Of a DNA stretch of 64,000 nucleotides, positions 1-64,000 are shown one piece after another. The stretch lies in contig JBGAKG010000005.1 of the NCBI GenBank assembly GCA_044224495.1, positions 300,711 through 364,710 on the forward strand. Reading direction: 5' to 3'. The stretch comes from Polyangiaceae bacterium (GTDB taxonomy: Bacteria; Myxococcota_A; Polyangia; Polyangiales; Polyangiaceae). The translations under genes were made by a program, and so were the position numbers. Positions within the stretch are counted from its first letter, which is position 1, and every line of letters begins with the position of its first letter. The notes beneath the pieces were generated by a model that searched no databases, was not told the DNA's origin, and saw only the letters and a list, made by a program, of their open reading frames with translations.

Positions 1-375
1 GAGGCCCGCGCCTTCGACGGCGGCGACGACCTCGCTCGGCGTGGCGTGGCGCGCGAGGACGCCGCCGTGGGCCTTCCAGTCGGCCGCGGCGGACTGCCAC
101 GCGCCGAGCGCGACCGGGTCGACGGGCTTCGCCGTCACGAGCACGTTCTCGACGCCCTTCGCCACGAGGGCGGAGCTCGCGATCGGGTGCGCGTCGACGG
201 TCTTCGGGTCGTCGTCCGGCGCGTACGGCGACCCCTGGAGGAACCCGTAATGGAGCGCGATGGGCTTCGTCGTGACGAGCGGGTCGTCGGACCCTTCGAG
301 CTCGTCGACGGGGCCGCTGCAGCCGAGGGCGACCGCAGCGGAGACGACGATGGCGGAGAGGACGGCCCAGCGCAT
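1..375 (-). CDS. lipoprotein, partial (C-terminus beyond window edge)
   Basis: ATG at 375 on the minus strand, in frame to position 1 with no stop. N-terminus MRWAVLSAIVVSAAVALGCSG has a lipobox. GC3 is very high. Not in the ORF track because it runs off the edge. Confidence 0.5.
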   Translation of the reverse strand, partial: MRWAVLSAIVVSAAVALGCSGPVDELEGSDDPLVTTKPIALHYGFLQGSPYAPDDDPKTVDAHPIASSALVAKGVENVLVTAKPVDPVALGAWQSAAADWKAHGGVLARHATPSEVVAAVEGAGL

Positions 376-492
376 GCCCTCGGGGAGAGCACGCGCCGTG
401 CCGGCGCTGCCCCCTCGAAATCCTCGGCATTTCCGAGCGTCGGAGCGGATCGGCGGCGATCCGTCCGGTCCACGATGGCCCGGTCCGCTCGC

Positions 493-4654
<4,162 letters not shown>

Positions 4655-4789
4655 GCGCTTCGGGTGTTACGCCCGAAGGTCGTGCGCGGTTTCGGTCAGC
4701 TTCGGCGGCGAGGATACGGGAAGAGGATGAAATGTGGGAGAAAAGAGCTACCCGCGCTCCGTCCGGTCAGGGCGAGGCGGCGCGTCCGT

Positions 4790-4822
4790 CCTTGACAAGC
4801 GCGTGACCTTTCGGCACTTTCC
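4790..4822 (+). promoter_or_regulatory. possible sigma70-like promoter of tRNA-Phe
   Basis: TTGACA at 4790-4795 with a weak -10-like CACTTT 17 nt downstream, about 35 nt before the tRNA start. A 10-bp palindrome GAAGCGCTTC lies at 4833-4842. Confidence 0.2.
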
Positions 4823-4856
4823 GCGCCGCTCGAAGCGCTTCGGCGCTGCGGAGCAT

Positions 4857-4929
4857 GCCCAGGTAGCTCAGTTGGTAGAGCAGGGGATTGAAAATCCCCG
4901 TGTCGGCGGTTCGATTCCGTCCCTGGGCA
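4857..4929 (+). tRNA. tRNA-Phe (anticodon GAA)
   Basis: Clean cloverleaf by hand: acceptor GCCCAGG/CCTGGGC, D-loop AGTTGGTA, anticodon loop TTGAAAA giving GAA, T-loop TTCGATT. Serves as the integration target (attL). Confidence 0.9.
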
Positions 4930-4930
4930 C
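4888..4930 (+). repeat. attL core: 3' half of tRNA-Phe
   Basis: TTGAAAATCCCCGTGTCGGCGGTTCGATTCCGTCCCTGGGCAC, identical to 14661-14703. Confidence 0.85.
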
Positions 4931-4991
4931 GAAGAAACAAGGGGTTTCGTGATTCGAGACCTTCCACCGGGTACCCCGTTTTCCACGAGCT

Positions 4992-5010
4992 GGGGTACCG
5001 CCGGGGTACC
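4992..5010 (+). repeat. 19-bp repeat GGGGTACCGCCGGGGTACC, candidate integrase arm-type site (attL side)
   Basis: Exact copy at 14590-14608, about 55 bp from the attR core. A third GGGTACC lies at 4969. TTCCACGAG also occurs near both att ends (4982 and 14651). Confidence 0.45.
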
Positions 5011-5257
5011 GGGCCCGTAGGGCGCTCGACCCGAGGAACGGCCCAACCCCCCATCCGACGCCCGAAAGCGCGTCCTGCGTCATCCTGGGCGAACGCCACG
5101 AGCGTCTGCGGTCGACGTGTGGGCGATGCGCGGGTGCAGCTTGGCACAATCGCGGGGGCGCCAATAGTTGCCAGCGTTAGAGGGGGTGCTAATCCTGAGT
5201 AAAATCGATAAGTTACGACCTTGACGTGGCCAGGGCCTGCGCTATGTTCCCTCCAAC

Positions 5258-5443
5258 ATGGCACACCTTGGCACATCGGTCCCCCGTCTCCCTCCCGAGC
5301 TGCGGCGCGCCCACGTCTACCGGGTCCCGGTCAGCGCCATCGAGCGCGAGGCCATCGCCCGGATCGCGGCGGCCCGCGGCATCCCCGTGGCTCAGCTCCT
5401 CCGTGAGCTGGCGCTCGCCACCGCTCCGAAGGTGCGGGCATGA
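5258..5443 (+). CDS. small putative DNA-binding protein (61 aa)
   Basis: First ORF inside the element after attL. Basic and helical (IEREAIARIAAARGIPVAQLLRELA), consistent with a small regulator. Weak call. Confidence 0.35.
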   Translation: MAHLGTSVPRLPPELRRAHVYRVPVSAIEREAIARIAAARGIPVAQLLRELALATAPKVRA

Positions 5444-5589
5444 GGGCCGCGATCGTGGCGCTCGCTGAGCGCATCATCCGCGCCCTCGTCCCCCCGCCCC
5501 CGGGCGGAGATGGTGGCTTTCGCGTCGTCACTCGTGTCGATGAGTTCGGGCGCGAGCGCCGCACCTACGAGCCGCGAGGGTCCCGGTGA
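5440..5589 (+). CDS. small hypothetical protein (49 aa)
   Basis: ATG at 5440 overlaps the previous stop (ATGA) and ends where the next gene's GTG starts. Call rests only on gene packing. Confidence 0.25.
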   Translation: MRAAIVALAERIIRALVPPPPGGDGGFRVVTRVDEFGRERRTYEPRGSR

Positions 5590-6440
5590 GCACCACCTAC
5601 AACCCGAATTCTCGGGTCGTCCAAGCGACCTCGCCGGCACCGGTCGCCATCGCATCGAGCACGGGGGCAACCCCGATCGTCGTGACGACGGCGACGCCGC
5701 ACGGCTACGTGGCGGACGATTGCGTCCAGATCATCGGCCACGACCAAGCGGCGGCGAACGGCCTTTGGCAGGTCACCGTAGTCGACGCGACGCGCTTCTC
5801 CTTGAAGACCTCGATCGGAACTGGCGCGGGCGGGGCGATCGGGCAGGCGCAGGACTTCAGCGTCAACCCGCTGCTGACCCTCCCCGGCGACGGCGACCTG
5901 GAGAGCGCGTCCAGCGTCAACGCCCCCATCTCCGGGCAGGCGAACGTGGCGCCGTTCCTGTACCAGCGCGTCGGCAAGTACAAAACGCACGAGGTGTACC
6001 AGGCCGGGACGTTCCTCAGCGTCGGGAACGCGTTCAGCGCGACCGCGGTAGGCACCGCGACTTGGACCACGCTGACGGGATTGGGGAACGTGCTCAGCGC
6101 GCTCGCCGATCGCTATCTCGCCTCGGGCGACATCCTCGAAGTTCTTTTCACGAGCACGATCTTCGTCCAGCCCGCGCAGGAATTCGCGCTCGCGATCGGG
6201 CTCTCGCTGAACGGCGGGGCGGCGTCGCCCCAGAGCTACAGCGTGCGTACCGCGTCGAACGCGGGCGCGTCGTCGCTCGCCTTCCCCATCGCCTGCAGCG
6301 TCGTGATCGACTCCGGGTTCAGCGCCAACGATCGATTCGACCTCTCGGTCCTCGGCTACTCGCCCGCGGTCCCGGTCGGGAACCTCTCGCTGATGACCGG
6401 CTTCCAGCTGGAGTGCCGGCATTTAAGGAGCAACGCATGA
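5586..6440 (+). CDS. hypothetical Ser/Thr/Gly/Ala-rich protein, possibly a virion structural protein
   Basis: 284-aa ORF from the track with low-complexity beta-rich composition. Stop overlaps the next start (ATGA). Confidence 0.55.
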   Translation: MSTTYNPNSRVVQATSPAPVAIASSTGATPIVVTTATPHGYVADDCVQIIGHDQAAANGLWQVTVVDATRFSLKTSIGTGAGGAIGQAQDFSVNPLLTLPGDGDLESASSVNAPISGQANVAPFLYQRVGKYKTHEVYQAGTFLSVGNAFSATAVGTATWTTLTGLGNVLSALADRYLASGDILEVLFTSTIFVQPAQEFALAIGLSLNGGAASPQSYSVRTASNAGASSLAFPIACSVVIDSGFSANDRFDLSVLGYSPAVPVGNLSLMTGFQLECRHLRSNA

Positions 6441-6769
6441 ACCGACGAAACGAGATCGCCCGCACGCTTGTGGCCGAGGGCGTGAGCCCCTACTCGAAGA
6501 AGCTCCCCGCGCTCGTCGCAGCTCGGCTCCGCGCCGAGGAGGATGCCGACGCCGAGCTGCAGGGCGAGGAGATCGCCGAACAGGCCATCTCCGACGCGCG
6601 CCAGGCCCGCAAGGCTGCGCGCCGTCGCCGTGACATCGCGCGAGTCCAACGTCGGGTCGCCCAAGAGGGCGCGGCCGAAGCCGCGCCGCCGAAGCCGCGC
6701 ACGTTCGCGAGCGCCGCGGGTGACGTGCTCGAGGTGCACGCAGACGCGCGCGCGTGGGAGCGAGGCTGA
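6437..6769 (+). CDS. hypothetical charged/coiled-coil protein (110 aa)
   Basis: ATG at 6437 preceded by AAGGAG with a 6-nt spacer. Falls in the frame of ORF 5510..6769. Confidence 0.55.
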   Translation: MNRRNEIARTLVAEGVSPYSKKLPALVAARLRAEEDADAELQGEEIAEQAISDARQARKAARRRRDIARVQRRVAQEGAAEAAPPKPRTFASAAGDVLEVHADARAWERG

Positions 6770-6772
6770 TCC

Positions 6773-7072
6773 ATGTGGCAAGGGCTACGCGGCAGCATCA
6801 AGCGATTCGCCGGGTCCAGCGGCAACGTGGACCTTCCCGCGTGCGCTGCGGTCATCGCCATCAACGCGCACGCGACGACCGCGGGAAGCGTGACGTTCTG
6901 GGATCAAGCTGGCGGCTCCGTCACCGTCCCGGTCCCGGCGAACACGTGGTGGATCTTCGATCCAAAGCACGCGAACGCGATCGTTCAGAGGAGCGCGAGC
7001 TCCTACTCGCGGATCACGTTCGCGAGCACGGACAGCTACTTCGTCGAGGCCGTGAGCCCGATGGGGTTCTGA
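6773..7072 (+). CDS. hypothetical protein (99 aa)
   Basis: ORF from the track, tightly packed after the previous stop. Confidence 0.45.
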   Translation: MWQGLRGSIKRFAGSSGNVDLPACAAVIAINAHATTAGSVTFWDQAGGSVTVPVPANTWWIFDPKHANAIVQRSASSYSRITFASTDSYFVEAVSPMGF

Positions 7073-7136
7073 GAGTTCATCCCATTGTGGGATCCGGACA
7101 CAACGCCGTGACCCGGCCGGCAAAGCAGAGGACATC

Positions 7137-7739
7137 ATGAGCACGAAAGAGACCGACGCACTCCAACGCCAAGCGCTGGAGGAACAACTCGACCCGACCA
7201 AGACGATCGCGCGGCTCCGCGCAAACGCGGAGGTGAAGGTCGACCCGCGAAAGCGCGTCCTGTACCGGACGCCGACGCGCTGGAGCAGCGAGACATTCGT
7301 CGCGTGGGGCTACATGCTCCCCGGGTTCGGCGGCGCGCTGCGTGACGGCGAGTTCGTCGCCGCGGTGGCAACGCTCGCCCCGCGCATGCACGAGCCCGAC
7401 TGGCGCATCACCGCCGCGTTCGAGGATGCGGTGCTGTTCTCCGCTCCCCTCCTTGCCCGCATCGAAGCCCTTGTCATCTCGCCGGCGCGCCAGCGCGAGC
7501 TGGAAACCGCCTACCGTGGCGGGACCGCGCTGCGTGAGGTGCTGAACGCGGAGCTGCGGAAGGTTCACGCCGTCGTGGGTCACCACGCACTTGGACGTGC
7601 TCTCTCCGGGAAGATCCTCGGAGAGGTGCGGCGCGATCTCGTGCCCCTGAAGATCCTCGCCAAGGGCGAGCCCCTCCCCACGGTGGAGGAGATCTCCACC
7701 ATGAAGGAGATCGACATTCCGGCGCCGGGTGCGCTGTGA
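7137..7739 (+). CDS. hypothetical protein (200 aa)
   Basis: ORF from the track. Non-Arg-rich, balanced composition. Confidence 0.55.
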   Translation: MSTKETDALQRQALEEQLDPTKTIARLRANAEVKVDPRKRVLYRTPTRWSSETFVAWGYMLPGFGGALRDGEFVAAVATLAPRMHEPDWRITAAFEDAVLFSAPLLARIEALVISPARQRELETAYRGGTALREVLNAELRKVHAVVGHHALGRALSGKILGEVRRDLVPLKILAKGEPLPTVEEISTMKEIDIPAPGAL

Positions 7740-7981
7740 TCGTCGGTCGCCTGCAACGCGCGAGCGATCCACACGAGCCGCCGCGCTACGTCGACGTCGA
7801 TCTCCCCGAGGCGTTCGCGCTCGGGCTGTTCGAGAGCCACCACGAGCGGGGCGTGATCTTCTGCGCGGGGCGCGAGGGCTACGAGCCCCTGTTCCTCTTC
7901 CGCGCGGGAGAAGCGTACGTGCTCGCCGATGGCGAGCTAGGCGTGGTCACCGACTGGACCGTCGCCCGGTTCTGGAGCTGA
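7736..7981 (+). CDS. hypothetical protein (81 aa)
   Basis: GTG start overlaps the previous stop (GTGA). Confidence 0.45.
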   Translation: MIVGRLQRASDPHEPPRYVDVDLPEAFALGLFESHHERGVIFCAGREGYEPLFLFRAGEAYVLADGELGVVTDWTVARFWS

Positions 7982-7985
7982 GGCG

Positions 7986-8243
7986 ATGACCTTCCGAACC
8001 GGAGACCGCGCCGATCGCGACGTGCTCACGGTCGAAGGTCGCGTCATCAGCTGGGCGCACTCGCACGGCAAGGTCGAAGTGACGATGGCGGGGAAGCCCT
8101 TCGTCGTCACTGCGCACCGCAGCGGGAAACTGCGCATGAACCACGTTCACGTCCTGGAAGGCGACATGGTGAAGGTGGAGCTTTCACCCTTCGACCTCCG
8201 ACGCGGGCGAATCATCGAACGCGAGCGCTCGCCGCGCTCTTGA
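7986..8243 (+). CDS. infA-like: translation initiation factor IF-1 (InfA) family paralog carried by the mobile element
   Basis: VTAHRSGKLRMNHVHVLEGDMVKVELSPFDLRRGRIIER aligns to E. coli IF-1 ([39 protein letters not shown]). S1/OB fold, 85 aa. Confidence 0.7.
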   Translation: MTFRTGDRADRDVLTVEGRVISWAHSHGKVEVTMAGKPFVVTAHRSGKLRMNHVHVLEGDMVKVELSPFDLRRGRIIERERSPRS

Positions 8244-8371
8244 GACTCCGTGCGCGGAATGGTCCGCGCGCAGGAATAGGCCGCTCGCCGTCGGCGGCCC
8301 GGGTCGTTGTGCTCCATCCCCGACACCGCGTTCGTTCTCCGCGCGGGAGACGGCACCTTTTCAAAGACAGC

Positions 8372-8402
8372 GGCCCGAACCGGAGGTGACTCCGGCCGGG
8401 CC
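8372..8402 (+). terminator. GC-rich stem-loop between the infA-like and helicase genes
   Basis: GGCCCGAACCGGAGGTGACTCCGGCCGGGCC is a nested inverted repeat with no T-tract. Could be a terminator or attenuator. Confidence 0.2.
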
Positions 8403-8425
8403 GTCACACACGACGGAGTGTTCGC

Positions 8426-9850
8426 GTGTTTTCTACAGTAACCGCCGTACCGCTGGGTGCAACCAGCTCGAACGACAACGATGCGATCGTCATCGAACCT
8501 GGGCCCCCTGCGTGGCTCGACGATGCAGACGCCGATCGCGTGCTCGATGCCCAAGTCGACTCGCAAGCTCAGCCCCAAGACGAACCCTCGATGCCCGCCC
8601 GGCTCGGGTCTCACCTTGGCGATGCGCTTCTCCGCGCCCATCGGCGAGCGAACGGGAAGGAGCGGCCGGTACCCATCCCTTTCCCCTCGCTGGCGCCGCA
8701 CTTCGGCGGGGGCCTTTGGGCTGGCGTTCACTTCCTCGTGGCCGGGACGGGTCTCGGGAAGACGCAGCTAGGGCTGCAGGTGGGCCTGCATGCGGCGCGG
8801 GCGGGTGTGCCCGTGCTGTACTTGGGGCTGGAGCTGGAGCCGATGCAGATCGCCCTGCGCGCCATGGGCGACGCGTCCGGGGTGCCTTGGTCCAAGCTCT
8901 ACGTCGGCGACGCGCACCCGAACATGCTGGAGCGCGCGTCGGTGACGCTGGACGAGCTCGCGGCGCTCCCCTTCCACACCGAATTCGGGCGCCCCAACGG
9001 CTGGCCACAGGAGCGAATCACGGAGCTTGGGGCGAAGATGCGCGCCTACTACCCGGAGGCGGATGGGCCGGGGTCACGGCCGATTCTCGTGGTGCTCGAC
9101 TTCCTGCAACTCGTCGGCGACACCACCGGGGAGACGCTGGAGATCCGGGAGCGCATCGGGCGAGCGGCCTACAGGGCGCGCGCCTTGGGCGCGGAGAAGA
9201 ACATCTCCGTCCTGGTCATCTCGGGCGTGAGCCGCGAGGCGCGCCGCACCCTCGCCGACGCCGTAGCGGCGGCCGGGTTCGCCTACGACGAGGACGAGCA
9301 CGGCCGGCCGGTGAACCGTCGGATCCTCACCCCCGATGCCCTGCAGGGGCTGGCGAAGGAGAGCGGCGACGTGGAGTTCTCCGCCGACACCCTCAGCGTC
9401 ATCTACAAGGAGCCGGCGACGTTCGAGCCCGGCGGGGGCGTTGACGTGGTGTTCGCCACGGTGAAGGCGCGCGCGTGCCGCGAGACGTGGAGTCCGCTCC
9501 GCTTCACCGGCTTCACCTTCCACGAGCCCGAGGACCGCGGCGGGCGCCTCGTGGACGCGTGGAAAGCCAAGGACGATGCCCGCGCCCAGGCGAAGGAGCA
9601 ACGAGCCCAGGCCAAGCTGGACGCCAAGAGGGCCAAGCTCGTCGCCGACGCCGCCGCGGTCGCCGCCTACGTCCAAGCCAACCCCGGGTGCACGGTGCGC
9701 GCGGCCCGCGTGAACGCCGTAGGCGACGCCAGCGGCCGCTGGACCCGCGCCGTTGCCCTCCTCGGCCGTGCCCTCGCGACCGACGACAAGAAGCGGCTCA
9801 CCCTCGAACCTGCAGCCTTGTCGGACGAGGTGCGCTCATGTCTCACCTGA
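8426..9850 (+). CDS. DnaB-like (RecA-fold) replicative helicase / RepA-like ATPase
   Basis: Walker A GTGLGKTQL, DnaB H2-like VLDFLQLV and SGVSREA. No DnaB N-terminal domain. GTG start at 8426 is uncertain. Confidence 0.65.
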   Translation: MFSTVTAVPLGATSSNDNDAIVIEPGPPAWLDDADADRVLDAQVDSQAQPQDEPSMPARLGSHLGDALLRAHRRANGKERPVPIPFPSLAPHFGGGLWAGVHFLVAGTGLGKTQLGLQVGLHAARAGVPVLYLGLELEPMQIALRAMGDASGVPWSKLYVGDAHPNMLERASVTLDELAALPFHTEFGRPNGWPQERITELGAKMRAYYPEADGPGSRPILVVLDFLQLVGDTTGETLEIRERIGRAAYRARALGAEKNISVLVISGVSREARRTLADAVAAAGFAYDEDEHGRPVNRRILTPDALQGLAKESGDVEFSADTLSVIYKEPATFEPGGGVDVVFATVKARACRETWSPLRFTGFTFHEPEDRGGRLVDAWKAKDDARAQAKEQRAQAKLDAKRAKLVADAAAVAAYVQANPGCTVRAARVNAVGDASGRWTRAVALLGRALATDDKKRLTLEPAALSDEVRSCLT

Positions 9851-9990
9851 GCGTGGAAGAAAAGCGTGGACGTGGAAAATCCCCCCCATACCCCCCCACC
9901 GTTCCACGTTCCACGGTGGACGGCCGGGGGCCTACCGTGGAGCCGTGGACGGGCGTGGAATTCCACACCTTCCACGCTTTCCACGCCTAC
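9851..9990. repeat. iteron-like cluster of at least 11 copies of heptamer CGTGGA(A/C/G) in both orientations (putative replication origin)
   Basis: Directly downstream of the helicase stop, for example GCGTGGAAG, CGTGGACGTGGAAAA, GTTCCACGTTCCACGGTGGACGG, CCGTGGAGCCGTGGACGGGCGTGGAATTCCACACCTTCCACGCTTTCCACG. Followed by a poly-C tract and a relatively AT-rich 250 bp. Confidence 0.5.
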
Positions 9991-10241
9991 CCAACGGGAG
10001 GGGGACGGAAAGGAGGGGAGTCGAGCGGAAGGGGCAATTCTCGTACCACTGTAATTCGGTGGGTTGGCACGTTCCTTTCCATGGCCGAACGACGTTTCGG
10101 GACGGCACGGCGCTTGCCGTGCGGTCGGCGCGTGCATCCTGCAGAATTCCAGCGTGAGCGGCGCTCAAGTTGTCCCGTAAGTAACAGGCCGGGACACCCC
10201 TGGCGTGAGGCGAAAAACGTAAGTCTTTTCCGTTCGCATAC

Positions 10242-10269
10242 TTGCAAACTTTTTGGGACGCGCTACATT
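10242..10269 (+). promoter_or_regulatory. putative sigma70-like promoter for the serine recombinase gene
   Basis: TTGCAA-N16-TACATT sits 7 nt upstream of ATG 10276. The region is unusually AT-rich for this genome. Confidence 0.3.
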
Positions 10270-10275
10270 CCACCC

Positions 10276-10860
10276 ATGGGCCAAACCGCCGTGTATTTCC
10301 GCGTGAGTAGCCGTGGTCAGGACTTCGCCACCCAGCGGGACGCGGTGATGAAGGTCGCCCCCGCGGAGGCGTCGGTCTACCAAGAGAAGGCCAGCGCCAA
10401 GACGAAAGACCGGCCGGAGCTGAGCCGCCTACTCGCCGACGTGCGGGCCGGCATCGTGGATCGGGTCATCACCTTCAAGCTGGACAGGCTCACGCGCTCG
10501 GGTGTCGCCGACACCTTCGCCGTGGTGGATGCCATCCGGAAGGCTGGCGCAACCCTCCACTGCGTGGCCGATGGGCTCGTGGTGAAGCCGGGCGAGGACG
10601 TGACCAGCGACGTCCTGGTGTTCGCCCTGGGCCTTGCCGCCAAGCTGGAGCGCACCGCGAAGAACGACCGCATCGCCGCCGCACGGACGCGCCTGGAGGC
10701 CAAGGGCGAGGCATGGGGCCGGCCCGCCAGGGTCACCCCTGCCCAGCTCGACACCATCAAGCGCATGCGTGCCAAGGGCGACAGCGTGCGCACCATCGCC
10801 GCCGCGTTGGGCGTACCGCGCAGCACCATCGGGCGCGCGGTGAAGGAGCTCGGGTCATGA
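10276..10860 (+). CDS. serine recombinase (resolvase/invertase family)
   Basis: N-terminal catalytic motif VYFRVSSRGQD, about 194 aa, C-terminal HTH (RTIAAALGVPRSTIGRAVKE). Confidence 0.8.
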   Translation: MGQTAVYFRVSSRGQDFATQRDAVMKVAPAEASVYQEKASAKTKDRPELSRLLADVRAGIVDRVITFKLDRLTRSGVADTFAVVDAIRKAGATLHCVADGLVVKPGEDVTSDVLVFALGLAAKLERTAKNDRIAAARTRLEAKGEAWGRPARVTPAQLDTIKRMRAKGDSVRTIAAALGVPRSTIGRAVKELGS

Positions 10861-10938
10861 CCCGGGGGGCGCCTGTTTTCCAACCGACCCCCCTCCCCCT
10901 GGGCGGGGCCGTCTCTCCGGCAATTTTGCGAGGTAGCC

Positions 10939-11481
10939 ATGTATAAGCCGCGCGGTGGTGCTCCCACGATTGAGGTTGCCACGGTCGACCGGCAGCCTGA
11001 GCCTGTTCCGGGTGATGTTCCTGCGCCTGCGCCGCGAGGGTTCGGCAAGCTCAGTCCGAGCGAGGCGGGGAAGCTGGGCGGGGTCGAGCGGTGGAGGAAG
11101 TACAAGGCGCAGCAAGCGCTGGGGTTGAAGCTGCCCAAGGGGAGCAAGTTCGCGACGTACCGGACGCAGGCGAACGACTTCCTGACCGCGCACCTCTCGG
11201 AGCTGGCGAAGGTGGCGGGGGGGTCGGTTGGGCCTGGGCCATCCTCCATGGCTGCTTCGGCGGCGCTGCAGCTGGCGGCGTCGCGGTGGATGTTCGACAC
11301 GGCGGCGGCGGCGGGGGACCCGGCGCTGATGAAGCAGGCGAGCACGCTCGCGAACGACTCGAGGCAGAACCTGCTTGCGGCCTACGAGCTGGCGGTGCGC
11401 GAGGCGCAGGCGCGCGGGAAGTACGGGGCGACGAACGCGCGGACGTTGGCCGAGCGCTTGCTCGGGGAAGGGGTCGAGTGA
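10939..11481 (+). CDS. hypothetical protein, possible terminase small subunit by position
   Basis: 180-aa ORF immediately upstream of the TerL-like gene. No diagnostic motif. Confidence 0.4.
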   Translation: MYKPRGGAPTIEVATVDRQPEPVPGDVPAPAPRGFGKLSPSEAGKLGGVERWRKYKAQQALGLKLPKGSKFATYRTQANDFLTAHLSELAKVAGGSVGPGPSSMAASAALQLAASRWMFDTAAAAGDPALMKQASTLANDSRQNLLAAYELAVREAQARGKYGATNARTLAERLLGEGVE

Positions 11482-11483
11482 CC

Positions 11484-12974
11484 ATGGGCAAGCTGGCGGA
11501 GAAGTTCTTCAAGTTCGATGCGCGGCTGGAGAAGGCGGGGCAACCGCCGTGCTCGCCGTGGTGGCGAGCGGAGCTGACCAAGTTCTTCGACGCGTACGAG
11601 AGCGGCGCTGCGGATGAGTACTGGACATGCGTTGGACGCGGCGGCGCCAAGTCGACGGCGCTGTACAAGGTCGCGCTGTTCTTCACCCTGTTCGGCGAGT
11701 TCGACATCCCGAAGCACGAGACGCACTACGCGACACTCATCTCGCGCAACCGGACGGAGGCGACGAAGGGCGCGGCCATCATCGCGCGGTGGCTCGACGC
11801 GCTGGGGGTGAAGCACGATCCGACGTCCGACGTCATCCACATTGCCGGCACGCAACGCGGCATCCGCATCTTGAGCGCCAGCGTCGCGGGCGCCTCCGGT
11901 TGGCGCGCGTTCTTCGTCGGCGCGGACGAGTTCAGCAAGTGGAACCGCGAAGGTGAAGCCGCGATGCTGGACGCGGACGAGGTGCTTGCGAGCGCTCGCG
12001 CGCAGACGGCGACGCATGCGCGGGCGCCGCTGTTCGTCGCGAGCACGCCGTGGATCCAGGAAGGGAGCTTCTACGAATCGATCGTCGGAGGGTCCGTTGA
12101 CGGGCGCGTGGTGTCGGGCCCTGCCCCCTCGTGGGCAGCGAACCCGGCGATCACCGAGGCGCAGACGCGGAGGAAGGAGCCGAACCCCGCGCGCTGGCGC
12201 CGTGAGTACGCGTGCGAGTTCTCGGCCACCTTCGATGCTGAGTACTTCTCCGACGAGCTCGTGATGAAGTGCACGGACCCGGGGCGCCTCTCGCGTCCCG
12301 AGCCATCGGGGCGCTACATGCACGTCGTGGCCATCGACCCCGCGTTCGTGTCGGACGGGTTCGGCATTGCCATCGCGCACGTGGAGGACCGCGAGGGCGG
12401 CGCCGCCGTGGTGGTGCTCGACTACGTGCACAGCCTGCAGGGCGACCGCGGCGGCGGCGGGCTGACCCCGGCCTACGCCATCGCCAACGTGGCGCACCTT
12501 CGCTACGCCTTCCCCGGCGGGCGCGCGGTGCTGAGTGACCAGCATGCAGCCGAAGCGCTCGCGCCGATGTTCCTCGAAAGCGGGATGCTCTTGCTCCCTG
12601 AACCGTGGTCGCAGTCGTCCAAGGTCGAGCGGTTCGAGTTCGTCCGCAACCTCATGCGCGATGGTCGCCTCCGTCTTCCCGACGATCCGTTCCTTCGTCG
12701 CGAGATTGCGAACATCGGCGTACGTCGCACGGGCGCGGGTGTGGAGTCGATCTCCAGTCGCGGGCGCGATGACCGCGTGTTCGCCGCGGTGCAAGCGGTC
12801 TGGCACGCGGCCCGCGGTGGCGCTCTCCTCGCTGCAGGGTCGACCGTGCAAACGTCCACGTTCGGCACGCGCCGGATAAGCTTGGTCGCGACGGGAAGCG
12901 TCACGGGCCGTGGTGGTCCTGGTTACGCTACGGTGGAGAGTGAGATCGCTGCGAGCATCGGGCGGGACAGGTAG
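11484..12974 (+). CDS. phage terminase large subunit-like protein
   Basis: Deviant Walker A CVGRGGAKST, Walker B FFVGADEF, nuclease-domain motif HVVAIDPAFVSDGFGIAIAHVE. About 496 aa from ATG 11484. Confidence 0.6.
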   Translation: MGKLAEKFFKFDARLEKAGQPPCSPWWRAELTKFFDAYESGAADEYWTCVGRGGAKSTALYKVALFFTLFGEFDIPKHETHYATLISRNRTEATKGAAIIARWLDALGVKHDPTSDVIHIAGTQRGIRILSASVAGASGWRAFFVGADEFSKWNREGEAAMLDADEVLASARAQTATHARAPLFVASTPWIQEGSFYESIVGGSVDGRVVSGPAPSWAANPAITEAQTRRKEPNPARWRREYACEFSATFDAEYFSDELVMKCTDPGRLSRPEPSGRYMHVVAIDPAFVSDGFGIAIAHVEDREGGAAVVVLDYVHSLQGDRGGGGLTPAYAIANVAHLRYAFPGGRAVLSDQHAAEALAPMFLESGMLLLPEPWSQSSKVERFEFVRNLMRDGRLRLPDDPFLRREIANIGVRRTGAGVESISSRGRDDRVFAAVQAVWHAARGGALLAAGSTVQTSTFGTRRISLVATGSVTGRGGPGYATVESEIAASIGRDR

Positions 12975-12982
12975 GAGGGACC

Positions 12983-13279
12983 ATGAGCAACGGTAAGCGG
13001 CCTACGGCGCATTGCGCCGCATTTCTGCAGAGAATGGCAACGTCAACCGAGCCGATGGGAAAGCGGCTTCACGACGCCTTGCACGCTGAGATCGTCATAC
13101 TTCCCATCGATGGGTTTCCAGCGCAGGTGCACGCCGACTTGAAGAACGTTCTTGCACGCATGTCGGGAATGCCCGCTCTCTCGCACGAGGAAGCCGTCAA
13201 GCTCGCACGTCAGGCCGTGCACATCATGACGGCTACCATCTCGGGTCTGTACGACGACCTGCCCACCGAAGAGTCGTGA
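12983..13279 (+). CDS. hypothetical protein (98 aa)
   Basis: ATG preceded by GGAGGG. Confidence 0.45.
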   Translation: MSNGKRPTAHCAAFLQRMATSTEPMGKRLHDALHAEIVILPIDGFPAQVHADLKNVLARMSGMPALSHEEAVKLARQAVHIMTATISGLYDDLPTEES

Positions 13280-13280
13280 C

Positions 13281-13775
13281 ATGGCCTTCCTTCGACGCTG
13301 GCTTGACCCGCAGACGGTCCCGGGCGCTCCGCTGCCTGATGACGTCGCGCCCCTCGTGGTGGAGGCGCCCAAGAGGCGCAGGGCGAAGAACGGAACGAAG
13401 GTGGAACCGACCGGGCGCTACCTGACCGCGAAGGCCGTGGCCGGGGAGCTGGGCGTATCGCTCGCCCGTGCCTACGAGATCATGAAAGAGTGCACGCGCG
13501 TGATCGCTGGCCGGTCCGTGCGCGTGAGTCGTGCTGCATTCGAGAGCTGGAAGAAACGACACGAGGAAGGACCCTTGGCATGCGTGAGCCCCTCTACCAA
13601 AAGCACGGGATCTGGTGGTGCCGCGTCCGCAATCCGAATGGTGGGCGAGCGCTCCGCTTCTCCACCGGAACGAAAGACCGGACCGCGGCCGTCACGCGCT
13701 GGAAGCAACTGGAGCGAGAGCGCATCTCGGGTGCCGATCCGGCCACGAACCAAACCACGCTCGGAGATGCCCTAG
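13281..13775 (+). CDS. excisionase/AlpA-like HTH DNA-binding protein
   Basis: HTH RYLTAKAVAGELGVSLARAYEIMKE. Lies upstream of int. The 3' end overlaps the int start (13580) in another frame, so the true stop is uncertain. Confidence 0.4.
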   Translation: MAFLRRWLDPQTVPGAPLPDDVAPLVVEAPKRRRAKNGTKVEPTGRYLTAKAVAGELGVSLARAYEIMKECTRVIAGRSVRVSRAAFESWKKRHEEGPLACVSPSTKSTGSGGAASAIRMVGERSASPPERKTGPRPSRAGSNWSESASRVPIRPRTKPRSEMP

Positions 13776-14641
13776 ACGAACGGATCGAGGAACGGAAAGC
13801 GGCCGGGCGTGCGGACGGCACGATCCACATGCTCAAGGTGAAGGCACGCCAGCTAGCCCGTGTGCTCGGCTCCGAAACGAAACTCTCTCGCATCGGCGCC
13901 GCGGAGATCGATCACTTCGTCCAGCAACGCCTACAGGATGGCGCGGCGCGGACGACGGTGCAGAAGGAGCTCGTCACACTGCGCGGGACCTTGAAGCTCG
14001 CGCGCCGGCGCAAGCTCTACCCCCACGACGTGGCGAGCGTCATGCCCATCGACTTCTCAGCCGACTACCGGCCGCGTTCGCGCGCGCTGAGCGAGACGGA
14101 GATCGGGAAGCTCTTGGATGCGCTTCCGCCGGAGCGTGCCGCGGTGGTGGCGCTCATCCTCGCCACGAGTGCGACCTACCCGAGCGAGCTTGCCAGGCTC
14201 GAGCCTGATGACGTCGACATGAAGGCTTGGACCGTGCTCCTCCGAGGAACCAAGAGGCACACGAGGTATCGCGTTGTGCCGATCGTCTCGTACGCGCGGC
14301 CGTGGGTGAAGCTCGCCGTCCCCCATCTACCGCTACGGCCGTGGACGAACGTCCGGCGCGACTTGGACGCGGCGTGCGAGTCAGCCGGCATCCCCCGATG
14401 CTCGCCGAACGACCTGAGGCGCACGACGGCGACCCTGCTCCGCGCGCACGGCGTCGAGCCTTCCCTCATTGCTGCCGTGCTCGGCCACGTGGACAGCCGC
14501 ATGGTGGAGCGGGTGTACGGCAGGCTCACGCCGGACCAGCTCGCGCCCCTCTTGGATGGGCGCATTCGGGAGCACCGAAGCCGAGCGAAGGGGTACCGCC
14601 GGGGTACCAAGCGACCGCGAAATGCGAAAAACGCCGCATGA
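13580..14641 (+). CDS. int: tyrosine-type site-specific integrase
   Basis: N-terminus MREPLYQKHGIWWCRVRNPNGG is typical of P4-like integrases. C-terminal catalytic region HGVEPSLIAAVLGHVDSRMVERVYGRL has the R/H/Y residues. Ends 20 nt before the attR core. Confidence 0.85.
   Translation: MREPLYQKHGIWWCRVRNPNGGRALRFSTGTKDRTAAVTRWKQLERERISGADPATNQTTLGDALDERIEERKAAGRADGTIHMLKVKARQLARVLGSETKLSRIGAAEIDHFVQQRLQDGAARTTVQKELVTLRGTLKLARRRKLYPHDVASVMPIDFSADYRPRSRALSETEIGKLLDALPPERAAVVALILATSATYPSELARLEPDDVDMKAWTVLLRGTKRHTRYRVVPIVSYARPWVKLAVPHLPLRPWTNVRRDLDAACESAGIPRCSPNDLRRTTATLLRAHGVEPSLIAAVLGHVDSRMVERVYGRLTPDQLAPLLDGRIREHRSRAKGYRRGTKRPRNAKNAA
14590..14608 (+). repeat. 19-bp repeat GGGGTACCGCCGGGGTACC (attR-side copy, inside the int 3' end)
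   Basis: Exact copy of 4992-5010. Confidence 0.45.
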
Positions 14642-14660
14642 AGCGGTGATTCCACGAGGC

Positions 14661-14703
14661 TTGAAAATCCCCGTGTCGGCGGTTCGATTCCGTCCCTGGG
14701 CAC
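14661..14703 (+). repeat. attR core: duplicated 3' half of tRNA-Phe
   Basis: 43/43 identical to 4888-4930. No tRNA 5' half upstream. Confidence 0.85.
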
Positions 14704-14706
14704 AGC

Positions 14707-14748
14707 GCTTCCCCTGCGCATGCGCATGCGCATGCCCCTGCCCGCCCC
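14707..14748. repeat. partial copy of the GCATGC-rich repeat family (R1) just outside attR
   Basis: CCTGCGCATGCGCATGCGCATGCCCCTGCCCGCC matches units at 43021-44460. Confidence 0.5.
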
Positions 14749-14768
14749 GCAGGTCCGAAAGACGCCGG

Positions 14769-14981
14769 CTACCTGCCTCTTCGCTCGTACTTGTACTTCC
14801 TGAAGTCGAGGAGCTTGCAGACGGGGGGATCGGTCCTGGGGTTCACCTCGACGAGATCGAGGCCTTCCTTCATCGCGAGGCGGAGCGCCTCCGCGAGGGG
14901 CATGACTCCGAGCATTTCTCCCTTCGATCCGATCACGCGGACCTCGGGCGTGCCACGGAGGTCTCCGTTCTTGCGCGTCAT
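14769..14981 (-). CDS. stand-alone IF3 N-terminal-domain protein (truncated infC-like, 70 aa)
   Basis: MTRKNGDLRGTPEVRVIGSKGEMLGVMPLAEALRLAMKEGLDLVEVNPRTDPPVCKLLDFRKYKYERRGR matches the IF3 N-domain and stops where the linker begins. No C-domain follows. Confidence 0.55.
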   Translation of the reverse strand: MTRKNGDLRGTPEVRVIGSKGEMLGVMPLAEALRLAMKEGLDLVEVNPRTDPPVCKLLDFRKYKYERRGR

Positions 14982-15373
14982 CGAGGCTCGGGCGGGTAGA
15001 CGGTGAAGACGAGCTCGCCGCCGACGTCGACCACGGCGCGCAACAGCGGTGAAGGGATCGCGAGATTCATGCTCTCGCGAGCGTGACCCGCCTGGACGCC
15101 GACATCGAAGCGCCGCGACGTCGCCGAGTCCCACGCTTCGCGGGGAGCCCCCGAGGTTCGGCGAACGAGCCGGGTGAACGCACGGAGGCAGCCCACGACC
15201 GTCCGCGAGGCGCGCTGCGACATGAGCTCCATCGTCGCCTCGTGGAACGTTCCAAGTCGCCGCTGGTGGAGGACGACGACCTCCGCGTCCCAAGCGGTGA
15301 GCAGCGCCGCGAGGCTGCGCCGCGAGCGAAGGACCAGGTCGACATTGAGGAACGCGGTGGGCTCGATGAGCAA
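14978..15373 (-). CDS. hypothetical protein (131 aa, TTG start)
   Basis: High GC3. Stop overlaps the start of the IF3-N gene. Confidence 0.4.
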   Translation of the reverse strand: MLIEPTAFLNVDLVLRSRRSLAALLTAWDAEVVVLHQRRLGTFHEATMELMSQRASRTVVGCLRAFTRLVRRTSGAPREAWDSATSRRFDVGVQAGHARESMNLAIPSPLLRAVVDVGGELVFTVYPPEPR

Positions 15374-15440
15374 CCCAGAGAGCGACGTCCGAGCGCGCAG
15401 CCCCTGACCAAGTCGCGCAACGCCAGCTCTCGAGACTCAC

Positions 15441-15728
15441 CTACCCCGTTCGGCGTTCTTCCAAGAGGGCAACCACCTCGCGCTGGATTCGGTCGCACGT
15501 CGGCGCCGCGAAGAACCGGTTCACGCCCAACATCCGCACGCGTGGCTCGCTCGCGTCGGGATCGCGACGGATGTCGAGCGCTCCCGTCACGTGCGCTTCG
15601 AGTCTACCGCGCAGGTACGTGACCGTTGCCTCGGAGCAATCGAGCGTGACCTCCACGATCAGCGGCTCCGTCGAGTACCAAGGCTCACGCGGCACGAGAC
15701 CCTCCGTCCTGTCCCACGCCGACGCCAC
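15441..15728 (-). CDS. hypothetical protein (95 aa), weakly STAS-like
   Basis: ORF from the track. Lies downstream of the PP2C gene on the same strand. Confidence 0.35.
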   Translation of the reverse strand: MASAWDRTEGLVPREPWYSTEPLIVEVTLDCSEATVTYLRGRLEAHVTGALDIRRDPDASEPRVRMLGVNRFFAAPTCDRIQREVVALLEERRTG

Positions 15729-15860
15729 GGTGTAACCAATTGCCGCGTGGCCAAAGCGCTCGGCCCGCGGTGGACACCACGAATTTCCCCCCGAGTCTGC
15801 GATCGTCGTCGCGCATCGGGCACATCTCTCGGTGCCGGTGCACGAACCACGCCACGAAGA

Positions 15861-16463
15861 TCACGACGTCACGACGACCAACCCCACGTCGTCGGCGTAG
15901 CGTCCTCCAGCCCCGCGCGGGAGCGCGACGAGCGCGTCCGCGATTGCGTCCGCCGAACCGAGCGCCGTTGCGTCGCGGATCGCTTTGGTCGATGCGTGAC
16001 GGAACAGACCGTCCGTCGCCGCGACGAGCACGCCGGACGACGCACGAGCGTGGAAGCTCCACGGCCGGCACCGGCGCGTGCCCAAGCGCACGCGCGATTG
16101 TCCTTCGGTGAGTCGCTCGATCGTGCCACCGACACGCCAGGCTTCGCTGTCACCGGCGCTCACGCCCGCGACACCGAACGCACCGAGGACGAGCACGAGC
16201 GCGGTCGTCTCCCCCGCCCCGGCCGCCGCGAGCTCCGCGTCGACCGAGCGCAGCACGGACGCCCACGCTCGGAGATCGGTCGGGTCGCCCGCCTGGGCAC
16301 GCACGGCATCGACGACCGCATCGCTCGCGTCCGCGCCCCCCGCGAGTCCCCCTGCCCCGTCGGCGACGACCACCACGAGCTGCTCGCCACGTGCGAGCAC
16401 GACCGCGCGGTCGTCGGACGACGGACGCGAGCTCGCGAGGCGGACGGCGGCGAGGTGCGGCAC
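15861..16463 (-). CDS. PP2C-family Ser/Thr phosphatase
   Basis: VVVADGAGGLAGGADAS, LVAATDGLF and DDVGLVVV are PP2C/SpoIIE-like motifs. Confidence 0.7.
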   Translation of the reverse strand: MPHLAAVRLASSRPSSDDRAVVLARGEQLVVVVADGAGGLAGGADASDAVVDAVRAQAGDPTDLRAWASVLRSVDAELAAAGAGETTALVLVLGAFGVAGVSAGDSEAWRVGGTIERLTEGQSRVRLGTRRCRPWSFHARASSGVLVAATDGLFRHASTKAIRDATALGSADAIADALVALPRGAGGRYADDVGLVVVTS

Positions 16464-16676
16464 CCCGGAGCAACCCGCGCGCGGGCGCCTTGTTTCCCGC
16501 CATTTTCGCCGCCTCCGACTTTTTCTCTCCGGTGCGGTGAATGTGCGCCGGCCGAGGCGCTACGGAATGCACGCCACGAGCTGACGCGCCGCGGGGGGCT
16601 TTCCGCGCGCGAACGGCTCGCGCGCGAAACCACCACTGCCACGCGCGCGCTGGCGCGCGCTTCTTCCGGGGACTTC

Positions 16677-17156
16677 ATGCGCCTTCCGCTCCGCACCGTT
16701 GCGTTCTTCGCTCTGGCTCTCTCGACCTCGTCGCTCGTCGCGTGCGCGATGGGCGCGACGTCGCTCACTCCGCCTCCGCAGAAGGACGGCGGCGTGGACG
16801 CGGCCAAGGACGTCGCCACCACCGACGCCGCCAAGACCGACGCGAAGCTCGACCCGCCCGACGCGGACGTCCCCGAGACGATCGTTCCGCAGTGCACGCT
16901 CCAGCAGAGCTTCGGCGATCTCACCTGCGACAACTGCATGCAGAAGAGCTGCTGCGCGGAGACGAACGGCTGCCTCGGAGACTCGCAGTGCATGAACTTC
17001 CTGAGCTGCCTCTCCGGCTGCGTCGACGGCGATGGCGGCCTCGATCAGACGTGCGCGAACGGCTGCGCGTCCTCGAACCCTACGGGCGCGAACCGGTACA
17101 TGGACATGACCTCGTGCGGCGACAGCTTCTGCCGCAACGAGTGCTTCGCGCAGTGA
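16677..17156 (+). CDS. Cys-rich secreted lipoprotein
   Basis: MRLPLRTVAFFALALSTSSLVACAMG lipobox plus many Cys residues. The upstream part of ORF 15591..17156 is Arg-rich junk. Confidence 0.55.
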   Translation: MRLPLRTVAFFALALSTSSLVACAMGATSLTPPPQKDGGVDAAKDVATTDAAKTDAKLDPPDADVPETIVPQCTLQQSFGDLTCDNCMQKSCCAETNGCLGDSQCMNFLSCLSGCVDGDGGLDQTCANGCASSNPTGANRYMDMTSCGDSFCRNECFAQ

Positions 17157-17178
17157 CGCGACGAGCGCGGTAGAACCC

Positions 17179-18228
17179 TCAGCTCACGGCGGACGCCGGC
17201 GTGCCCCCGGCGCGCCGCAGGCTCCGCACCTCGTGCAGGCGCGCGAGCAGCGCCGGATCGTTGCCGCGCGCGAGGAGCTGCATCAGATAGCCCTCCGCCG
17301 CATCGAGGTCGCCCGCGGCGAGCAACACGTGCAGCGCGACGTCCACGTTGGGGGCGAACCCTGCCGGCATCGACCCGAGCGTCGCGAGGGCGGAGCGCGG
17401 GTCACCTTCGAGGCACTGCCCCATCGCGAGGACCTCGGTCGCGTAGGCGAAGAGCTGCGGCGTCTTCGCCTGGCTCCGCGCCTGCACCGCAGCCTGAATC
17501 ATCGAGCGCCCGTCGCGCGCGGCGAGCCAGTGCGGATAGTCGTTCGAGAGCGAACGCTCGAGGGAGCGATCCCCACGCACGGAAAGGTGCTGGCGAAGCC
17601 CCTGCACGTTGATGATCGCGAAGTTCGCGAACAGGATCAGGTTCCACATGCTCCGCCCGCCACCGAGGAAGAGCATCACCGCTCCGAGCCCAGCGAGCGT
17701 GAGGAGTGAAACGACGCGGGCCACGAGCTCCCCATCGCCGATCTTGATCCAGTTCGTGAAGGATCGCAGCGCGTTGCCGCCGTCCAGCGGGAGGATCGGG
17801 AAGAGGTTGAAGATGCCCCAACCGATGTTGGCGAAGAGCGCATCGTTGATCGCCGTGTCCGCGATGCTCCCGTCGGGCGCGTGAACGAACATCGAGGCGA
17901 CGAGGACGATTCCCCCGAGCACCAAGCTCACCGACGGCCCCGCGAGGCTGACCACGAGCGACTTCCCTGGGGTGAGGTTGCGCCCCCCCGACCAATAGGT
18001 GACGCCGCCCATCCCACCCAGCTCGATCGCCGGCGACAGCCCGAACGCCTTGCCTGCGAACGCATGCCCCAGCTCGTGGGCCAGGATCGAGACGAAGACG
18101 ATCCCCGCCCAAATCGCCAGGTTCACGGGGTTCGTGCCCCCGCCGAGGCCCAGGACGACCGCCAGGATCAGGAAGCTCGCGCGCACCCGTACGGGAAAAC
18201 CGAAGATCCGGAAGTGCGGGGCGTCCAT
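17179..18228 (-). CDS. M50 family (site-2 protease-like) membrane metalloprotease
   Basis: HELGHA zinc motif and LPLDGG. Start MDAPHF at 18228. Confidence 0.75.
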   Translation of the reverse strand: MDAPHFRIFGFPVRVRASFLILAVVLGLGGGTNPVNLAIWAGIVFVSILAHELGHAFAGKAFGLSPAIELGGMGGVTYWSGGRNLTPGKSLVVSLAGPSVSLVLGGIVLVASMFVHAPDGSIADTAINDALFANIGWGIFNLFPILPLDGGNALRSFTNWIKIGDGELVARVVSLLTLAGLGAVMLFLGGGRSMWNLILFANFAIINVQGLRQHLSVRGDRSLERSLSNDYPHWLAARDGRSMIQAAVQARSQAKTPQLFAYATEVLAMGQCLEGDPRSALATLGSMPAGFAPNVDVALHVLLAAGDLDAAEGYLMQLLARGNDPALLARLHEVRSLRRAGGTPASAVS

Positions 18229-18376
18229 GCCCCACAACTTCGTGCCGAAGCACGATTCATGCAAGCCCGTTCGGCACGGCTTGCGCCCCGGCCGCAGCGG
18301 CTGCACCCGGCGGAGCCGTCCCTCGCCCAGCGCGGGTGTCGGAGCCCCGGTCCGCGACTTGCACGGTTGCGGTGCC

Positions 18377-18955
18377 ATGCAAGCCGTCGCCGTCTTCTAC
18401 GCCACCCGCGAAGGTCAAGCCCGGAAGGTTGCCGACCGGATCGCGGGCGCGCTCATCGCGCGCGATCTCGAGGTCGCCGTCCACCACGTCAGCGATCCCG
18501 AGGGCGATCCCGCGCTCGGGCTCGCGGACGCCACAGTGCTCGTCGCGTCGGTCCACAACGGCAAGCACGAGCGCGAGATGGTCGACTTCGTGCAGAGGCA
18601 CGCGCGCGTCCGCGAGATCCCGTCGTCGTTCGTCTCGGTGTGCGTGACGGAGGCGATCGTCGAGAGCCCGGCCGCATCACCGAAGGACCGCCGCGCCGCG
18701 ATCCGCCACATCGGAGACCAGATCCACGAGTTCCTGGACGCGACGCAGTGGACGCCCGCGCACATCCTCCCCGTCGCGGGCGCGCTGATGTACACGCACT
18801 ACAACTTCCTCGTGCGCTTCGGCATGAGCCGGCTCGCCGAGCGAGCGGGGCTTCCGACCGACACGACGCACGATCACGAGCTCACCGATTGGGGGTCGCT
18901 CGACCAGTTCGCAGCGCGCCTCGCGCACGAGCTCACCGGCGAGCCGATGACCTGA
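18377..18955 (+). CDS. flavodoxin-like protein (HemG-like)
   Basis: MQAVAVFYATREGQARKVADRIA flavodoxin N-terminus. 192 aa. Confidence 0.65.
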   Translation: MQAVAVFYATREGQARKVADRIAGALIARDLEVAVHHVSDPEGDPALGLADATVLVASVHNGKHEREMVDFVQRHARVREIPSSFVSVCVTEAIVESPAASPKDRRAAIRHIGDQIHEFLDATQWTPAHILPVAGALMYTHYNFLVRFGMSRLAERAGLPTDTTHDHELTDWGSLDQFAARLAHELTGEPMT

Positions 18956-20611
18956 TCACTTCGCCGGCTTCGGCTTCCCGTCCTTCATCGCGAGCGTGAT
19001 GCGTTTGCCGCCCACGAGCGCGAGCGTGAAGGCACCATCGTCGACCGCGAGCGGCGTGCAGCCGACGGCGAGCTCGGAGCCGTCGACCGGCGCGGGCGCT
19101 CCGGCGTCGCCCAGGACGCGCGCCGCCGGGAGCTCTGTCGACCAGAGGACCCCCTGTTCGTCACCCGCCCACGCCGTCACCGCGTGCTCGTTCGCGAGCG
19201 CGAGCACCGATCCGTCGCACGCGACGGCGAGCGCCAGCGTCGTCGTCCCCGCCGGTGGCGGCAGGACGCCCGCGCCGGGCTTGACCAGGAACGGCATGTT
19301 GCTCGTCATGAAGCCGGACTGCTGCGTCCAGTCGATCTGCCACGTGCTCTTGCCCTTCGCCGGCGCCTCGAGATCGAACGTGTTCTTCCCGCTCGCCGCG
19401 CGCGACGTGCAGTGGCACGCCGGGACGACGTGCGTGGCCGGCGGGGGCGGCGGCGGTTTGAGCTTCGGCGTCGTCACCGCCGCCGCGCTCGCCGTGGACG
19501 CGCCGCCGCTCTTCTTCTTGTCCCCCGCCGTCAGAACCACGATCCCGGAGACCACGCCGATGAGCAGCACCGAGCCCAAGGCGACGAAGAACTTCTGCCG
19601 GCCCTCGGACTCGCGTTCGCGCGCACGCTGCTCCTCGCGCTCGCGCTTGTCGGCCTCCGAGCGCTCCTTGCGCAGGCGCTCCGCCTCGACGCGCTCGGCG
19701 CGCTGGCGGGCGTGCTCGGCGTCGCGCGCCGCTTTCTCCGCGCGGAGGTCCGCTTGCTGTTCGGCGCTCCGCCGTTCGCGCTCGCGCTCCTTCTGGGCCT
19801 GCGCCCGCATCGGCGATGGACCGGCGAAGAGCATCCAGATCCCGTCGCCGACCGGCTCTTTTCCGGAGAGCTTCGACCACAACCGGTCCGGGATGCGCGA
19901 GACCGTCTTGCAGAACGTGCACGTCACGAACTTCGTCCCGTCGGCCGCCGGGAGCGCTGCGCTGCAGGACGGGCACTGGATCGCGATCGCTCCCTCGGTC
20001 GACGCGACCTTCACCGGGGCGCGGTCGGAGCGGTGCTCCGCCGCGACGACGGCGCGGAGCGCGCCCTTCGTCATCGAGAGCGCCGCGGACGGGACCGTGT
20101 AGCGCGCGCTCGTACCGCACGCGCCGCACGCGAGCGTCGCCTCGCGCCCCTCGCCGACGGTGACGTCCAACGGCGCCTTGCACGACTCGCAGAGCGGCCG
20201 CCCGGGGCTGACGGTCACACGGAGGGCGTTGGGGCCGTCGACCGCGTGCGCGACCGACGTGCGCCCCACGCCCACGTCCTCCAGGTCGGGCGCGAGCCCG
20301 CCCCCGCGATCCGCGTGGAGGTCGGCGACGCCGTGCGCGAAGCCGAGCGCGCCGAACCACGCGCTGACCTCGAAGGCTTGCTCGAGCCCGCAGCGCCCGC
20401 AGGTGACGCCGCCGTCCATGTCGACGTGGTCGAGCGGAACGGCGAAGGCGCACATTCGGCACGTGAACGTGCAGTCGACTGCGACCCAGGCTTCCTCGGG
20501 CGACTCGGTGATCGCGAGCGACGGGCCGACGTCGTGCTTGCACCGCGCACAGGTACCGGAGGCGCGGCCACGTGCAGCGCCGCATGCGCGGCACAGGTCG
20601 AGCTGGGTCAT
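18956..20611 (-). CDS. membrane protein with multiple N-terminal zinc-ribbon (CxxC) motifs and a charged coiled-coil
   Basis: Starts MTQLDLCRACG at 20611, overlapping the LysR stop. Repeated CxxC pairs, an RE-rich coil, then a TM helix. The upstream 360 aa of the 908-aa ORF are junk in the LysR antisense frame. Confidence 0.55.
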   Translation of the reverse strand: MTQLDLCRACGAARGRASGTCARCKHDVGPSLAITESPEEAWVAVDCTFTCRMCAFAVPLDHVDMDGGVTCGRCGLEQAFEVSAWFGALGFAHGVADLHADRGGGLAPDLEDVGVGRTSVAHAVDGPNALRVTVSPGRPLCESCKAPLDVTVGEGREATLACGACGTSARYTVPSAALSMTKGALRAVVAAEHRSDRAPVKVASTEGAIAIQCPSCSAALPAADGTKFVTCTFCKTVSRIPDRLWSKLSGKEPVGDGIWMLFAGPSPMRAQAQKERERERRSAEQQADLRAEKAARDAEHARQRAERVEAERLRKERSEADKREREEQRARERESEGRQKFFVALGSVLLIGVVSGIVVLTAGDKKKSGGASTASAAAVTTPKLKPPPPPPATHVVPACHCTSRAASGKNTFDLEAPAKGKSTWQIDWTQQSGFMTSNMPFLVKPGAGVLPPPAGTTTLALAVACDGSVLALANEHAVTAWAGDEQGVLWSTELPAARVLGDAGAPAPVDGSELAVGCTPLAVDDGAFTLALVGGKRITLAMKDGKPKPAK

Positions 20612-21519
20612 GAGCGGAGCGTAACCGCATCCGCGCGGAGTGCGTCGAGCAGCGCGCCGATGCGCGCGTTTCCGCGTTGCTCCACGCGATGGATCGCCCA
20701 GATCGAGACCGGCGGCGAGCGCCACTGGGGCAAGATGCGCCGGAGCCGGCGCGCCGCGAGATCGTCGGCCACGAGCCAGTCCGGCAGAAGCGCCACGCCG
20801 AGCCCCGCCAGCGCCGCTTCGCGGAGCGCCGCCGGAGCCGTCGCCGCGAAGCGCTCGCGGAGAGCGATGGTCCGAACGACGGCCGGGTTGCCTCGAGAGG
20901 GCTCCAGCGTCCAGGTCGGTGCCGCTCCCTGCTGGCGGAGCTGGACCAGCGCGTCGTGGTCGGCGAGCTGCGCCGGGTCCCGGAGCGCGCTCCGGCGCGT
21001 TCGCAGGTACGCCGGCGCCGCGACCAGCCAGCGATGGAACGTCGCGACCACCGGCGCGACGACGACCGTCGAGTCCGGCGGCGCGACCCCGCCCCGGAGC
21101 GCGACGTCGACGCCGTCCGCGATGAGGTCCACGAGCGCGTCCTCCAAGCGGAGCTCGACGACGAGCGCAGGTCGGCTCGCGACGAGCGGCGCGAGCCGTG
21201 GCATCAGCCAGCGCTGACCGAGCGTGACCCCGGCGCTGACGACGAGACGCCCGGCGACGCCGCGCGCGCGACTCGCGGTCCGGGCATCCTCGACCTCGCG
21301 CAGGATGCGAACCGCCCGCAGGTACATCTCCCGCCCCGCGTCCGTCACCGACATGCGCCGCGTCGATCGCAGCACGAGCGCGGCGCCCACCTCGCGCTCC
21401 AGCTCCGCGAGCTGACGGCTCACCGCCGCGAGCGACACGCGCCGGGCCCGCGCCGCGGCGGACAGGCTCCCGAGCTCGACCACCCGCGCGAACGTCTCGA
21501 GCCCGGACAGGAAGCTCAC
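20608..21519 (-). CDS. LysR-family transcriptional regulator
   Basis: HTH LETFARVVELGSLSAAARARRVSLAAVSRQLAELEREVG. Confidence 0.85.
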   Translation of the reverse strand: MSFLSGLETFARVVELGSLSAAARARRVSLAAVSRQLAELEREVGAALVLRSTRRMSVTDAGREMYLRAVRILREVEDARTASRARGVAGRLVVSAGVTLGQRWLMPRLAPLVASRPALVVELRLEDALVDLIADGVDVALRGGVAPPDSTVVVAPVVATFHRWLVAAPAYLRTRRSALRDPAQLADHDALVQLRQQGAAPTWTLEPSRGNPAVVRTIALRERFAATAPAALREAALAGLGVALLPDWLVADDLAARRLRRILPQWRSPPVSIWAIHRVEQRGNARIGALLDALRADAVTLRS

Positions 21520-21650
21520 CGCCCGACGCTCCGCGATTCTTGACGAAATCGCAAGAGTGAATCGCGGAGCGCTCCCCTACTCCGGACGCCGAGCGCGACG
21601 AACGATGCAGGCCACGACGCGCTCCGTCGCGTCGCAGAAAAGGACCTCCC

Positions 21651-22358
21651 ATGAAGCTCCAAGACTCCGTCGCCCTCGTCACCGGCTCGAACCGCGGCCT
21701 GGGCCGTGCCCTCGTCCGCGCGCTCGTCGACGCCGGTGCGCGCCGCGTCTACGCGACCGCGCGCGACCCCAAGTCGGTCGAGACCGGCGACCGAATCGTC
21801 CCCCTCGCGCTCGACGTCACCGACCCCGCGTCGGTCGAGGCCGCCGCCGCGCGCGCCGAGGGCGTGAACCTCGTCGTGAACAACGCCGGCTCGCTCGCGT
21901 CGTTCGGCCTTCTCACCGCGACGCCCGAGGAGATCGCACGGGACCTGCGCACGAACTTCACCGGCCCGTGGCTCGTCGCGCGCGCGTTCGCGCCCAAGAT
22001 CGAAGCGAACGGCGGCGGTGCGATCGCGAACGTGCTCAGCGTCGTCTCGCTCGGGAGCATGCCGCCGCTCGGCGGTTACTCGGCCTCCAAGGCGGCGGCG
22101 TTCTCGCTGACCCAGGCGCTCGCCGCCGAGCTCGCGCCGAAGAAGATCGCCGTCCACGCGGTGTTCCCCGGCCCGATCGACACGGACATGATCCGATCGT
22201 TCGAGATGCAGAAGACGAGCGCGACGGACGTCGCGCGCGCGATCGTGAAGGGGATCGCCGCCGGCGATGCGCACATCGCGCCCGACCCGATGTCGGCCGA
22301 GGTCTACGCCGCTTGGACGCGCGACCCGCGCGCCGCCGCCGCGAAGCTCGCTGGCTGA
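21651..22358 (+). CDS. SDR-family oxidoreductase
   Basis: TGSNRGLG, NNAG, and YSASKAA catalytic motif. Divergent from the LysR gene. Confidence 0.85.
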   Translation: MKLQDSVALVTGSNRGLGRALVRALVDAGARRVYATARDPKSVETGDRIVPLALDVTDPASVEAAAARAEGVNLVVNNAGSLASFGLLTATPEEIARDLRTNFTGPWLVARAFAPKIEANGGGAIANVLSVVSLGSMPPLGGYSASKAAAFSLTQALAAELAPKKIAVHAVFPGPIDTDMIRSFEMQKTSATDVARAIVKGIAAGDAHIAPDPMSAEVYAAWTRDPRAAAAKLAG

Positions 22359-22366
22359 ACCGCCCG

Positions 22367-24664
22367 TCAGCGGGTGCGGCAGCGCTCGAGCAGGCGCTTC
22401 GTTCCGCCCTCGCGCCCGCCCGCGCTCCCCCGGAACGGATCCGCGTCCGTCCCGAGGATCGCCCGCAGGCGAGCCACCGCCGGAGCGTCGCCGAGCGCAC
22501 ACGCAGCGACGACGCGCTGGCGGAGGGACTCGCGCCGCGCCTTGATCGGCACCGCGTCGGGCGGCGCTGCGAGCACGCGATCGAAGCGCACCGCCGCATC
22601 GGCCCAATAGCCGCGCGAGACGAGGTTCTTCCCGACCAGGTACGACGGGAGCGGCGCCCCGTCGGTCTTGGTCTCCCACGCGGTCAAGAGCCCGAGCGCC
22701 ATGTTGCCGTCGGCGGGCTTCTCGCCTTCGCCGACGAGCAAGAGCGACACCGGCCGGCGCGCCTCCGGATCGAGCGCGGCGATCGCCTTGATCTCGAGCG
22801 TGCGCGACTGATCCTCGTCGGGGATGGACGCGGCCAGCTCGCGGTACGCGAGCGCCGCGTCCTCCCAGTGACCGTCGAGGAGATCCTGATCGGCGAGCGC
22901 TTCACGCGCCTTGTTCCGGAACGAGAGCGTCGCGCTGTCGTCGGTCGCGAGCGCACGCAGCGCCGCCCGCCCCTCCGCGCGATCGCCGAAGCGGGCCTCC
23001 ATCCCGGCCCGTGAGAGCTGCGCGCTCCACTCGTGCGGGTCGCGCGCGAGGATCGTCGCGTAGAGCGCGCGTGCGTCCCCGAGTCGCCGCGCGGCCTGGC
23101 ACTGGTCCGCTTCGCGCTTGAGCGCATCGACCTCGTGCGGGCAGCGCCGGCCCCAGATGCTCGGCCGCTCGAACTTCGACTGGACCCACGCGTCCGCGGC
23201 GGGGTTGTCGGGAAGCGCCTGGAGGTGGGCGCGGAACTCGCCGTCCAGCGCGTCCAGGCTCCTTCCATAGACGCCCTCCACCGTGCCGCCCGCGTACCAG
23301 GCGCGCATCTTCTCCATCCCGTACGTCTGCTCGAGGAACCGAACGAACGCGCCCGCGAGCGTGTAGCTCTTCGCCGCCGACCCGGCCAGAAAGCCTGTCC
23401 CAAAGAGGGACCGCATCGGCGGGAGCGTCCCCCGGGCGAGCATGGCTCGCGCCCACGTCTCGTCGGTGAGCTCGTCCTCGTCGGGTGAAGCGGCGACCGC
23501 CACGCCTTCGATCAGGCCGGGGTTCGGGATCAGGCCCCCGAGCTCGCCCGCGACCTTGAACGGACCGTTGCCGAAGCGCCCCGCGACCACGTGTGCGATC
23601 TCGTGCCCGAGCACCGGGTGCGGGTAGCTCGCGATCTGCAGGTACACCTCGTCGCGCCACGGCTTCGCGATGTAGGTGTCGGCGGCGCCCATCAAGCGCT
23701 TCTTGTCACCCGCGTCGCGGAAGAAGAACGCGACCAAGCGCTCGGGACCGCGGACGCCGAAGTGCGCTTCCACCTCGGCCAGCTCCTCTTCGCAGTCCTT
23801 GAGGAGGAGCGCGGCCTCGTCGTCGCGCATGCTCGAGGGGTAGACCACGCTGCAGCGCTCGCCGTCCTTCCGCGCGCCGAGGTCCTTGGCGATCGACGCC
23901 GCCGTCGACCAATGCCCGAGCCGCACGCCGGAGGCCGTGATCCCGACGCTGAGCGCGAGCGCTGCGAACGCGAGGACCGTACGCCAGCGCCGGCCCGGTG
24001 CGAGGAGCACGCGCCGATGCAGGCGACCGCCCGACCGCCGGAGCTGCGAAGCGGCGAGGACCGCGAAGACCAGCGTGGCCGCCGAGCCGACGCGGTACCA
24101 GAGCAGCGCGGGCCCGGGCTCGACGACGGTGTCGTAGAGCGTGCCGCTGAAGTAGCCGACGAAGGGATCGAAGGCGAAGATCATCGGCGAGGTGGCGAAG
24201 CGCGCGAGGCTGACGAGCGCGCACGCGAGTGGCCCGCCGATGCCGAGGAGCACCGCGGTGAGCTTGCGGAGCCGGCGCCGGCGCGCGACCTCGGCGACGA
24301 GCGCGCCCCACACCCCGGCGAGGAGCACGCCGAAGCCGGCGGTCAGCGCGAAGTACGAGAGCCCACCCCAGAGATCGCAGGTCTGGACGCGCAGGCCGTG
24401 GAGGACGCCGACGACGATCGCGACGAGGGCGACGACGGCGCCGGTCGCGATCCCGGACGCGACTCCCGCCAGCGGTTGCGGGGCGCCGAGCGGAGCGCGC
24501 GCCGAGAGCGCGAGCGCGCGATCGATCGCGACGACCGACGGGAGCACGAGCCCGCACGCGAACGCGTACTCGTAGCCCACGCCCGCGAAGAGCGGGAGGA
24601 AGCCGAGCCCCGCGCCGACGGCCGCGGCGATGGCGGCGGCGCGGAGCGGGCCGCGCACCGCCAT
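22367..24664 (-). CDS. polytopic membrane protein with HExxH motif and TPR-like C-terminal region
   Basis: Several TM helices, HEIAHV motif. Start is 2 nt after the lon stop. Confidence 0.6.
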   Translation of the reverse strand: MAVRGPLRAAAIAAAVGAGLGFLPLFAGVGYEYAFACGLVLPSVVAIDRALALSARAPLGAPQPLAGVASGIATGAVVALVAIVVGVLHGLRVQTCDLWGGLSYFALTAGFGVLLAGVWGALVAEVARRRRLRKLTAVLLGIGGPLACALVSLARFATSPMIFAFDPFVGYFSGTLYDTVVEPGPALLWYRVGSAATLVFAVLAASQLRRSGGRLHRRVLLAPGRRWRTVLAFAALALSVGITASGVRLGHWSTAASIAKDLGARKDGERCSVVYPSSMRDDEAALLLKDCEEELAEVEAHFGVRGPERLVAFFFRDAGDKKRLMGAADTYIAKPWRDEVYLQIASYPHPVLGHEIAHVVAGRFGNGPFKVAGELGGLIPNPGLIEGVAVAASPDEDELTDETWARAMLARGTLPPMRSLFGTGFLAGSAAKSYTLAGAFVRFLEQTYGMEKMRAWYAGGTVEGVYGRSLDALDGEFRAHLQALPDNPAADAWVQSKFERPSIWGRRCPHEVDALKREADQCQAARRLGDARALYATILARDPHEWSAQLSRAGMEARFGDRAEGRAALRALATDDSATLSFRNKAREALADQDLLDGHWEDAALAYRELAASIPDEDQSRTLEIKAIAALDPEARRPVSLLLVGEGEKPADGNMALGLLTAWETKTDGAPLPSYLVGKNLVSRGYWADAAVRFDRVLAAPPDAVPIKARRESLRQRVVAACALGDAPAVARLRAILGTDADPFRGSAGGREGGTKRLLERCRTR

Positions 24665-24665
24665 C

Positions 24666-27050
<2,385 letters not shown>

Positions 27051-27099
27051 GACTTTGGGCTATAGCACGCGCGGCGCTTGTGCTACCCATTCCCCTCGC

Positions 27100-27777
27100 A
27101 TGCGCCGACATTCCGCCCCGATTCTCGCCCTCTGCGCAGCCGCGTGCGCCGCACTGGCGGTGGCGTGCGGGGGTGCCGGAGCGACCGATCCCGGGGCAAC
27201 CCTGCGTGACTACGGGCGTGCGCTCGAAGACGGGCGCGCGGACGACGCGTACCGGCTCCTCAGCGACGATGCCCGGCGCGGCGTCTCGCTCGAGGCGTTC
27301 CGGCGGATGGTCAAGGACAACCCCGACGAGGTCCGCGAGCTCGGCCGTTCGCTCGGCCGCCCGACCGCGCGCCCGGTCGTGACGGCCGTGGTCACCGCGC
27401 CCGACGGGCAGGACCTGCACCTCGTCCTCGAGGACGGCGTCTGGAAGGTCGACGCGTCCGCGGTCGATCTCTATGCGCAGGACACCCCGAAGCACGCCGT
27501 CCAGGGCTTCGTCCGGGCGCTCGAGCGCAAGCGGTACGACGTGGTGCTCCGCTACGTCCCCGAGTCCCACCGCGAGGGGCTCGACGCCGCGAAGCTGAAG
27601 GCGGCGTGGGAAGGCGACGAGAAGAACACCGTCGACCAGCTCGTCGCGGCGCTCAAGCAGGCGCTCCCCACGGCGGCGATTGAAGAAGCCGGCGAGCGGG
27701 CGACGATGATCCACGGCGCCGGCACGTTGCAGCTGGTCCGCGAGCACGGTCTCTGGAAGATCGAGAATTTCGACTGA
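27100..27777 (+). CDS. hypothetical lipoprotein
   Basis: MRRHSAPILALCAAACAALAVACGG lipobox. Confidence 0.55.
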   Translation: MRRHSAPILALCAAACAALAVACGGAGATDPGATLRDYGRALEDGRADDAYRLLSDDARRGVSLEAFRRMVKDNPDEVRELGRSLGRPTARPVVTAVVTAPDGQDLHLVLEDGVWKVDASAVDLYAQDTPKHAVQGFVRALERKRYDVVLRYVPESHREGLDAAKLKAAWEGDEKNTVDQLVAALKQALPTAAIEEAGERATMIHGAGTLQLVREHGLWKIENFD

Positions 27778-27780
27778 GAC

Positions 27781-29790
27781 ATGAGTGAACTACCCACCGA
27801 GTTGGGGGCCGAGCTCATCCGTGCGCTCGAAGCGAAGGGCTACGCGACGCTCACCCCCGTCCAGATGGCGGTCCTGCGCGCCGAGCTCGCCGGCCGCGAT
27901 CTGCGGATCACGTCGCAGACCGGGTCGGGCAAGACGGTTGCGGTCGGGATCGCCGTCCGCGACGTCGTGGCCAACCGCGACGCCGGAGCGCCCCGCGCGC
28001 TGGTCATCACCCCGACGCGCGAGCTCGCGAAGCAGGTCGAGCAGGAGCTCCGCTGGTTGTTCGCGCCGCTCGGCGCCGAGGTCACGTCCGTCACCGGCGG
28101 CGCGAGCTACCGGGACGAGTACCGCGCCCTGTCGCGAAAGCCGGCGATCGTCGTCGGGACGCCAGGCCGGCTCCGCGACCACCTCGAGCGCGGCGGGCTC
28201 TCCACCGCTGCCGTCGGCGCGGTCATCCTGGACGAAGCGGACCGCATGCTCGACATGGGGTTCAAAGAGGAGATCGACGCGATCCTGGCGAAGGCGCCGG
28301 TCGAGCGTCGTACCATCTTGGTATCGGCGACGTTCCCGCGCGAGGTGCGCGCGCTCGCCGACCGGGTCCAGAAGGACCCCGCCTTCGTCGAAGGGACCCC
28401 GCTCGGCGCGGCCAACGCCGACATCGAGCACCTCATCCACGTCGTGCAGCCGCGCGAGCGGCTGGATGCGATCGTGAACCTGCTCCTCGCCTCCCCCGAC
28501 GCGCCGTCGCTCGTCTTCGTCCGCACGCGCGCGGACGTGGCGGAGCTCAGCGGGCTCCTCCAGTCGGCGGGGTTCTCGGTGGGGTCGCTCTCGGGCGACA
28601 TGGAGCAACCCGAGCGCGACCGGGCGCTCGCGGCGTTCAAGCGCGGAGCGATCCACGCGCTGGTCGCGACCGACGTCGCGGCCCGCGGGATCGACGTGCA
28701 GGACATCGGCCGCGTCATCCACGCGGAGCCGCCGAACGACGCCGACACCTACACGCACCGGAGCGGACGAACCGGCCGCGCGGGGCGCCAAGGCGTGAGC
28801 TCGGTGTTGGCCGCTCCGGCGGCGCTCCGGCGCGTGACGGGCCTGCTCTCGCGGGCGAAGGTGCGCTGGAAGGTGGCGCCCGTGCCGACCGCCGAGGAGC
28901 TCCGCAACGCGGCGACCGAGCGGCTCTTCGTGGAGCTCACGAAGGATGCGCCCGACGAGATCGACGAGTCGATCTGGAACCTCGCGAAGCGGCTCGGCAA
29001 GGAAGAGACCCGCACGCGCATCCTCGCGCGCCTGCTGTCGCGCGGGCGGCTCTTCGGCGCGGCCGAACCGCGGGAGATTCGTCCCACGATGGTACAGGCG
29101 CCGGTCGATCGCGGACCGCCGCGGCGGGACGAGCGCCCGCGCCGCGAGTACGACGCCCCGCGCCGCGAGTACGACACCCCGCGCCGCGAGTACGACACGC
29201 CGCGCCGCGAGCACGGGGAGCGCGCTCCGCGCCGCGAGGTCGCCCCGCCGGACGCACCCGGCGCATGGACGAAGTTCCGTGTGACGTGGGGCGGGCTCCA
29301 CGGCGCCGACGCGCGCCGCGTGCTCGCGATGCTCTGCCGGCGCGGAGGGATCCAGGGTGGCGACATCGGCGCGATCGCCGTCGAGCGCACGTACTCGATC
29401 GTCGACGTCGCGGCGTCGGTCGCAGATCGGTTCGCGGATGCCGCAAGCCGACCGGACCCGCGCGATCCGCGGGTGAAGGTGTTCCGCGAGCACGGTGGTG
29501 CCCCCCCGCCGCCGCCGGCGCGGCGCAGCTCGCGCAAGCTCCCCGAAGCGGCTCCGGACGAGGTCCCGCCGCCGCGCCGGAGCTCGCGCAAGCTCGACGC
29601 CGAGGTCCCCGCGGCGCCGCCGTCGCGGCGGAGCTCGCGCAAGCTCGACGCCGAGGTCCCTGCGGCGCCGCCGTCGCGGCGGAGCTCGCGCAAGCTCGAC
29701 GCGCCGCCGCCGAAGCCGATGGGTGGAGGGCACGTTCTCCGGCGGGGGCCGAAGAAGCCGCACCGCAAGGGTCAGCCGCGTCCTCGGTGA
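27781..29790 (+). CDS. DEAD-box ATP-dependent RNA helicase with repetitive basic C-terminal tail
   Basis: TGSGKT, DEAD, SAT and HRSGRTGRAG motifs. The C-terminus has three or more tandem PPSRRSSRKLDAEVPAA repeats (about 60-bp nucleotide repeats at 29560-29700). Confidence 0.9.
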   Translation: MSELPTELGAELIRALEAKGYATLTPVQMAVLRAELAGRDLRITSQTGSGKTVAVGIAVRDVVANRDAGAPRALVITPTRELAKQVEQELRWLFAPLGAEVTSVTGGASYRDEYRALSRKPAIVVGTPGRLRDHLERGGLSTAAVGAVILDEADRMLDMGFKEEIDAILAKAPVERRTILVSATFPREVRALADRVQKDPAFVEGTPLGAANADIEHLIHVVQPRERLDAIVNLLLASPDAPSLVFVRTRADVAELSGLLQSAGFSVGSLSGDMEQPERDRALAAFKRGAIHALVATDVAARGIDVQDIGRVIHAEPPNDADTYTHRSGRTGRAGRQGVSSVLAAPAALRRVTGLLSRAKVRWKVAPVPTAEELRNAATERLFVELTKDAPDEIDESIWNLAKRLGKEETRTRILARLLSRGRLFGAAEPREIRPTMVQAPVDRGPPRRDERPRREYDAPRREYDTPRREYDTPRREHGERAPRREVAPPDAPGAWTKFRVTWGGLHGADARRVLAMLCRRGGIQGGDIGAIAVERTYSIVDVAASVADRFADAASRPDPRDPRVKVFREHGGAPPPPPARRSSRKLPEAAPDEVPPPRRSSRKLDAEVPAAPPSRRSSRKLDAEVPAAPPSRRSSRKLDAPPPKPMGGGHVLRRGPKKPHRKGQPRPR

Positions 29791-30398
29791 GGAGCCCGGA
29801 GAAGAGGGGGCCTCACCTCGTTCTGGTGCCGACGCGTTCGCGCGCAGCGGCGACGAGGGCGGCGTAGTCGGGCTGGAGTGTTTGGTCCGCCGTCAGCGTG
29901 TTCATCACCGCGGACCGCGACATCACGGCCCCTCGCGGGTGGATAGGTCGGGGTCTGGCTCCGCTGCCACGACATACCCGGGAGCCGCGTGAACGCGCGA
30001 CTCCGTCTTTTCGCGTCGGTCGGAAATCCGGTTCGCTCGAGCTCTTCCAGAGACGCCGCCGTCTCGTACACGGGCGTACTTTCGATTCCGGTCGCGCCGA
30101 GAACCCGCGGCAACTCGGGATCGTCCGGCGGGAAGATGGCAGCGACGTCGTTTCGTGTTCCGTCGGGACGGATGGGATCGGGGACGATGCAGAACCGCGT
30201 GGGCGCCATCTCCCTCCTATACGCGGACCCGCTCGCTCACTCCCAGAGATCGGTCGTTCCGAAGGTACTTACCCGCGCCCGGAAGATGCCGAGACCGAAC
30301 GCCGCGATTCGAACGCCCTCGATGCCATTGGCTCATGCTCGTCGAATCGCCGAGCCTCGTCCAGCGCATCGGAAGTGAGCTATCGTGGACGAAGTGGG

Positions 30399-31148
30399 AT
30401 GAGGCGTTTGCTCACGCTCGCAGGGGTTGTGGCGCTGCTCCTGACCGGGGGCCACGCGTACGCGGACGAGGCGGCACCGCCAGTCGTCGATCCGGCCGCC
30501 GAGCGGCTGCACGCGCTGATCGCGGATCAAGCCGCGCAGGACCGCGCCGAGCGCCACGTCGCTGGTGGGATTTTGCTGGGGTTCGGTGGGGCCATGGTGC
30601 TCGGCGGGATCCCGTGCTTCGTCTTCGCTCCCAACGAGCAGCCCGCCAGACCGCTCTTCCTCGCTACCGGCGTGGCGCTCGAAGTGACCGGTGCGCTCAG
30701 CGCCGGGATCGGGGCGCTCTCTTTCGCGCTGACCACGTCGATCGAGGATCTCGCCGTCGAGTACGAACCGATCGTGAAGACGCGGGCCGACGCCCTGATC
30801 TGGGGCGAGGCGCGACTGAGCGCGCTCGCCGAGCGCGAGCGGAGCGCGCGGATCCGCAACGGGGTATTGGCCCTCACGCTCGGTCCCGCGGCGGCCGCCC
30901 TCGGCGTCGTGAGCGTTGCGTTCTCGTCGAACTCGGACCTTCGGCTGCTCTCGATGAGCGCGTTTGGACTCGTCGGTCTGGTGGACGTGGTCAGCGGGAT
31001 CTACGCGCTCACCGTTGCTCGCTACCCCGCCGAGCGGCTCTGGCGGACGTGGCTCATCGGGACCGGCCGCGCGCCGTCAGCGCGCGTGTCGCCCTGGTTC
31101 AGCCCGACCCTCGGAGGTGCGATGATCGGGGTGGGTCTCACGCTCTAA
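30399..31148 (+). CDS. hypothetical secreted/membrane protein
   Basis: Signal peptide MRRLLTLAGVVALLLTGGHAYA and hydrophobic segments. Upstream part of ORF 29898..31148 is junk. Confidence 0.5.
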   Translation: MRRLLTLAGVVALLLTGGHAYADEAAPPVVDPAAERLHALIADQAAQDRAERHVAGGILLGFGGAMVLGGIPCFVFAPNEQPARPLFLATGVALEVTGALSAGIGALSFALTTSIEDLAVEYEPIVKTRADALIWGEARLSALAERERSARIRNGVLALTLGPAAAALGVVSVAFSSNSDLRLLSMSAFGLVGLVDVVSGIYALTVARYPAERLWRTWLIGTGRAPSARVSPWFSPTLGGAMIGVGLTL

Positions 31149-31155
31149 CCGTTGG

Positions 31156-32013
31156 TCACCTCCCGAGATGGCCGCGCGCTGCGGCCGCGATCGCGCTCTC
31201 CGGGTGCGCCAACGCGAGCACGCGCCCGAAGCACGCCGTGGCCTCCGCGTGCTGCTGGAGCGCGGAGTACACCTCGCCCATCACGAGCTGCGGCTCGGCG
31301 AAGTTGGGATCGAGGTGCTGGAACCACGGCGGCGCGAGCTCCGGCTTGCTCCGCGCGACGAACACGCGAATCTGCGCAATCGCGATCATCGATCGAAATG
31401 CGTCTTCGAGCGTCTCCCTCGCCTCCGAGCCTTCGATGACCGCCTCGACGCAGCGGAGCGCGGGCTCGGCCTGCTCCAGATCCGGCCACGGCATGCGGCT
31501 GAGGCCCGCCGCGCGGAGCGCCCAGAGCGCGGCGCGATCCTCGTCGAGGAGCACGGCGTCGTCGACCGGGTCGAGCACGTCGAGCATGTCGCGCGCCCGA
31601 TCGAGGTGATAGAGCGCGTCCGCGAGGTCCACGAGATCGCCGAACGTGCGCTCCGCCTCCGGGATGAGCGCATGGAGCTCGAGCACCATCGCGTACTGTC
31701 CGAGCGCAGACGTGTGGACCACGAGCGCGCGCAGCGCCTCGGCGTCCCCGTCCGCCAGCGCGATCGCGGCGCGAAAGAGCGGCGTGCTCGCCGCGAGCGG
31801 GGTCTGCTCGGGGAGCGTCTTCAGGACGGCGCCGATGGCGCTCTCCAGGTGGGTGTACCGCTTGGGGACGGCCTCGGTCGGCTCCGTCTCGAGGAACGCA
31901 ATGGCCTCGCCGACGCAAGCGTCGCAGATTGCCCCGTGTGCGCCGGAGACGAGCTGGCTCACCTCGGCGCGCGCCTTGCCGCACAAGGCGCAGTGAAGAG
32001 GGTCTTGGCTCAC
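31156..32013 (-). CDS. ClpX-type zinc-finger domain protein
   Basis: N-terminal CALCGK...CDAC zinc ribbon. GTG start. Confidence 0.5.
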   Translation of the reverse strand: MSQDPLHCALCGKARAEVSQLVSGAHGAICDACVGEAIAFLETEPTEAVPKRYTHLESAIGAVLKTLPEQTPLAASTPLFRAAIALADGDAEALRALVVHTSALGQYAMVLELHALIPEAERTFGDLVDLADALYHLDRARDMLDVLDPVDDAVLLDEDRAALWALRAAGLSRMPWPDLEQAEPALRCVEAVIEGSEARETLEDAFRSMIAIAQIRVFVARSKPELAPPWFQHLDPNFAEPQLVMGEVYSALQQHAEATACFGRVLALAHPESAIAAAARGHLGR

Positions 32014-32299
32014 GGGCGAGCTACTTCGTCCGACCTTCGAGCGAGATGGCGGAGCACGCCAGCATCGAGGCCTCGCGGAGCAGCATCAAGACCGCGGTCC
32101 GGTCCTCGCACTCGGGGACGTGGTCCAGGACGACCTTGGCGAACGCTTTGGCGCTCTCGTGGATGGCAGCGAAATCCTGGAGTTGCTTGGGGGAAGCGTG
32201 GTGATGCGAAAAGACGTAATCGGGATCGAACGTGTCGCGGTTCATGCCCCGATGGTAGACGACGTTGACCGCGCGCGCGTCTCCGGTCAGAAAGAATGG

Positions 32300-34138
32300 A
32301 TGGGGTCTGGTCTTCACCGCGCCGCGGTGGGTCTCGTTCCGCTCGCGCTCGCACTGGCGTGCTCGGGCCGCGGCAACGTCAACGACGACACGGGAGCATT
32401 TCCTCCCGTCCCGGAGCCCGGGCCCAGAGAGGCGGATCCAGGCCCGAACCTCTTCCGGCCCGACCTCGGAGCGACGACCGTACCCGCGCTCCGCGTGCCG
32501 CCGATCTTCGGAGGAACCCTTCTCTCGACCGGCGATGGCAAGCTCGCCGTCGCCGCCGATCCGGACCGCGGCCAAATCTACGTAGTGGACCTCGTGAAGC
32601 GGGCGCTGGCTTCTACCGTCGACGTCGGTGCCGGAAGTCTCCCGTTCCGGGGCGTCGAGAGCAGACCGGGCATCGTCCACTTCACGCTCCGGGGAAGCGG
32701 CCAGGTGGTGACGCTGGATGCGACCGCGGGGAGCGTGCTCTGGACGGCGGCGGCGTGTCCGGAGCCACGCGGTATCGACTACGACGCAGCCACGGAGACG
32801 GTCGCGGTGGCTTGCGAGCGGGGCGACGTGGTCTCGCTCCGAACGGTCGACGGCGTGATCGCGCGCACGGTCCACACGCCGGTGACCAGTGCTCGCGACG
32901 TTTTCGTCGAGGGCGAAGGGTATTGGATCAGCGACTTCCGGTCGGCGGATCTCTACCTCGTCGACGCGCAAGGCGTGGTGAGGCGAGTTGCACATTCGGG
33001 CGACGTGCTCACCCCGACGGACTTCGCATGGCGCACGCGGAGGCTCGGGCCCTCGACCTTCCTCGTGAGCCACCAGACCATCCTCTCTACCGCTCCGGTG
33101 TCGACGACGGCCACTGGCGCATACGGTGGGGCCTCCCCCGACCCGACTTGCGTGCCGAACGACTCGATGATCGGCACGGCGGTGACCCGCATCGAGGTGG
33201 CCAAGCCCAGCATCATGACGCGCGTCCCCGGCGGGGCCCTACCGGTGGACGTCGCCTACGAACCGGTCATGCAGAGCTTCGCCCTCGCGTTCGCTGGGAA
33301 CTCGTGGCAGCCGAAGCTGCAGAAAGTGCAGCTCTTCCACGCGAACAGCGGAGTCGTTCTCGCGTGCCCTCCGAATCCAGCGCCGATCGTCGGAGAGATC
33401 GTCGCCGTCGAGTACACTTCGACCGGAGCGCTGCTGGAGCAGAGCAGAGAACCTGCGCTCCTCCATGTCACGGCGGGGATCACGCGCGAGACCATCGAGC
33501 TGTCACCCATCTCCCGTCGCGACACCGGCTCCATACTCTTCCACGCGAACTCCGGCCGGCACGTGGCGTGCGCTTCGTGCCATGCCGAGGGCGCCGACGA
33601 TGGGCGCACTTGGTTGTTCGACGACGGGAAAATCGGCCCCGTCCGGAAGCGTCGTACGCCCTCGCTGCGGGGAACCGTGCTCGGGACCGCGCCCTACCAT
33701 TGGAATGGGGAGGAGCACGATCTCTCCGCTCTCTTCACCGACGTGCTGTCGCATCGTATGGACGGCCCCTCACTCGACGCCGCGCAGGCGGTCGCGTTCG
33801 CTAGCTGGTTGGAGCAGCTTCCGGCGCCCCGCCGGAGTCCAGCCGACGACCCGGACGTGATGCGCGGAGCCTCGCTGTTCGCCGGCAAGGGGAAGTGCAC
33901 GAGCTGCCACGGCACCGGCGGCGCGACTCCCTCCAGTGCACTCTTCGACGTCGGAACGGGCGCCGAGCTGAGTCCACCGTCCCTCGTCGGTGTCTCGGTT
34001 CGTGTCCCGCTCATGCATGATGGCTGCGCCGATACACTCTCTCGGCGTTTCGACCCCAGCTGCGGCGGCTCCGACCATGGGGGCGCGTTGAGCGCCGACG
34101 AAACGGGCGCGATCGTCGCTTACCTGCGCTCCCTCTGA
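32300..34138 (+). CDS. lipoprotein with C-terminal di-heme cytochrome c peroxidase (CCP/MauG-like) domain
   Basis: Lipobox LALACSG and two CxxCH motifs (CASCH, CTSCH). Paralog of the next gene. Confidence 0.75.
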   Translation: MGSGLHRAAVGLVPLALALACSGRGNVNDDTGAFPPVPEPGPREADPGPNLFRPDLGATTVPALRVPPIFGGTLLSTGDGKLAVAADPDRGQIYVVDLVKRALASTVDVGAGSLPFRGVESRPGIVHFTLRGSGQVVTLDATAGSVLWTAAACPEPRGIDYDAATETVAVACERGDVVSLRTVDGVIARTVHTPVTSARDVFVEGEGYWISDFRSADLYLVDAQGVVRRVAHSGDVLTPTDFAWRTRRLGPSTFLVSHQTILSTAPVSTTATGAYGGASPDPTCVPNDSMIGTAVTRIEVAKPSIMTRVPGGALPVDVAYEPVMQSFALAFAGNSWQPKLQKVQLFHANSGVVLACPPNPAPIVGEIVAVEYTSTGALLEQSREPALLHVTAGITRETIELSPISRRDTGSILFHANSGRHVACASCHAEGADDGRTWLFDDGKIGPVRKRRTPSLRGTVLGTAPYHWNGEEHDLSALFTDVLSHRMDGPSLDAAQAVAFASWLEQLPAPRRSPADDPDVMRGASLFAGKGKCTSCHGTGGATPSSALFDVGTGAELSPPSLVGVSVRVPLMHDGCADTLSRRFDPSCGGSDHGGALSADETGAIVAYLRSL

Positions 34139-34169
34139 CGGATCCGACGACGCCGGCCATCTTCAACGC

Positions 34170-36017
34170 ATGCTTCGCCTCCCCCGCTCCGCCCCGGTCA
34201 TCGTCTCCGTCCTCGCGCTGGCGGTGCTCGCGTGCAGCGACGCATCCCATCGGCCAGCCGGCGGCTTCGGCTTCGAGTTCGATGCTGGGCCCTTCTCGCC
34301 TCCGTTCACCAAGGACGCCGGCTCCGTCGCGCAGCCGAACCTCTTCCCTCCCGTCCTCGGCGAGACGTCGGTCCCCGCCGTTCGTGCGCCCACCATCTTC
34401 GGCGGCACGCTGCTCGCTCTGGCCGACGGCACGCACGTCGTCGCAGCCGATCCCGACCGCGACCAGCTCTACGTCGTCGACCTCGCGGCGAAGAAGGTGA
34501 CCGCGACGGTCCCGACCGGCGCCGGAAGCCTCCCGTTCCGCGGCATCGAGAGCGCGCCCGGGGTCGTCCACTTCACGCTGCGCGGCACGGGCGAGGTCGT
34601 CACGGTCGACGCGTCCACGGGCGCGGTCCAGTGGCGCGCGAGCGCCTGCGCGGAGCCGCGCGGCATCACCTTCGACGGCGTGAAGCAGAGGCTCGCCGTC
34701 GCTTGCGAAGGCGGTGACATCGTCTCGCTCGCCGCCAGCGGCGGCGCGGTGGTCGCGACGCTCCACACGCCCGTGACGAGCGCACGCGACGTCTTCGTCG
34801 AGGGCGAAGGCTTCTGGATCAGCGACTTTCGAACCGCGAGGCTGAACCGCGTCGATGGAAACGGGACGGTCGTGCAGACGCTCGGCACTTCGAGGCCGGG
34901 TGGCGGCACCGACTTCGCGTGGCGCACGCGGCGCGTCGACGCGACGACGTTCGTGATGAGCCACCAGACGACGATGCTCGGGGCGGCCATCCCGACCTCG
35001 ACGCCCGGCGCCTACGGCGGCACGGTGACGAACGACTGCATCCCCAGCGCGTCGCTCGTGGGGGTCGCGGTCAGCGTCCTCCGAACGAACACGGTCGGCG
35101 AGTTCTACGAGGTCCCCTCGGGCACGCTTCCGGTCGACGTCGCCTACCGCAACGGCGACGTCACGCTCGTCATGGCCGGAAACTCGTGGCAGCCCGCGTT
35201 CCGCAAGGTGCAAACGTTCCAGCGCGGCTTCGGCGTCCCGTTCGAGTGCAACCCGAAGCCGCCCGTGATCACGGGCGAGCTCGTCGCGGCGGAGAGCACC
35301 ACGCTCGGCACGGTCGTCCAGAGCCGCGAACCGGCCGTGCTCGAGCTGCTCGGCCCGAACGGCGTCGCGGCTTCGATCGACCTCTCGGCGGTCTCGCGGC
35401 GCGACACAGGGTTGATCCTGTTCCACGCGAACTCGGGCCGCCACGTCGCGTGCGCCTCTTGTCACGCGGAGGGGGCCGACGACGCGCAGGTGTGGACCTT
35501 CCAGTCCGGCTCGACGGCGGCGAAGCGGCGCCGCACCCCCTCGCTCCGCGGCACGATCAAGGGCACGGCCCCGTACCACTGGGACGGCGAAGAGAAGGAC
35601 CTCCAGGCGCTCTTCGCCGACGTGCTCGTGAAGCGGATGGACGGCCCCACCCTGAATGCGGCCCAGACGGAGGCGTTCACGAGCTGGATCGAGGCCCTTC
35701 CCGCCCCCGTTCGTTCGCCGACCAACGATCTCGCGACCACCCGTGGCGCCGCGGTCTTCGCGGGCAAGGGAAAGTGCTCGACCTGCCACGGTGACGGAGG
35801 CGCGAAGCCCTCGAACGAGCTCTTCGACGTGGGCACGGGCGGAGAGCTGGGCGCGCCGTCGCTCGTCGGCGTCTCGCTCCGATTCCCGCTCATGCACGAC
35901 GGCTGCGCCACCACGTTCGCGGACCGCTTCACGCCCGCGTGCGGCGGCTGGGCGCACGGCGGCGCGCTGACGCCGAGCGAGACGTCCGACGTCACCGCCT
36001 ACCTGAAGTCGCTCTGA
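34170..36017 (+). CDS. lipoprotein with C-terminal di-heme cytochrome c peroxidase domain (tandem paralog)
   Basis: LAVLACSD lipobox, CASCH and CSTCH. About 60% identical to the previous gene. Confidence 0.75.
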   Translation: MLRLPRSAPVIVSVLALAVLACSDASHRPAGGFGFEFDAGPFSPPFTKDAGSVAQPNLFPPVLGETSVPAVRAPTIFGGTLLALADGTHVVAADPDRDQLYVVDLAAKKVTATVPTGAGSLPFRGIESAPGVVHFTLRGTGEVVTVDASTGAVQWRASACAEPRGITFDGVKQRLAVACEGGDIVSLAASGGAVVATLHTPVTSARDVFVEGEGFWISDFRTARLNRVDGNGTVVQTLGTSRPGGGTDFAWRTRRVDATTFVMSHQTTMLGAAIPTSTPGAYGGTVTNDCIPSASLVGVAVSVLRTNTVGEFYEVPSGTLPVDVAYRNGDVTLVMAGNSWQPAFRKVQTFQRGFGVPFECNPKPPVITGELVAAESTTLGTVVQSREPAVLELLGPNGVAASIDLSAVSRRDTGLILFHANSGRHVACASCHAEGADDAQVWTFQSGSTAAKRRRTPSLRGTIKGTAPYHWDGEEKDLQALFADVLVKRMDGPTLNAAQTEAFTSWIEALPAPVRSPTNDLATTRGAAVFAGKGKCSTCHGDGGAKPSNELFDVGTGGELGAPSLVGVSLRFPLMHDGCATTFADRFTPACGGWAHGGALTPSETSDVTAYLKSL

Positions 36018-36024
36018 GCGCGCT

Positions 36025-36618
36025 CTACATCGCGCGCAGCGTCTTGCAGGCGTCGGGCGGCGTCGTCGGCCGCCCTTCGTCGTAGCTGGCCTCGCACGCG
36101 ATGAGCATGGTCCCGCGCTTGACGACGGAGTACGCGTAGATGTTGCCGGTCGTCCCCTTCACCGACTCCTTGCGGAGCGAGAAGAAGCCGTTCCCGTCGG
36201 AGATGTCCTCGTGGGAGACGTTCTTCAGCACGTCGGTCTCCACCATGTCCTGCTTCTTGATGTCGTCGAAGGTGAACGCGTACGAGGAGCTCGGGGTCCA
36301 GTACTTGACGACGAAGGTGTCGCCCGCCTCGTTGTCGAAGCTGTCCTCCATCCCCGTGGCGGTCTTCTTCGTCTCCTTCGGCGGCGTGTAGCCAGTGGGC
36401 AGCTTCACGCAGTAGATGCCGGCAGCGTCCTTGTAGGCGCCGTCGACGCAGCTACTCGTCTTCGCTCCCGTGGTGGCAGCCGCGGTGGCAGCCGTGGTGC
36501 CAGCCGCAGTGGCCGACGCGCCCGTCGTCGTGGTCGTCGCCCCGTCCTTCTTGCTGCACGCCGCGGCCATCGCCACCAAGAAGAGCGCAGCGATCCCTCG
36601 CAGAGATTGGTTCGTCAT
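36025..36618 (-). CDS. hypothetical lipoprotein
   Basis: Lipobox AAACS followed by a Thr/Ala-rich linker. Confidence 0.55.
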   Translation of the reverse strand: MTNQSLRGIAALFLVAMAAACSKKDGATTTTTGASATAAGTTAATAAATTGAKTSSCVDGAYKDAAGIYCVKLPTGYTPPKETKKTATGMEDSFDNEAGDTFVVKYWTPSSSYAFTFDDIKKQDMVETDVLKNVSHEDISDGNGFFSLRKESVKGTTGNIYAYSVVKRGTMLIACEASYDEGRPTTPPDACKTLRAM

Positions 36619-36657
36619 GCAGTGGGACTATCCGCACGAGGCCCACGGTGGCCATGG

Positions 36658-37287
36658 TCATCTAGGAGACGCGGACGGCATCGTGATGTCGGGCGGGCGC
36701 ACGTAGAGCGGCTCCAGCGCGTCGACGTCGTCCGGCGTCCGCCCCCGCGCGAGCGCTCCAATCGTCGCCGCGCGCGGGACGTCGTTCGGGGCGCTCGAGA
36801 GCACGCGAACGCCCTCCATCTCGAGCGCGCGCGCCGGCTCGCCGACCGCGAGCGCGAGCCCTTGCGCGCGGACCCGCTCGCGCACGGTCTCGAGCGACGC
36901 GTGCCCCGGCTCGCCGCCGCCGATCCGGAAGAACACCTCGCCCTTGCCGGCGTCGATCAGGCTCACGCAGGGCTCGGTCAGGCCGCGCTCGAGCGCGTCG
37001 AAGCCGTTCACGGCGACCACCTCGGCGCCCGTCGCGATCGCGATCCCCTTCACCGTCGCCACCGCCACGCGCGTCCCCGTGAACGAACCCGGGCCGATCC
37101 CGACCGCCCAGCGCGCGACGTCGGCCGGCGCCCAACCGAGCTCGCGGAAGAGGTCGTCGAGCAACCCGACGAGCGACTCGCCGTGCGCGTTGCGCACGGA
37201 CGACGAGCGCTCGGCGACCAACCGGTCGTCCTCCAAGGCGGCGATCGTCCCAAGTTGGGACGAGGTATCGATCGCCACGAGCTTCAT
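36658..37287 (-). CDS. tsaB: tRNA threonylcarbamoyladenosine biosynthesis protein TsaB
   Basis: MKLVAIDTSS...GIGPGSFTGTRVAVATVKG. Confidence 0.7.
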   Translation of the reverse strand: MKLVAIDTSSQLGTIAALEDDRLVAERSSSVRNAHGESLVGLLDDLFRELGWAPADVARWAVGIGPGSFTGTRVAVATVKGIAIATGAEVVAVNGFDALERGLTEPCVSLIDAGKGEVFFRIGGGEPGHASLETVRERVRAQGLALAVGEPARALEMEGVRVLSSAPNDVPRAATIGALARGRTPDDVDALEPLYVRPPDITMPSASPR

Positions 37288-37309
37288 GCTCGCAGGCATC
37301 CGCCGACCG

Positions 37310-38485
37310 TCACAGCTGCGCGAAGCGGCCGCTGCGGAACGCCGCCTCGAGGAGCTGGTCGACGCGCCGCACGAGCTCCGGCGCGCGCGGGTCGCTCGAA
37401 GCGCCGAGCGCCGCCTTGATCTCGTTGAGCGCCTTGAGCTGGCTGAAGAGCTGGACGTCGCCGAGCCCACCCGCACCGGTGAGCACCTGGCGGACGCGGT
37501 CGATCTCGGCGGCGAGCGCCTCGATCCCGATCCCCAGCGCACCGACCCGGCGCGCGTTCGGGTGATCGCGGAAGTGGGCTTCGAGGACCGGCGAGACGAT
37601 CGCCTCGAGGATCGCCGCCTGATCCTCGTTGTTCCAGATGTGCTTGAGCACGAAGAAATCGCTCGCATCCGGCGCCTGCCGGTTGTCGAGGAACGCGCTC
37701 GCGGCGAAGAGCTTGAGCAGCTTCACGACGCGGCGGTCGGAGAGGCTCACGCCCTCGGCGCGGATCTGGAAGACGAGCCCCTTGTACTGGGAGAAGAACT
37801 CCTCCGAGAACTTCATCCGCTGGCCGAAGCCGCGGTGGAGCTCGCCGAACTCCTTCGCCGCAGCGAGCGGTTGGATCGGCTGCTGGAGCACGCCCTGGAC
37901 CTCGTTCATCAGGCCCTTCTGGAGGAGATCCTGGAAGTGGTAGGCATCGAGATTGTCGCTCCGGATCCGGAGCAGGAAGCGGTCGAAGATCGCGGTGAGC
38001 GTCTCGTCGGAGGGGACCTCGTTCGAGGCCCCGAAGCACGACAGAATCGGGCAGCGCAAGACCTGCCCGCCGCTGGTGTAGACGCGCTCGTTCAGGAGCG
38101 TGAGGAGCGCGTTGAGGATCGCGGAGTTCGACTTGAAGACCTCGTCGAGGAAGACGACCTCGGCCTCCGGCAGCATGTTCTCGGTCCGACGCACGTAGCG
38201 GCCTTCGCGGAAGGCGGCGATGTCGACCGGGCCGAAGATCTCGTTCGGCTCCGTGAAGCGCGTGAGGAGGTACTCGAAGTAGCGCGCCTGGATCAGCTTG
38301 GAGAACGTGCGGATCAACGCGGACTTCGCCGTGCCGGGCGGCCCGATGAGGACCGCGTGCTCGCCAGCGACGACCGCGATCAGGAGCAGTCGGATGACCT
38401 CTTCCTTGCCGAGGAAGCGCCCCTCGAGGTTCTGCGCGATGAGGGCGAGACGGTTGTTGAGCGGGAGCGCCTGCTGCTGGGTCAT
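37310..38485 (-). CDS. MoxR/RavA-like AAA+ ATPase
   Basis: GPPGTAKS and VFLDEV. Start overlaps the stop of the Nudix gene (ATGA). Confidence 0.7.
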   Translation of the reverse strand: MTQQQALPLNNRLALIAQNLEGRFLGKEEVIRLLLIAVVAGEHAVLIGPPGTAKSALIRTFSKLIQARYFEYLLTRFTEPNEIFGPVDIAAFREGRYVRRTENMLPEAEVVFLDEVFKSNSAILNALLTLLNERVYTSGGQVLRCPILSCFGASNEVPSDETLTAIFDRFLLRIRSDNLDAYHFQDLLQKGLMNEVQGVLQQPIQPLAAAKEFGELHRGFGQRMKFSEEFFSQYKGLVFQIRAEGVSLSDRRVVKLLKLFAASAFLDNRQAPDASDFFVLKHIWNNEDQAAILEAIVSPVLEAHFRDHPNARRVGALGIGIEALAAEIDRVRQVLTGAGGLGDVQLFSQLKALNEIKAALGASSDPRAPELVRRVDQLLEAAFRSGRFAQL

Positions 38486-39198
38486 GAGCCGCGCGAGGCT
38501 ACCACGGATCGATAGAGGGCCGCCGGCTTCGAGCCCGTGCGCCGCTTTCCCGCCGCGGGTGCGACGACGCCGTCTTCGAGCATGCGCTGGAAGCGACGCC
38601 GGAAGTTCCCCGGGTCGAGCGCGCGCCCCGTGATCGCACCGAACGTCGCGCGGAGCTCGGGGATCGTGAACGGGCTCGGCGCGAGGTGGAACCCCACCGC
38701 CGACCGATCGAGCTCGGCGACGATCTTCGCGTGCGCCGCGCGCGCGATGGACTCGTGGTCGAACGCGAGCGCCACCTTGCCCTCCGCGACTTCGGCGAAG
38801 CCGACCCAGAGCGCCGCGGACGCGTCCCCACCGCCGCGAACGCGCGGCACGAGCTCGGGCCTCACCAGCGCCGCGTACGCGACCGCGATGACGCGCATGC
38901 GCGGATCGCGACCGGCGCGCCCGAACGCGCCGACCTGCTCGAGCCACACCTCGTCGGGAGAGAGACCCGTCTCCTCCGTGAGCTCGCGCCGCGCGGCGGC
39001 GTCGAGATCTTCGCCCTGCTCCCGCAGCGACGCGCCGTCCCCGACGACGCGGAGGAACCCGCCCGGGAGCGCGAGCTCGCCTTTGAACGGGGCTTCGCCG
39101 CGGCGCACGACGAGCAGGCGAAGCTCGCCCCGCTCGACCGTGAGCACCACCACGTCGACCGCCACGGCGGGGCGCGGGAAGTCCTGGAGCCGTTTCAT
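38482..39198 (-). CDS. nrtR: Nudix hydrolase-domain regulator (NrtR-like)
   Basis: Nudix box GGFLRVVGDGASLREQGEDLDAAARRELTEETGL plus a C-terminal winged-helix-like region. Lies downstream of pncA and pncB. Confidence 0.65.
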   Translation of the reverse strand: MKRLQDFPRPAVAVDVVVLTVERGELRLLVVRRGEAPFKGELALPGGFLRVVGDGASLREQGEDLDAAARRELTEETGLSPDEVWLEQVGAFGRAGRDPRMRVIAVAYAALVRPELVPRVRGGGDASAALWVGFAEVAEGKVALAFDHESIARAAHAKIVAELDRSAVGFHLAPSPFTIPELRATFGAITGRALDPGNFRRRFQRMLEDGVVAPAAGKRRTGSKPAALYRSVVASRGS

Positions 39199-39215
39199 GC
39201 GCTCTCCCCCGCCGC

Positions 39216-40187
39216 TCAGATCGGCTCGTTCGTCGTGACGACGTTCATTCCGAACGCGGCGAGCTCTTCGAACGCAGCCTCCGCGATCGCCGGGAAATCG
39301 AGCTCCGGCGGGAGCGGGTCGATCGGCGGCGGCGGGACCGGGCTCATCGCGTCCCGCAGGATGTAGATCCGCCGTGCGAGCGCGCGATCGGTCTTCTCGA
39401 TCCGCGCGCGGAGGTCGAGCAGCGTCGAGAGCACGCAGTGGGACTTCGCCTGCCCGAAGACGTAGACGCGGTCGTGCGACATGAGCGTCTCGAAGAGCCG
39501 CTCGTCGAACGAGCCCACCGGGGTACCGGCGACCTCCTGCACTTCCGGGGACAGCACCGAGAAGTTCTCGGTCCACGGGTGCTCGCCTTTGGTGACGAAG
39601 ATCGTCGGCGTCTGACGCGCGGTCGCGTGGAACAGCGAGAGCTCCATGAGCTGCGGCACCAGCGCGCTGGACAGCCCGCCGCGGAGCGCGTGGAACGGCC
39701 AGATCGTGAGCACGTACTTGCCGCTCGCTTCGAGCCGTTCGACGTAGTCGAGCGCGGCGTCCTCGTCGATCGCCTGCGCCGCGCGCCAGCGCCCGAACCG
39801 GACGTCGCGCTCGCGGATGACGGTGAACGGTGCGGGCATGCCGCCCTCGGCGCCGCGCCAGAACGACGGGTGGAAGATCTGGTGGGCGCGGTGCGTGTCG
39901 AGCGAGAGTACGAGTGTCGTGATCCGCTCGAGGTGACGGTAGAGGAACCGCAGCGCACGCTCCGTGTCGAGCACCGCACCCGGCACGAACAGGCTTCCCT
40001 GCGGGAGCGCGAACGCGACCTGCACGTCGATCCCGAACGCGCAGATGCGCTGCTCGTCGCTCGCGGCGGGGGTCACGCCCTCTTCCTCGGCCCAGGCGAC
40101 CGCAGCGTCGGCGATCGCCCCCGCCCGCTCGACGTAGAGCTCTCCAATGGGCCGGTCGAATGCGAACGCGGGAACGTCTTCCATCAC
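39216..40187 (-). CDS. pncA: isochorismatase-family protein, probable nicotinamidase
   Basis: GIDVQVAF, LDTH and SHCVLS. Starts MEDVPAF at 40187 with AAGGAGG 7 nt upstream. The 743-aa ORF is an upstream junk extension. Confidence 0.65.
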   Translation of the reverse strand: MMEDVPAFAFDRPIGELYVERAGAIADAAVAWAEEEGVTPAASDEQRICAFGIDVQVAFALPQGSLFVPGAVLDTERALRFLYRHLERITTLVLSLDTHRAHQIFHPSFWRGAEGGMPAPFTVIRERDVRFGRWRAAQAIDEDAALDYVERLEASGKYVLTIWPFHALRGGLSSALVPQLMELSLFHATARQTPTIFVTKGEHPWTENFSVLSPEVQEVAGTPVGSFDERLFETLMSHDRVYVFGQAKSHCVLSTLLDLRARIEKTDRALARRIYILRDAMSPVPPPPIDPLPPELDFPAIAEAAFEELAAFGMNVVTTNEPI

Positions 40188-41623
40188 GACACCTCCTTGG
40201 TGCTCGCTTCTTCGATCACGCGGGTGCGCCGCGCCTCGCACGACGCGACGAGCGCGGCGGTCGCGGCGCTGGGCGCGGTGGTCGCCCCGGCCGGCGGCGT
40301 CGGCGCCGGATCGCGCTCCGCGCCGCTGAGGAGCGCGTACCCGTCCGGGATCGCCTCGCCCGCCTGCCCCACGAGCCCCCAGGGCCCTTCGCCGCGGACG
40401 CGGCGGAACACGACCGGCCGTCCGGGGACGCTGCGCTTGCCGGCGTCGTCCGAGAACTTCATCACCGCCATCGTACCAGATTGGGACAACTTGTAGACGG
40501 CCGCGACCCGATCGCGGCCGAGCGCGGCCCGCCCGACCAGGTGCCCGCCGTACCCGTAGTAGAGCCGCTCCGGAGGCAACCCGAGCTCGGCGCGGAGCCG
40601 CTCGAAGCGCACGGTGAGCTCGAGGTCGAACCCGTCTTCGAGGATGTGGACGGGCGCGAGGCCGCGCGCTCCCGCGAGCGCGTGAACGGCGCGGAGCTGC
40701 GCTTCTTTTTCGCCCGAGTCGTAGCGAACCGAGTCGCCCGCCCCCGGATCGTCCGCCATCACGCGCAGCGCCGAAGGGATGCCGGAGCGCAGCGTGTCGA
40801 ACGTGTCGAGGAGGAAGCTCGAGCGCTGCGGGCGCCGCTCCTTCATCGCGCGGAACGCGGCTTCGTCGGCGCCGAAGCGCTGGACGTGCTCGTGCCCCAT
40901 CGTGCCCACCGCGAGCATCCCGAGCTCTTTCGCCAGCGCGACGTGGCTCGTGCGGCGGACGCCGGCGGCGAGGCAGCCCTCGAGCACGAGCCGGTGCTGC
41001 TCGATGCACGTGGCCGCGCGCATGCCGACCTCGAAGACGCGGTCGCCCGTCCCGAGCGCCCCGACCAGCGCGGCCGCACGTGCACGCGCACCGTCGCGGT
41101 ACGCGTCGGGAGCGGGCGCCATCGCCGGCGCGTCCACGCCGAGCGCGTCGAGGACCTCGCGCACGAGCTCCGCCTCGCGCGCGCACGTCGGCTCGCGGAC
41201 GCCGGCGGCGAGCGCGTCGCGATCGGTGCGCGCGAGCGTCGCGACCTGCGCGCGGAACGCCCACATGAGCACCTGCGGCTCGAGCCACGACACGAGCGCC
41301 GAGGGCCCCGTGATCGAGAAGATGGGCTCGCCCGGGAGGTACCAGGCGCCGCGCGGGATGCTCGTGATCGCGACGTCGGCGGCGCGGCCCATCGCGGCGC
41401 GGAAGCCGTCGCCCATCGGGTAGCCCAAGCGCGCGAGCTCGGACCACGTCGACTCGTCGGGACCGACCGACGGCAGGAGCGCCCGCACCGCGCGCTCGGT
41501 ATCGAGCGGCCAGATGCCCGGGCCACCGCGCCGGTGCGTGTAGTAAAAAGTTTCGCGCCGGAGGGGGTACCCTGCCTCGGCCATGCTGAGCTTGTACCCG
41601 TCGGTTCGTGCGAGCTCGCTCAT
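40184..41623 (-). CDS. pncB: nicotinate phosphoribosyltransferase
   Basis: MSELARTDGYKLSMAEAGY N-terminus is typical of NAPRTase. Alternative start at 41638. Confidence 0.75.
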   Translation of the reverse strand: MSELARTDGYKLSMAEAGYPLRRETFYYTHRRGGPGIWPLDTERAVRALLPSVGPDESTWSELARLGYPMGDGFRAAMGRAADVAITSIPRGAWYLPGEPIFSITGPSALVSWLEPQVLMWAFRAQVATLARTDRDALAAGVREPTCAREAELVREVLDALGVDAPAMAPAPDAYRDGARARAAALVGALGTGDRVFEVGMRAATCIEQHRLVLEGCLAAGVRRTSHVALAKELGMLAVGTMGHEHVQRFGADEAAFRAMKERRPQRSSFLLDTFDTLRSGIPSALRVMADDPGAGDSVRYDSGEKEAQLRAVHALAGARGLAPVHILEDGFDLELTVRFERLRAELGLPPERLYYGYGGHLVGRAALGRDRVAAVYKLSQSGTMAVMKFSDDAGKRSVPGRPVVFRRVRGEGPWGLVGQAGEAIPDGYALLSGAERDPAPTPPAGATTAPSAATAALVASCEARRTRVIEEASTKEVS

Positions 41624-41639
41624 GCGGGAATCCTGCATC

Positions 41640-41673
41640 CGCGAGAAAGAGTCGTCAAGACTCTTTCTCGCGC
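41640..41673. promoter_or_regulatory. perfect 14-bp inverted repeat with 5-nt spacer (candidate NrtR operator or 5'-UTR hairpin) upstream of pncB
   Basis: CGCGAGAAAGAGTC-GTCAA-GACTCTTTCTCGCG lies within 20 bp of the pncB start. Also in the divergent region to the small ORF at 41736. Confidence 0.5.
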
Positions 41674-41735
41674 GTGGCGGCGCGTCGTAGCGTGTCGCCT
41701 CGCCTTTCGTCCGTTCTCCCCTTATACAGAAGGCC

Positions 41736-41990
41736 ATGGCGAATCGCGCGCAGTCCACGCGTCTCAGCATCGTTCGGACCGCGCTGCAGGACATCGTGGA
41801 GCGCTTGAGCGAGATGCCGCTCACGCAAGAGGTCCGTGAGCTTCGCATCCAAGCCGCCGCTTACACGCGCTTGGTGCGGAGCTGGGACGTGACCCCTCCG
41901 TCCGAGGAGACCCGCGGCGACATGATGAAGAAGGTCCTCGACCTGAACGTGAAGGTTATCGCGCTCAATCGCGAGAAGCCGGCGCCGTGA
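41736..41990 (+). CDS. small hypothetical protein (84 aa)
   Basis: ORF from the track. Stop overlaps the Rieske gene start. Confidence 0.4.
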   Translation: MANRAQSTRLSIVRTALQDIVERLSEMPLTQEVRELRIQAAAYTRLVRSWDVTPPSEETRGDMMKKVLDLNVKVIALNREKPAP

Positions 41991-43015
41991 TCCCGCTGAT
42001 CGACCAGTCCCCACTCGCGCGTTTCTTCCACCCCGTCCTCCCGGCGCGAAAGCTCCGGAAGGCACCGGTTCGGGTGGAGGTCGCGGGCCGCGCCTTCGCG
42101 CTCTATCGGGACGCCACCGGGCGCGCTCGCGGCGTGGTCGACCGTTGCCCGCACCGGTTCGCGCCCTTGTCGAAGGGCACGGTGGATGCGAAGGGGCGGA
42201 TCGTCTGCCCGTACCACGGCTGGTCCTTCGACGCGGAGGGGCGCGGCACGAGCCCGTCGCAGCCGGAGCTCTCCAAGTGCGACGTGGGCACGATCGAGGT
42301 CGTCGAGCGCGACGCGTACCTCTGGATCGGCGAGCGGACCGCGCAGCCGATGCGGCCGTTCGAGATGGACGGGTACCGCTTCTGCGGCGCGTTCGCGGTC
42401 CGCTTCGAGGCGCCGCTCCACGTGGCGTTCGACAACTTCTCGGAGGACGAGCACACGCCCTTCGTCCACACTCGCCTCGGCTGGGAGGCGAACGACTGCG
42501 GTGCGCTCGGCTTCTCGGCGGAGAACCACCCCGATCGCACCGTCGTGCACTACCACGGGCCGCAGCGCCCGAGCCGCGTCGCGCGGCTCTTCGGCATTCG
42601 TCCGGGGGACGTGTTCCACAACGATTGGGTCACGCGCTTCGAGCCGGTCCACACGGTCTACACGACGCAGTGGCGCGATCCGCGCACGGACGTGGTGCGG
42701 CCGATGTCGATCCGGAGCCCGATCTATTTCGTGCCCGAGACGGAGCGCACGACGTGGCTGCACACCTTCGTGTTCGCGCGCCTGACGGATCCGACGTTGG
42801 AGCGCCTCTTCCCGCTGCTGCGCCACGTCGCGACGGCGGTGGCGTGGGGCGAGATCCGCGACGACGCGAAGTTCATCCCGACGGTGAAGTACACGCCGAA
42901 GGATCTGCGAGGGATGCGGCTCGGGAAGTACGACAAGCCGATCATCCACAATCACAAGTTGCTTCAGCGGCTGTATTGGGGTCTTGGCGAGTCCACGACG
43001 ACAGCAGACGCGTAG
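41987..43015 (+). CDS. Rieske [2Fe-2S] domain non-heme iron oxygenase
   Basis: CPHRF...CPYHGWSF Rieske motif. 342 aa. Confidence 0.8.
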   Translation: MIPLIDQSPLARFFHPVLPARKLRKAPVRVEVAGRAFALYRDATGRARGVVDRCPHRFAPLSKGTVDAKGRIVCPYHGWSFDAEGRGTSPSQPELSKCDVGTIEVVERDAYLWIGERTAQPMRPFEMDGYRFCGAFAVRFEAPLHVAFDNFSEDEHTPFVHTRLGWEANDCGALGFSAENHPDRTVVHYHGPQRPSRVARLFGIRPGDVFHNDWVTRFEPVHTVYTTQWRDPRTDVVRPMSIRSPIYFVPETERTTWLHTFVFARLTDPTLERLFPLLRHVATAVAWGEIRDDAKFIPTVKYTPKDLRGMRLGKYDKPIIHNHKLLQRLYWGLGESTTTADA

Positions 43016-43470
43016 ACATCGACCTGCCCTGCGCGTGCGCATGCCCCTGCCCGCCGGGCAGCTCGCGTACACGCCGGCTAGCGCGAACCTGCCCATGCGC
43101 ATGCGCATGCCCCTGCCCGCCGGGCAGCTCGCGTAGACGCCCGCTTCGGGACATGGCGAAGGGTTCGTCCTCGCGCCTTGGTAGGTCCTCGCTCGGGAGG
43201 AGGAGTGGGAGGGGACCAACCCGTCGCTCCGCAAACCTCTCCCTCTCCCTCTCCTCCTCCCGAGCGACGACCCACCAGCTCGGAAGAATCCACACAACCA
43301 GCTCGCGTGGATGTCCGGCCTGGGAGAAACCTGCCCATGCGCATGCGCATGCCCCTGCCCGCCGGGCAGCTCGCGTGGACGCCCGCTTCGGGGCAAGGCA
43401 AGGACAAGGGCAAGGGCAAGGGCAATGGGAGCGCGAGCGTCCGTTCACGACTTGCCATCACGTCCTTTCG
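43016..43470. repeat. complex repeat array (R1 GCATGC/palindrome units, long-hairpin R3 unit, GCAAGG microsatellite)
   Basis: Three R1 copies (43021, 43087, 43330) each with near-palindrome CTGCCCGCCGGGCAG. R3 unit with a 16-bp perfect stem (CGCTCGGGAGGAGGAG/CTCCTCCTCCCGAGCG) and (CCTCT)n. (GCAAGG)n at 43392-43430. Confidence 0.7.
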
Positions 43471-43474
43471 CTCC

Positions 43475-44038
43475 ATGAGCTCGCCCGTCGTCGACCGCAC
43501 CACCGTCCTCCGCGAATGGCTCGCTGCCGCGCCGTTGCTCGCACCCGAGTGGAAGGAGCCGGTCGAGCGCGAGACCGTCCGATGGGTCCGCCGCGCGCGC
43601 GTGCTCGCCTTGCTCGAAGCTTTCCAGCTCGGCACGCCCGACGCTTTCGAGAACGGCCAGTTCCTGGCGGGTGCGGTGCGCGAGCGTTACGCCAAGACGT
43701 CGGCGCTGATGGAGAAGCACGAAGGCCGCCATCGCGCGGCGTCGTCGATGGTGCCGCCGCGCTTGTTCTGGTGGCTTCTCGGCTACCGTCGAGAAGCGGA
43801 GCGACTGCTCACGTTTCACGACGGGCTGCTCGAAGCGGGAATCGACGGTGTCTTCCAGGGCGTCGCCGTGACGCTAGCGGCGACGGAGCAGGCGCGAGGC
43901 TCGGTGGCGGAGATCGACGAGCTCCTCCTCGAGATGATCTCGCCCGACGACCGCAAGCTGCGGGGCGATGCGATCGAAGGTTGGCCGGACGCCGACCTGG
44001 AGGTGCTCCGGCGGCGGGAGGTTTGGGGGGACTGGTGA
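43475..44038 (+). CDS. orphan hypothetical protein embedded between repeat arrays
   Basis: ATG at 43475 in the frame of ORF 43178..44038. Non-repetitive 187 aa. Confidence 0.45.
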   Translation: MSSPVVDRTTVLREWLAAAPLLAPEWKEPVERETVRWVRRARVLALLEAFQLGTPDAFENGQFLAGAVRERYAKTSALMEKHEGRHRAASSMVPPRLFWWLLGYRREAERLLTFHDGLLEAGIDGVFQGVAVTLAATEQARGSVAEIDELLLEMISPDDRKLRGDAIEGWPDADLEVLRRREVWGDW

Positions 44039-44640
<602 letters not shown>

Positions 44641-44696
44641 TTCATGGGGCGCACTCTGGCATGCGCCGTGCTCTCTTGTCGGGCGAGGTACGACAT

Positions 44697-45221
44697 ATGA
44701 GCACCCCGATGGCAATGCATCGTTCGTGGTTGAAGGACCTGGCCAGCCGCTGCGAGTCGGCTTGGCTCACTGCCGTTCTTCCCCGCGCTGACGAAGGGCG
44801 CCGTCGGATCGAGACCCAGCGCACGATCTACGTGCTCGAAGACGGCGAGTGCGTCGAGGTCGTCCGCCGCGACGACGGCGAGCCCGTCTCCGGCATGAAC
44901 GGCATGCGGTTGGTCGGCTGGTACTACGACGTCGACGGCGAGCCCCGCAACGCGAGCGTCTGGCGTCCCGGCGCGCGCGCCATCCTCTGGCGGCCGCGCC
45001 GCACCGGCGAGCCCGAGTCGGTCATCGCGCTCACGTCGTCGACCTTCGGCTTCGTCGTCGTCGGCCGCGCCAACGACGACCTCACGACCCGCCCGAGCCT
45101 CTCCGAGGAGACCCCCGTGTCGGGCGTTCGCCCCACGCCGAGCCGCTCGACGGAGCGCCCCGCCGTGGTCGCGCGCGCACCGACCACCGAGTCGATGGCG
45201 CGCGTCCACGTTGGGCTCTGA
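44697..45221 (+). CDS. hypothetical protein
   Basis: ATG at 44697 preceded by GAGGT. ORF 44661..45221 from the track. Confidence 0.45.
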   Translation: MSTPMAMHRSWLKDLASRCESAWLTAVLPRADEGRRRIETQRTIYVLEDGECVEVVRRDDGEPVSGMNGMRLVGWYYDVDGEPRNASVWRPGARAILWRPRRTGEPESVIALTSSTFGFVVVGRANDDLTTRPSLSEETPVSGVRPTPSRSTERPAVVARAPTTESMARVHVGL

Positions 45222-45224
45222 CGA

Positions 45225-45436
45225 TCAGGACTTCAGCAGCGGGCGACCCTGCGCGTCGGTGAACTTGCCGGTGAGGATCATGATCAGATCGATCACGGTC
45301 CAGATCCCGCATCCGCCGAGCGTGCAGAGCTGAGCGATCCCCGTGCCGATCTTCCCGACGTAGAAGCGGTGCACGCCGAGCGGCCCCGCAACCAGGCAGA
45401 GGATCAGCGTCGTCATCCAGGGCTTCTGCTCCATGT
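45225..45436 (-). CDS. TM2-domain small membrane protein
   Basis: GVHRFYVGKIGTGIAQLCTLGGCGIWTVIDLI matches the TM2 domain consensus. Confidence 0.7.
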
Positions 45437-45519
45437 CGATCTCCAATTCGTGGGCGGTGTGTTCGGGCGGTAACGTAGCAGATGCCGCGCCGGACGGAAC
45501 TCGTTAGGCTTCGGTACGC

Positions 45520-45927
45520 ATGCCCACCCGCTCCGTCGCCGTGCGCCGCGCCCTCGCCGTCGCGGGGGCCTCGCTCGCCGTGGTGGCGGCTTGCGCTCCG
45601 GCTCCGACGCAGCCGCCGCGCTTCTTCGGCCCCACCCGCGGCGAGCCCGATCCGAGCGACCCGCCGGACCCGCCCGACGTGCCCGACGGCGACGGCGAGT
45701 GCAAGACCGACGCGGACTGCGTGATGACGAACTTCACGGATTGCTGCGCGTGCTGCGAGTGCACGAAGCCGCCGTACGCGATCCTCCACACGAAGCTCCA
45801 CGCGCTCGAAGCGCGCTGCGCGGACACCGACTGCGCACTCGATGGGTGCAACACGAAGCGGTGCCCGCCGTGCACGCCGCCAGCGGCGAAGGCGGTTTGT
45901 GACGAGGGGCAATGCGTGGAGCGGTAG
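45520..45927 (+). CDS. Cys-rich lipoprotein
   Basis: Signal peptide with lipobox AAC and many Cys residues. Confidence 0.55.
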   Translation: MPTRSVAVRRALAVAGASLAVVAACAPAPTQPPRFFGPTRGEPDPSDPPDPPDVPDGDGECKTDADCVMTNFTDCCACCECTKPPYAILHTKLHALEARCADTDCALDGCNTKRCPPCTPPAAKAVCDEGQCVER

Positions 45928-45980
45928 AGAAAAAGACGAATACGGAACATGGAACGGGATCGGGAACGCGGGATGCGGAA
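45925..45980 (+). repeat. R2 repeat family copy a (upstream of tRNA-Leu)
   Basis: TAGAGAAAAAGACGAATACGGAACATGGAACGGGATCGGGAACGCGGGATG, related to 58805-58856, 59224-59305 (inverted) and 60916-60982 (inverted). Confidence 0.55.
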
Positions 45981-45986
45981 GGAGAA

Positions 45987-46070
45987 GGCCCCTTGGCGGA
46001 ATGGCATACGCAGTGGATTTAAAATCCGCGGCCGCAAGGCGTGAGGGTTCGAGTCCCTCAGGGGCCACCA
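45987..46070 (+). tRNA. tRNA-Leu (anticodon TAA), type II with long variable arm, CCA encoded
   Basis: Acceptor GGCCCCT/AGGGGCC, anticodon stem GTGGA/TCCGC, loop TTTAAAA giving TAA, T-arm GAGGGTTCGAGTCCCTC, then ACCA. Confidence 0.85.
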
Positions 46071-46081
46071 TTCAACGATGG

Positions 46082-47104
46082 ATCGTCGTTGGCGCTCTCG
46101 TTGCTCTCTCGTGCGCGAAGAGCAAAGGGGATGCGGCCGATGGCGGCGATGCGGCAGCCGCTCCCACGACCCTGGCCGTCGTCGACTCCGGGCCCGGGCC
46201 CGTTTCGACGGCGAAGCCCGCTGCCGGGGCCGTCGTTTGGTCTCATGTCGCTCGGCTCGAGGACGACGCTCTGCTCGCCAAGCAGGTCGCCGTCTTGCTC
46301 CCTCACTTCGGCGCTTCTCCCGATGGCAAGGCCAAGGGGCCCTTCGAGCTCCAACGCGTCGCGATCGGGCCTGCCGGCATGACGCCAGCACGCCAGGCCA
46401 CCCTCGTCGCGCGCGAGGGCGGCGCGAGCCCGATGGTGCTCGTCACCGAAGGCGACAAGCTCCTGTGGACCAAGGAGCAACCCGTCGCCGGCATGACTCC
46501 GCCCGTCGAGCACGTCACGATCGCGCCCCACGACGCGCTCGGTGTCGCGCTGTTCGGCTGGAACCCCGCCAACGGCGTCGTCGTCGGCCGGGTCTGGGCC
46601 GATGACTCCAACGCGTTCGGCGACTTCGAGATCCTCCACCTCACGTCGTGCACCGACGTCGTCGCCGCGTACGTTCCCAACGAAGGCATCTGGATCGTCG
46701 CCGAGACGCCGGGCGGGCCGATGTTGCAGCTCCTCGACGAGAACAACGTCCTCCAGCGCGGGCGCACCGGCTTGCTCGTCGGCGCGGCCCCGCGCGCAGC
46801 CGCCCCGCTCTCCCTCGCGCTCGCGAGCGACGGCGCGCTCTTCCTCGGCTACTGGAGCGCTCCCACGACGCCGACCGGCGACGACCGCTTCGCCGTCGCG
46901 CGCTTCGTGCACGGAAAAGTCTCGGGCGCGATCCTCGAGACGACGATCCCCCGGGGCCCGCTCGACCGCATGCCGATGCGGGCGGAGGGCGATGGCATCC
47001 GCGTCGAGCTCCCGCGCGGCGCCGTCGGGAGCAAGGCCATCGCGCTCGCGATCGACGCGACGGGCGCCGTGCGCCCGATCGCGAGCCCGGCCGGCGCGAA
47101 GTGA
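46082..47104 (+). CDS. hypothetical lipoprotein (start uncertain)
   Basis: Frame of ORF 45842..47104. Signal-peptide-like IVVGALVALSCAK begins immediately after the tRNA-Leu 3' end. No in-frame ATG/GTG/TTG between the tRNA and the lipobox. Confidence 0.45.
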   Translation: MVVGALVALSCAKSKGDAADGGDAAAAPTTLAVVDSGPGPVSTAKPAAGAVVWSHVARLEDDALLAKQVAVLLPHFGASPDGKAKGPFELQRVAIGPAGMTPARQATLVAREGGASPMVLVTEGDKLLWTKEQPVAGMTPPVEHVTIAPHDALGVALFGWNPANGVVVGRVWADDSNAFGDFEILHLTSCTDVVAAYVPNEGIWIVAETPGGPMLQLLDENNVLQRGRTGLLVGAAPRAAAPLSLALASDGALFLGYWSAPTTPTGDDRFAVARFVHGKVSGAILETTIPRGPLDRMPMRAEGDGIRVELPRGAVGSKAIALAIDATGAVRPIASPAGAK

Positions 47105-47113
47105 CGGGCTCCG

Positions 47114-48523
47114 TCACTTCTCCTTTTCGAGCCGCTCCTTCTCCATGCACGCGCCCTGGTCCTTCGCGTCGCACGCCTGCTTCAAGAGCTCCTTCGCGCG
47201 CTTCATGTCGGCCGGGACGACCCCCTGCCCCGTCTCGAGCAGGATGCCGAGCGTGAAGCACGCAGCGCCGTCCTTCGCCTTGCACTTCGCCTCGAGCCGC
47301 CCTTGGATGACCTTGGGATCCTTCGGCCAGCCCTCGCGGGCGAGCGCGGTGAGCGCCATGCCGTTGCACGCGATGTTGACCTTCTCCGCGCACCCGCTCT
47401 TGAAGAGCGCCTCCGCCTTCGCGAAGTCCGGCGTCGTTCCGATCCCATTCAGGTACGCGCGGCCGAGGTTGATGCACCCCTCGACGGACTTGCCGTCGCA
47501 CGCGCGCTTGTAGAGCGCGAACACGTGCGCGAGGTCCTGGTTCTTCGTCTCGTAGGCCTGCCCGAGATCGCTGCACGCGGTCGCGCTCCCCGCGTCGCAG
47601 GCACGCGCGAAGTCCTCGCCGGCTTTCGCTTCGTCGGGGCCGCTGCCGAGCAGACCGTGGCTCCAGCAGTAGCCCGCGCTCCGACAGCTGTTGTCCTCGC
47701 CGAGCTCGCACGCGCGATCGAAGAGGACGCAGCCGCGGCGCTCGTCCTTCGCCACGCCCTTGCCGTAGAACACCATGTCGCCGAGGGCGACGCAGCCCGA
47801 CGCTTCCTTCGCCTCGCACGCCTTCGCGAAGACGTTCTCCGGCTTCTCGTCGTCGCTCGCGGCCTTGCGGGAGCCCCGCTGCACCAGGATGCCGAGCACC
47901 ACGCACCCACCCAGCTCGCCCGCGTCGCACGCCTGCTTGCCGTACGCCTCGGCCATCGCCGGATCCGCGGGCGCGCCCGGGTAGCCGCCCAGCGCGATGC
48001 GCGCGAGGTTCACGCACGCGTACGGATAGCCGCCCTTGCACGCGCGCTCGAGGAGCGCGATGCCTTTGTCCGCGTCGGACGTCAGGCCGAAGCGGCCCTG
48101 CAGCCACATCCCACCGAGGTTCGCGCACGCCTTCGCCGAGCCCCCGTCGCACGCCTTGCCGAGGAGCTCGAACCCGCGCTTCGGGTCGGCATCTCCGCCC
48201 ACGCCGAAGAGGCGCAGGATGCCGGAGCCCCCGCACGCAGCCGCGTCGCCGAGCTCGCACCCACGATCGCAGAGCTTTCGCGCGGAGGTTCCGTGCTCGG
48301 GCGTCACGCGGCGCAGCTCGGCCTCGGACGTGCCGCCGACCTCGGTCCGGCACGCGTCGGCGCACGCGGCGCCGTCGCCGGCTTCGCACTTCGCCGCCGG
48401 GGTCGTGGCCACCGGCTTCGCGGAGGGCACGACGGGGGGCTTCGTCGCGTCGGCGCCGCCGCACGCGACCGCGACCGCCGCGAGCGAGGCGGCGAGGAAC
48501 CCGAGCGCTCCGAGCGCCCTCAC
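47114..48523 (-). CDS. Sel1-repeat lipoprotein
   Basis: Repeated CxxG/KACDGG Sel1-like units. GTG start at 48523 overlaps the hutH stop. Lipobox AVACGG. Confidence 0.7.
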
Positions 48524-50124
48524 GACAGCACCCCCACGGCCTGCTCGACCGCAGCGACGAGCGCGCCCGACTCGAGGAGCGCGGTCACCGCTTCGATGTC
48601 CTTGTAGAGTACACGGTCCTCGGTCATCGGCGCGACGACCTCGCGCACCTTCGCGAGCGCCGCGCGCACGCCCTTGCTCGGCGCGAGCGGCCGGCGCTGA
48701 TCGAGGCCCGCCGCAGCGGTCATGATCTCGATCGCGAGCCCGTGGCGGACGTTGCGGACGATGTCCCGGAGCTTCAGCGCGCTCACGCTCCCCATGCTCA
48801 CGTGGTCTTCCTTCCCCGCCGACGACGGGATCGAGTCCACGCTCGCCGGGTGACACAGGACCTTGTTCTCGCTCACGAGCGACGCCGCGGCGACCTGCGC
48901 GATCATGAAGCCGGAGTGGAGGCCGGCCTGCCCGCTCGCGTTCGCGGCGAGGAAGGCGCTGAGCCCGGTGGACAGCGCGGGGTTCACGAGCTGCTCCACG
49001 CGCCGCTCGCTGATGTTCGCGAGCTCCGCGGTCGCGATCGCCGCGAAGTCGAGCGCCAGCGCGAGCGGTTGACCGTGGAAGTTTCCGCCGCTCAAGAGAT
49101 CCGCGTCGCTCCCCGGCACCAGGAAGACGCTCGGGTTGTCGGTCACGCTGTTCAGCTCCACCGCGAGGACGCCGTGCGCGTAGCCTAGCGCATCGCGCGT
49201 CGCCCCGTGGACCTGCGGCATGCAGCGCAGGCTGTAGGCGTCCTGCACCTTCCCGCAGTGCTTGTGGCTCTCCATGATCTCGCTCTCGGCGAGGAGCGCG
49301 CGCAGGTTCTGGGCGACCGTGGCCTGTCCCGGGTGCGGGCGGACCGCGTGGAGGCGCGGATCGAACGGCGTCTTCGTGCCCTTGAGCGCCTCGAGGCTCA
49401 TCGCGCCGGCGACGTCGGCCGCGACCGCGAGCCGCTCGGCGGCGAGCACCGCCAGCGTCCCGAGCGAGGCCATGAGCTGCGTCCCGTTGATGAGCGCGAG
49501 CCCCTCCTTCGCCTCGAGGACGATCGGCGCGATGCCCGCCGCGTCCAGGACCTCCCGCGCGGGCCGGAAGTCGAGCGTGGCCGGCGGCGCCTTCGGATCG
49601 ATCCGGGCCGCCTCGCCTTCGCCGATGAGCACGAGCGCCAGGTGCGCGAGCGGGGCGAGATCGCCGGACGCCCCGACCGAGCCTTGCGCCGGGATGCGCG
49701 GGACGACGCCCCGCTCCAGCATCTCGATCAACCGGTCGATCACCACGTCGCGCACGCCCGACGCCCCGAGCGCGAGGACCTGCGCACGGAGCAGGATCAT
49801 CCCGCGCACCTCGGCGGCCGAGAGCGGGGCACCCACGCCGGTCGAGTGCGAGCGGACCAGGTTCCGCTGCAACGTGCGAATGTCGTCCGCGCCGATGCGG
49901 GTCTCGCTCAGCGCGCCGAACCCGGTGTTGACCCCGTAGACGTTGGGCGCGCGGTCCCCTGCCTCGGCGATCCGGTCGATCGCTCCACGGGACGCCCGGA
50001 CGCGCTGACGCGCTTCGTCGTCGAGCCGAACGGCGCGGCCGCGGACGGCGACGTCCTCGAGGGCGCGGGGCGTGATCCGCGGCGACTCACTCGGGACGCC
50101 TCCCAGAAAAACAGGGGTTTCCAT
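48520..50124 (-). CDS. hutH: histidine ammonia-lyase
   Basis: [17 protein letters not shown]-forming motif. Full-length HAL/PAL fold. Confidence 0.9.
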
Positions 50125-50174
50125 GCGGAGCCGTATAGCAAAAGAATTCCCGGGACGGGTATGCTGCGCGGCCA

Positions 50175-51893
50175 ATGGCAGTCCATCGCTTGCCCCTCGC
50201 CCTCCTCTGCGCGGTGCCGTGTCTCTTTGCGCCGACGGTCGCATCCGCGCTCGAGCCGCCGCCCGAGGCACCCGACGCCGTGCCCGAGGATCTGCAACGG
50301 CTCGTCCTCGACACGGGCCGCATCCCGCGGCCCAAGGTGGACCCGAACTACCTGCGCCTGCACCTCCGCGGCGAGGTGCAGCTCCGCGGCCAAGTGATGC
50401 GCAGCTTCCCGATGGACGTCAGCGCGACGACCATCAACGCGAACCCGGGAGCGATCGAGGACTCGCTCGGGCAGAACGCGTTCGTCACGCAGTGGATCCG
50501 CCTCACGCCGGAGCTCACCTGGCGCGACAAGCTCCGCTTCATCGGGCAGCTCGACTTGCTCCGCGGCTACGTCTTCGGTCAGACCACGCACGACGTCGGG
50601 GCCGACGCGTTCCCGCGCGACAACGGCGGCGACGCGTGGACGTACGTGAACCTCCGCTGGCTCTACGCCGAGTGGCGCAGCCCGATCGGCCTGTTTCGCT
50701 TGGGCCAGATGTCGAACCACTGGGGCATGGGCATCCTCGCCAACGACGGCGATCACCCGCCCCTCTTCGGCGACTACCGCGGCGGCAACATCCAGGAGCA
50801 GATCCTCTTCGCGACGAAGCCGGCCGGCGAGCAGAGCCCGTTCGTGCTCGGCGGCGCGTTCAGCCTCGTCTACCAGGACTCGACCGCGCGCCTCACGCGC
50901 GGCGACGTCGCCTTCCAAGGCGTGCTCACCGGCTTCTACGAGAAGGGCCCGAACCAGTTCGGCGTCTTCAGCGTTCTCCGCAGCCAGAGCACGGCGAAGA
51001 CCAGCGGCTCGGACATCTACTCCTACGACGACTCGATCGTCGTCGGCGCGGTCGACGTCGCCGGGCGCTTCGCCGTCCCGGTCCCCGGCAACGAGGACAC
51101 GTTCCTCTTCGGCGCGGCCGAAGGCGCCGTGCTGCTCGGCTCGACCAACGTGCTCCGTCAGCCGGATCAAGCCGCGAGCGGCGCGAAGACGGCGATTCGC
51201 TCGTACGGCGGCGCCGCCGCGATCGGCTTCGTCCACCGCAAGGCATGCAGCTGTGGCGTCACGAAGGCGACCCCGTCGCCGATGGGTCCGCCCGACGCGC
51301 CCGACACCTACGGCAGCGTCGTCGCCCAGCTCGAGGTCGGCTACGCGAGCGGCGACGCGAACCCCTACGACGACGTCAACCGTCGCTTCACCTTCGATCC
51401 GAACCACAAAGTCGGCTTGCTCCTCTTCGACGAGGTCATGCGCTGGCAGACCGCGCGCGCGTCGACCGCCGCGCAGGATCCGCTCCTCACGAACGCGTCG
51501 CGCCCCACGCCGGGCGTGAACCTCCTCCCGTCGAACGGCGGCGTCTACGGCGCCGCGTACGTGAACCCGACCTTCATCTGGCGCCCCGCTCCCCCGCTCG
51601 ACGTGAAGGCCGGCGCGGTCATGGCCACCACGACCGCCGACTTCGTCGACCCGTACCGACTTGGTACACAGGGCTCGTACGTGAACTACCGCGGTGGCGA
51701 CCCGCGCCGGCACGACCTGGGCCTCGAGCTCGACCTCGGCGTCGAAGGGCGCATCAAGCTCGACCCGTCCCTCCGGTTGCAGCTGGGCGCCCAGGGCGCC
51801 ATCCTTTTCCCGGGCGGCGCCCTCGCCAACGCCGCCGGCGAGACCATGAAGACCCCGTGGCTCGCGGTCGCCCGCGTCGGCCTGCAGTTCTGA
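50175..51893 (+). CDS. putative outer-membrane beta-barrel protein
   Basis: Signal peptide, alternating amphipathic strands, C-terminal ...ARVGLQF ending in Phe. Confidence 0.6.
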
Positions 51894-51902
51894 GGTGCCG
51901 CG

Positions 51903-54900
51903 ATGAACCGCTTCGTCCCCTTCCTGTTTGCCAGCGCCCCGATCGTCGTGCTCGGCCTCGCGGCGTGCGGCATGGACACGATCCCGAACGACCTGCGCAG
52001 CACGCCGAGCGGGCCCGGCGCGAAGGTCGTCTGGAACGCGACCGCGCGGCCCTTGCCCGAGATCCCGATCCCGAACGACGTCGCCACCTTCTCCGATCCG
52101 ACGAGCCGCACCGGGCGCCGCGTCAATGCGTCGCTCGTCGCGAGCACCAACTTCGAGCGCGTCGCGCGCACCGGCTTCGACGACCTCGAAGGCTGGGGCA
52201 CGTTCATGCCGATGTCGGTCCAGTTCTCGCGCGCTGAGGGCGCCGACCCGCACGAGCCCGCGGTCGACCTCGCGAACGTGAAGGCGCGCATGCAGGGCGA
52301 CGACTACGCGTTCGACGACGATCCCATCTACGTCATCGATCTCAACACCGGGATCCCGGCCGTCCTCGACGTCGGCGCGGGGAACTTCCCCGTCATCCTG
52401 CGCGATCAGAACAAGTACTGGCCCAACGATCCGCACGTCGCGTCGCAGAGCCAGGTCTTCGAGGATCACGAGGAAGGCGCCGGGCTCCTCCCCGGCGACT
52501 ATCGACCCGAGCTCGACACCGACTACGACGGGGTGCTCGATCACCCGAACACGTTCGGCGCGCTCCCCGCGAACGGCGTCCCGGGCGTCGACAACCTCCT
52601 CACCTGGTACGAGCGCGAGACCGACACGCTCATCTTCCGTCCGCTCCTGCCGCTCAAGGAGAAGACCGAGTACGCGGTCATCCTGACCGACCGCCTCCGC
52701 GGCAGCGACGGCAACCCGGTGAAGAGCCCGTTCGCCACCATCTATCACCCGCAGCAGCGCGCGGGCGCCGAGCGCGTCGGTGCGCTCCTGCGCGACGCGT
52801 CGCGCACGAACTACTTCGGCGACCTCGCCGGCACGGGCCTCGATCACGTCGCGTTCATGTGGACGTTCACGACCCAGCCCGTGATCGAGGACATGCTCCT
52901 CCTCCGCGACGGCCTCTACGGCCGCGGACCGTTCGCGCGCTTCGCGACGGACTTCCCGCCGAAGGTCACGATGCTCCGCGCCGCGGGCAAGGTCCCCGGC
53001 AACGACCAGTCACCGGGGTGGGACAACGATCCGGTCTGCAAGCAGCGCGCGGCGCACCCCTACTCCGTCTACCTGAACGATCCCGACGTGCGCGAGAGCT
53101 TCAACAAGCTCTACGACGAGGTGTTCGGCTACAGCAAAGGCGAGCGGCTCGCGCTCGACGAGGCGAACTCCAACATCGACCACGTCATCGTCGGCACCTA
53201 CAAGTCGCCCTACCTCCAGGGCGATCCGAAGGGCCAGGATCCCGACGCGCGGTTCCACGTGAACTTCAAGACCGGCGAGGGCGACGTCCGCTCCGACACG
53301 GTCAGCTTCTGGGTCACCGTCCCGAAGACGACGGCCAAGTTCCACCAGCCGTTCCCCGTCTCGCTCTTCGGGCACGGCGTGGGCGGCAACGCCTCCGAGT
53401 CGCTCGCGCACGGCGGCAACTACGCGCGCAACGGGCTCGCGACGGTCACGATCAACATGCCGCAGCACGGCTTGCCCGACATCCCGGACGTCCGCGTGCC
53501 GGCCACCGCCGAGCTCTCGGCGCGGTGCCTCGTTCCGTGGGTCGACGCGATCCTCACGACCCGTGCGCTCGACCGCAACGGCGACGGTCAGCAGGAGCCG
53601 GGCTGGTGGTGGTGGTCGAGCCACATCATCAACGTCCGCGACAACGTCCGCCAGGGCACGCTCGACGAGATGCAGTTTACACGCATCTTGCGCACGTTCG
53701 ACGGCAAGACGATGAGCGGCCAGGACTACAACGGCGACGGCAAGGAAGACCTCGCCGGCGACTTCGACGGCGACGGCACGCCCGACATCGGCGGGCCCGA
53801 CGTGGGCATCTACTCGGCGGGCGAGTCGCTCGGCGGCATCATGAGCGAGGTCCACGGCGGGATCGACCACCAGGTGACGGCGACCGCGCCGATGTCGGGT
53901 GGCGGTGGGCTGACGGACATCGGACTTCGTTCGTACGGCGTGACCGATGCGCTGAGCCAGGTCCCCGGGCCGCTCGTCATCTCGATCCCGGCGACCGATC
54001 GCCCCGCGCGCAGCAACGGCGACAAGCGCACCAACTGCAGCAACGACCAGCGCAGCGTCCGCTTCTTCGGCTGGGACGGCGACGACATGGTCGAGGTCGA
54101 GCTCGCGTGCCTGAGCGCCGCCGAGGTCGACGTGGGCATGACCGTCGTGGTCACGAACCTCACGAGCGGTGAAGCCAAATGCGCCGGCACGCTCGACGGC
54201 GGGCGCTTTCGCGTGCCGGTCGGCGCGAGCATCGGCGATCGGCTGGACATCCAGATCTTCCGGACGCCGAACGCGGTCGACTCGTACGGCACCTGCCACA
54301 TCAAGGACGACGCGGTGGCGGGGCGCGCGATCCGGACCTTCGAGCAGAAGGCACCGACGTACACGGCGGTCGCGGAGCCCTACAAGCCGTGCCCGGACGA
54401 CGCCGTCTCCGGCTGCGCTCAGTTCATGTACCGCTTGTACCCGGTCGGGTCGCCGCTCGTGGCGCCGCAGGAGGGGCTCGGCTACGGGCGCAACACGCCG
54501 CGGTTCCGCCGCTTCTACCAGCTCGGGCAGATGGGCGTCGAAGGGGCCGACCCGGTCGACTACGCGCCCTACTACATGCTGAAGACGCTCCCGAAGCCGG
54601 ACGGAACGCCTTCGCCGCCGCACGGGTTGCTCAACATGAACACCGTCGGCGACGGGTTCGTGAACATCGCGACCGGTGTCGCCTTCGCGCGCGCGGCCGG
54701 CGCCGTTCCCTTCCTTCCGCCGAGCGCGCTGACGAAGTACCCCGAGTACGCGGACTACGTCACGCCGCCGGCGCTCTACGCGCAGCTCGGGAACAAGACG
54801 CCGAACCAGGTGCTGCTCGAGTACCACCTGATCGAGGGCATCGCGCGCATGGAAAGGCACCCCGCCGGTCCGACGTGCGCCGACAACTACGACAAGACGG

Positions 54901-55352
54901 ATCCGGTGCTGTGCCCCGGCACCGGCACGCTCGATCCGTCGGTGTGCAAGGCTGCCCTGGCGGACGTGGACTGGCTCGCCGAGGGTCGGCAGCGCTACGA
55001 CCAACAGCACCCGGGGGTGCCGCTCCGGCTCGCGCGCGTCGCGGGCCTCCACAGCGACAACGCGACGACGCTCGCGCAGGCATGGGCGCCGCGCCTCCTC
55101 GGCGCGCCGTTCGGGACCGACGGCGCTTGGGCCGGCACCGACCCGATCGTCGCGCTCGTCAACGTCTACCTTCGCCCCGGCGGCGCTCACACCTGGGAGA
55201 CGGGTGACGCATGCCGCGCGTGGGACCACGCGACCTACGGCGGGAACATGGCCGGGCACTTCCTCGTGACCGGCGGCAGGGACGCCTACTACCTGTCGCA
55301 CCCGCAGACGCACGAGTGCCTCGAGTCCCTCGACTGCCCGATGTGGAAGTGA
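51903..55352 (+). CDS. large lipoprotein (1149 aa) with putative alpha/beta-hydrolase GxSxG site (lipase-like)
   Basis: Lipobox GLAACG, GESLGG and FGHGVGGN motifs. Paralog of the next gene. Confidence 0.7.
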   Translation: MNRFVPFLFASAPIVVLGLAACGMDTIPNDLRSTPSGPGAKVVWNATARPLPEIPIPNDVATFSDPTSRTGRRVNASLVASTNFERVARTGFDDLEGWGTFMPMSVQFSRAEGADPHEPAVDLANVKARMQGDDYAFDDDPIYVIDLNTGIPAVLDVGAGNFPVILRDQNKYWPNDPHVASQSQVFEDHEEGAGLLPGDYRPELDTDYDGVLDHPNTFGALPANGVPGVDNLLTWYERETDTLIFRPLLPLKEKTEYAVILTDRLRGSDGNPVKSPFATIYHPQQRAGAERVGALLRDASRTNYFGDLAGTGLDHVAFMWTFTTQPVIEDMLLLRDGLYGRGPFARFATDFPPKVTMLRAAGKVPGNDQSPGWDNDPVCKQRAAHPYSVYLNDPDVRESFNKLYDEVFGYSKGERLALDEANSNIDHVIVGTYKSPYLQGDPKGQDPDARFHVNFKTGEGDVRSDTVSFWVTVPKTTAKFHQPFPVSLFGHGVGGNASESLAHGGNYARNGLATVTINMPQHGLPDIPDVRVPATAELSARCLVPWVDAILTTRALDRNGDGQQEPGWWWWSSHIINVRDNVRQGTLDEMQFTRILRTFDGKTMSGQDYNGDGKEDLAGDFDGDGTPDIGGPDVGIYSAGESLGGIMSEVHGGIDHQVTATAPMSGGGGLTDIGLRSYGVTDALSQVPGPLVISIPATDRPARSNGDKRTNCSNDQRSVRFFGWDGDDMVEVELACLSAAEVDVGMTVVVTNLTSGEAKCAGTLDGGRFRVPVGASIGDRLDIQIFRTPNAVDSYGTCHIKDDAVAGRAIRTFEQKAPTYTAVAEPYKPCPDDAVSGCAQFMYRLYPVGSPLVAPQEGLGYGRNTPRFRRFYQLGQMGVEGADPVDYAPYYMLKTLPKPDGTPSPPHGLLNMNTVGDGFVNIATGVAFARAAGAVPFLPPSALTKYPEYADYVTPPALYAQLGNKTPNQVLLEYHLIEGIARMERHPAGPTCADNYDKTDPVLCPGTGTLDPSVCKAALADVDWLAEGRQRYDQQHPGVPLRLARVAGLHSDNATTLAQAWAPRLLGAPFGTDGAWAGTDPIVALVNVYLRPGGAHTWETGDACRAWDHATYGGNMAGHFLVTGGRDAYYLSHPQTHECLESLDCPMWK

Positions 55353-55360
55353 GAAATCCC

Positions 55361-58300
55361 ATGCATTCTGCACGGAATCGACTGGCGCTCGCCGCGACGA
55401 TCGCAGGGGTCAGCCTCGCGGCGTCGTGCACCGACGTGGCTCCCGACGGGCTCTACGCCACGCCACCCGGCGACGGTCCCACCGTCGTCTTCGACGTCGC
55501 GCGCCGGCCGCTCCCCGAGATCCCGGCGCCGAACGACGTCGCCACCTTCCCCGATCCCACGAGCCGCACCGGCCGCCGCATCAACGTGAGCCTGGTCGCG
55601 CCGAGCGAGCTCGAGCGCTCCGCGCGCGAAGGCTTTGCCGAGATGGAGGGCTGGGGCACGTTCGCGCCGATCAGCGTCGCCTTCGCGCCGGGCGCCGGCG
55701 CCGACCCGCGCGACGCCGCGATCGACCTCGACAAGGTCCGCCGGACGATGCAGACGGACCAGTGGGACACGAGCGACGACCCCGTCTACCTCATCAACCT
55801 GACGACCGGCGTCCCCGTCCTGCTCGACATGGGCGCGGGGAACTTCCCCACGTCGATCCGTGATCGTGATCGCTACTACGCGAACGATCCGCGCGCCGCC
55901 GAGAACACCACGCTGTTCGAGACGGTGGAGGAAGGCGCCGGCCTCTCGCAGACGGACTATCGCCCCGACCTGGACACCGACTTCGACGGCGTCCTCGATC
56001 ACCCGAACACGCTCCCGAAGCCCGGCGGCATCCCCGGCGTGGACGACGTGATGAACTGGTTCGAGCGCCAGACCAACACGCTCCTCCTGCGTCCCGTCCT
56101 GCCGATGGACGAGAAGACGGAGTACGCGGTCGTCCTCACCGATCGCCTGACCGACACGCGCGGGCGGCCGGTGCGTTCGCCCTTCCCCTTCGTGCACCAC
56201 CCGCAGCAGCGCGCCGCGGTCCTGCGCGTCCAGCAGATCCTCGGCGACGGTGCGCGGCGCAACTACTACGGGGACATCGGCGGCACGGGGCTCTCGCACG
56301 TCGCGTTCGCGTGGTCGTTCACCACGGGTCCGTCGACGGAGGATCTGCAGCTCCTGCGCGACGGTCTGCACGGCACCGGCCCCTTCGCGCGCCTCGCGAC
56401 CGACTACCCGCCGACCGCCACCGCGTTCCGCTCCGCCGGGCTGCTCCACGATCCGTCGCAGGACTCGCCGGCGTGGAAGCAGGACCCGAAGTGCGCGGCG
56501 GTGTCGCAGAAGCCCTTCATCGTGAAGGTGGATCAGGTCAAGGCGACGCTCTCGGACCTCATCACGCGCGTGTTCCCGCTGAGCGCGCCCGAAGGGCGTG
56601 CCTTGCTCGAGTCGCTCGACAGCGTCGATCACTTCGTGCTCGGCAGCTACCCGGTCGCGTACTTCGTCGGCGCCGATCCGACGCACGAGAACCCGTTCGA
56701 GCACTTCCACCTCAACTACCAGACCGGCGAAGGCCGCGTCGTCACCGACGTCGGGCACTTCTGGCTGTCGGTGCCGAAGGCGAAGGGCACGTTCAAGCAG
56801 CCGTTCGACACGGTGGTGTGGGGCCACGGCACCACGCTCAACGCGGCGGAGACGATCATCCGCGCCGGCTACTTCGCCAAGCAAGGCATCGCGACGTTCG
56901 GCTTCGACGGCCCCGGGCACGGGCTCGTGCTCGACCAGGGCCTCAAGGTCCTGGCCGAAGGGCTCCTCTACAACGCGTGCCTGGTCCCTTGGGTCGAAGG
57001 GCTGACGGCGGGGCGCGCGCACGACATCGACGGTGACGGCGAGCCCGACTCGGGCGGCCTCCTGTGGACCGCGCACATCTTCCACTCGCGCGACAACATC
57101 CGGCAGACGGTGCTCGACGGCCTCCAAGCGTCGCGCGTGCTGCGGTCGTTCGACGGGCGCTCGGGCCCGCAGGACTTCGACGACGACGGCAAGCCGGATC
57201 TGGCGGGCGACTTCGACGCCGACGGGATCCCCGACGTCGGCGGCAAGGACGCGCGCATCTTCAGCTCCGGCGACTCGTACGGTGGGATCTTCGCGCAGAT
57301 CCACGCCGCCATCGATCCGAACGTCACGGCAGGCGTCGCGATCTCGGGCGGCGGCGGTCTCACCGACATCGCCGCGCGCTCGTACGGCGTCGTCGACTCG
57401 GTCGTCGAGCAGACGATCACGCCGCTCGTCGTCGGCGTGCCGGCGAACACGCGCTCGACCGACAAGAAGCCCGAAGGCACGCTCTGCACGGCGGACCAGC
57501 GCTCGATTCGGCTCGTCGTGAACGACCTCACGAGCTCGCGCGAGATCGAGATCGCCTGCCTGGGCTCCACCGAGCTCGATGCGAGCAGCACGGTCGTCGT
57601 CCGCAACCTCGACAGCGGCGAAGTGCGCTGCGGCGGAACCACCACCGACGGCCGGTTCCGCGTGCCCGTCCCCGCGACGGCCGGCGATCGGCTCCGGGTC
57701 GAGGTCGCGCGCTCCGCCAACGCGGTGGAGTCGTACGGCACGTGCGTCTGGCGCGACGGGGTGACCCCGCAGCGCATGATCGCGACCTTCGAGCAGCCGG
57801 CCGCGGCGTACCGCAAGGTCGGAAACCCGGACGCCCAGTGCGACGCTGCGGCGGGGTGCCAGCAGTACCGGAACACGTTCTTCCCGGTCGGTTCGGTGCT
57901 CGTGGCGCCGCAGGGTGGGCTCGGCTTGCGGCGTCAGTCGCCGGAGCTGCGGCGGCTGCTCCAGCTCTCGCAGGCGGCGCTGGAGACCGGCGATCCGATC
58001 AACTTCGCGCCGCTCTACATGATGAAGCCGAATCGTATGCCGGACGGCAAAGCGGCGTCGCCGAAGGGCTTCATCGGCGCGAACACCGTCGCGGACGGGT
58101 TCGTCGTCGTCGCGACGGGGCACGCGTTCACGCGCGCGATGGGGGCGCTCCCCTTCCTGCCGCCGGCGCGCCTCTCGACGCTGCCCGACTACGCCGACTA
58201 CGCGACGCCGCCGAGCTTGTTCGCGGCGTTCGGGGGCAAGACGCCGAATCAGCTCCTGATCGAGAACTACGCGATCGAGGCCGTGGCGCGCTTCCGGCGG

Positions 58301-58789
58301 CGCCCGGCCGATGCGACGTGCGGACCGAACTACAAGGTCACGACGGAGTGCACCTCGAAGCCGGCGACGAACCCCGACGTGTGCGCGCAGACCGTCTACG
58401 ATCCCGATTGGCACTCGGAGGGCAAGAACCTGTTCGGGGCGCAGCACCCCGTCGCGCCGCTGCGGCTCGCGCGGCGCGCGAACGTGCACGTGAAGTCGCT
58501 CGAGGATCTCGAGGCGACGTGGGCGCCGCGGATCCTGGGAGCGCCGTTCGGGACGGACCTCGCGTATGCGCCGAAGGACCCGCTCGTCGGGCTGATGGAT
58601 GCGTACGTGGCGCCGCTCGGCGAGCACGTGTGGATCAACGAGAACCCGTGCAAGAACTGGGACGAGGCCGTTTACTACGACCACGTGACCGGCCGGTTCT
58701 TCGCGACGGGGGGAACGGACCTTTACTTCTTGTCACATCCCCAGACGCATCAGTGCTTGGAGGATCAGAGCTGTGACTTCTTGAAGTAG
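55361..58789 (+). CDS. large lipoprotein paralog (1142 aa) with GDSYGG motif
   Basis: Lipobox SLAASCT. Collinear with and about 50% identical to the previous gene. Confidence 0.7.
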   Translation: MHSARNRLALAATIAGVSLAASCTDVAPDGLYATPPGDGPTVVFDVARRPLPEIPAPNDVATFPDPTSRTGRRINVSLVAPSELERSAREGFAEMEGWGTFAPISVAFAPGAGADPRDAAIDLDKVRRTMQTDQWDTSDDPVYLINLTTGVPVLLDMGAGNFPTSIRDRDRYYANDPRAAENTTLFETVEEGAGLSQTDYRPDLDTDFDGVLDHPNTLPKPGGIPGVDDVMNWFERQTNTLLLRPVLPMDEKTEYAVVLTDRLTDTRGRPVRSPFPFVHHPQQRAAVLRVQQILGDGARRNYYGDIGGTGLSHVAFAWSFTTGPSTEDLQLLRDGLHGTGPFARLATDYPPTATAFRSAGLLHDPSQDSPAWKQDPKCAAVSQKPFIVKVDQVKATLSDLITRVFPLSAPEGRALLESLDSVDHFVLGSYPVAYFVGADPTHENPFEHFHLNYQTGEGRVVTDVGHFWLSVPKAKGTFKQPFDTVVWGHGTTLNAAETIIRAGYFAKQGIATFGFDGPGHGLVLDQGLKVLAEGLLYNACLVPWVEGLTAGRAHDIDGDGEPDSGGLLWTAHIFHSRDNIRQTVLDGLQASRVLRSFDGRSGPQDFDDDGKPDLAGDFDADGIPDVGGKDARIFSSGDSYGGIFAQIHAAIDPNVTAGVAISGGGGLTDIAARSYGVVDSVVEQTITPLVVGVPANTRSTDKKPEGTLCTADQRSIRLVVNDLTSSREIEIACLGSTELDASSTVVVRNLDSGEVRCGGTTTDGRFRVPVPATAGDRLRVEVARSANAVESYGTCVWRDGVTPQRMIATFEQPAAAYRKVGNPDAQCDAAAGCQQYRNTFFPVGSVLVAPQGGLGLRRQSPELRRLLQLSQAALETGDPINFAPLYMMKPNRMPDGKAASPKGFIGANTVADGFVVVATGHAFTRAMGALPFLPPARLSTLPDYADYATPPSLFAAFGGKTPNQLLIENYAIEAVARFRRRPADATCGPNYKVTTECTSKPATNPDVCAQTVYDPDWHSEGKNLFGAQHPVAPLRLARRANVHVKSLEDLEATWAPRILGAPFGTDLAYAPKDPLVGLMDAYVAPLGEHVWINENPCKNWDEAVYYDHVTGRFFATGGTDLYFLSHPQTHQCLEDQSCDFLK

Positions 58790-58804
58790 TCGCGGCCCGC
58801 GGGA

Positions 58805-58856
58805 CAGAAGAAAAAGACGAATCCGGAGTAGAGAACGGGAATGGGAACGGGAATGC
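58805..58856 (+). repeat. R2 repeat family copy b
   Basis: CAGAAGAAAAAGACGAATCCGGAGTAGAGAACGGGAATGGGAACGGGAATG. Forms an inverted pair with copy c. Confidence 0.55.
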
Positions 58857-58883
58857 CGGGGCTCCCGTGCTAGACCAAGCTCG

Positions 58884-59048
58884 TGACGCTCTACATCCTC
58901 GCCGCGCTCGGAATCTTCGTCGCCATGGGGCTCATGCGCATGACGTACCGCATGTCGCGGCGCGACCGGCATGAGGGCATCCGGTGGCGCGGCATCGATT
59001 GGAACCGCAACGAAGAAGAACGCGACGACTCGGACGACGAGCCGAGCT
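58884..59048 (+). CDS. small putative membrane protein between the inverted R2 copies
   Basis: GTG start. One TM helix (LYILAALGIFVAMGLM) followed by an acidic tail. Weak call. Confidence 0.3.
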
Positions 59049-59223
59049 GACCGTGAGGTACTTCGCGCTCGCGATCGGGCTCGGTGCAACGCTCGTGTGG
59101 AGGCTGCGCCGTCACGGCGACCGAACCCTCCAACCTCCTGGGGTCGGGCCTAGCGCTCACCCTTCTGCTCGCGCTGCGCATGCGTCGCCGCGCCTGAGCG
59201 CGTGTGTCGAGCTGACCCTCTCG

Positions 59224-59305
59224 AATTCCCGTTCCCGTTCCCACCCCTCCGGGTGCCACGAAGCGCGGCGTTCTCTACTCCGGATTCGTCTTTTTTCTTC
59301 TAGAG
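59224..59305 (-). repeat. R2 repeat family copy c (inverted, with about 35-bp insertion)
   Basis: Reverse complement reads CTAGAAGAAAAAAGACGAATCCGGAGTAGAGAACG...GGGAACGGGAACGGGAATTC. Confidence 0.55.
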
Positions 59306-60148
59306 AGATCCCATCGTCACGCACCGGAAGCCATACTTCTCGTGAACCGCGCCGGGCCGAACGAACCCAGCGATCCCAATGCCGCTCCCCTTCGCCACCT
59401 TGCCGGGGTCCTTGCCATCGTAGCCGCCCCAGAGCTGGCCGTTCAGGTAGAGCCGAATCTGGTTCCCGATCTTGGTCGCGCGCACGACGTCGCCGTCCTT
59501 CGGGATCGCCGAGATGCCCCCCACGTTCCCGATGACGGTGAAGTCGCTCGCCGCGCCGTCGAGGTAGACGACGTCCACGCCGCCCCCCGCGTTGAACAGG
59601 ACCTCGTTCCAGATCCGCGAGCCCGCCTTGCTCGAGCAGCCGAGGATCAGCTCGAGCTCGTGGTTCGACCCGTTGGCGTTCGGGTTGTAGCCCGGCTCCT
59701 TGTAGATGACGGCCTCGACGAACTGGTCACCGGCGAAGCCGGGCACGAACGCGAAGCTGTCGTCGTACTCGACGCCCCCGTGGGTATCGAGGGCGATGCG
59801 CGTCTTCCCGTCCGACGCGAGGCCCACGCGCATGCTCGTGAGGATGCCGGGCGCGCCGTTGCCGCCCGTGCCCTGCGTGTTGTTGGTCCACACGCCGCCC
59901 GCAGAGAGCGGGTTCTCGATCGCCGCCGTCGCGAAGTCGAGCGCGTAGACGTTGCCCGCGTCGGGCCGAGGGCACAGGCCGGTCGAAGCGTCGCCGAGCC
60001 CGGTCGGAGCATCGACGCGAGCGTCCGCGCCGGTCCCATCCGACACGCCGGCGCCATCGCCGACGGCCCCCGAGTCGGAGGGAGCCGCGACGTCGTCACC
60101 GCAACCCACGCAGAGGATGACGACGGGTACGAAGAAGCGGCGCAGCAC
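59300..60148 (-). CDS. hypothetical lipoprotein
   Basis: MLRRFFVPVVILCVGCGDD lipobox. 282 aa. Confidence 0.6.
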   Translation of the reverse strand: MLRRFFVPVVILCVGCGDDVAAPSDSGAVGDGAGVSDGTGADARVDAPTGLGDASTGLCPRPDAGNVYALDFATAAIENPLSAGGVWTNNTQGTGGNGAPGILTSMRVGLASDGKTRIALDTHGGVEYDDSFAFVPGFAGDQFVEAVIYKEPGYNPNANGSNHELELILGCSSKAGSRIWNEVLFNAGGGVDVVYLDGAASDFTVIGNVGGISAIPKDGDVVRATKIGNQIRLYLNGQLWGGYDGKDPGKVAKGSGIGIAGFVRPGAVHEKYGFRCVTMGSL

Positions 60149-60171
60149 GCCTCAGCGTACCGCGAGCACGC

Positions 60172-60705
60172 TCAGGGCACGAGGGCGAGCGCGACGGCCC
60201 GGTCGAACGCCTCGGCGAGGTTCGTCACGGTACGCGCGCTGGCGGGGAGCCCGCACGTCCCATCGCGCAGATCGTAATACGACGCCGCGCTGGAGCCGAC
60301 CCACGTGGTCGCCCACACCGACGCGCCGTCGCAACCAACGCTTCCATCGTGGAGCTCCACCGCACGCAGCGCATCGACGAGCGAAGCGCCTTCGGACGTG
60401 GAGAGCGTGCGCTTGCCATCGGCGCTGGTGGCTGCGCCGGCGCCCGCATCGATCGCAGGCGAGCACGTCCAATGCCACGCAAGCTCACGGCTCGCAGCGA
60501 CGTAGGTGATGCTGGCCTCGGACATGGCCTTCGACCCACAAGCCTGGGAGCCCGCCGAACCGCCGTCCGAGAGCCGCAACGCAGGCCCAGGCCCCACCAA
60601 CCGAAGCGAGAGCTCCACCTTCGTGACCTGCTCCGACCACATCGACCCGCCCGAAGAAGAGCAAGCCGCAACGAAGACCAAGAGCGCGCCAACGCGAACC
60701 TTCAT
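60172..60705 (-). CDS. hypothetical lipoprotein
   Basis: MKVRVGALLVFVAACSSS lipobox at the internal Met of ORF 60172..60756. Confidence 0.55.
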   Translation of the reverse strand: MKVRVGALLVFVAACSSSGGSMWSEQVTKVELSLRLVGPGPALRLSDGGSAGSQACGSKAMSEASITYVAASRELAWHWTCSPAIDAGAGAATSADGKRTLSTSEGASLVDALRAVELHDGSVGCDGASVWATTWVGSSAASYYDLRDGTCGLPASARTVTNLAEAFDRAVALALVP

Positions 60706-60811
60706 TCCCTCCAAGTCTGCAATGCCCATACCGCCGCGTCGACCCAAGATTCCCAAAGAAACGATCTGGGCGATGCGCCACTACGTGCCACCACCGATCC
60801 GCCACGCCGCC

Positions 60812-60925
60812 GCCCCCCGTCCTCGTGCCCGTGCTCGTCCTCGTGCCCGTCCTCGTGCCCGTGCTCGTCCTCATGCCCGTCCTCGTGCGCGTGCTCGTGC
60901 TCGTGCTCGTCCGCGCTCCCGTTCT
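60812..60925. repeat. hexanucleotide tandem repeat (CGTSCT)n, about 16 units, in a divergent intergenic region
   Basis: CCTCGTGCCCGTGCTCGTCCTCGTGCCCGTCCTCGTGCCCGTGCTCGTCCTCATGCCCGTCCTCGTGCGCGTGCTCGTGCTCGTGCTCGT. Confidence 0.7.
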
Positions 60926-60982
60926 CTATTCCGCGACCCCGTTCCCCTTCCGTGTTCCGTATTCCCTCCTTTTCTTCTAGGG
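60916..60982 (-). repeat. R2 repeat family copy d, immediately upstream of the biotin-domain gene
   Basis: Reverse complement reads CTAGAAGAAAAGGAGGGAATACGGAACACGGAAGGGGAACGGGGTCGCGGAATAGAGAACG. Ends 8 nt before ATG 60990. Confidence 0.55.
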
Positions 60983-60989
60983 TTCCGCC

Positions 60990-61496
60990 ATGCGCTACTT
61001 CGTCTCCCTCGACCCCGCATCTCCTCCCCTGGAGGTCGACGTCGAGGAGCTCCCGTCCGGCGCGCTCTCCGTCCGCGCGGGGGGCAAACCGATCGACGTC
61101 GACGTCGCGACGCTCCGCTCCGCCCTGAGCATCCGCGTCGGCGGCGCCATGGTCGACCTCACGACCGAGGGCAGCCCGCCCGAGCTCGGCGCCATCGCCA
61201 GCGGCCACCGCTCCTACGTCCGCGTCGAGAGCGAGCGCATGCGCTCCGCCAACGCTGCGCAGAAGGGCGGCGGCGGCGCGAGCGATCGCCTCATCAAGAG
61301 CCCGATGCCCGGCCGCGTCGTGAAGATCCTGGTCGCCCCCGGCGACGAGGTGGTGCCCGGCCAAGCCGTCGTCGTCGTCGAGGCGATGAAGATGGAAAAC
61401 GAGCTCAAGGCCAAGACCGGCGGCAAGGTCGGCGAGGTCCACGTCGCCGTCGGCGCCACCGTCGAGAGCGGCGCCAAGCTCGTCACCCTGAGCTGA
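60990..61496 (+). CDS. biotin/lipoyl attachment domain protein
   Basis: Biotinyl-lysine motif EAMKMENEL. Confidence 0.75.
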   Translation: MRYFVSLDPASPPLEVDVEELPSGALSVRAGGKPIDVDVATLRSALSIRVGGAMVDLTTEGSPPELGAIASGHRSYVRVESERMRSANAAQKGGGGASDRLIKSPMPGRVVKILVAPGDEVVPGQAVVVVEAMKMENELKAKTGGKVGEVHVAVGATVESGAKLVTLS

Positions 61497-61503
61497 GGGC
61501 GCG

Positions 61504-62538
61504 ATGCAGCTCCCGTCTCGCCTCCGGCTCGTCCACGGCCCGACGCCGATCGAGCAGCGCGCTGCGCTGTCGGCGCTCGTCGGCGTCGATCTCTGGATCA
61601 AGCGCGACGACGTGACCGGCGGCGCCGAGAGCGGCAACAAGGTCCGCAAGCTCGAGTGGCTCTTCGCAGCGGCGCTGGCCGAGGGCGCGACCCACGTCGT
61701 CACGTGCGGCGGCATCCAATCCAACCACGCGCGCGCGACCGCGCTCGTCGCCGCGCGCTTCGGGCTCGCGTGCACGCTGCTGCTCCGCGTGACTGACGGG
61801 AGCGAGACCGGGCCCGACGTCGACGCCCCGCTCGAGCGCCTCCCGAACACCGGCAACGTTCTCCTCGACCGTCTGGCGGGGGCGCAGATCCGCCTCATCT
61901 CGCCGAGCGACTACGCCGCGCGCCAGGCGTGCATGGCCAAGGTCGCCGCCGATCTCGCCTCGAACGGCGCGAAGCCCTACGTCATCCCCGAGGGCGGCTC
62001 GAACGGCCTCGGCTCGCTCGGCTACGTCGAGTGCATGCGAGAAGTTCGGGAGCAGCTCGACGCCGGCCTCGGCGGCGGGCGCCCCTACGATCTCGTCGTG
62101 CACGCGTGCGGCTCGGGCGGTACCGCCGCCGGGATCGCGCTCGGTTGCGCCGCCGCGTCCACCGCCGAAGCCGTGCGCGCGTTCGCCGTCTGCGACGACG
62201 CGGCGTACTTCGAGAAGCGCATCCGTGCCATCGCCGACGAAGCCCGCGCGTGGGACCCCGCCCTCCCCGCGCCCGCGCGCTTCACCGTCGACGATCGGGC
62301 GAAGGGGCCGCGCTACGGCGAGATGGAGCCGGCGCAGAAGAAGTTCCTCGCCGACGTCGCCCGCGCGAGCGGCTTGGTCCTCGATCCCGTCTACACCGGC
62401 AAGGCGCTCTTCGGCCTGCGCGCGGCCGTGCAGCGCGGCGACGTCGCGCGCGGTGCACGCGTTCTCTTCGTGCACACCGGCGGCTTGCCCGGGCTCCTCG
62501 CCGATGGCGCCGCGCTCCTCGAGGACGCCCGCGCATGA
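61504..62538 (+). CDS. PLP-dependent ACC deaminase / D-cysteine desulfhydrase family protein
   Basis: GNKVRKLE lysine motif and a GGxxSNH-like region. Confidence 0.8.
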   Translation: MQLPSRLRLVHGPTPIEQRAALSALVGVDLWIKRDDVTGGAESGNKVRKLEWLFAAALAEGATHVVTCGGIQSNHARATALVAARFGLACTLLLRVTDGSETGPDVDAPLERLPNTGNVLLDRLAGAQIRLISPSDYAARQACMAKVAADLASNGAKPYVIPEGGSNGLGSLGYVECMREVREQLDAGLGGGRPYDLVVHACGSGGTAAGIALGCAAASTAEAVRAFAVCDDAAYFEKRIRAIADEARAWDPALPAPARFTVDDRAKGPRYGEMEPAQKKFLADVARASGLVLDPVYTGKALFGLRAAVQRGDVARGARVLFVHTGGLPGLLADGAALLEDARA

Positions 62539-63311
62539 ACGCCAAGGCGCGCGTCGACGCCGGCGCGATCCTCCGCGAGCGCGCGCGCCTCGTCTTCTGG
62601 GGCGCGCTCGTCGTCGCTGCGATCCAGGGCGTCGGCGTGTTGCTCGCGCGGAACCACGTCGGGGCGGTCGTCCTCTCGCTGGTCATCGCGGAGTTCGGCT
62701 GCGGGCGCCTCGGCGTCGCGTGGTCGGACCCGAAGGAGCCCGAGCCCGCCGCGTCCGCGCTGGCGCGGCGCGCGGGGCGCGGCGCAGCGGTCGGTGCGAC
62801 GGCGGGGCTCGCGCTCTTGAGTGGGCTCTTGGCGCTCCACCAGGCGACGCTCACGGTGGACGCACCGTCCGTGTCCACGCTCTTCGTCGGTGCGCTGGTC
62901 GCGGTCTTCGGCGCGGCGCGTGACGAGCTCGTCTTCCGCGGGCTCCTCCTCCGCGTGCTGGGCCCGCGGGCGACGCTCCCGCAGAAGGTCGGAGCGGCGG
63001 CGCTCGCGGGCGCGGCCGGCGCTTGGGGAGCTGGCGCGGCGCCGCTCGCGATCGGCGCGGCAGCCATTCTGTCGGTCGGTCTCATGGCGCTGTGGCTGCG
63101 CGACCGCGGTGCGTGGCTCGCGGTCGGCGCGCACGGCGCGCTGGCGATCGTGCTGGGACCCCTCGCGACGGGCGGGCTCGCGGACGTTCGGATGAAGGGC
63201 GGCGCCGGGTTCGACGAGACGCCGCTCGCGCTGGTGGCGTTCGCGCTGTTCGCGGCGTTCGCGGTACGCTGGGTGCTGTCGCCGCCTCCCAAAGCGACGA
63301 CGACACGCTGA
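62535..63311 (+). CDS. CPBP-family (CAAX/Abi) intramembrane metalloprotease-like membrane protein
   Basis: EExxxR-type motif ELVFRGLLL. Polytopic. ATGA overlap with the previous gene. Confidence 0.55.
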   Translation: MNAKARVDAGAILRERARLVFWGALVVAAIQGVGVLLARNHVGAVVLSLVIAEFGCGRLGVAWSDPKEPEPAASALARRAGRGAAVGATAGLALLSGLLALHQATLTVDAPSVSTLFVGALVAVFGAARDELVFRGLLLRVLGPRATLPQKVGAAALAGAAGAWGAGAAPLAIGAAAILSVGLMALWLRDRGAWLAVGAHGALAIVLGPLATGGLADVRMKGGAGFDETPLALVAFALFAAFAVRWVLSPPPKATTTR

Positions 63312-63323
63312 CCGTCTCCCCGC

Positions 63324-64000
63324 GGAGGAACGCATGGCCATCGACGTCTGGATGCAGCACCCGACGCTCCATTTCCTTCGCCAGGACTTCCTCGCGTCCC
63401 TGATGCGGTGGACCGGGCAAGCCGTTCCGACGACGGAGATCCCGCTCGAGTTCACGCTCGCCGCGATGGATGCGGGCGGCGTCGAGCTCGGCATCCTCTC
63501 CGCCTGGCACGGTCCGCAAGGCGTCCTGCTCTCGAACGACGACGTCGCCGCCGCAGTGAGGTCTCACCCGCTGCGCCTCGCGGGTCTGGCCTCCGTCGAC
63601 CTCCTCCGCCCGATGGAGGCCGTGCGCGAGCTGCGGCGCGCCGTCAACGAGCTCGGGCTGGTGGGGCTCCGCATGCTCCCGTGGCTGTGGGGGCTCCCGC
63701 CGAACGACCGGCGCTACTACCCGCTCTATGCCGAGTGCGTGGAGCTCGGGATTCCGTTTTGTACCCAAGTGGGACACACGGGGCCGCTCCGCACCTCCGA
63801 GACGGGGCGCCCGATCCCCTACCTGGACGACGTCGCCCTCGATTTCCCCGAGCTCGTCATCGTCGCCGGTCACATCGGGTACCCATGGACCGAGGAGATG
63901 GTGGCGCTCGCGCGGAAGTACCCGAACGTCTACATCGACACGTCCGCGTACACCGTGCGCCGCTACCCGCCCGAGCTCGTGCGCTACCTGCAGAAGGACG
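63324..64000 (+). CDS. amidohydrolase-2 family protein, partial (runs off window)
   Basis: ATG at 63324 preceded by GGAGGAA. Open to the window end, with amidohydrolase-like AGHIGYPW. Confidence 0.55.

Follow-up and report, generated by a model that had tools for sequence, protein, structure and literature searches.

Most of the known phage satellites come from Proteobacteria and Firmicutes, with recent additions from Actinobacteria; for Myxococcota we found no description in the searched literature. The myxophage Mx8, a complete phage of 49 kb, integrates in the 3' end of a tRNA gene of a myxobacterium, its attP adjoining or lying within the 3' end of the integrase gene. PICIs, such as the SaPIs and the Gram-negative PICIs, are about 10 kb in size and are inserted at a fixed chromosomal site by a tyrosine integrase. 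Beside int they have an Xis/AlpA-like gene. An iteron origin follows immediately 3' of the gene for a replication helicase of their own, a packaging module (TerS, Ppi, Rpp or Cpm) diverts packaging in favour of the island, and by definition they are without phage structural genes. The cf-PICIs and the Streptomyces satellites MulchRoom and MiniFlayer bring genes for a major capsid protein, portal, protease/scaffold and HNH; SatelliteFinder lists 11 core components (PMC10085698). They also have a TerL of their own with a small partner upstream, and a head-tail joining protein, to which MiniFlayer adds a tail-fibre protein (PMC10690885). VEIMEs and PICMIs are small marine integrative elements with int, Xis/AlpA and replication genes and no capsid genes; for packaging they have no more than TerS homologues or 'motor-like ATPases'. 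Their defining trait is presence in virions, and they are packaged as concatemers in heads of helper size (PMC9618062).

The 9.8-kb element described here most probably represents a new type of phage satellite, with its own origin, its own packaging motor, a spare tail-fibre gene and no capsid genes. It fits neither the PICI nor the cf-PICI definition. Size, integrase-mediated insertion at a fixed site, the Xis/AlpA-like gene beside int, the helicase with adjacent iterons and the absence of capsid genes are shared with PICIs, as would be the redirection of packaging. However, the element carries a large terminase, and no gene of the TerS, Ppi, Cpm or Rpp type was matched in Pfam, PHROGs or NCBIfam. 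Whereas PICIs have a divergent int/regulator arrangement or int-alpA at the 5' end, here all genes are co-oriented and the string ends with the Xis-like gene followed by int; in addition, homologues of a fibre (B) and a neck-module gene (D) are present and no primase domain was detected in the element. TerL with its upstream partner is shared with cf-PICIs, MulchRoom and MiniFlayer, but none of their major capsid protein, portal, maturation protease and HNH genes was matched, and D, which may correspond to their head-tail connector, has no family or fold assignment. Small size, integration, int, Xis/AlpA-like and replication genes and the lack of capsid genes are also found in the marine VEIMEs and PICMIs, from which the element differs by its TerL. 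The P4-like satellite genes sid/psu/delta, alpha primase-helicase and epsilon had no match in Pfam, PHROGs or NCBIfam. Likeness to Mx8 concerns the integration layout only (the tRNA 3'-end site and an arm-type palindrome inside int). The element stands in the gap between classical PICIs, with TerS or interference proteins and no capsid, and cf-PICIs, with a whole head: its design is a packaging motor, an optional fibre and neck protein, and no shell.

The element is located on contig JBGAKG010000005.1 of a Polyangiaceae bacterium (Myxococcota_A; assembly GCA_044224495.1), of which positions 300,711 to 364,710, a stretch of 64 kb called the window below, were analysed. ARAGORN placed an intact tRNA-Phe(GAA) at 4857-4930 on the forward strand (4857-4929, 71 bits, with Rfam tRNA), and its 3' end is repeated at the other end of the element (Table 1). 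The 46-nt direct repeat, 4885-4930 versus 14658-14703, has one mismatch and contains the perfect 43-bp repeat reported in the preliminary description (4888-4930 and 14661-14703). It is not a dispersed sequence: its 31-nt core has 2 copies in 64 kb, with 0 expected from shuffled sequences. The empty site that the same description had suggested looking for is present in the closest relative genome (L001, a Polyangiaceae MAG with approximately 81% nucleotide identity), since the end of its tRNA-Phe runs straight into the sequence that follows attR. Window positions 499-4930 align up to the tRNA end in L001, and positions 14658-14744 align to the same tRNA end and 41 nt beyond.

Table 1. Features of the element and its integration site (window positions).
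Feature	Position	Strand	Basis or remark
Intact tRNA-Phe(GAA); its 3' 46 nt (4885-4930) are the attL core	4857-4930	+	ARAGORN, Rfam, direct repeat
19-bp palindromic repeat GGGGTACCGCCGGGGTACC, candidate integrase arm site (P' arm)	4992-5010		62 bp inside attL; 2 window copies
Two sigma-70-like promoter matches, the only ones in the island	5141-5248	+	Consensus scan, weak; just 5' of A
A, 61-aa ribbon-helix-helix protein (NikA/MobC-like), candidate regulator	5258-5443	+	
B, 284-aa tail-fibre/receptor-binding protein homologue	5586-6440	+	
C, 110 aa, helical, charged	6437-6769	+	GC3 frame
D, 99-aa homologue of a phage neck-module gene	6773-7072	+	Function by position only
E, 200-aa ORFan	7137-7739	+	
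F, 81 aa	7736-7981	+	GC3 frame
G, 85-aa paralogue of translation initiation factor IF-1 (S1/OB fold)	7986-8243	+	
H, DnaB-like (RecA-fold) replicative helicase, presumed initiator	8426-9850	+	Start approximate
Iteron cluster, 10 x CGTGGA in both orientations, presumed replication origin	9852-9985		
I, small serine recombinase (resolvase/invertase), C-terminal HTH	10276-10860	+	
J, 180 aa, conserved TerL partner, candidate small terminase/packaging-specificity subunit	10939-11481	+	
K, large terminase (TerL), ATPase and nuclease domains	11484-12974	+	
L, 98 aa	12983-13279	+	Weak GC3
M, Xis/AlpA-like HTH protein; HTH at about 13380-13520	13281-13775	+	PHROG_66 2.5e-4; ORF overlaps int start
Int, tyrosine recombinase, 353 aa	13580-14641	+	PHROG_1 1.7e-43; Pfam Phage_integrase 7.5e-13
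Second copy of the 19-bp palindrome (P arm), within int 3' end	14590-14608		50 bp before attR core
attR core, copy of tRNA-Phe 3' end	14658-14703	+	46 nt with 1 mismatch, 43 nt exact

A joined attP was found in a sister element (L039) on a 9.2-kb metagenome contig that is not closed. Its order is the end of int, the palindrome, the 46-nt core, a sequence matching window positions 4931-4955, and the palindrome again. The junction predicted for the excised circle was therefore seen in the sister element but not in the present one, and a circle, a concatemer or a tandem array of integrated elements would each account for it. The palindrome occurs only twice in the window (0 expected), and the pair are candidate arm sites of the integrase. 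The tRNA gene, the repeat, the empty site and the attP of L039 show that the element was integrated at the 3' end of tRNA-Phe by a tyrosine integrase, as had been proposed.

The two integrases are 77% identical. In the present element int stops 16 nt short of the 46-nt repeat and 19 nt short of its exact part, against the 20 bp given originally. The catalytic residues, whose loss would have spoken against the proposal, are partly kept (K, R-II, H-III and Y) and partly replaced (Arg-I by Tyr, His-II by Asn). This variant is no argument for inactivity, because L039, which shows the attP junction, has the same one. For the satellite reading given below, the missing canonical Arg-I is a point against. 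That an Xis/AlpA-like gene precedes int is weakly suggested by the PHROG_66 match of M, by its position and by its conservation in L039; Pfam gave no match.

The helicase H matched Pfam DnaB_C (1.7e-12) and PHROG_19 and is 71% identical to the L039 protein, the N- and C-termini being most diverged. Directly after it, the 10 iterons lie within 134 bp (the background of CGTGGA is 92 per 64 kb on both strands), in a non-coding stretch (9851-10275) where GC3 is low in all frames. The helicase-origin layout is the same in L039, but with other iterons. The recombinase I matched Pfam Resolvase (1.9e-26), HTH_7 and PHROG_125 (2e-36); in the P0005 contig, L046 and L073 this slot likewise contains a resolvase, in L039 a tyrosine recombinase. 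With TerL and Int, these genes make up the replication module, terminase and recombinases recognised from the start.

The large terminase K matched PHROG_2 (3.5e-13), and its family profile matched TerL nuclease domains in the PDB at 2e-9. Invariant are the Walker A motif G51-R-G-x-x-K56-S57, the Walker B residues D148-E149, and D285/D352/D430. The protein shares approximately 50% identity with TerL proteins from phages that have a Mu-like portal and capsid, and the satellite TerLs form a clade of their own, sister to the TerL of contigs with Portal_Mu, an S49 protease, a Mu gpT capsid gene and Gp36. J belongs to a family of 466 representatives and is predicted to be all-helical. It lies directly 5' of TerL in the same orientation in at least six loci (L058, L059, L064, L065, L068 and L070), and a homologue adjoins TerL in the phages L040/L041. 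Within the family, no part is better conserved than the J-TerL pair. From its place we infer a TerS role for J; neither its structure model nor its sequence gave a TerS-like match.

Pfam, PHROGs and NCBIfam gave no homologue in the element of portal, capsid, protease, sheath, tube, tape measure, baseplate or lysis genes. When related phage contigs were compared directly with the element, only B, D, J and K matched (43-62% identity), and there was no match to portal, S49 protease or gpT; the statement that portal and capsid are lacking holds. Recognisable tail genes had also been denied, and this was not upheld. B has an N-terminal anchor domain, a helix and a C-terminal TNF/C1q-like jelly-roll head of the type found in trimeric fibres; its N-terminal half is conserved and the head is variable. 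D is 57% identical to L050/L051 (7-300) and 33% identical to L052/L053, and its phage homologue has Mu Gp36 (head completion) on one side and the tail-completion gene S on the other. In contractile-tailed phages the homologues of B take the place of the fibre gene and those of D that of a neck gene. All four matching genes (B, D, J and TerL) have homologues in phage contigs with Mu-like heads and contractile tails, and the contigs with close homologues of B and D may carry a TerL of another lineage than K. Both genes are absent from L039 and are therefore accessory and not core.

GC3 frame analysis gave about 14 clear co-oriented genes between the repeats, perhaps with one more ORF of 49 aa, instead of the 16 first counted; the co-orientation was confirmed. 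The element has five parts: Int with the Xis-like gene, the helicase with the iterons, the serine recombinase, the J-TerL pair, and a variable block that includes B, D and G. G matched Pfam eIF-1a (2.3e-12) and NCBIfam infA (62.3 bits, cut-off 61.15), and IF-1-like genes recur in relatives. For A, the Pfam NikA-like match (E 4.7e-4) was below cut-off and the NCBIfam TraJ/MbpA matches were weak; ribbon-helix-helix ORFs resembling it adjoin TerL in L040-L044, L059 and L039. C had no family match, and F and L had no matches. E, the largest ORF without assignment (200 aa), had no family match and among 5.8e9 proteins matched only itself. C, E, F and L could hide functions that alter the reading as a satellite.

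The core of helicase, origin, recombinase, J and TerL, with or without Xis and Int, recurs in L039, the P0005 contig, L073, L046 and L059. It was found at the same compact size in at least five independent loci with TerL identities of 37-67%, which points to a coherent family rather than debris. L059, a relative of 14.45 kb, is bounded by an exact 21-bp repeat of the 3' end of tRNA-Asp, which its int overlaps. We take the element for an integrated and probably active representative of a family, not described before, of small phage satellites (9-14 kb) in Polyangiaceae and other Myxococcota.

With a probability of roughly 0.7, we read the element as a helper-dependent satellite that packages itself into helper capsids by its own terminase and may re-target them with its own fibre. 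In its cycle, an attP with the 46-nt tRNA-like core between the two palindromes has recombined with the 3' end of tRNA-Phe, which stays intact because the element brings a replacement 3' end. Int and M would release the circle, H would fire the origin just 3' of its own gene, and multimers would probably be resolved by I. J-TerL would then select satellite DNA and fill procapsids of a helper with a Mu-type portal and head; such a helper, like mobilisation itself, is inferred, and no helper phage lies within the 64-kb window. The unit would probably be packaged as multimers, which is how a genome of 9.8 kb would most simply fill the capsid of a helper, or else in remodelled capsids. Finally, D and the baseplate-anchored fibre B, with its divergent receptor-binding head, may enter the particle, and this could shift the range of cells to which it adsorbs.

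A satellite rather than a full prophage, as originally suggested, remains the best reading. A complete temperate phage or phage-plasmid has a set of head, tail and lysis genes, which is absent here, so that the additional label 'phage-plasmid-like' was not supported. The element could instead be a decayed prophage, the remains of a complete temperate phage with a Mu-like head that lost its head, tail and lysis genes and kept int, TerL, the fibre and a few others. The identity of B, D, J and K to genes on real phage contigs and the odd mix of virion genes would fit such an origin. However, the att repeats are perfect over 43 bp, every ORF is intact and co-oriented, and the element has its own iteron origin, helicase and resolvase. 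Decay would also have to account for the same small core in the independent loci, one of them with an attP junction, and for the separate clade of satellite TerLs beside those of phages; we consider it unlikely.

Slightly less likely again is a phage-independent, plasmid-like integrative element, replicated by the helicase and iterons, resolved by the serine recombinase, mobilised by conjugation through A, and carrying the phage-like genes as cargo. The plasmid-like module of origin, helicase and resolvase and the NikA-like, TraJ and MbpA matches of A agree with it, but these matches are below the family cut-offs, a similar gene adjoins TerL in phage contigs, and no relaxase or coupling protein was found with Pfam, PHROG or NCBIfam. 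Moreover, the most conserved part of the family, J-TerL, can hardly be cargo. The unassigned genes might also conceal a divergent capsid and portal, which would make the element an autonomous miniature virus; four ORFs (C, E, F and L) are without homologues and without an assigned fold, and the more distant relative L046 has unassigned genes of 270-880 aa after TerL. Yet a portal or an HK97-fold capsid protein would not fit in ORFs of 81-200 aa, none of the four is conserved in L039, and the fibre gene is not accompanied by baseplate, tube or sheath genes. With 9.8 kb the element is also smaller than the smallest known tailed-phage genome of 11.6 kb (bioRxiv 10.1101/2025.06.18.659913), and we regard a miniature virus as the least probable explanation.

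If confirmed, a satellite of this kind would mean that TerL alone can serve as a hijacking module and that receptor-binding proteins can be among a satellite's own genes, a point that matters for the crossing of host ranges. More tentatively, and at somewhat less than an even chance, the elements may form a new Myxococcota family that takes only capsid and tail hardware from the helper and uses its own TerL, in which some members re-address the particle to hosts of their choosing with a neck protein and fibre, and a captured IF-1 paralogue biases translation during takeover. Further elements and their helpers can be sought by the J-TerL clade, by the arm palindrome of 19 bp and by att sites in tRNA-Phe and tRNA-Asp. 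A public gene prediction contains proteins identical to TerL, B, G and Int. In favour of the satellite reading, L039 shares its sample (3300076572) with the phage contig L049, and the P0005 satellite contig shares sample 3300047160 with the phage L076.

A tRNA-Phe(GAA) gene was located at 4857-4930 on the + strand by ARAGORN, in agreement with Rfam. A repeat finder returned a 46-nt direct repeat with 1 mismatch (4885-4930 and 14658-14703), the exact part of which is the perfect 43-nt repeat that the preliminary description had taken to bound an island integrated in this tRNA gene. A 31-nt core of the att repeat occurs in only 2 places in the window (0 expected), and no third, degenerate copy, which would mean a tandem or older island, was found downstream. 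A short tandem repeat, (GCGCAT)3, lies immediately 3' of attR (14716-14735). G + C content was rejected as a marker of the island, the values of 68.0% inside and 70% in the flanks being uninformative.

The kinase-FGE protein encoded next to the tRNA gene served as the query to gather relatives of the region, with one genome per species searched. This yielded 38 loci, all from Myxococcota and mostly from Polyangiaceae/Polyangiales, and in 12 of the 13 closest loci the tRNA-Phe gene adjoins the kinase gene. In the relatives L002, L003, L004, L009, L012 and L014 (~9740-9950), the tRNA-Phe gene beside this kinase gene has the orientation opposite to that in the window and in the closest relative, the Polyangiaceae MAG L001 (~81% nucleotide identity). 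Window positions 499-4930 aligned to L001 as far as the end of the tRNA gene, and positions 14658-14744 aligned to the same tRNA end and the next 41 nt. The tRNA-Phe gene of L001 therefore runs straight into the sequence that follows attR in the window and 4931-14657 is missing, so that the empty site by which the insertion was to be checked is present in this relative.

The closest relative of the terminase of the element (67% identity) is encoded by a sister element on L039, a 9,209-bp metagenome contig that lacks host flanks. Between its integrase gene and the next gene, L039 contains, in this order, the palindrome GGGGTACCGCCGGGGTACC, 46 nt identical to the 3' part of tRNA-Phe, 25 nt identical to window positions 4931-4955, and the same palindrome once more. 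In the window, the two palindrome copies are divided between the ends of the element (4992-5010 and 14590-14608). Judged from this layout, L039 carries the attP of the sister element. Truncation of gene J at its start shows that the contig is not a closed one, and the junction could derive from circular, concatemeric or tandemly integrated copies. Integration at a specific site in tRNA-Phe and the architecture of attP are established.

Because the window has a G + C content of 70%, ORF lists were swamped by spurious frames; genes were called from third-position G + C content. This gave 14 clear genes between the repeats, all on the + strand. Proteins identical to TerL (K), B, G and Int exist in a public gene prediction.

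Genes and non-coding gap of the element in tRNA-Phe
Feature	Position	Strand	Match or description
A	5258-5443	+	small ribbon-helix-helix (RHH) protein; weak NikA-like match
B	5586-6440	+	tail-fibre / receptor-binding homologue
C	6437-6769	+	no match
D	6773-7072	+	phage neck-module gene homologue
E	7137-7739	+	ORFan in homologue search
F	7736-7981	+	no match
G	7986-8243	+	paralogue of IF-1; 62.3 bits with NCBIfam infA, above the cut-off of 61.15
H	8426-9850	+	DnaB_C helicase
Non-coding gap	9851-10275		between H and I
I	10276-10860	+	small serine recombinase with HTH
J	10939-11481	+	no match
K	11484-12974	+	large terminase (TerL)
L	12983-13279	+	no match
M	13281-13775	+	weak excisionase-like match
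Int	13580-14641	+	tyrosine recombinase, PHROG_1 1.7e-43

PADLOC detected no defence system among the small genes of the element, and an Rfam search of the island found the tRNA only, with no ncRNA in the 425-bp gap. Conjugative mobilisation, which had been prompted by the NikA-like protein, was rejected because no relaxase was found. The IF-1 paralogue lies narrowly above the equivalog cut-off, and IF-1-like genes are also found in the element encoding protein P0010 and in the related element L059 (14059-14358). Box I of Int has Tyr in the place of the catalytic Arg-I (ATSATYPSELARLEPDDVD) and Asn replaces His-II; both changes are kept in the L039 integrase (2177-3226). The putative Xis-like ORF, with a putative long C-terminal extension, enters the integrase gene by 195 nt in a different frame, an overlap that is conserved in L039 (1968-2357, with the integrase gene running from 2177).

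Directly 3' of the helicase gene, the gap contains 10 copies of CGTGGA in 134 bp, in both orientations, against a background count of 92 over the entire window. In L039 this arrangement is found at the corresponding position, with different iterons. Between the helicases of the two elements, identity is 70-88% in the core and falls to 30-47% at the termini. Diverged termini together with different iterons have the look that would be expected of a co-evolving initiator/origin pair.

Relatives of the TerL-like protein are few: a search of 5.8 billion proteins gave only 24. The core order helicase, recombinase, J and TerL, with Xis and Int where the contig reaches that far, recurs in L039, in L073, in L046/L047 and in the contig of protein P0005, which comprises a pair of neighbouring elements, and one of the pair has an IF-1-like gene. 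In most members a serine recombinase occupies the position that follows the origin, and in L039 this is a 402-aa tyrosine recombinase (7934-9142), which suggests a conserved role, for example in multimer resolution. The block between attP and the helicase gene (genes B-G) is accessory, since it is not conserved in L039. In the 14.45-kb L059, a 605-aa protein takes the place of the replication protein, and J, TerL (51% identity), an RHH gene and the IF-1-like gene are present. Its integrase gene overlaps tRNA-Asp, and both ends of the element are marked by a 21-bp exact repeat of the 3' end of tRNA-Asp. Copies of this att site were seen at 3960-3981, 4106-4126 and 18558-18578; one of them, additional to the exact pair, is 91% identical and lies 146 bp further out, and it suggests that part of a previous insertion at this site has been left behind.

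The terminase matched PHROG_2 (3.5e-13), and its family profile matched TerL nuclease domains of solved structure at 2e-9; the Walker A and B motifs are invariant, as are three acidic nuclease residues. The only match in INPHARED was to a cyanophage TerL with 25% identity, and a profile search of IMG/VR gave only relatives of at most 33% identity. Relatives with ~50% identity (P0008 and P0009) are found on the phage contigs L045 and L040, which carry Portal_Mu, an S49 protease, a Mu gpT capsid gene and Gp36. In a distance tree these phage proteins form the sister clade of the satellite terminases. J, the candidate small terminase, has homologues adjoining TerL in the phage contigs with the ~50%-identity TerL, and lies directly upstream of TerL and co-oriented with it in six other loci; the J alignment has no stretch conserved enough to serve as a query against IMG/VR. 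In L040-L045, the six contigs with the closest phage terminases, TerL is unusual in lying on the strand opposite to the flanking J homologue, the RHH gene and the portal/head genes.

B belongs to a family of 26 members of uniform length. Its homologues (46-62% identity) lie directly after gpJ-like/gpI-like baseplate genes and before lysis genes, on contigs that also carry sheath, tube, tape measure, Gp36 and gpT. Residues 20-92 of B, its N-terminal domain, recur in 110 IMG/VR contigs, in at least nine of them next to the same baseplate genes, and B had no match among INPHARED phages. D is 57% identical to a gene that is flanked by Gp36 and the tail-completion gene S on the phage contigs L050/L051; PDB and PHROG profile searches with D gave nothing usable, and its position points to a neck-module function. 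The phage contigs were compared to the window by tblastx with score and length filters, as the unfiltered output was pure noise in this GC-rich DNA. When all related phage contigs were compared in this way to the whole window, only B, D, J and K matched, so by this comparison the island contains no portal, capsid, protease, sheath, tube or baseplate homologue; nor did it reveal a helper prophage elsewhere in the window. Sample 3300076572 yielded both L039 and a phage with a B homologue (L049), and sample 3300047160 both the P0005 contig and the phage L076.

We consider the element a helper-dependent satellite (probability about 0.7), in which J and TerL would package its own DNA into helper procapsids and B and D would be built in. 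Int and M would excise it, H would replicate it from the iteron origin, and I would resolve multimers. The procapsids would have a Mu-type portal, and B, on entering the particle with D, possibly alters adsorption specificity. A 9.8-kb genome in a head of helper size would imply either that multimers are packaged, as has been reported for VEIMEs (PMC9618062), or that one of the unassigned proteins remodels the capsid.

A decayed prophage is improbable beside the recurring core order. Marginally less credible is a phage-independent integrative plasmid or mobilisable element: a replication module and the serine recombinase would suit it, and the phage-like genes would be its cargo. An autonomous mini-virus, whose head genes would have diverged beyond recognition, is the least probable of all.

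The satellite reading can also be set beside described systems. In its integration, Xis/AlpA-like gene and helicase with adjacent origin the element resembles PICIs, and in having its own TerL it resembles cf-PICIs and MulchRoom/MiniFlayer; MiniFlayer also encodes a fibre (PMC10690885). It departs from the PICI definition in that structural-gene homologues are present, TerS, Ppi, Cpm and Rpp are absent and there is no divergent int/regulator layout. It likewise falls outside the cf-PICI definition, as the capsid protein, portal and protease, which are among the 11 core components (PMC10085698), are all absent. No P4 markers were found in the element. Tail components were described as consistently present only in phages (PMC10085698), and reports of tail-related genes in satellites, such as a tape-measure gene in EPIPs (PMC12822802), are only now appearing. 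A full-text literature search for phage satellites in myxobacteria gave nothing relevant. The element is best filed as a new family of phage satellite. What sets it apart is that it has TerL but no capsid, that its fibre and neck genes are accessory, that it includes a paralogue of IF-1, and that its integrase has Tyr for Arg-I. The insertion is real, and its core interpretation as a small phage-related element and not a full prophage is upheld; this kind of element is already known, and its design and host phylum are new.

At 66 bp beyond attR, a 70-aa ORF on the - strand (14769-14981) encodes the N-terminal domain of IF-3 (Pfam IF3_N, 5e-24) with the beginning of the linker and nothing else. 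Together with the IF-1 paralogue of the island, it makes two translation-initiation-factor fragments within 7 kb. This ORF is missing from L001, where a homologue of window 15083-15358 sits closer to the tRNA gene. A second indel near the island comprises ~2.4 kb (18269-20628) that are absent from L001, in which the flanks are contiguous (6155/6152).

Follow-up and report, generated by a model that had tools for sequence, protein, structure and literature searches.

The stretch of DNA analysed here (64 kb in length, hereafter the window) comes from a 70% GC, myxobacterium-like genome and carries an integrated, phage-related element of 9,773 bp at a tRNA-Phe gene. The tRNA-Phe (GAA) gene was found by both ARAGORN and Rfam at 4857 to 4930 on the plus strand, and its 3' 43 bp (4888 to 4930, attL) form a perfect direct repeat with attR, the copy of the tRNA-Phe 3' end at 14661 to 14703, both on the plus strand. 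Apart from two tRNAs, the Rfam search of the window returned nothing. A tyrosine integrase gene adjoins attR (13490 to 14641, plus strand; Pfam Phage_integrase, 49 bits, with Xer-like NCBIfam matches), and an ORF resembling the large subunit of terminase (TerL) lies at 11091 to 12974 on the plus strand (phrog_2, E = 4.5e-13), preceded and overlapped by another ORF at 10939 to 11481. Both ORFs have homologues in Labilithrix luteola (L094; 39% and 52% identity by tblastn), where they follow a helicase and repeats in the same order. Capsid genes are absent from the element, and it may depend on a helper phage. The four ORFs at 5510 to 6769, 6754 to 7140, 7137 to 7739, and 7736 to 7981 gave no function in Pfam, PHROG, NCBIfam, and PDB-sequence searches, and therefore no primase or second initiator was identified there; the same searches recognised no primase among the ORFs of the element as a whole. 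Neither the region nor its helicase had a match in phage and plasmid collections, searched as DNA and as protein. The ORF at 5258 has a weak NikA-like RHH match in Pfam, and an RHH ORF is also present in the Labilithrix element.

The helicase gene occupies 8426 to 9850 on the plus strand, with its TGA stop codon at 9848 to 9850, and encodes a DnaB/gp4-type protein of 474 aa, for which the database entry has a later start (8591) and a length of 419 aa. The Pfam model DnaB_C was matched at 47.7 bits (cut-off, 27) and no other Pfam ATPase was, the PHROG match is to a DnaB-like helicase, and the best Foldseek matches of the AF2 model (pLDDT 88) are DnaB and G40P (E = 1e-16, and 7e-17 for DnaB). 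Walker A (GTGLGKT) and Walker B (VVLDFLQ) are invariant across the helicase alignment (A2), and with these motifs, a RecA-fold ATPase, and a DnaB-like fold, the protein is an SF4 helicase of the DnaB family. The N-terminal helical domain of DnaB, the collar that interacts with primase and loader, is absent (no PF00772 match): residues 1 to 55 are predicted to be disordered, and in the AF2 model only a linker helix (61 to 75) stands before the ATPase. NCBIfam DnaB equivalog scores were far under their cut-offs. There is no primase domain in this protein; its relatives P0003, P0011, and P0029 are Toprim fusions. The predicted fold of the C terminus (residues about 405 to 474, encoded at 9638 to 9847 on the plus strand) is a winged helix, connected to the ATPase by a long predicted helix (373 to 418). 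An Arg-Trp pair in helix 3 of this domain is invariant and the adjacent residues are variable, and we propose the winged helix as the reader of the repeats described below.

The repeats begin 1 nt past the helicase stop, as had been noted earlier, with the first CGTGGA at 9852. Ten exact copies of this hexamer are found on the two strands of 9852 to 9985, compared to 82 in the remaining 63.9 kb and an expectation of 0.18 per 141 bp (Poisson P = 9e-15), which makes this the densest cluster of any canonical hexamer in the window. An earlier note on this DNA had counted at least 11 copies of CGTGGA(A/C/G) in both orientations; the orientations and ten of the copies are as claimed, but the other two sites are variants, GGTGGA at 9916 and TGTGGA at 9962 on the minus strand. 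All 12 sites contain GTGGA (at 9853, 9866, 9872, 9916, 9937, 9945, and 9955 on the plus strand and at 9903, 9910, 9962, 9971, and 9980 on the minus strand), and the repeat units of 6 to 7 bp are spaced 6 to 31 bp apart. ORFs across 9851 to 10275 have a GC3 of 0.56 to 0.72, and none is coding-like (the flanking genes have 0.87 to 0.89); the cluster is non-coding. The earlier note had stated that its reading would fall with a heptamer frequency at background or with a position inside a real coding sequence, and since the repeats are this strongly enriched and their GC3 is not that of coding DNA, the reading withstood its own tests.

The cluster is built of several parts. The left arm (9852 to 9877, plus strand) consists of the forward sites 1 to 3, GCGTGGAAG, GCGTGGAC, and CGTGGAAA, which could be aligned site by site with those of relatives (alignments A3 and A5). 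It is followed at 9881 to 9897 by C7-ATA-C7 (G7-TAT-G7 on the opposite strand), so that the poly-C tracts separate sites 3 and 4 within the cluster, where the earlier description had them follow it. Relatives have a C/G-run core in this position, and the core is the part of the module that is constant while the iterons change. ViennaRNA with its G-quadruplex option puts a quadruplex here, which, with RNA parameters, speaks to feasibility only. The inner sites are 4 and 5 in reverse (TTCCACG TTCCACG) and 6 forward (GGTGGAC), together at 9902 to 9921, and with sites 2 and 3 on the plus strand and 4 and 5 on the minus strand, the core is flanked by two iterons to the left and two oppositely oriented ones to the right. 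A GC spacer, GGCCGGGGGCCTAC (9922 to 9935), is near-identical in L001, L004, and L035 (A3). In the right array (9936 to 9986), sites 7 to 9 are forward and 8 to 10 bp apart and face the reverse sites 10 to 12, which are 9 bp apart; the head-to-head junction is the palindrome GTGGAATTCCAC, and the single-strand fold of the array reaches z = -4.3 because the inverted arrays are nested. The purine-rich tract GGGAGGGGGACGGAAAGGAGGGGAG plus GCAATTCTCGTACCA...GGTTGGCACG (9990 to 10075) is kept in the nearest relative, L093 (A5), and may be an accessory part of an origin.

The picture is different for the stretch from 10,000 to 10,275, which had been described as the only markedly AT-rich 250 bp or so and as a part of the origin. 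It does hold the GC minimum of the window (0.572 at 10036), but three other places lie at 0.576 to 0.596, and no 100-bp window in the 64 kb falls under 50% GC. At 57 to 60% GC it offers no AT-rich unwinding element, and its right half belongs to another cassette: about 10165 to 10275 is conserved with the region upstream of homologues of the adjacent serine recombinase and is hence part of the recombinase cassette, not of the origin. The recombinase (10276 to 10860, plus strand) is a small protein of the Pin-like invertase/resolvase family with a Resolvase domain (Pfam, 93 bits) and a C-terminal HTH (HTH_38 and HTH_7), and it has 216 homologues. The inverted repeat TGTCCCG-N12-CGGGACA at 10171 to 10196, conserved upstream of the recombinase homologue in L095/L096, is a candidate binding or crossover site for it. 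GGGACR/YGTCCC occurs five times in 10002 to 10260, against 0.4 expected, with the further GGGACR copies at 10002, 10099, and 10255, and the conserved upstream motif of the homologues, TGTCCC...GGGACA / TTTTTGGGAC, is found in the window at 10171 to 10259. The promoter proposed for the recombinase, TTGCAA (10242 to 10247)-N16-TACATT (10264 to 10269, plus strand), is present as written but weak, with 8 of 12 consensus matches and no call in the promoter scan, and it is not conserved in L095/L096, where the 16-nt stretch into which TACATT falls is absent upstream of the homologous gene. Its -10 ends 6 nt before the ATG; a genuine promoter here would thus give a leaderless mRNA. The earlier idea of a module of helicase, iterons, and resolvase retains some merit: in L095/L096, the same recombinase family is found downstream of another helicase-plus-iteron unit. 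The recombinase is, however, missing from most relatives of the helicase and origin, and since at least 16 relatives have the cluster with no serine recombinase nearby, the cluster is independent of it. A comparison of 9985 to 11000 with the Labilithrix intergenic region for the boundaries of a cassette insertion gave only chance 9- to 14-mers.

Comparison with related loci provides the main evidence on what the cluster is. In all 16 close-family loci with downstream DNA (15 of them non-redundant; the whole locus was scanned, up to 13 kb), the densest 6-mer cluster starts 1 to 121 bp past the helicase, and the same placement is seen in L093, in L094, in six phage contigs, and in several distant relatives. 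Labilithrix luteola (CP012333) is a cultured carrier of the helicase and the module. Position and layout are kept in more than 18 relatives, with 12 sites that align one to one (A3, A5) around a C5-8-(ATA/TTAA)-C/G5-8 core, and this layout is conserved across helicases that are 40 to 50% identical. The C/G-run core lies within the cluster in L001, L003-L008, L010, L015-L018, L035, L093, L094, and phage contigs, and in distant relatives it is palindromic (C5-TTAA/GTA-G5). The DNA of the module is found in differing frames, before or after stop codons, and the whole module is inverted in L007 and L094, which argues that selection acts on the DNA and not on a protein. In L010 and L015-L018, the helicase frame stays open across the repeats and on into a conserved motif beyond them, and the module may therefore lie inside the gene in some relatives. 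The helicase is the sole protein common to the loci; a RusA identity considered for the ORF 3' of the cluster in L001, L004, and L035 was dropped because it lacked Pfam support.

In contrast to the layout, the repeat word changes from locus to locus: GTGGAA, GTGGAC, GTGCAC, GTGGTC, GTGTAC/GTGAGC, GCGTCA, and CGCCACAC are found, and further words in relatives are GGAACC, GTACCA, and CGTCCC. Such a change of word within a fixed layout has the appearance of a concerted change of a protein-DNA code, and the winged-helix domain of the helicase tracks the repeat type. The helicases of the window and of L093, which have different iterons, are 81% identical in the ATPase and 54% in the winged helix; the winged helix of the window is nearer to that of L001 (63%), a locus with a single-base difference in the iteron. 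Over about 13 related sequences and with kinship ignored, the identity of the winged helix minus that of the core was -0.07 in pairs with the same iteron and -0.14 in pairs with different iterons. In L002 and L019, the winged helix and the repeats are both absent.

Since the layout is kept while the repeats change with the helicase tail, the cluster is most likely the replication origin of the element. We consider it probable that 9852 to 9986, possibly extending to about 10075, is a vegetative origin bound by a self-loading SF4 initiator-helicase. The earlier proposal of a candidate origin next to the DnaB-like helicase is thus strongly supported by a place and arrangement shared among more than 18 relatives, by the co-variation of word and tail, and by their joint loss. 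The C7-ATA-C7 centre in place of an AT-rich element, the lack of a recognised primase in the element, and the read-through frames of L010 and L015-L018 speak against it. The binding of the helicase to the iterons, the melting, the self-loading, and the role of the core are what we infer, and they could fit together as follows. Once the element is excised, its own SF4 (DnaB/gp4-type) helicase would act as the initiator, and the winged helix on its long, flexible helix would read the GTGGA(A/C) hexamers, with the invariant Arg-Trp of helix 3 contacting the conserved GTG and the variable residues contacting the three variable bases. The 12 sites in two opposed sets would let hexamers assemble head to head around C7-ATA-C7, where the duplex would be opened and the rings loaded without a separate loader. 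Priming and elongation would then fall to host factors or to other factors of the element.

Other explanations of the repeats were weighed against an origin. A regulator, whether the helicase tail or a small protein that binds DNA, such as the RHH protein at 5258, could use them as an operator or for handcuffing, in the control of transcription or copy number. Operators of the RHH and omega types typically consist of repeat arrays in two orientations, the array here likewise has both orientations and is positioned between two genes, and ORFs with the RHH assignment (weak and NikA-like) are present in the elements of both the window and Labilithrix. An operator is nevertheless unlikely: the module lies downstream of the helicase gene rather than upstream and can have either orientation (L007, L094), the genes downstream of it vary among loci, and the conserved C-run core has no obvious role in an operator. 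Only the helicase is common to the loci, and the 5258 protein, which is not shared among them, was rejected as the binder of the iterons for that reason.

It is improbable that the cluster is a packaging site (pac- or cos-like) or another site of phage interaction used by the nearby terminase-like genes. The TerL-like ORF is 1.1 kb downstream in the window, TerL-like genes are also downstream in L008 and L094, and an element without capsid genes may need a helper phage. Most loci with the module, however, show no TerL relative within 6 kb, and the cluster is tied to the 3' end of the helicase gene (1 to 121 bp) with a repeat word that co-varies with the helicase tail. It is also very improbable that the cluster serves the serine recombinase as its res or crossover site, for multimer resolution or inversion. 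Such res sites typically contain short inverted repeats, and the recombinase gene lies about 290 bp downstream of the cluster, but the at least 16 relatives that have the cluster and no such gene nearby, together with the separate motif that the recombinase homologues keep upstream (10171 to 10259 in the window), largely refute this. With its inverted half-sites of about 12 bp in subsites of 28 to 34 bp, the Tn3/gamma-delta type of res site does not fit the cluster and loosely fits the repeat at 10171 to 10196.

Host DnaA boxes, for a DnaA-dependent origin or a DnaA sink, are a highly improbable explanation. TCCAC is the core of the DnaA box (TTATCCACA / TTGTCCACA), and GTCCAC/TTCCAC has 5 to 6 bases in common with that box. 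We rejected this reading because no more than one of the 12 sites comes within two mismatches of TTRTCCACA, with no excess over the whole window, and the words of the relatives (GTGCAC, GGAACC, GTACCA, and CGTCCC) are unlike DnaA boxes. Finally, it is scarcely credible, and for the locus in the window largely refuted, that translation carries the helicase on through the repeats as a low-complexity C-terminal extension or linker, or that the repeats are a functionless product of chance or slippage. In several relatives, gene predictions do continue across the repeats (giving tails such as SPPxPPPPSTSTVDG), and the frame is open in L010 and L015-L018, but the window helicase has its TGA ahead of the cluster, relatives have the same DNA on one strand or the other and in two or more reading frames, the GC3 is non-coding, and the layout is kept across helicases only 40 to 50% identical.

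Among known systems, an origin of the kind proposed here most resembles that of the SaPI/PICI islands of Staphylococcus aureus. SaPI Rep helicases bind 6 to 12 penta- or hexanucleotide iterons directly downstream of rep via a C-terminal winged helix, and in their origins a centre is flanked by oppositely oriented iterons, two or more to a side (PMC9371898). The element of the window is likewise an integrated, phage-related island with a helicase proposed to double as the initiator and a C-terminal winged helix that is here predicted; it likewise has at least six short iterons just past the helicase ORF (here 12), opposed iterons on either side of a centre (sites 2 and 3 against 4 and 5, with 7 to 9 facing 10 to 12), and a specificity that diverges fast between islands. 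There is no sequence relationship between the two, SaPI Rep being an SF3/AAA+ protein of the DUF927 or Primase_Cterm type and the present helicase a RecA-fold SF4 protein of the DnaB/gp4 type with DnaB_C as its only Pfam match; in addition, the SaPI centre is AT-rich instead of C7-ATA-C7, and the host is here a 70%-GC, myxobacterium-like bacterium. In SCCmec, Cch2 binds repeats between cch2 and ccrC (PMC7581432), and the NCBIfam model describes CcrC as a family of cassette chromosome recombinases. The order of helicase, intergenic repeats, and serine recombinase gene is the same in the window, and Cch2 does bind its repeats, but Cch2 is of the D5/Primase_Cterm type and has only three direct iterons, and CcrC is large and moves the element, whereas the recombinase here is of the small Pin/resolvase kind and integration belongs to a tyrosine integrase.

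The alpha protein of phage P4 (with ori and crr), SV40 large T antigen, and papillomavirus E1 are also replicative helicases with their own origin-binding domains, and opposed short repeats guide the assembly of two hexamers. Unlike the present protein, these are SF3 helicases, with other DNA-binding folds or positions and with AT tracts in their origins; large T antigen and E1 have been cited as functional analogues (PMC7581432). As a minimal SF4 hexameric helicase without the N-terminal domain of DnaB, the present protein is similar to T7 gp4 and RSF1010 RepA, and some of its relatives carry an N-terminal Toprim primase like that of gp4. Neither gp4 nor RepA is known to have an origin-recognition domain, and they rely on transcription (T7) or on a separate initiator (RepC). 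Phage lambda likewise places its iterons within a replication gene or at its end, ori-lambda lying inside O, and the read-through loci L010 and L015-L018 are comparable; unlike here, O is not a helicase, and its iterons are longer direct repeats of about 19 bp followed by an AT-rich region. Classical iteron plasmids (Rep_3/RepA-pi-TrfA) have tandem repeats of about 17 to 22 bp in one orientation, in contrast to the 6 to 7 bp in both orientations seen here; no ORF of the element had a Pfam or NCBIfam match to a Rep_3-type initiator, and the cluster has neither DnaA boxes (1 of 12 sites near the consensus) nor an AT-rich unwinding element.

A broader and much more tentative reading, which we regard as possible rather than likely, is that the present helicase is the first example to be recognised of a class of self-loading SF4 initiator-helicases, distributed over high-GC soil bacteria, their phages, and their integrative elements, in which rapidly diversifying GTG-NNN hexamers are read by a private C-terminal winged helix and a conserved core of oligo-C/oligo-G (C7-ATA-C7, with C5-TTAA-G5 in the more distant members) replaces the AT-rich unwinding element and opens, or is kept open, through a non-B structure. 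In such a class, direct cores would form a G-quadruplex or i-motif, and palindromic cores a hairpin or cruciform. Our literature search on self-loading, iteron-binding SF4 or DnaB-like helicases and on myxobacterial elements of this kind found only the SaPI, SCCmec, and pRN1 systems, which does not imply a wider absence.

If the origin reading is true, a helicase has come to serve as its own initiator not only on the SF3 scaffold, as in SaPIs, SCCmec, P4, and eukaryotic DNA viruses, but also on the bacterial SF4 scaffold of DnaB and gp4, and this convergence would have a bearing on the loader-free loading of ring helicases. A single layout with at least seven iteron words and matching winged-helix variants would provide a series for working out the recognition code and the incompatibility between competing elements, and a C-run core conserved in genomes of 60 to 70% GC raises the question of how an origin is opened without AT-rich DNA. 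Myxobacteria have very few replicating vectors, and pMF1 is described in one report as the only autonomously replicating plasmid identified in this group (PMC3235114). The helicase-plus-origin cassette of about 1.7 kb could become a replicating vector for these bacteria.

The best-supported reading of the short repeats that follow the helicase gene of this element (W) is a replication origin served by a self-loading initiator-helicase. A TGA stop at 9848-9850 closes the helicase ORF (8426-9850), and the first CGTGGA of the cluster starts at 9852. Counted on both strands, this hexamer occurs 10 times in 9852-9985 against 82 times across the other 63.9 kb of the window, with 0.18 copies expected per 141 bp (Poisson P = 9e-15), and no other canonical hexamer in the window forms a cluster of such density. 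This confirms the dense cluster beside the helicase that an earlier note had described, with the hexamer clearly enriched over background. The region is also non-coding, since ORFs across 9851-10275 have a third-position GC of 0.56 to 0.72, compared to 0.87 to 0.89 in real genes. By pentamer count, 12 GTGGA sites lie on both strands of 9853-9980: sites 1 to 3 are forward (9853, 9866, and 9872), 4 and 5 reverse (9903 and 9910), 6 forward (9916) and followed by a GC spacer, 7 to 9 forward (9937, 9945, and 9955), and 10 to 12 reverse (9962, 9971, and 9980). A C7-ATA-C7 core (9881-9897) separates the sites at 9872 and 9903, so the poly-C tracts that the earlier note placed after the cluster instead sit within it. 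The AT-rich region of about 250 bp claimed there is only the deepest among four comparable dips in GC content (0.572 versus 0.576 to 0.596) in a window of 70% GC and is not AT rich in absolute terms. Five extra CGTGGA copies occur in the helicase 3' coding region (9370, 9486, 9519 on the minus strand, 9550, and 9558; 9370-9563), where about 0.25 is expected; two of them stem from conserved VDAWK codons (GTGGACGCGTGGAAG), and they could reflect codon-usage chance or be auxiliary iterons.

Helicase relatives were taken from genomes, metagenomes, and viral contigs, plus an exact look-up. In all 16 close-family loci with downstream DNA (15 nonredundant), the densest hexamer cluster of the locus begins 1 to 121 bp past the helicase end, and the same placement is seen in the nearest relative (L093), in the cultured myxobacterium Labilithrix luteola (L094), in six phage contigs (37 to 120 kb), and in several distant relatives. 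In alignments A3 and A5, the sites of the modules pair up one by one, although the repeat words differ: GTGGAA in W; GTGGAC in L001, L003, L004, L007, L035, and L094; GTGCAC in L005; GTGGTC in L006; GTGTAC and GTGAGC in L093; GCGTCA in L008; and CGCCACAC in L015 to L018 and the phage contigs. The constant part is the core, C5-8 followed by 3 to 5 bases (e.g., ATA, TTAA, or TAATA) and C5-8, which in distant relatives is a small palindrome, C4-5-(TTAA or GTA)-G4-5, with two iterons per side in opposite directions. Gene callers translate the module DNA of relatives in two frames (tails SPPxPPPPSTSTVDG and PPHRPRPRWTA), the module falls on either side of the stop codon in different loci, and in L007 and L094 the whole block is inverted; selection therefore acts on the module DNA, which would work in either orientation. 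In L010 (7197-7575), L015 to L018, and L083 to L091, the helicase frame stays open through the repeats into a conserved motif, P-x-x-W-A-T-E-x-G-W-D-D-x-R-I-R. Here, the origin may be embedded in a longer gene, much like ori-lambda in the O gene, or a small gene of its own may begin right past the repeats.

The only Pfam match of the W helicase is DnaB_C (residues 103 to 272). Its AlphaFold model (pLDDT 88) has a disordered N terminus, a linker helix, and a RecA-type ATPase, with DnaB and phage G40P as the closest structural matches, and the ATPase is followed by a 45-residue helix and a small C-terminal domain of helix-helix-helix-hairpin topology, which belongs to no Pfam family. A query with this predicted winged-helix domain against 1.84 billion representative proteins gave only 24 matches, nearly always C-terminal and in helicase-size proteins. 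Some helicase relatives carry an N-terminal Toprim primase.

In an all-against-all ORF comparison of 16 loci, the helicase was the sole common protein; the only other W ORFs to recur were TerL (L008 and L094), orf10939 (L094), and the recombinase (L047). Between W and L093, identity is 81% in the ATPase and 54% in the winged helix, and their iterons all differ, while the W winged helix has its best match in L001 (63%, versus 53% in the ATPase), whose iteron differs from that of W by one base. Over all pairs, winged-helix minus core identity was -0.07 with matching iterons and -0.14 with nonmatching ones; the repeat word is thus tracked better by the winged helix than by the ATPase. In L002 and L019, the helicase ends ahead of the winged helix and the repeat cluster is absent. 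L002 (6001-7420), a second helicase copy that shares a MAG contig with L001, breaks off after residue ~332 and has lost the winged helix and the entire repeat module while retaining the downstream gene shared with L001; it is a natural joint deletion of specificity domain and origin. Almost all repeat words consist of GTG plus three variable bases, and helix 3 of the winged helix has an invariant Arg-Trp beside variable residues. These correlations among related sequences, uncorrected for phylogeny, all indicate that the iterons are read by the helicase tail.

A regulatory operator or a packaging site fits less well, each agreeing more poorly with a pattern that is helicase linked, orientation independent, and covarying. 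A res site of the recombinase is ruled out by the many relatives that carry the cluster without a recombinase, and a DnaA-box array by the fact that only 1 of 12 sites falls within two mismatches of the DnaA box and that the words of relatives are unrelated to it. For W, the stop codon, the frames, and third-position GC rule out a coding extension of the helicase.

In the origin reading, the winged helix, carried on its long helix, would dock on the opposed iteron sets; beyond docking, we infer by analogy that helicase hexamers would assemble on both sides of the core, the duplex would open there, and no separate loader would be needed to load the rings. The SaPI Rep system is the nearest precedent; there, a C-terminal winged-helix domain of the helicase binds 6 to 12 penta- or hexanucleotide iterons directly downstream of rep, with at least two per side of the centre in opposite directions (PMC9371898). 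However, the ATPase of the SaPI family is SF3/AAA+ while that of W is SF4/RecA-type, and the AT-rich centre that defines the family is not found in W. Because these two defining features differ, the W origin probably works like a SaPI origin yet stands outside the SaPI family. In SCCmec, Cch2 binds repeats in the cch2-ccrC intergenic region (PMC7581432). An NCBIfam model places the ccrC product in the cassette chromosome recombinase CcrC family, and the gene order resembles the helicase-iterons-recombinase order of W. For the G-rich strand of the core, a three-tetrad quadruplex with 1-3-1 loops is possible in principle (RNA parameters, feasibility only), and where distant relatives have a palindromic core, it can fold into a hairpin; a structural role of the core, substituting for an unwinding element, is hypothetical.

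Toward the small serine recombinase (10276-10860), a purine-rich tract and the next 50 bp (9990-10075) are also conserved in L093, and this stretch may serve the origin as an accessory element. Between the origin module and the sites of the recombinase is a hairpin with an 11-bp stem (GACGGCACGGC GCTT GCCGTGCGGTC; 10101-10126); lacking a T-run, it is not a classical terminator. The sequence from about 10165 onward can be assigned to the recombinase: the W elements TGTCCCG-N12-CGGGACA (10171-10196) and TTTTTGGGAC (10250-10259) are conserved in the upstream region of a recombinase with 67% identity in L095 and L096 (L095 3905-4000), GGGACR/YGTCCC occurs in five copies upstream of the recombinase against 0.4 expected, and the two conserved elements are a candidate binding or crossover site. 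Compared with L095, W has a 16-nt insertion between TTTTTGGGA and the recombinase ATG, which contains the TACATT of the TTGCAA-N16-TACATT promoter previously proposed; that promoter matches 8 of 12 consensus positions, and a promoter scan makes no call. In L095 and L096, the recombinase again follows a DnaB_C helicase, of 694 aa, with an HTH-like C-terminal tail and no BLASTP-detectable similarity to the W helicase, and eight GGAACG iterons directly follow its stop, around the TATA-centred palindrome GCGTCTCC-TATA-GGAGACGC (L095 3279-3440). Because this second helicase has both such a tail and such iterons, the design of an SF4 helicase with a DNA-binding tail and downstream iterons spans more than one family. 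The recurrence of this gene order also keeps alive the earlier idea of a helicase-iterons-recombinase module for multimer resolution, although the recombinase is unnecessary for the origin.

The cluster lies inside an integrated element of 9,773 bp, since the 3' end of the tRNA-Phe gene (4857-4930) is duplicated as a perfect 43-bp repeat (14661-14703) beside a tyrosine integrase (13490-14641). The element encodes a weak match to a NikA-like RHH protein (5258-5443) and, just upstream of the helicase, an IF-1 (infA) homologue (7986-8243, plus strand; TIGR00008, 62.3 bits with a cut-off of 61.15; Pfam eIF-1a, 2e-12). An OB-fold translation-factor copy within a 9.8-kb mobile element is unusual, and it might serve as a single-stranded DNA- or RNA-binding accessory. 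A terminase-large-subunit-like ORF (11091-12974) is preceded by a 180-aa ORF (10939-11481), and their order after the helicase-origin unit is kept in L. luteola (L094 11954-14049). No capsid, portal, or primase genes were recognised in the element, and because portal and capsid genes are absent, it looks like a phage satellite or prophage remnant. Directly past attL (4950-5015), there are two iteron-like TTCCAC motifs (4962 and 4982) and three GGGTACC repeats (cgGGTACCcc, GGGGTACCgccGGGGTACC), which might be arm-type sites of an integrase or excisionase, or else a second locus bound by the helicase. A 77-nt repeat family (…CATGCGCATGCGCATGCCCCTGCCCGCC…) has six copies, one abutting attR (14711-14787) and five in a 1.5-kb block (43020-44491) that also contains CT-rich repeats (43212-44388); it looks like a host intergenic repeat family.

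In conclusion, neither the phage and plasmid collections nor the literature searched yielded an account of this helicase family, of its winged helix, or of its origin. The principle of a self-loading initiator-helicase is known; the novelty lies in the SF4 scaffold and the C-run core. To specialists in replication and mobile elements, the convergence and the missing AT-rich element would be notable but not shocking, and the system is directly testable with a cultured carrier, L. luteola, at hand.

Follow-up and report, generated by a model that had tools for sequence, protein, structure and literature searches.

A 64 kb stretch of a Polyangiaceae contig (64,000 nt, referred to here as the window) carries four copies of a short dispersed repeat, R2, next to genes for a tRNA, small membrane and secreted proteins, and a biotin carrier. 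What kind of element is R2, and what does it do at these gene boundaries? The initial annotation considered conserved promoter/enhancer sequences or small mobile elements, with two of the copies forming a MITE-like cassette. The four copies themselves were confirmed by reading and alignment, and their similarity is far beyond chance (Table 1). R2 is a small, previously undescribed family of one-stranded, purine-rich, non-palindromic intergenic spacers of about 55 bp. It is apparently low in copy number, is strand-asymmetric and is restricted to one lineage, a clade of uncultured Polyangia (Myxococcota), and its copies mark sites of gene insertion, movement or flipping in one group of soil myxobacteria. 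R2 is not a MITE of the classical kind, nor is it a conserved promoter.

Table 1. Features of the R2 loci in the window. E, nhmmer E-value with a profile built from eight R2 copies, which is circular for the copies used in training.
Feature	Position	Strand	Remarks
R2 copy a	45925..45986	+	profile match 45928-45978, E 8e-13
tRNA-Leu(taa)	45987..46070	+	directly 3' of copy a
R2 copy b	58806..58859	+	E 1e-11
TGCTAGACC, extended -10-like motif of small gene	58868..58876	+	outside R2
55-aa single-helix membrane protein gene (small gene)	58883..59050	+	cargo between b and c; conserved; third-position GC >0.9
Spacer X, unique to this genome	59051..59218		no match in any relative's locus
R2 copy c	59219..59303	-	E 5e-11; orthologous to second R2 of L140
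282-aa secreted or lipoprotein gene	59300..60148	-	patchy distribution; bracketed by c and d
156-aa lipoprotein gene	60172..60642	-	between d and 282-aa gene; present only in this genome
Hexamer array (GAGCAC/GAGGAC/GGGCAC)n	60804..60915	-	continues copy d repeats; family D2; no start codon
R2 copy d	60926..60980	-	E 3e-08

R2 had been described as an A-rich core with tandem half-sites. The A-rich part is present as a lead (AGAAGAAAAAG), and the loose arrangement gives way to a unit of fixed format, about 50–60 nt, in which the lead is followed by five or six degenerate 6–7-nt repeats (GACGAAT-NCGGAAY-NNGGAAC-GGGAAC-GGGAAY-GCGGAAC). The alignment has a core of fixed length common to the eleven full copies, whose units range from 46 to 77 nt, and both repeat number and phasing (7-7-7-6-6-7 nt) are conserved among distant copies. 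Purines make up 76–83% of the R2 strand (71% in copy c, owing to a 26-nt insertion at 59243-59268), and each copy has 4–8 GGA triplets compared with about one per 55 nt of background. Across the 64 kb, the only 55-nt stretches as purine-rich as this are copies a, b and d, the R1 arrays and one isolated 55-mer at 47111.

The 17-mer AGAAGAAAAAGACGAAT, allowing up to three mismatches, finds only copies a and b in the window (0.01 matches expected by chance); an additional A sets copy c apart, and copy d (AGAAGAAAAGGAGGGAAT) has diverged further. The 12-mer GGGAACGGGAAT alone is not significant (seven matches against 3.9 expected) and is exact only in b and c. A profile search of the window returned no copy beyond a, b, c and d, and the same profile recovered three unseen copies on the contig of one relative, L140 (E = 2e-12 to 8e-10). 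Together with copies at other relatives' loci and two R2-format copies whose surroundings are unrelated, from further metagenome contigs of high GC (L129 and L132), these bear out R2 as a genuine repeat family. Twelve copies are known, at about six loci, several of them orthologous. The four in the window all fall inside 15 kb, and relatives' loci have 0–1 copy per 20 kb, except L140 with its three. Scanned with a strict pattern, 241 million metagenome records yielded just two real matches, so that either R2 is rare or the pattern was too strict.

Relative to genes, R2 is clearly biased in both position and orientation. Wherever both neighbours point the same way it is sense-oriented (five of five sites: a, b, L133, L132 and the second copy of L140), and every copy is sense to at least one neighbouring gene, none being antisense to both. 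The orientation statistic is weak (about 0.03–0.06) because the twelve copies represent only about six loci, some of them orthologous. The lead overlaps a stop codon in a, c and the second and third copies of L140, and lies 6–16 nt past one in b, L129 and L132. Copy a starts in the TAG (45925-45927) of a 135-aa lipoprotein gene and stops 1 nt short of tRNA-Leu, copy b, with the small gene downstream of it, lies 16 nt past the TAG of a 1192-aa gene (55211-58789), and the lead end of copy c overlaps the TAG of the 282-aa gene. A co-oriented gene follows 10 of the 12 copies (c and L129 face none), with its start 0 to about 275 nt away. In L133 the gene's ATG is inside the terminal GGGAATGGGAATG, the only start codon within a unit. 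Copy d, the L120 copy and the first copy of L140 have no co-oriented gene upstream; copy d adjoins a -10-like TAGGGT (60978-60983) and the ATG (60990) of the divergent biotin-carrier gene, and this junction is identical in L120 and L140.

Such placement recalls the mycobacterial interspersed repetitive units (MIRU; Supply et al. 1997), 40–100-bp intergenic units of a high-GC genome that lie between co-oriented genes in the same direction, with ends that touch or overlap the stop or start codons of their neighbours. MIRU sites are filled in some related genomes and empty in others, and the units are thought to be tolerated, the translation of the next gene being preserved (PMC3184786, PMC12548453). 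R2 matches them in unit size, in its sense orientation between co-oriented genes, in contact with stop or start codons, and in having filled and empty sites among related genomes. The likeness is one of format, sequence similarity not being expected; R2 is built of internal 6–7-nt repeats and is about 80% purine. Our best explanation, a tentative one, takes R2 as a tolerated intercistronic repeat of the MIRU type, specific in its orientation, which in addition drives rearrangement nearby.

Under this explanation R2 would spread or duplicate over short distances and land exactly on gene boundaries, either where a co-oriented gene has its stop codon or, for two leaderless genes that diverge, between their -10 elements. 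It would be transcribed on the sense strand together with its neighbours, and could be tolerated there through a sense strand that is unstructured, purine-rich and Shine-Dalgarno-like (GGA/GGAG/GGGA). Its end, often ...GGGAATG, could supply a start codon, so that translation of the next cistron would be kept and possibly helped. Nearby copies would then act as portable homology and, with slippage-prone tracts, may cause modules the size of a gene to be inserted, deleted or inverted locally.

Several observations sit badly with a MIRU-like repeat. The hallmark of MIRU, an internal ORF that overlaps both flanking genes, is not found as a rule (a short ORF upstream of the small gene ends 9 nt ahead of its GTG, with no overlap), and neither tandem arrays of whole units (VNTR), variation being confined to the internal 6–7-nt repeats, nor flanking tetranucleotide direct repeats were seen. 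Some R2 copies lie between divergent genes or beside a tRNA, and copy number appears low. A translational role would be meaningless for copy a, which precedes the tRNA, and the copies that face no co-oriented gene (c, L129) or lack one upstream (d, L120, first of L140) also depart from the pattern. Lastly, no mechanism of movement is visible, whether as inverted ends, target duplications or, among about 50 window ORFs scanned against Pfam, a transposase or integrase match, and duplication of local segments would by itself be enough to explain three copies clustered in 2.2 kb.

Orthologous loci were compared in Polyangia metagenome genomes whose proteins are 70–89% identical to those of the window. 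The spacer between the small gene and the biotin gene holds a full R2 in the window (copy d), L120 and L140, only the lead in L125, and no R2 in L121, L138 and L139. At the tRNA-Leu locus, R2 is upstream of the tRNA in the window, and in L133 it is downstream with none upstream. These comparisons show R2 being gained, lost and moved among relatives. The suggestion of a small mobile element therefore survives in part: R2 behaves as something movable or duplicating, present or absent at orthologous sites of close relatives, but not in MITE-like form. The closest relative, L140, has the order biotin gene, R2, 274-aa gene, R2, small gene, R2, with all three copies co-oriented. Orthologues of the small gene occur in L120, L121, L125, L138 and L140, and at this locus it is free of R2 in L121 and L138; it is an ancestral, conserved host chromosomal gene. 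In the window it is inverted relative to L140, L120, L125 and L138.

Copies b and c do form an inverted pair around about 370 bp, as annotated, with a perfect 27-nt inverted match (58811-58837 / 59269-59295) and a further 18 nt at 94%. Of the one or two tiny membrane-protein ORFs reported between them, the first is the conserved small gene, and the second (59084-59197, in spacer X, with a MYXO-CTERM-like tail) has no counterpart in relatives' loci. The pair could be read as the terminal inverted repeats of a 500-bp non-autonomous transposon carrying these ORFs, a classical MITE. The flanks of the 58805-59305 segment, read directly, are GCGGGAC and AGAGAGA, with no target-site duplication, and none was found at the other filled sites, including the tRNA-Leu locus, where comparison of filled and empty states (window and L133) gave no direct repeats. 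Single R2 copies have no terminal inverted repeats or self-pairing, and solo copies (a, d, L120, L129, L132, L133) outnumber the lone inverted pair. In L140 the same gene lies between direct, not inverted, copies, and this cargo is a host gene found R2-free at the locus. A scan of about 50 ORFs of the window gave no Pfam match to a transposase, integrase or recombinase (several ORFs matched nothing). The missing target duplication, the solo copies and the host-gene cargo count against a classical MITE, which we regard as extremely unlikely. More broadly, R2 shares with MITEs, Correia, REP/BIME and ERIC elements that it is short, non-coding, intergenic, multi-copy and strain-variable, but those are defined by terminal inverted repeats or stem-loops, usually with target duplications, features that are all missing from R2, which is strongly asymmetric between strands and specific in orientation.

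The arrangement in L140 raises another reading, that R2 is an attachment-like site comparable to integron attC/attI or shufflon sfx, at which RecA, using 30–60 nt of homology, or a recombinase whose gene lies elsewhere would insert, excise or invert gene-sized modules. As in integron cassette arrays, the L140 genes are co-oriented, with a repeat beginning at the stop codon of each, and gene content between repeats differs among close relatives. The 282-aa gene family is patchy, with homologues elsewhere in unrelated contexts without R2 (L141, L144). In the window, copies c and d are direct repeats around the additional two-gene segment, the b/c inverted match surrounds the segment that is flipped relative to four relatives, and L135 has a phage integrase at the tRNA-Leu locus that carries copy a in the window. 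However, attC is an imperfect palindrome that folds as a single strand, and R2 lacks self-complementarity, with neither dyad symmetry nor a foldable strand, unlike attC or Xer-type sites. No integrase lies beside the array, no recombinase gene was among the scanned ORFs, and the small gene, which would count as a 'cassette', belongs to the ancestral content of the locus. The 156-aa gene and hexamer array entered without any new R2 boundary, and a single b-c inversion does not convert the L140 order into that of the window. We consider a recombination site quite unlikely, and very unlikely its more specific form, in which R2 would be the non-palindromic, directional recognition site, beginning at each module's stop codon, of an undescribed Polyangia gene-module exchange system with a recombinase elsewhere, yielding the L140 array and the inserted and inverted modules of the window. 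Were the recombination reading right, R2 would be a new kind of gene-capture site.

No sigma-70 consensus (-35/-10 hexamers, 16–18-nt spacing) occurs in 58600-61100 or 45300-46300, no sigma-54 or ECF -35/-10 pairing was seen by eye, and no copy contains an intrinsic terminator (GC-rich hairpin followed by a T run). Neither R2 strand has a stable fold (z -1.6 to +1.2), and among Rfam covariance models only two tRNAs reach the gathering score, 58700-61100 being empty up to E = 10. In relatives the tRNA-Leu, small and biotin-carrier genes occur without R2 and yet keep a -10-like hexamer ahead of each start or tRNA 5' end; in the window too, the -10-like motifs of the neighbouring genes are outside R2. 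For the small gene this motif is conserved whether R2 is present or not, with TGCTAG exactly 9 nt from the GTG in the window, L120, L121 and L140 (10 nt in L125). These results, the variable distance to the start codon and the copies that face no gene do not support the proposed conserved promoter/enhancer.

A broader version of that idea, which we judge unlikely, makes R2 a cis-regulatory protein-binding array controlling flanking genes, read either as DNA by a transcription or sigma factor on the GGAAY repeats or as sense RNA by an oligomeric protein (CsrA-, TRAP- or HutP-like, or Hfq on an (ARN)n lead). The phasing and repeat number kept across distant copies suggest constraint rather than free slippage, GGA density is four to eight times background, and the gene downstream is co-oriented for most copies. 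Where two leaderless genes diverge, the space upstream of both -10 elements is wholly taken up by R2 (copies d, L120 and the first of L140), which therefore contains any upstream promoter elements that those genes use. On the other side, orthologous genes in close relatives manage without R2, no sigma-factor pairing was found, spacing to the start codon is loose, c and L129 face no gene, and the 6–7-bp period differs from the usual 10–11-bp phasing of DNA-binding dimers. GGA-repeat RNAs bound by CsrA/RsmA (CsrB/RsmZ type), and those read by ring proteins such as TRAP and HutP, offer a possible parallel, as R2 too has several closely and evenly spaced GGA-containing motifs on a sense strand that lacks structure. 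Such sites are usually found in the loops of hairpins, within specialized small RNAs or 5' leaders, whereas R2 is a spacer beginning at stop codons.

Small intergenic repeats are, to our knowledge, hardly catalogued in Myxococcota, and nearly all bacterial families known to us are palindromic. As an orientation-specific, non-palindromic unit placed exactly on gene boundaries, R2 would be, after MIRU, the second case of such 'polite' insertion, and from an unrelated phylum, and would provide a marker for strain-variable loci in the large Polyangia genomes and a handle on the expression of their leaderless and internal genes. It would be ordinary if it were only a decaying local duplication, that is, a neutral, minisatellite-like spacer with neither function nor mobility of its own, copied a few times as nearby segments were duplicated and fragile hexamer tracts repaired. 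Intergenic DNA here is indeed rich in other arrays ((GGCAAG)n, (CTCCCT)n, (CATGCG)n and (GAGCAC)n, with (ACTCC)n in L133), the copies cluster at two unstable loci, b and c resemble a deletion derivative of a d-like copy, and the lead resembles acidic-tail codons of the small gene (family D2, 78%). Such a by-product is rather improbable in our view, given the same fixed format in two unrelated contexts on other metagenome contigs, the conserved repeat number, and copies placed exactly at gene boundaries and always in sense orientation. The copies also differ in minor features: a G-quadruplex motif (four runs of at least 3 G, loops of 1–7 nt) occurs only in b and c (2 of 11 copies) and is not a feature of the family, and a subfamily motif, CGGGATCGGGAA, is common to copy a and the copy of L133.

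The four R2 copies reported in the initial annotation are all present at the coordinates given there in the window, which has a G+C content of 70%, and can be aligned with one another. With up to three mismatches, the 17-mer AGAAGAAAAAGACGAAT matches only copies a and b (0.01 matches expected by chance in the window); copy c has one extra A relative to the 17-mer, and copy d is more divergent. The 12-mer GGGAACGGGAAT alone is not significant (7 matches vs. 3.9 expected). A profile built from eight copies recovers exactly a, b, c and d within the 64 kb, and three copies outside the training set were later found by it (E = 2e-12 to 8e-10), so that R2 can be regarded as a real repeat family. In total, 12 copies were collected (4 in the window and 8 from other sequences), and the alignment comprises the 11 full-length copies among them over a fixed-length core.

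The core consists of an A-rich lead, (C)TAGAAGAAAAAG, followed by five to six degenerate repeats of 6–7 nt (GACGAAT, NCGGAAY, NNGGAAC, GGGAAC, GGGAAY and GCGGAAC). Copy c carries a 26-nt internal insertion, and copy d extends into a longer hexamer array (see the table). One strand is 76–83% purine (71% in copy c) and contains 4–8 GGA triplets per copy, against a background of about 1 per 55 nt. Comparably purine-rich 55-nt stretches in the window are confined to copies a, b and d, the neighbouring R1 arrays and one isolated 55-mer. Repeat number and phasing are conserved, as would suit an array bound by a protein on DNA or RNA, but the element is dispensable in relatives and its distance to genes varies, and we consider such a function unlikely. 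Also rejected were structured RNA (on neither strand is folding better than in shuffled controls, and Rfam gave no match), G-quadruplex (a canonical motif in only 2/11 copies, b and c) and coding or read-through sequence (no frame survives the A5/A6 indel between b and c, and stop-codon phases vary among copies). The antisense strand is C-rich, and a Rho-utilisation site there would be attractive for copy c and for the metagenomic element L129, but is not general. To our knowledge, R2 does not fit DGR template/variable repeats, KOPS, Chi, dif or ops elements; an ops-like GGCGGTAG is found only in the spacer of contig L133.

Positions of R2 copies and of features discussed with them (L-numbers denote other fetched contigs, including orthologous loci of relatives; L119 is a contig of the source genome)
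Feature	Sequence	Position	Strand	Description
R2 copy a	window	45925-45986	+	starts within TAG stop of 135-aa lipoprotein gene, ends at tRNA-Leu
R2 copy b	window	58806-58859	+	16 nt past stop of 1192-aa gene; upstream of 55-aa membrane-protein gene
R2 copy c	window	59219-59303	-	opposite strand to b; starts within TAG stop of 282-aa gene
R2 copy d	window	60926-60980	-	opposite strand to b; adjoins start of divergent biotin-carrier gene
55-aa gene	window	58883-59050	+	marked as coding by third-position G+C
uORF	window	58839-58873		ends before 55-aa gene
Segment before copy c	window	59051-59218		no counterpart among all relatives fetched; may be a gene remnant
37-codon ORF	window	59084-59197	+	tail ...SCGGCAVTATEPSNLLGSGLALTLLLALRMRRRA resembles a MYXO-CTERM sorting tail
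Hexamer array	window	60804-60915	-	direct continuation of copy d repeats; 12/18-nt period, GAGCAC/GAGGAC/GGGCAC
R1 region	window	43020-44600		mosaic of hexamer arrays (GGCAAG)n, (CTCCCT)n/(GGGAGT)n and (CATGCG)n; some form long inverted repeats
Tandem paralogues	window	51903-55352, 55211-58789		~1150-1190 aa, no Pfam match; ~70% DNA identity across long stretches
tRNA-Leu(taa) locus	window	45987-46110		gene after the tRNA has no canonical in-frame start codon
Purine-rich 55-mer	window	47111		isolated
Candidate leaderless starts	window	58868-58885, 60978-60992		
Candidate leaderless starts	L120	9946-10043		
Candidate leaderless starts	L121	9814-10003		
Candidate leaderless starts	L138	5960-6003		
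Candidate leaderless starts	L140	1426-1443		
R1-like palindrome	L121	9640-9760		arms (GGGAGC)n
tRNA-Leu(taa) locus	L133	14000-14210		(ACTCC)n microsatellite of ~14 units, immediately after tRNA
tRNA-Leu(taa) locus	L135	14243-15445		phage-type integrase
tolR duplication	L127	3837-3960		final 27 nt of tolR/exbD gene (...VTDTEH*) tandemly duplicated ~5x, between tolR and tolA
Contig end in R2	L119	1		corresponds to window 59272
Contig end in R2	L140	1650		

Beyond copy d come, in order, the hexamer array, the gene for a 156-aa lipoprotein and the 282-aa gene. The array, which is missing from L140, would specify a His/Asp/Glu-rich peptide (HEDEHGHEDGHE...) and has no start codon. A Pfam scan of ~50 window ORFs turned up no transposase, integrase or recombinase, and several ORFs gave no match of any kind; those that matched belong to the usual chromosomal complement (among them ThiC, Lon, histidine ammonia-lyase, a DEAD-box helicase and a LysR regulator). 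The pair of large tandem paralogues is retained in L120, L121 and L125, with one copy in L138 and a mere fragment in L139.

The names of homologues point to a Polyangia-like metagenome genome as the source. The biotin-carrier protein, the 282-aa protein and histidine ammonia-lyase served as queries for retrieving orthologous loci. Wherever a relative has retained the second large paralogue, the biotin-carrier gene follows it at only ~190–430 bp, with the 55-aa gene in between, and R2 is polymorphic at this locus. The 55-aa and biotin-carrier genes of L138 (70% identical protein) are divergent, 25 nt apart and without R2, and L139 has neither the 55-aa gene nor R2. In L121 (87%), the 55-aa gene is on the plus strand without R2, and the R1-like palindrome occupies the exact site of window copy b. 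The R2 lead alone is present in L125 (81%), and L120 (89%) has one full R2 between the biotin-carrier and 55-aa genes, with a junction identical to that of window copy d. The closest relative, L140 (87–88% DNA identity), carries in succession the biotin-carrier gene, R2, a 274-aa gene, R2, the 55-aa gene and R2; the elements after the biotin-carrier gene are all co-oriented, and R2 copies 2 and 3 begin inside the preceding TGA stop. Compared with L140, the window has the 55-aa gene inverted and an additional 0.9 kb that comprises the hexamer array and the 156-aa gene. Other genomes carry homologues of the 282-aa gene in unrelated neighbourhoods without R2; the 282-aa gene of L121 has the same length as that of the window, but is unrelated and was discarded as its counterpart. 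Short-read (Logan) contigs of the source genome and of L140 terminate inside R2, as would be expected if ~30-nt identical R2 stretches recur elsewhere in those genomes.

The initial annotation saw copies b and c as bounding a MITE-like cassette, which does not hold up: single copies have no inverted ends, target duplications were looked for without success, and solo and directly oriented copies are more numerous than the sole inverted pair. The supposed cargo is a host gene older than R2 at that locus, and a classical MITE is very improbable. If R2 were a directional site at which gene modules recombine, the L140 array and the bracketing of rearranged modules by R2 would be accounted for; however, dyad symmetry is absent, the scanned ORFs include no recombinase gene, and the 156-aa gene was inserted R2-free, leaving this a distinctly doubtful explanation.

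The tRNA-Leu(taa) locus is unstable. In L133, R2 is absent upstream of the tRNA and one copy lies downstream, past the (ACTCC)n microsatellite. The gene that follows has its start codon within the terminal GGGAATGGGAATG of this copy, and the motif CGGGATCGGGAA is common to it and window copy a. Contig L135 has a phage-type integrase at this locus, and the tRNA was not found there. In the window, the reading frame that follows the tRNA is lipoprotein-like, and the ATG at 46078 lies in a different frame.

A 20.5-base pattern scan of a metagenome collection returned seven loci, two of which (L129 and L132) are true R2-format elements. In L129, a TAG stop precedes the element by 6 nt, and the gene that the element faces is convergent. 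The element of L132 lies 10 nt past a TGA stop, and a DNA adenine methylase gene follows at ~120 nt; the family therefore occurs, though rarely, in other high-GC genomes and unrelated contexts. Neutral local duplication, or a minisatellite, would agree with the abundance of other hexamer arrays in the region but leaves the identical format in unrelated genomes unexplained, and is rather unlikely. A genome-collection scan with AAAAAGACGAATNCGGA proved too unspecific (117 chance matches, none real), viral contig scans and plasmid BLAST gave chance matches only, and literature searches turned up no earlier description of such a repeat from myxobacteria. Contig L127, from an unrelated 49%-GC genome, was considered as a tandem R2 lead and rejected, being a 27-nt tandem duplication of the tolR 3' end whose match to the search pattern is due to chance.

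[quoted passage not shown] Like these, R2 is short and direction-specific, lies exactly at gene boundaries, and occupies sites that are empty in related genomes, but an internal ORF coupled to both flanking genes, a hallmark of MIRUs, was not found as a rule. The unit would be tolerated since expression of the next gene would be undisturbed: R2 would be co-transcribed and may have a translational role. Its sense strand is unstructured, purine-rich and SD-like, often with a terminal ATG. Close copies could supply homology, and repeat tracts fragile sites, leading to local insertion, deletion and inversion. Of this picture, the positions of R2, its orientation, its polymorphism and its lack of structure are directly observed. 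The MIRU-like reading has its weak points: R2 would have spread by a mobility mechanism that is not visible, independent copies are few, one copy precedes a tRNA, and two face no gene.

R2 had also been proposed as a conserved promoter, a view contradicted by the occurrence of tRNA-Leu, the 55-aa gene and the biotin-carrier gene without R2 in relatives. No sigma-70-like promoter or intrinsic terminator was found in or beside any copy, nor were sigma-54, ECF (GGAAC...CGT/GTT) or sigma-32 patterns found in a search by eye. A promoter reading outward from the pyrimidine strand (GTTCCG-N18-TANNNT) was rejected, as only d and L120, which are orthologous copies, conform to it. The motif TGCTAG is kept before the 55-aa gene with or without R2, the distance from TAG to GTG being exactly 9 nt in four genomes. 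A TANNNT-like hexamer lies 6–7 nt before the ATG of the biotin-carrier gene (60990 in the window) in the window, L120, L121 and L125; in L138, the hexamer is TATAAC and stands 12 nt ahead of the GTG of this gene, and the -10-like hexamers of the two genes overlap in back-to-back orientation within the 25-nt spacer. No Shine-Dalgarno sequence precedes either gene, and from their sequences both look leaderless. Taking TGCTAG and TANNNT types together, a -10-like hexamer 6–7 nt before a start codon is seen in the window, L120, L121, L125 and L140. In the same five sequences, a short ATG-initiated upstream ORF (uORF) ends at the conserved TGC-TAG before the 55-aa gene, with the peptides MGTGMPGLPC*, MKSVFSC*, MPAANTPFSAAC*, MRASC* and ...MGTGMRNEEESASGDALALGC*. 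The uORF may represent a leader peptide or re-initiation device, or else a side effect of the -10-like motif.
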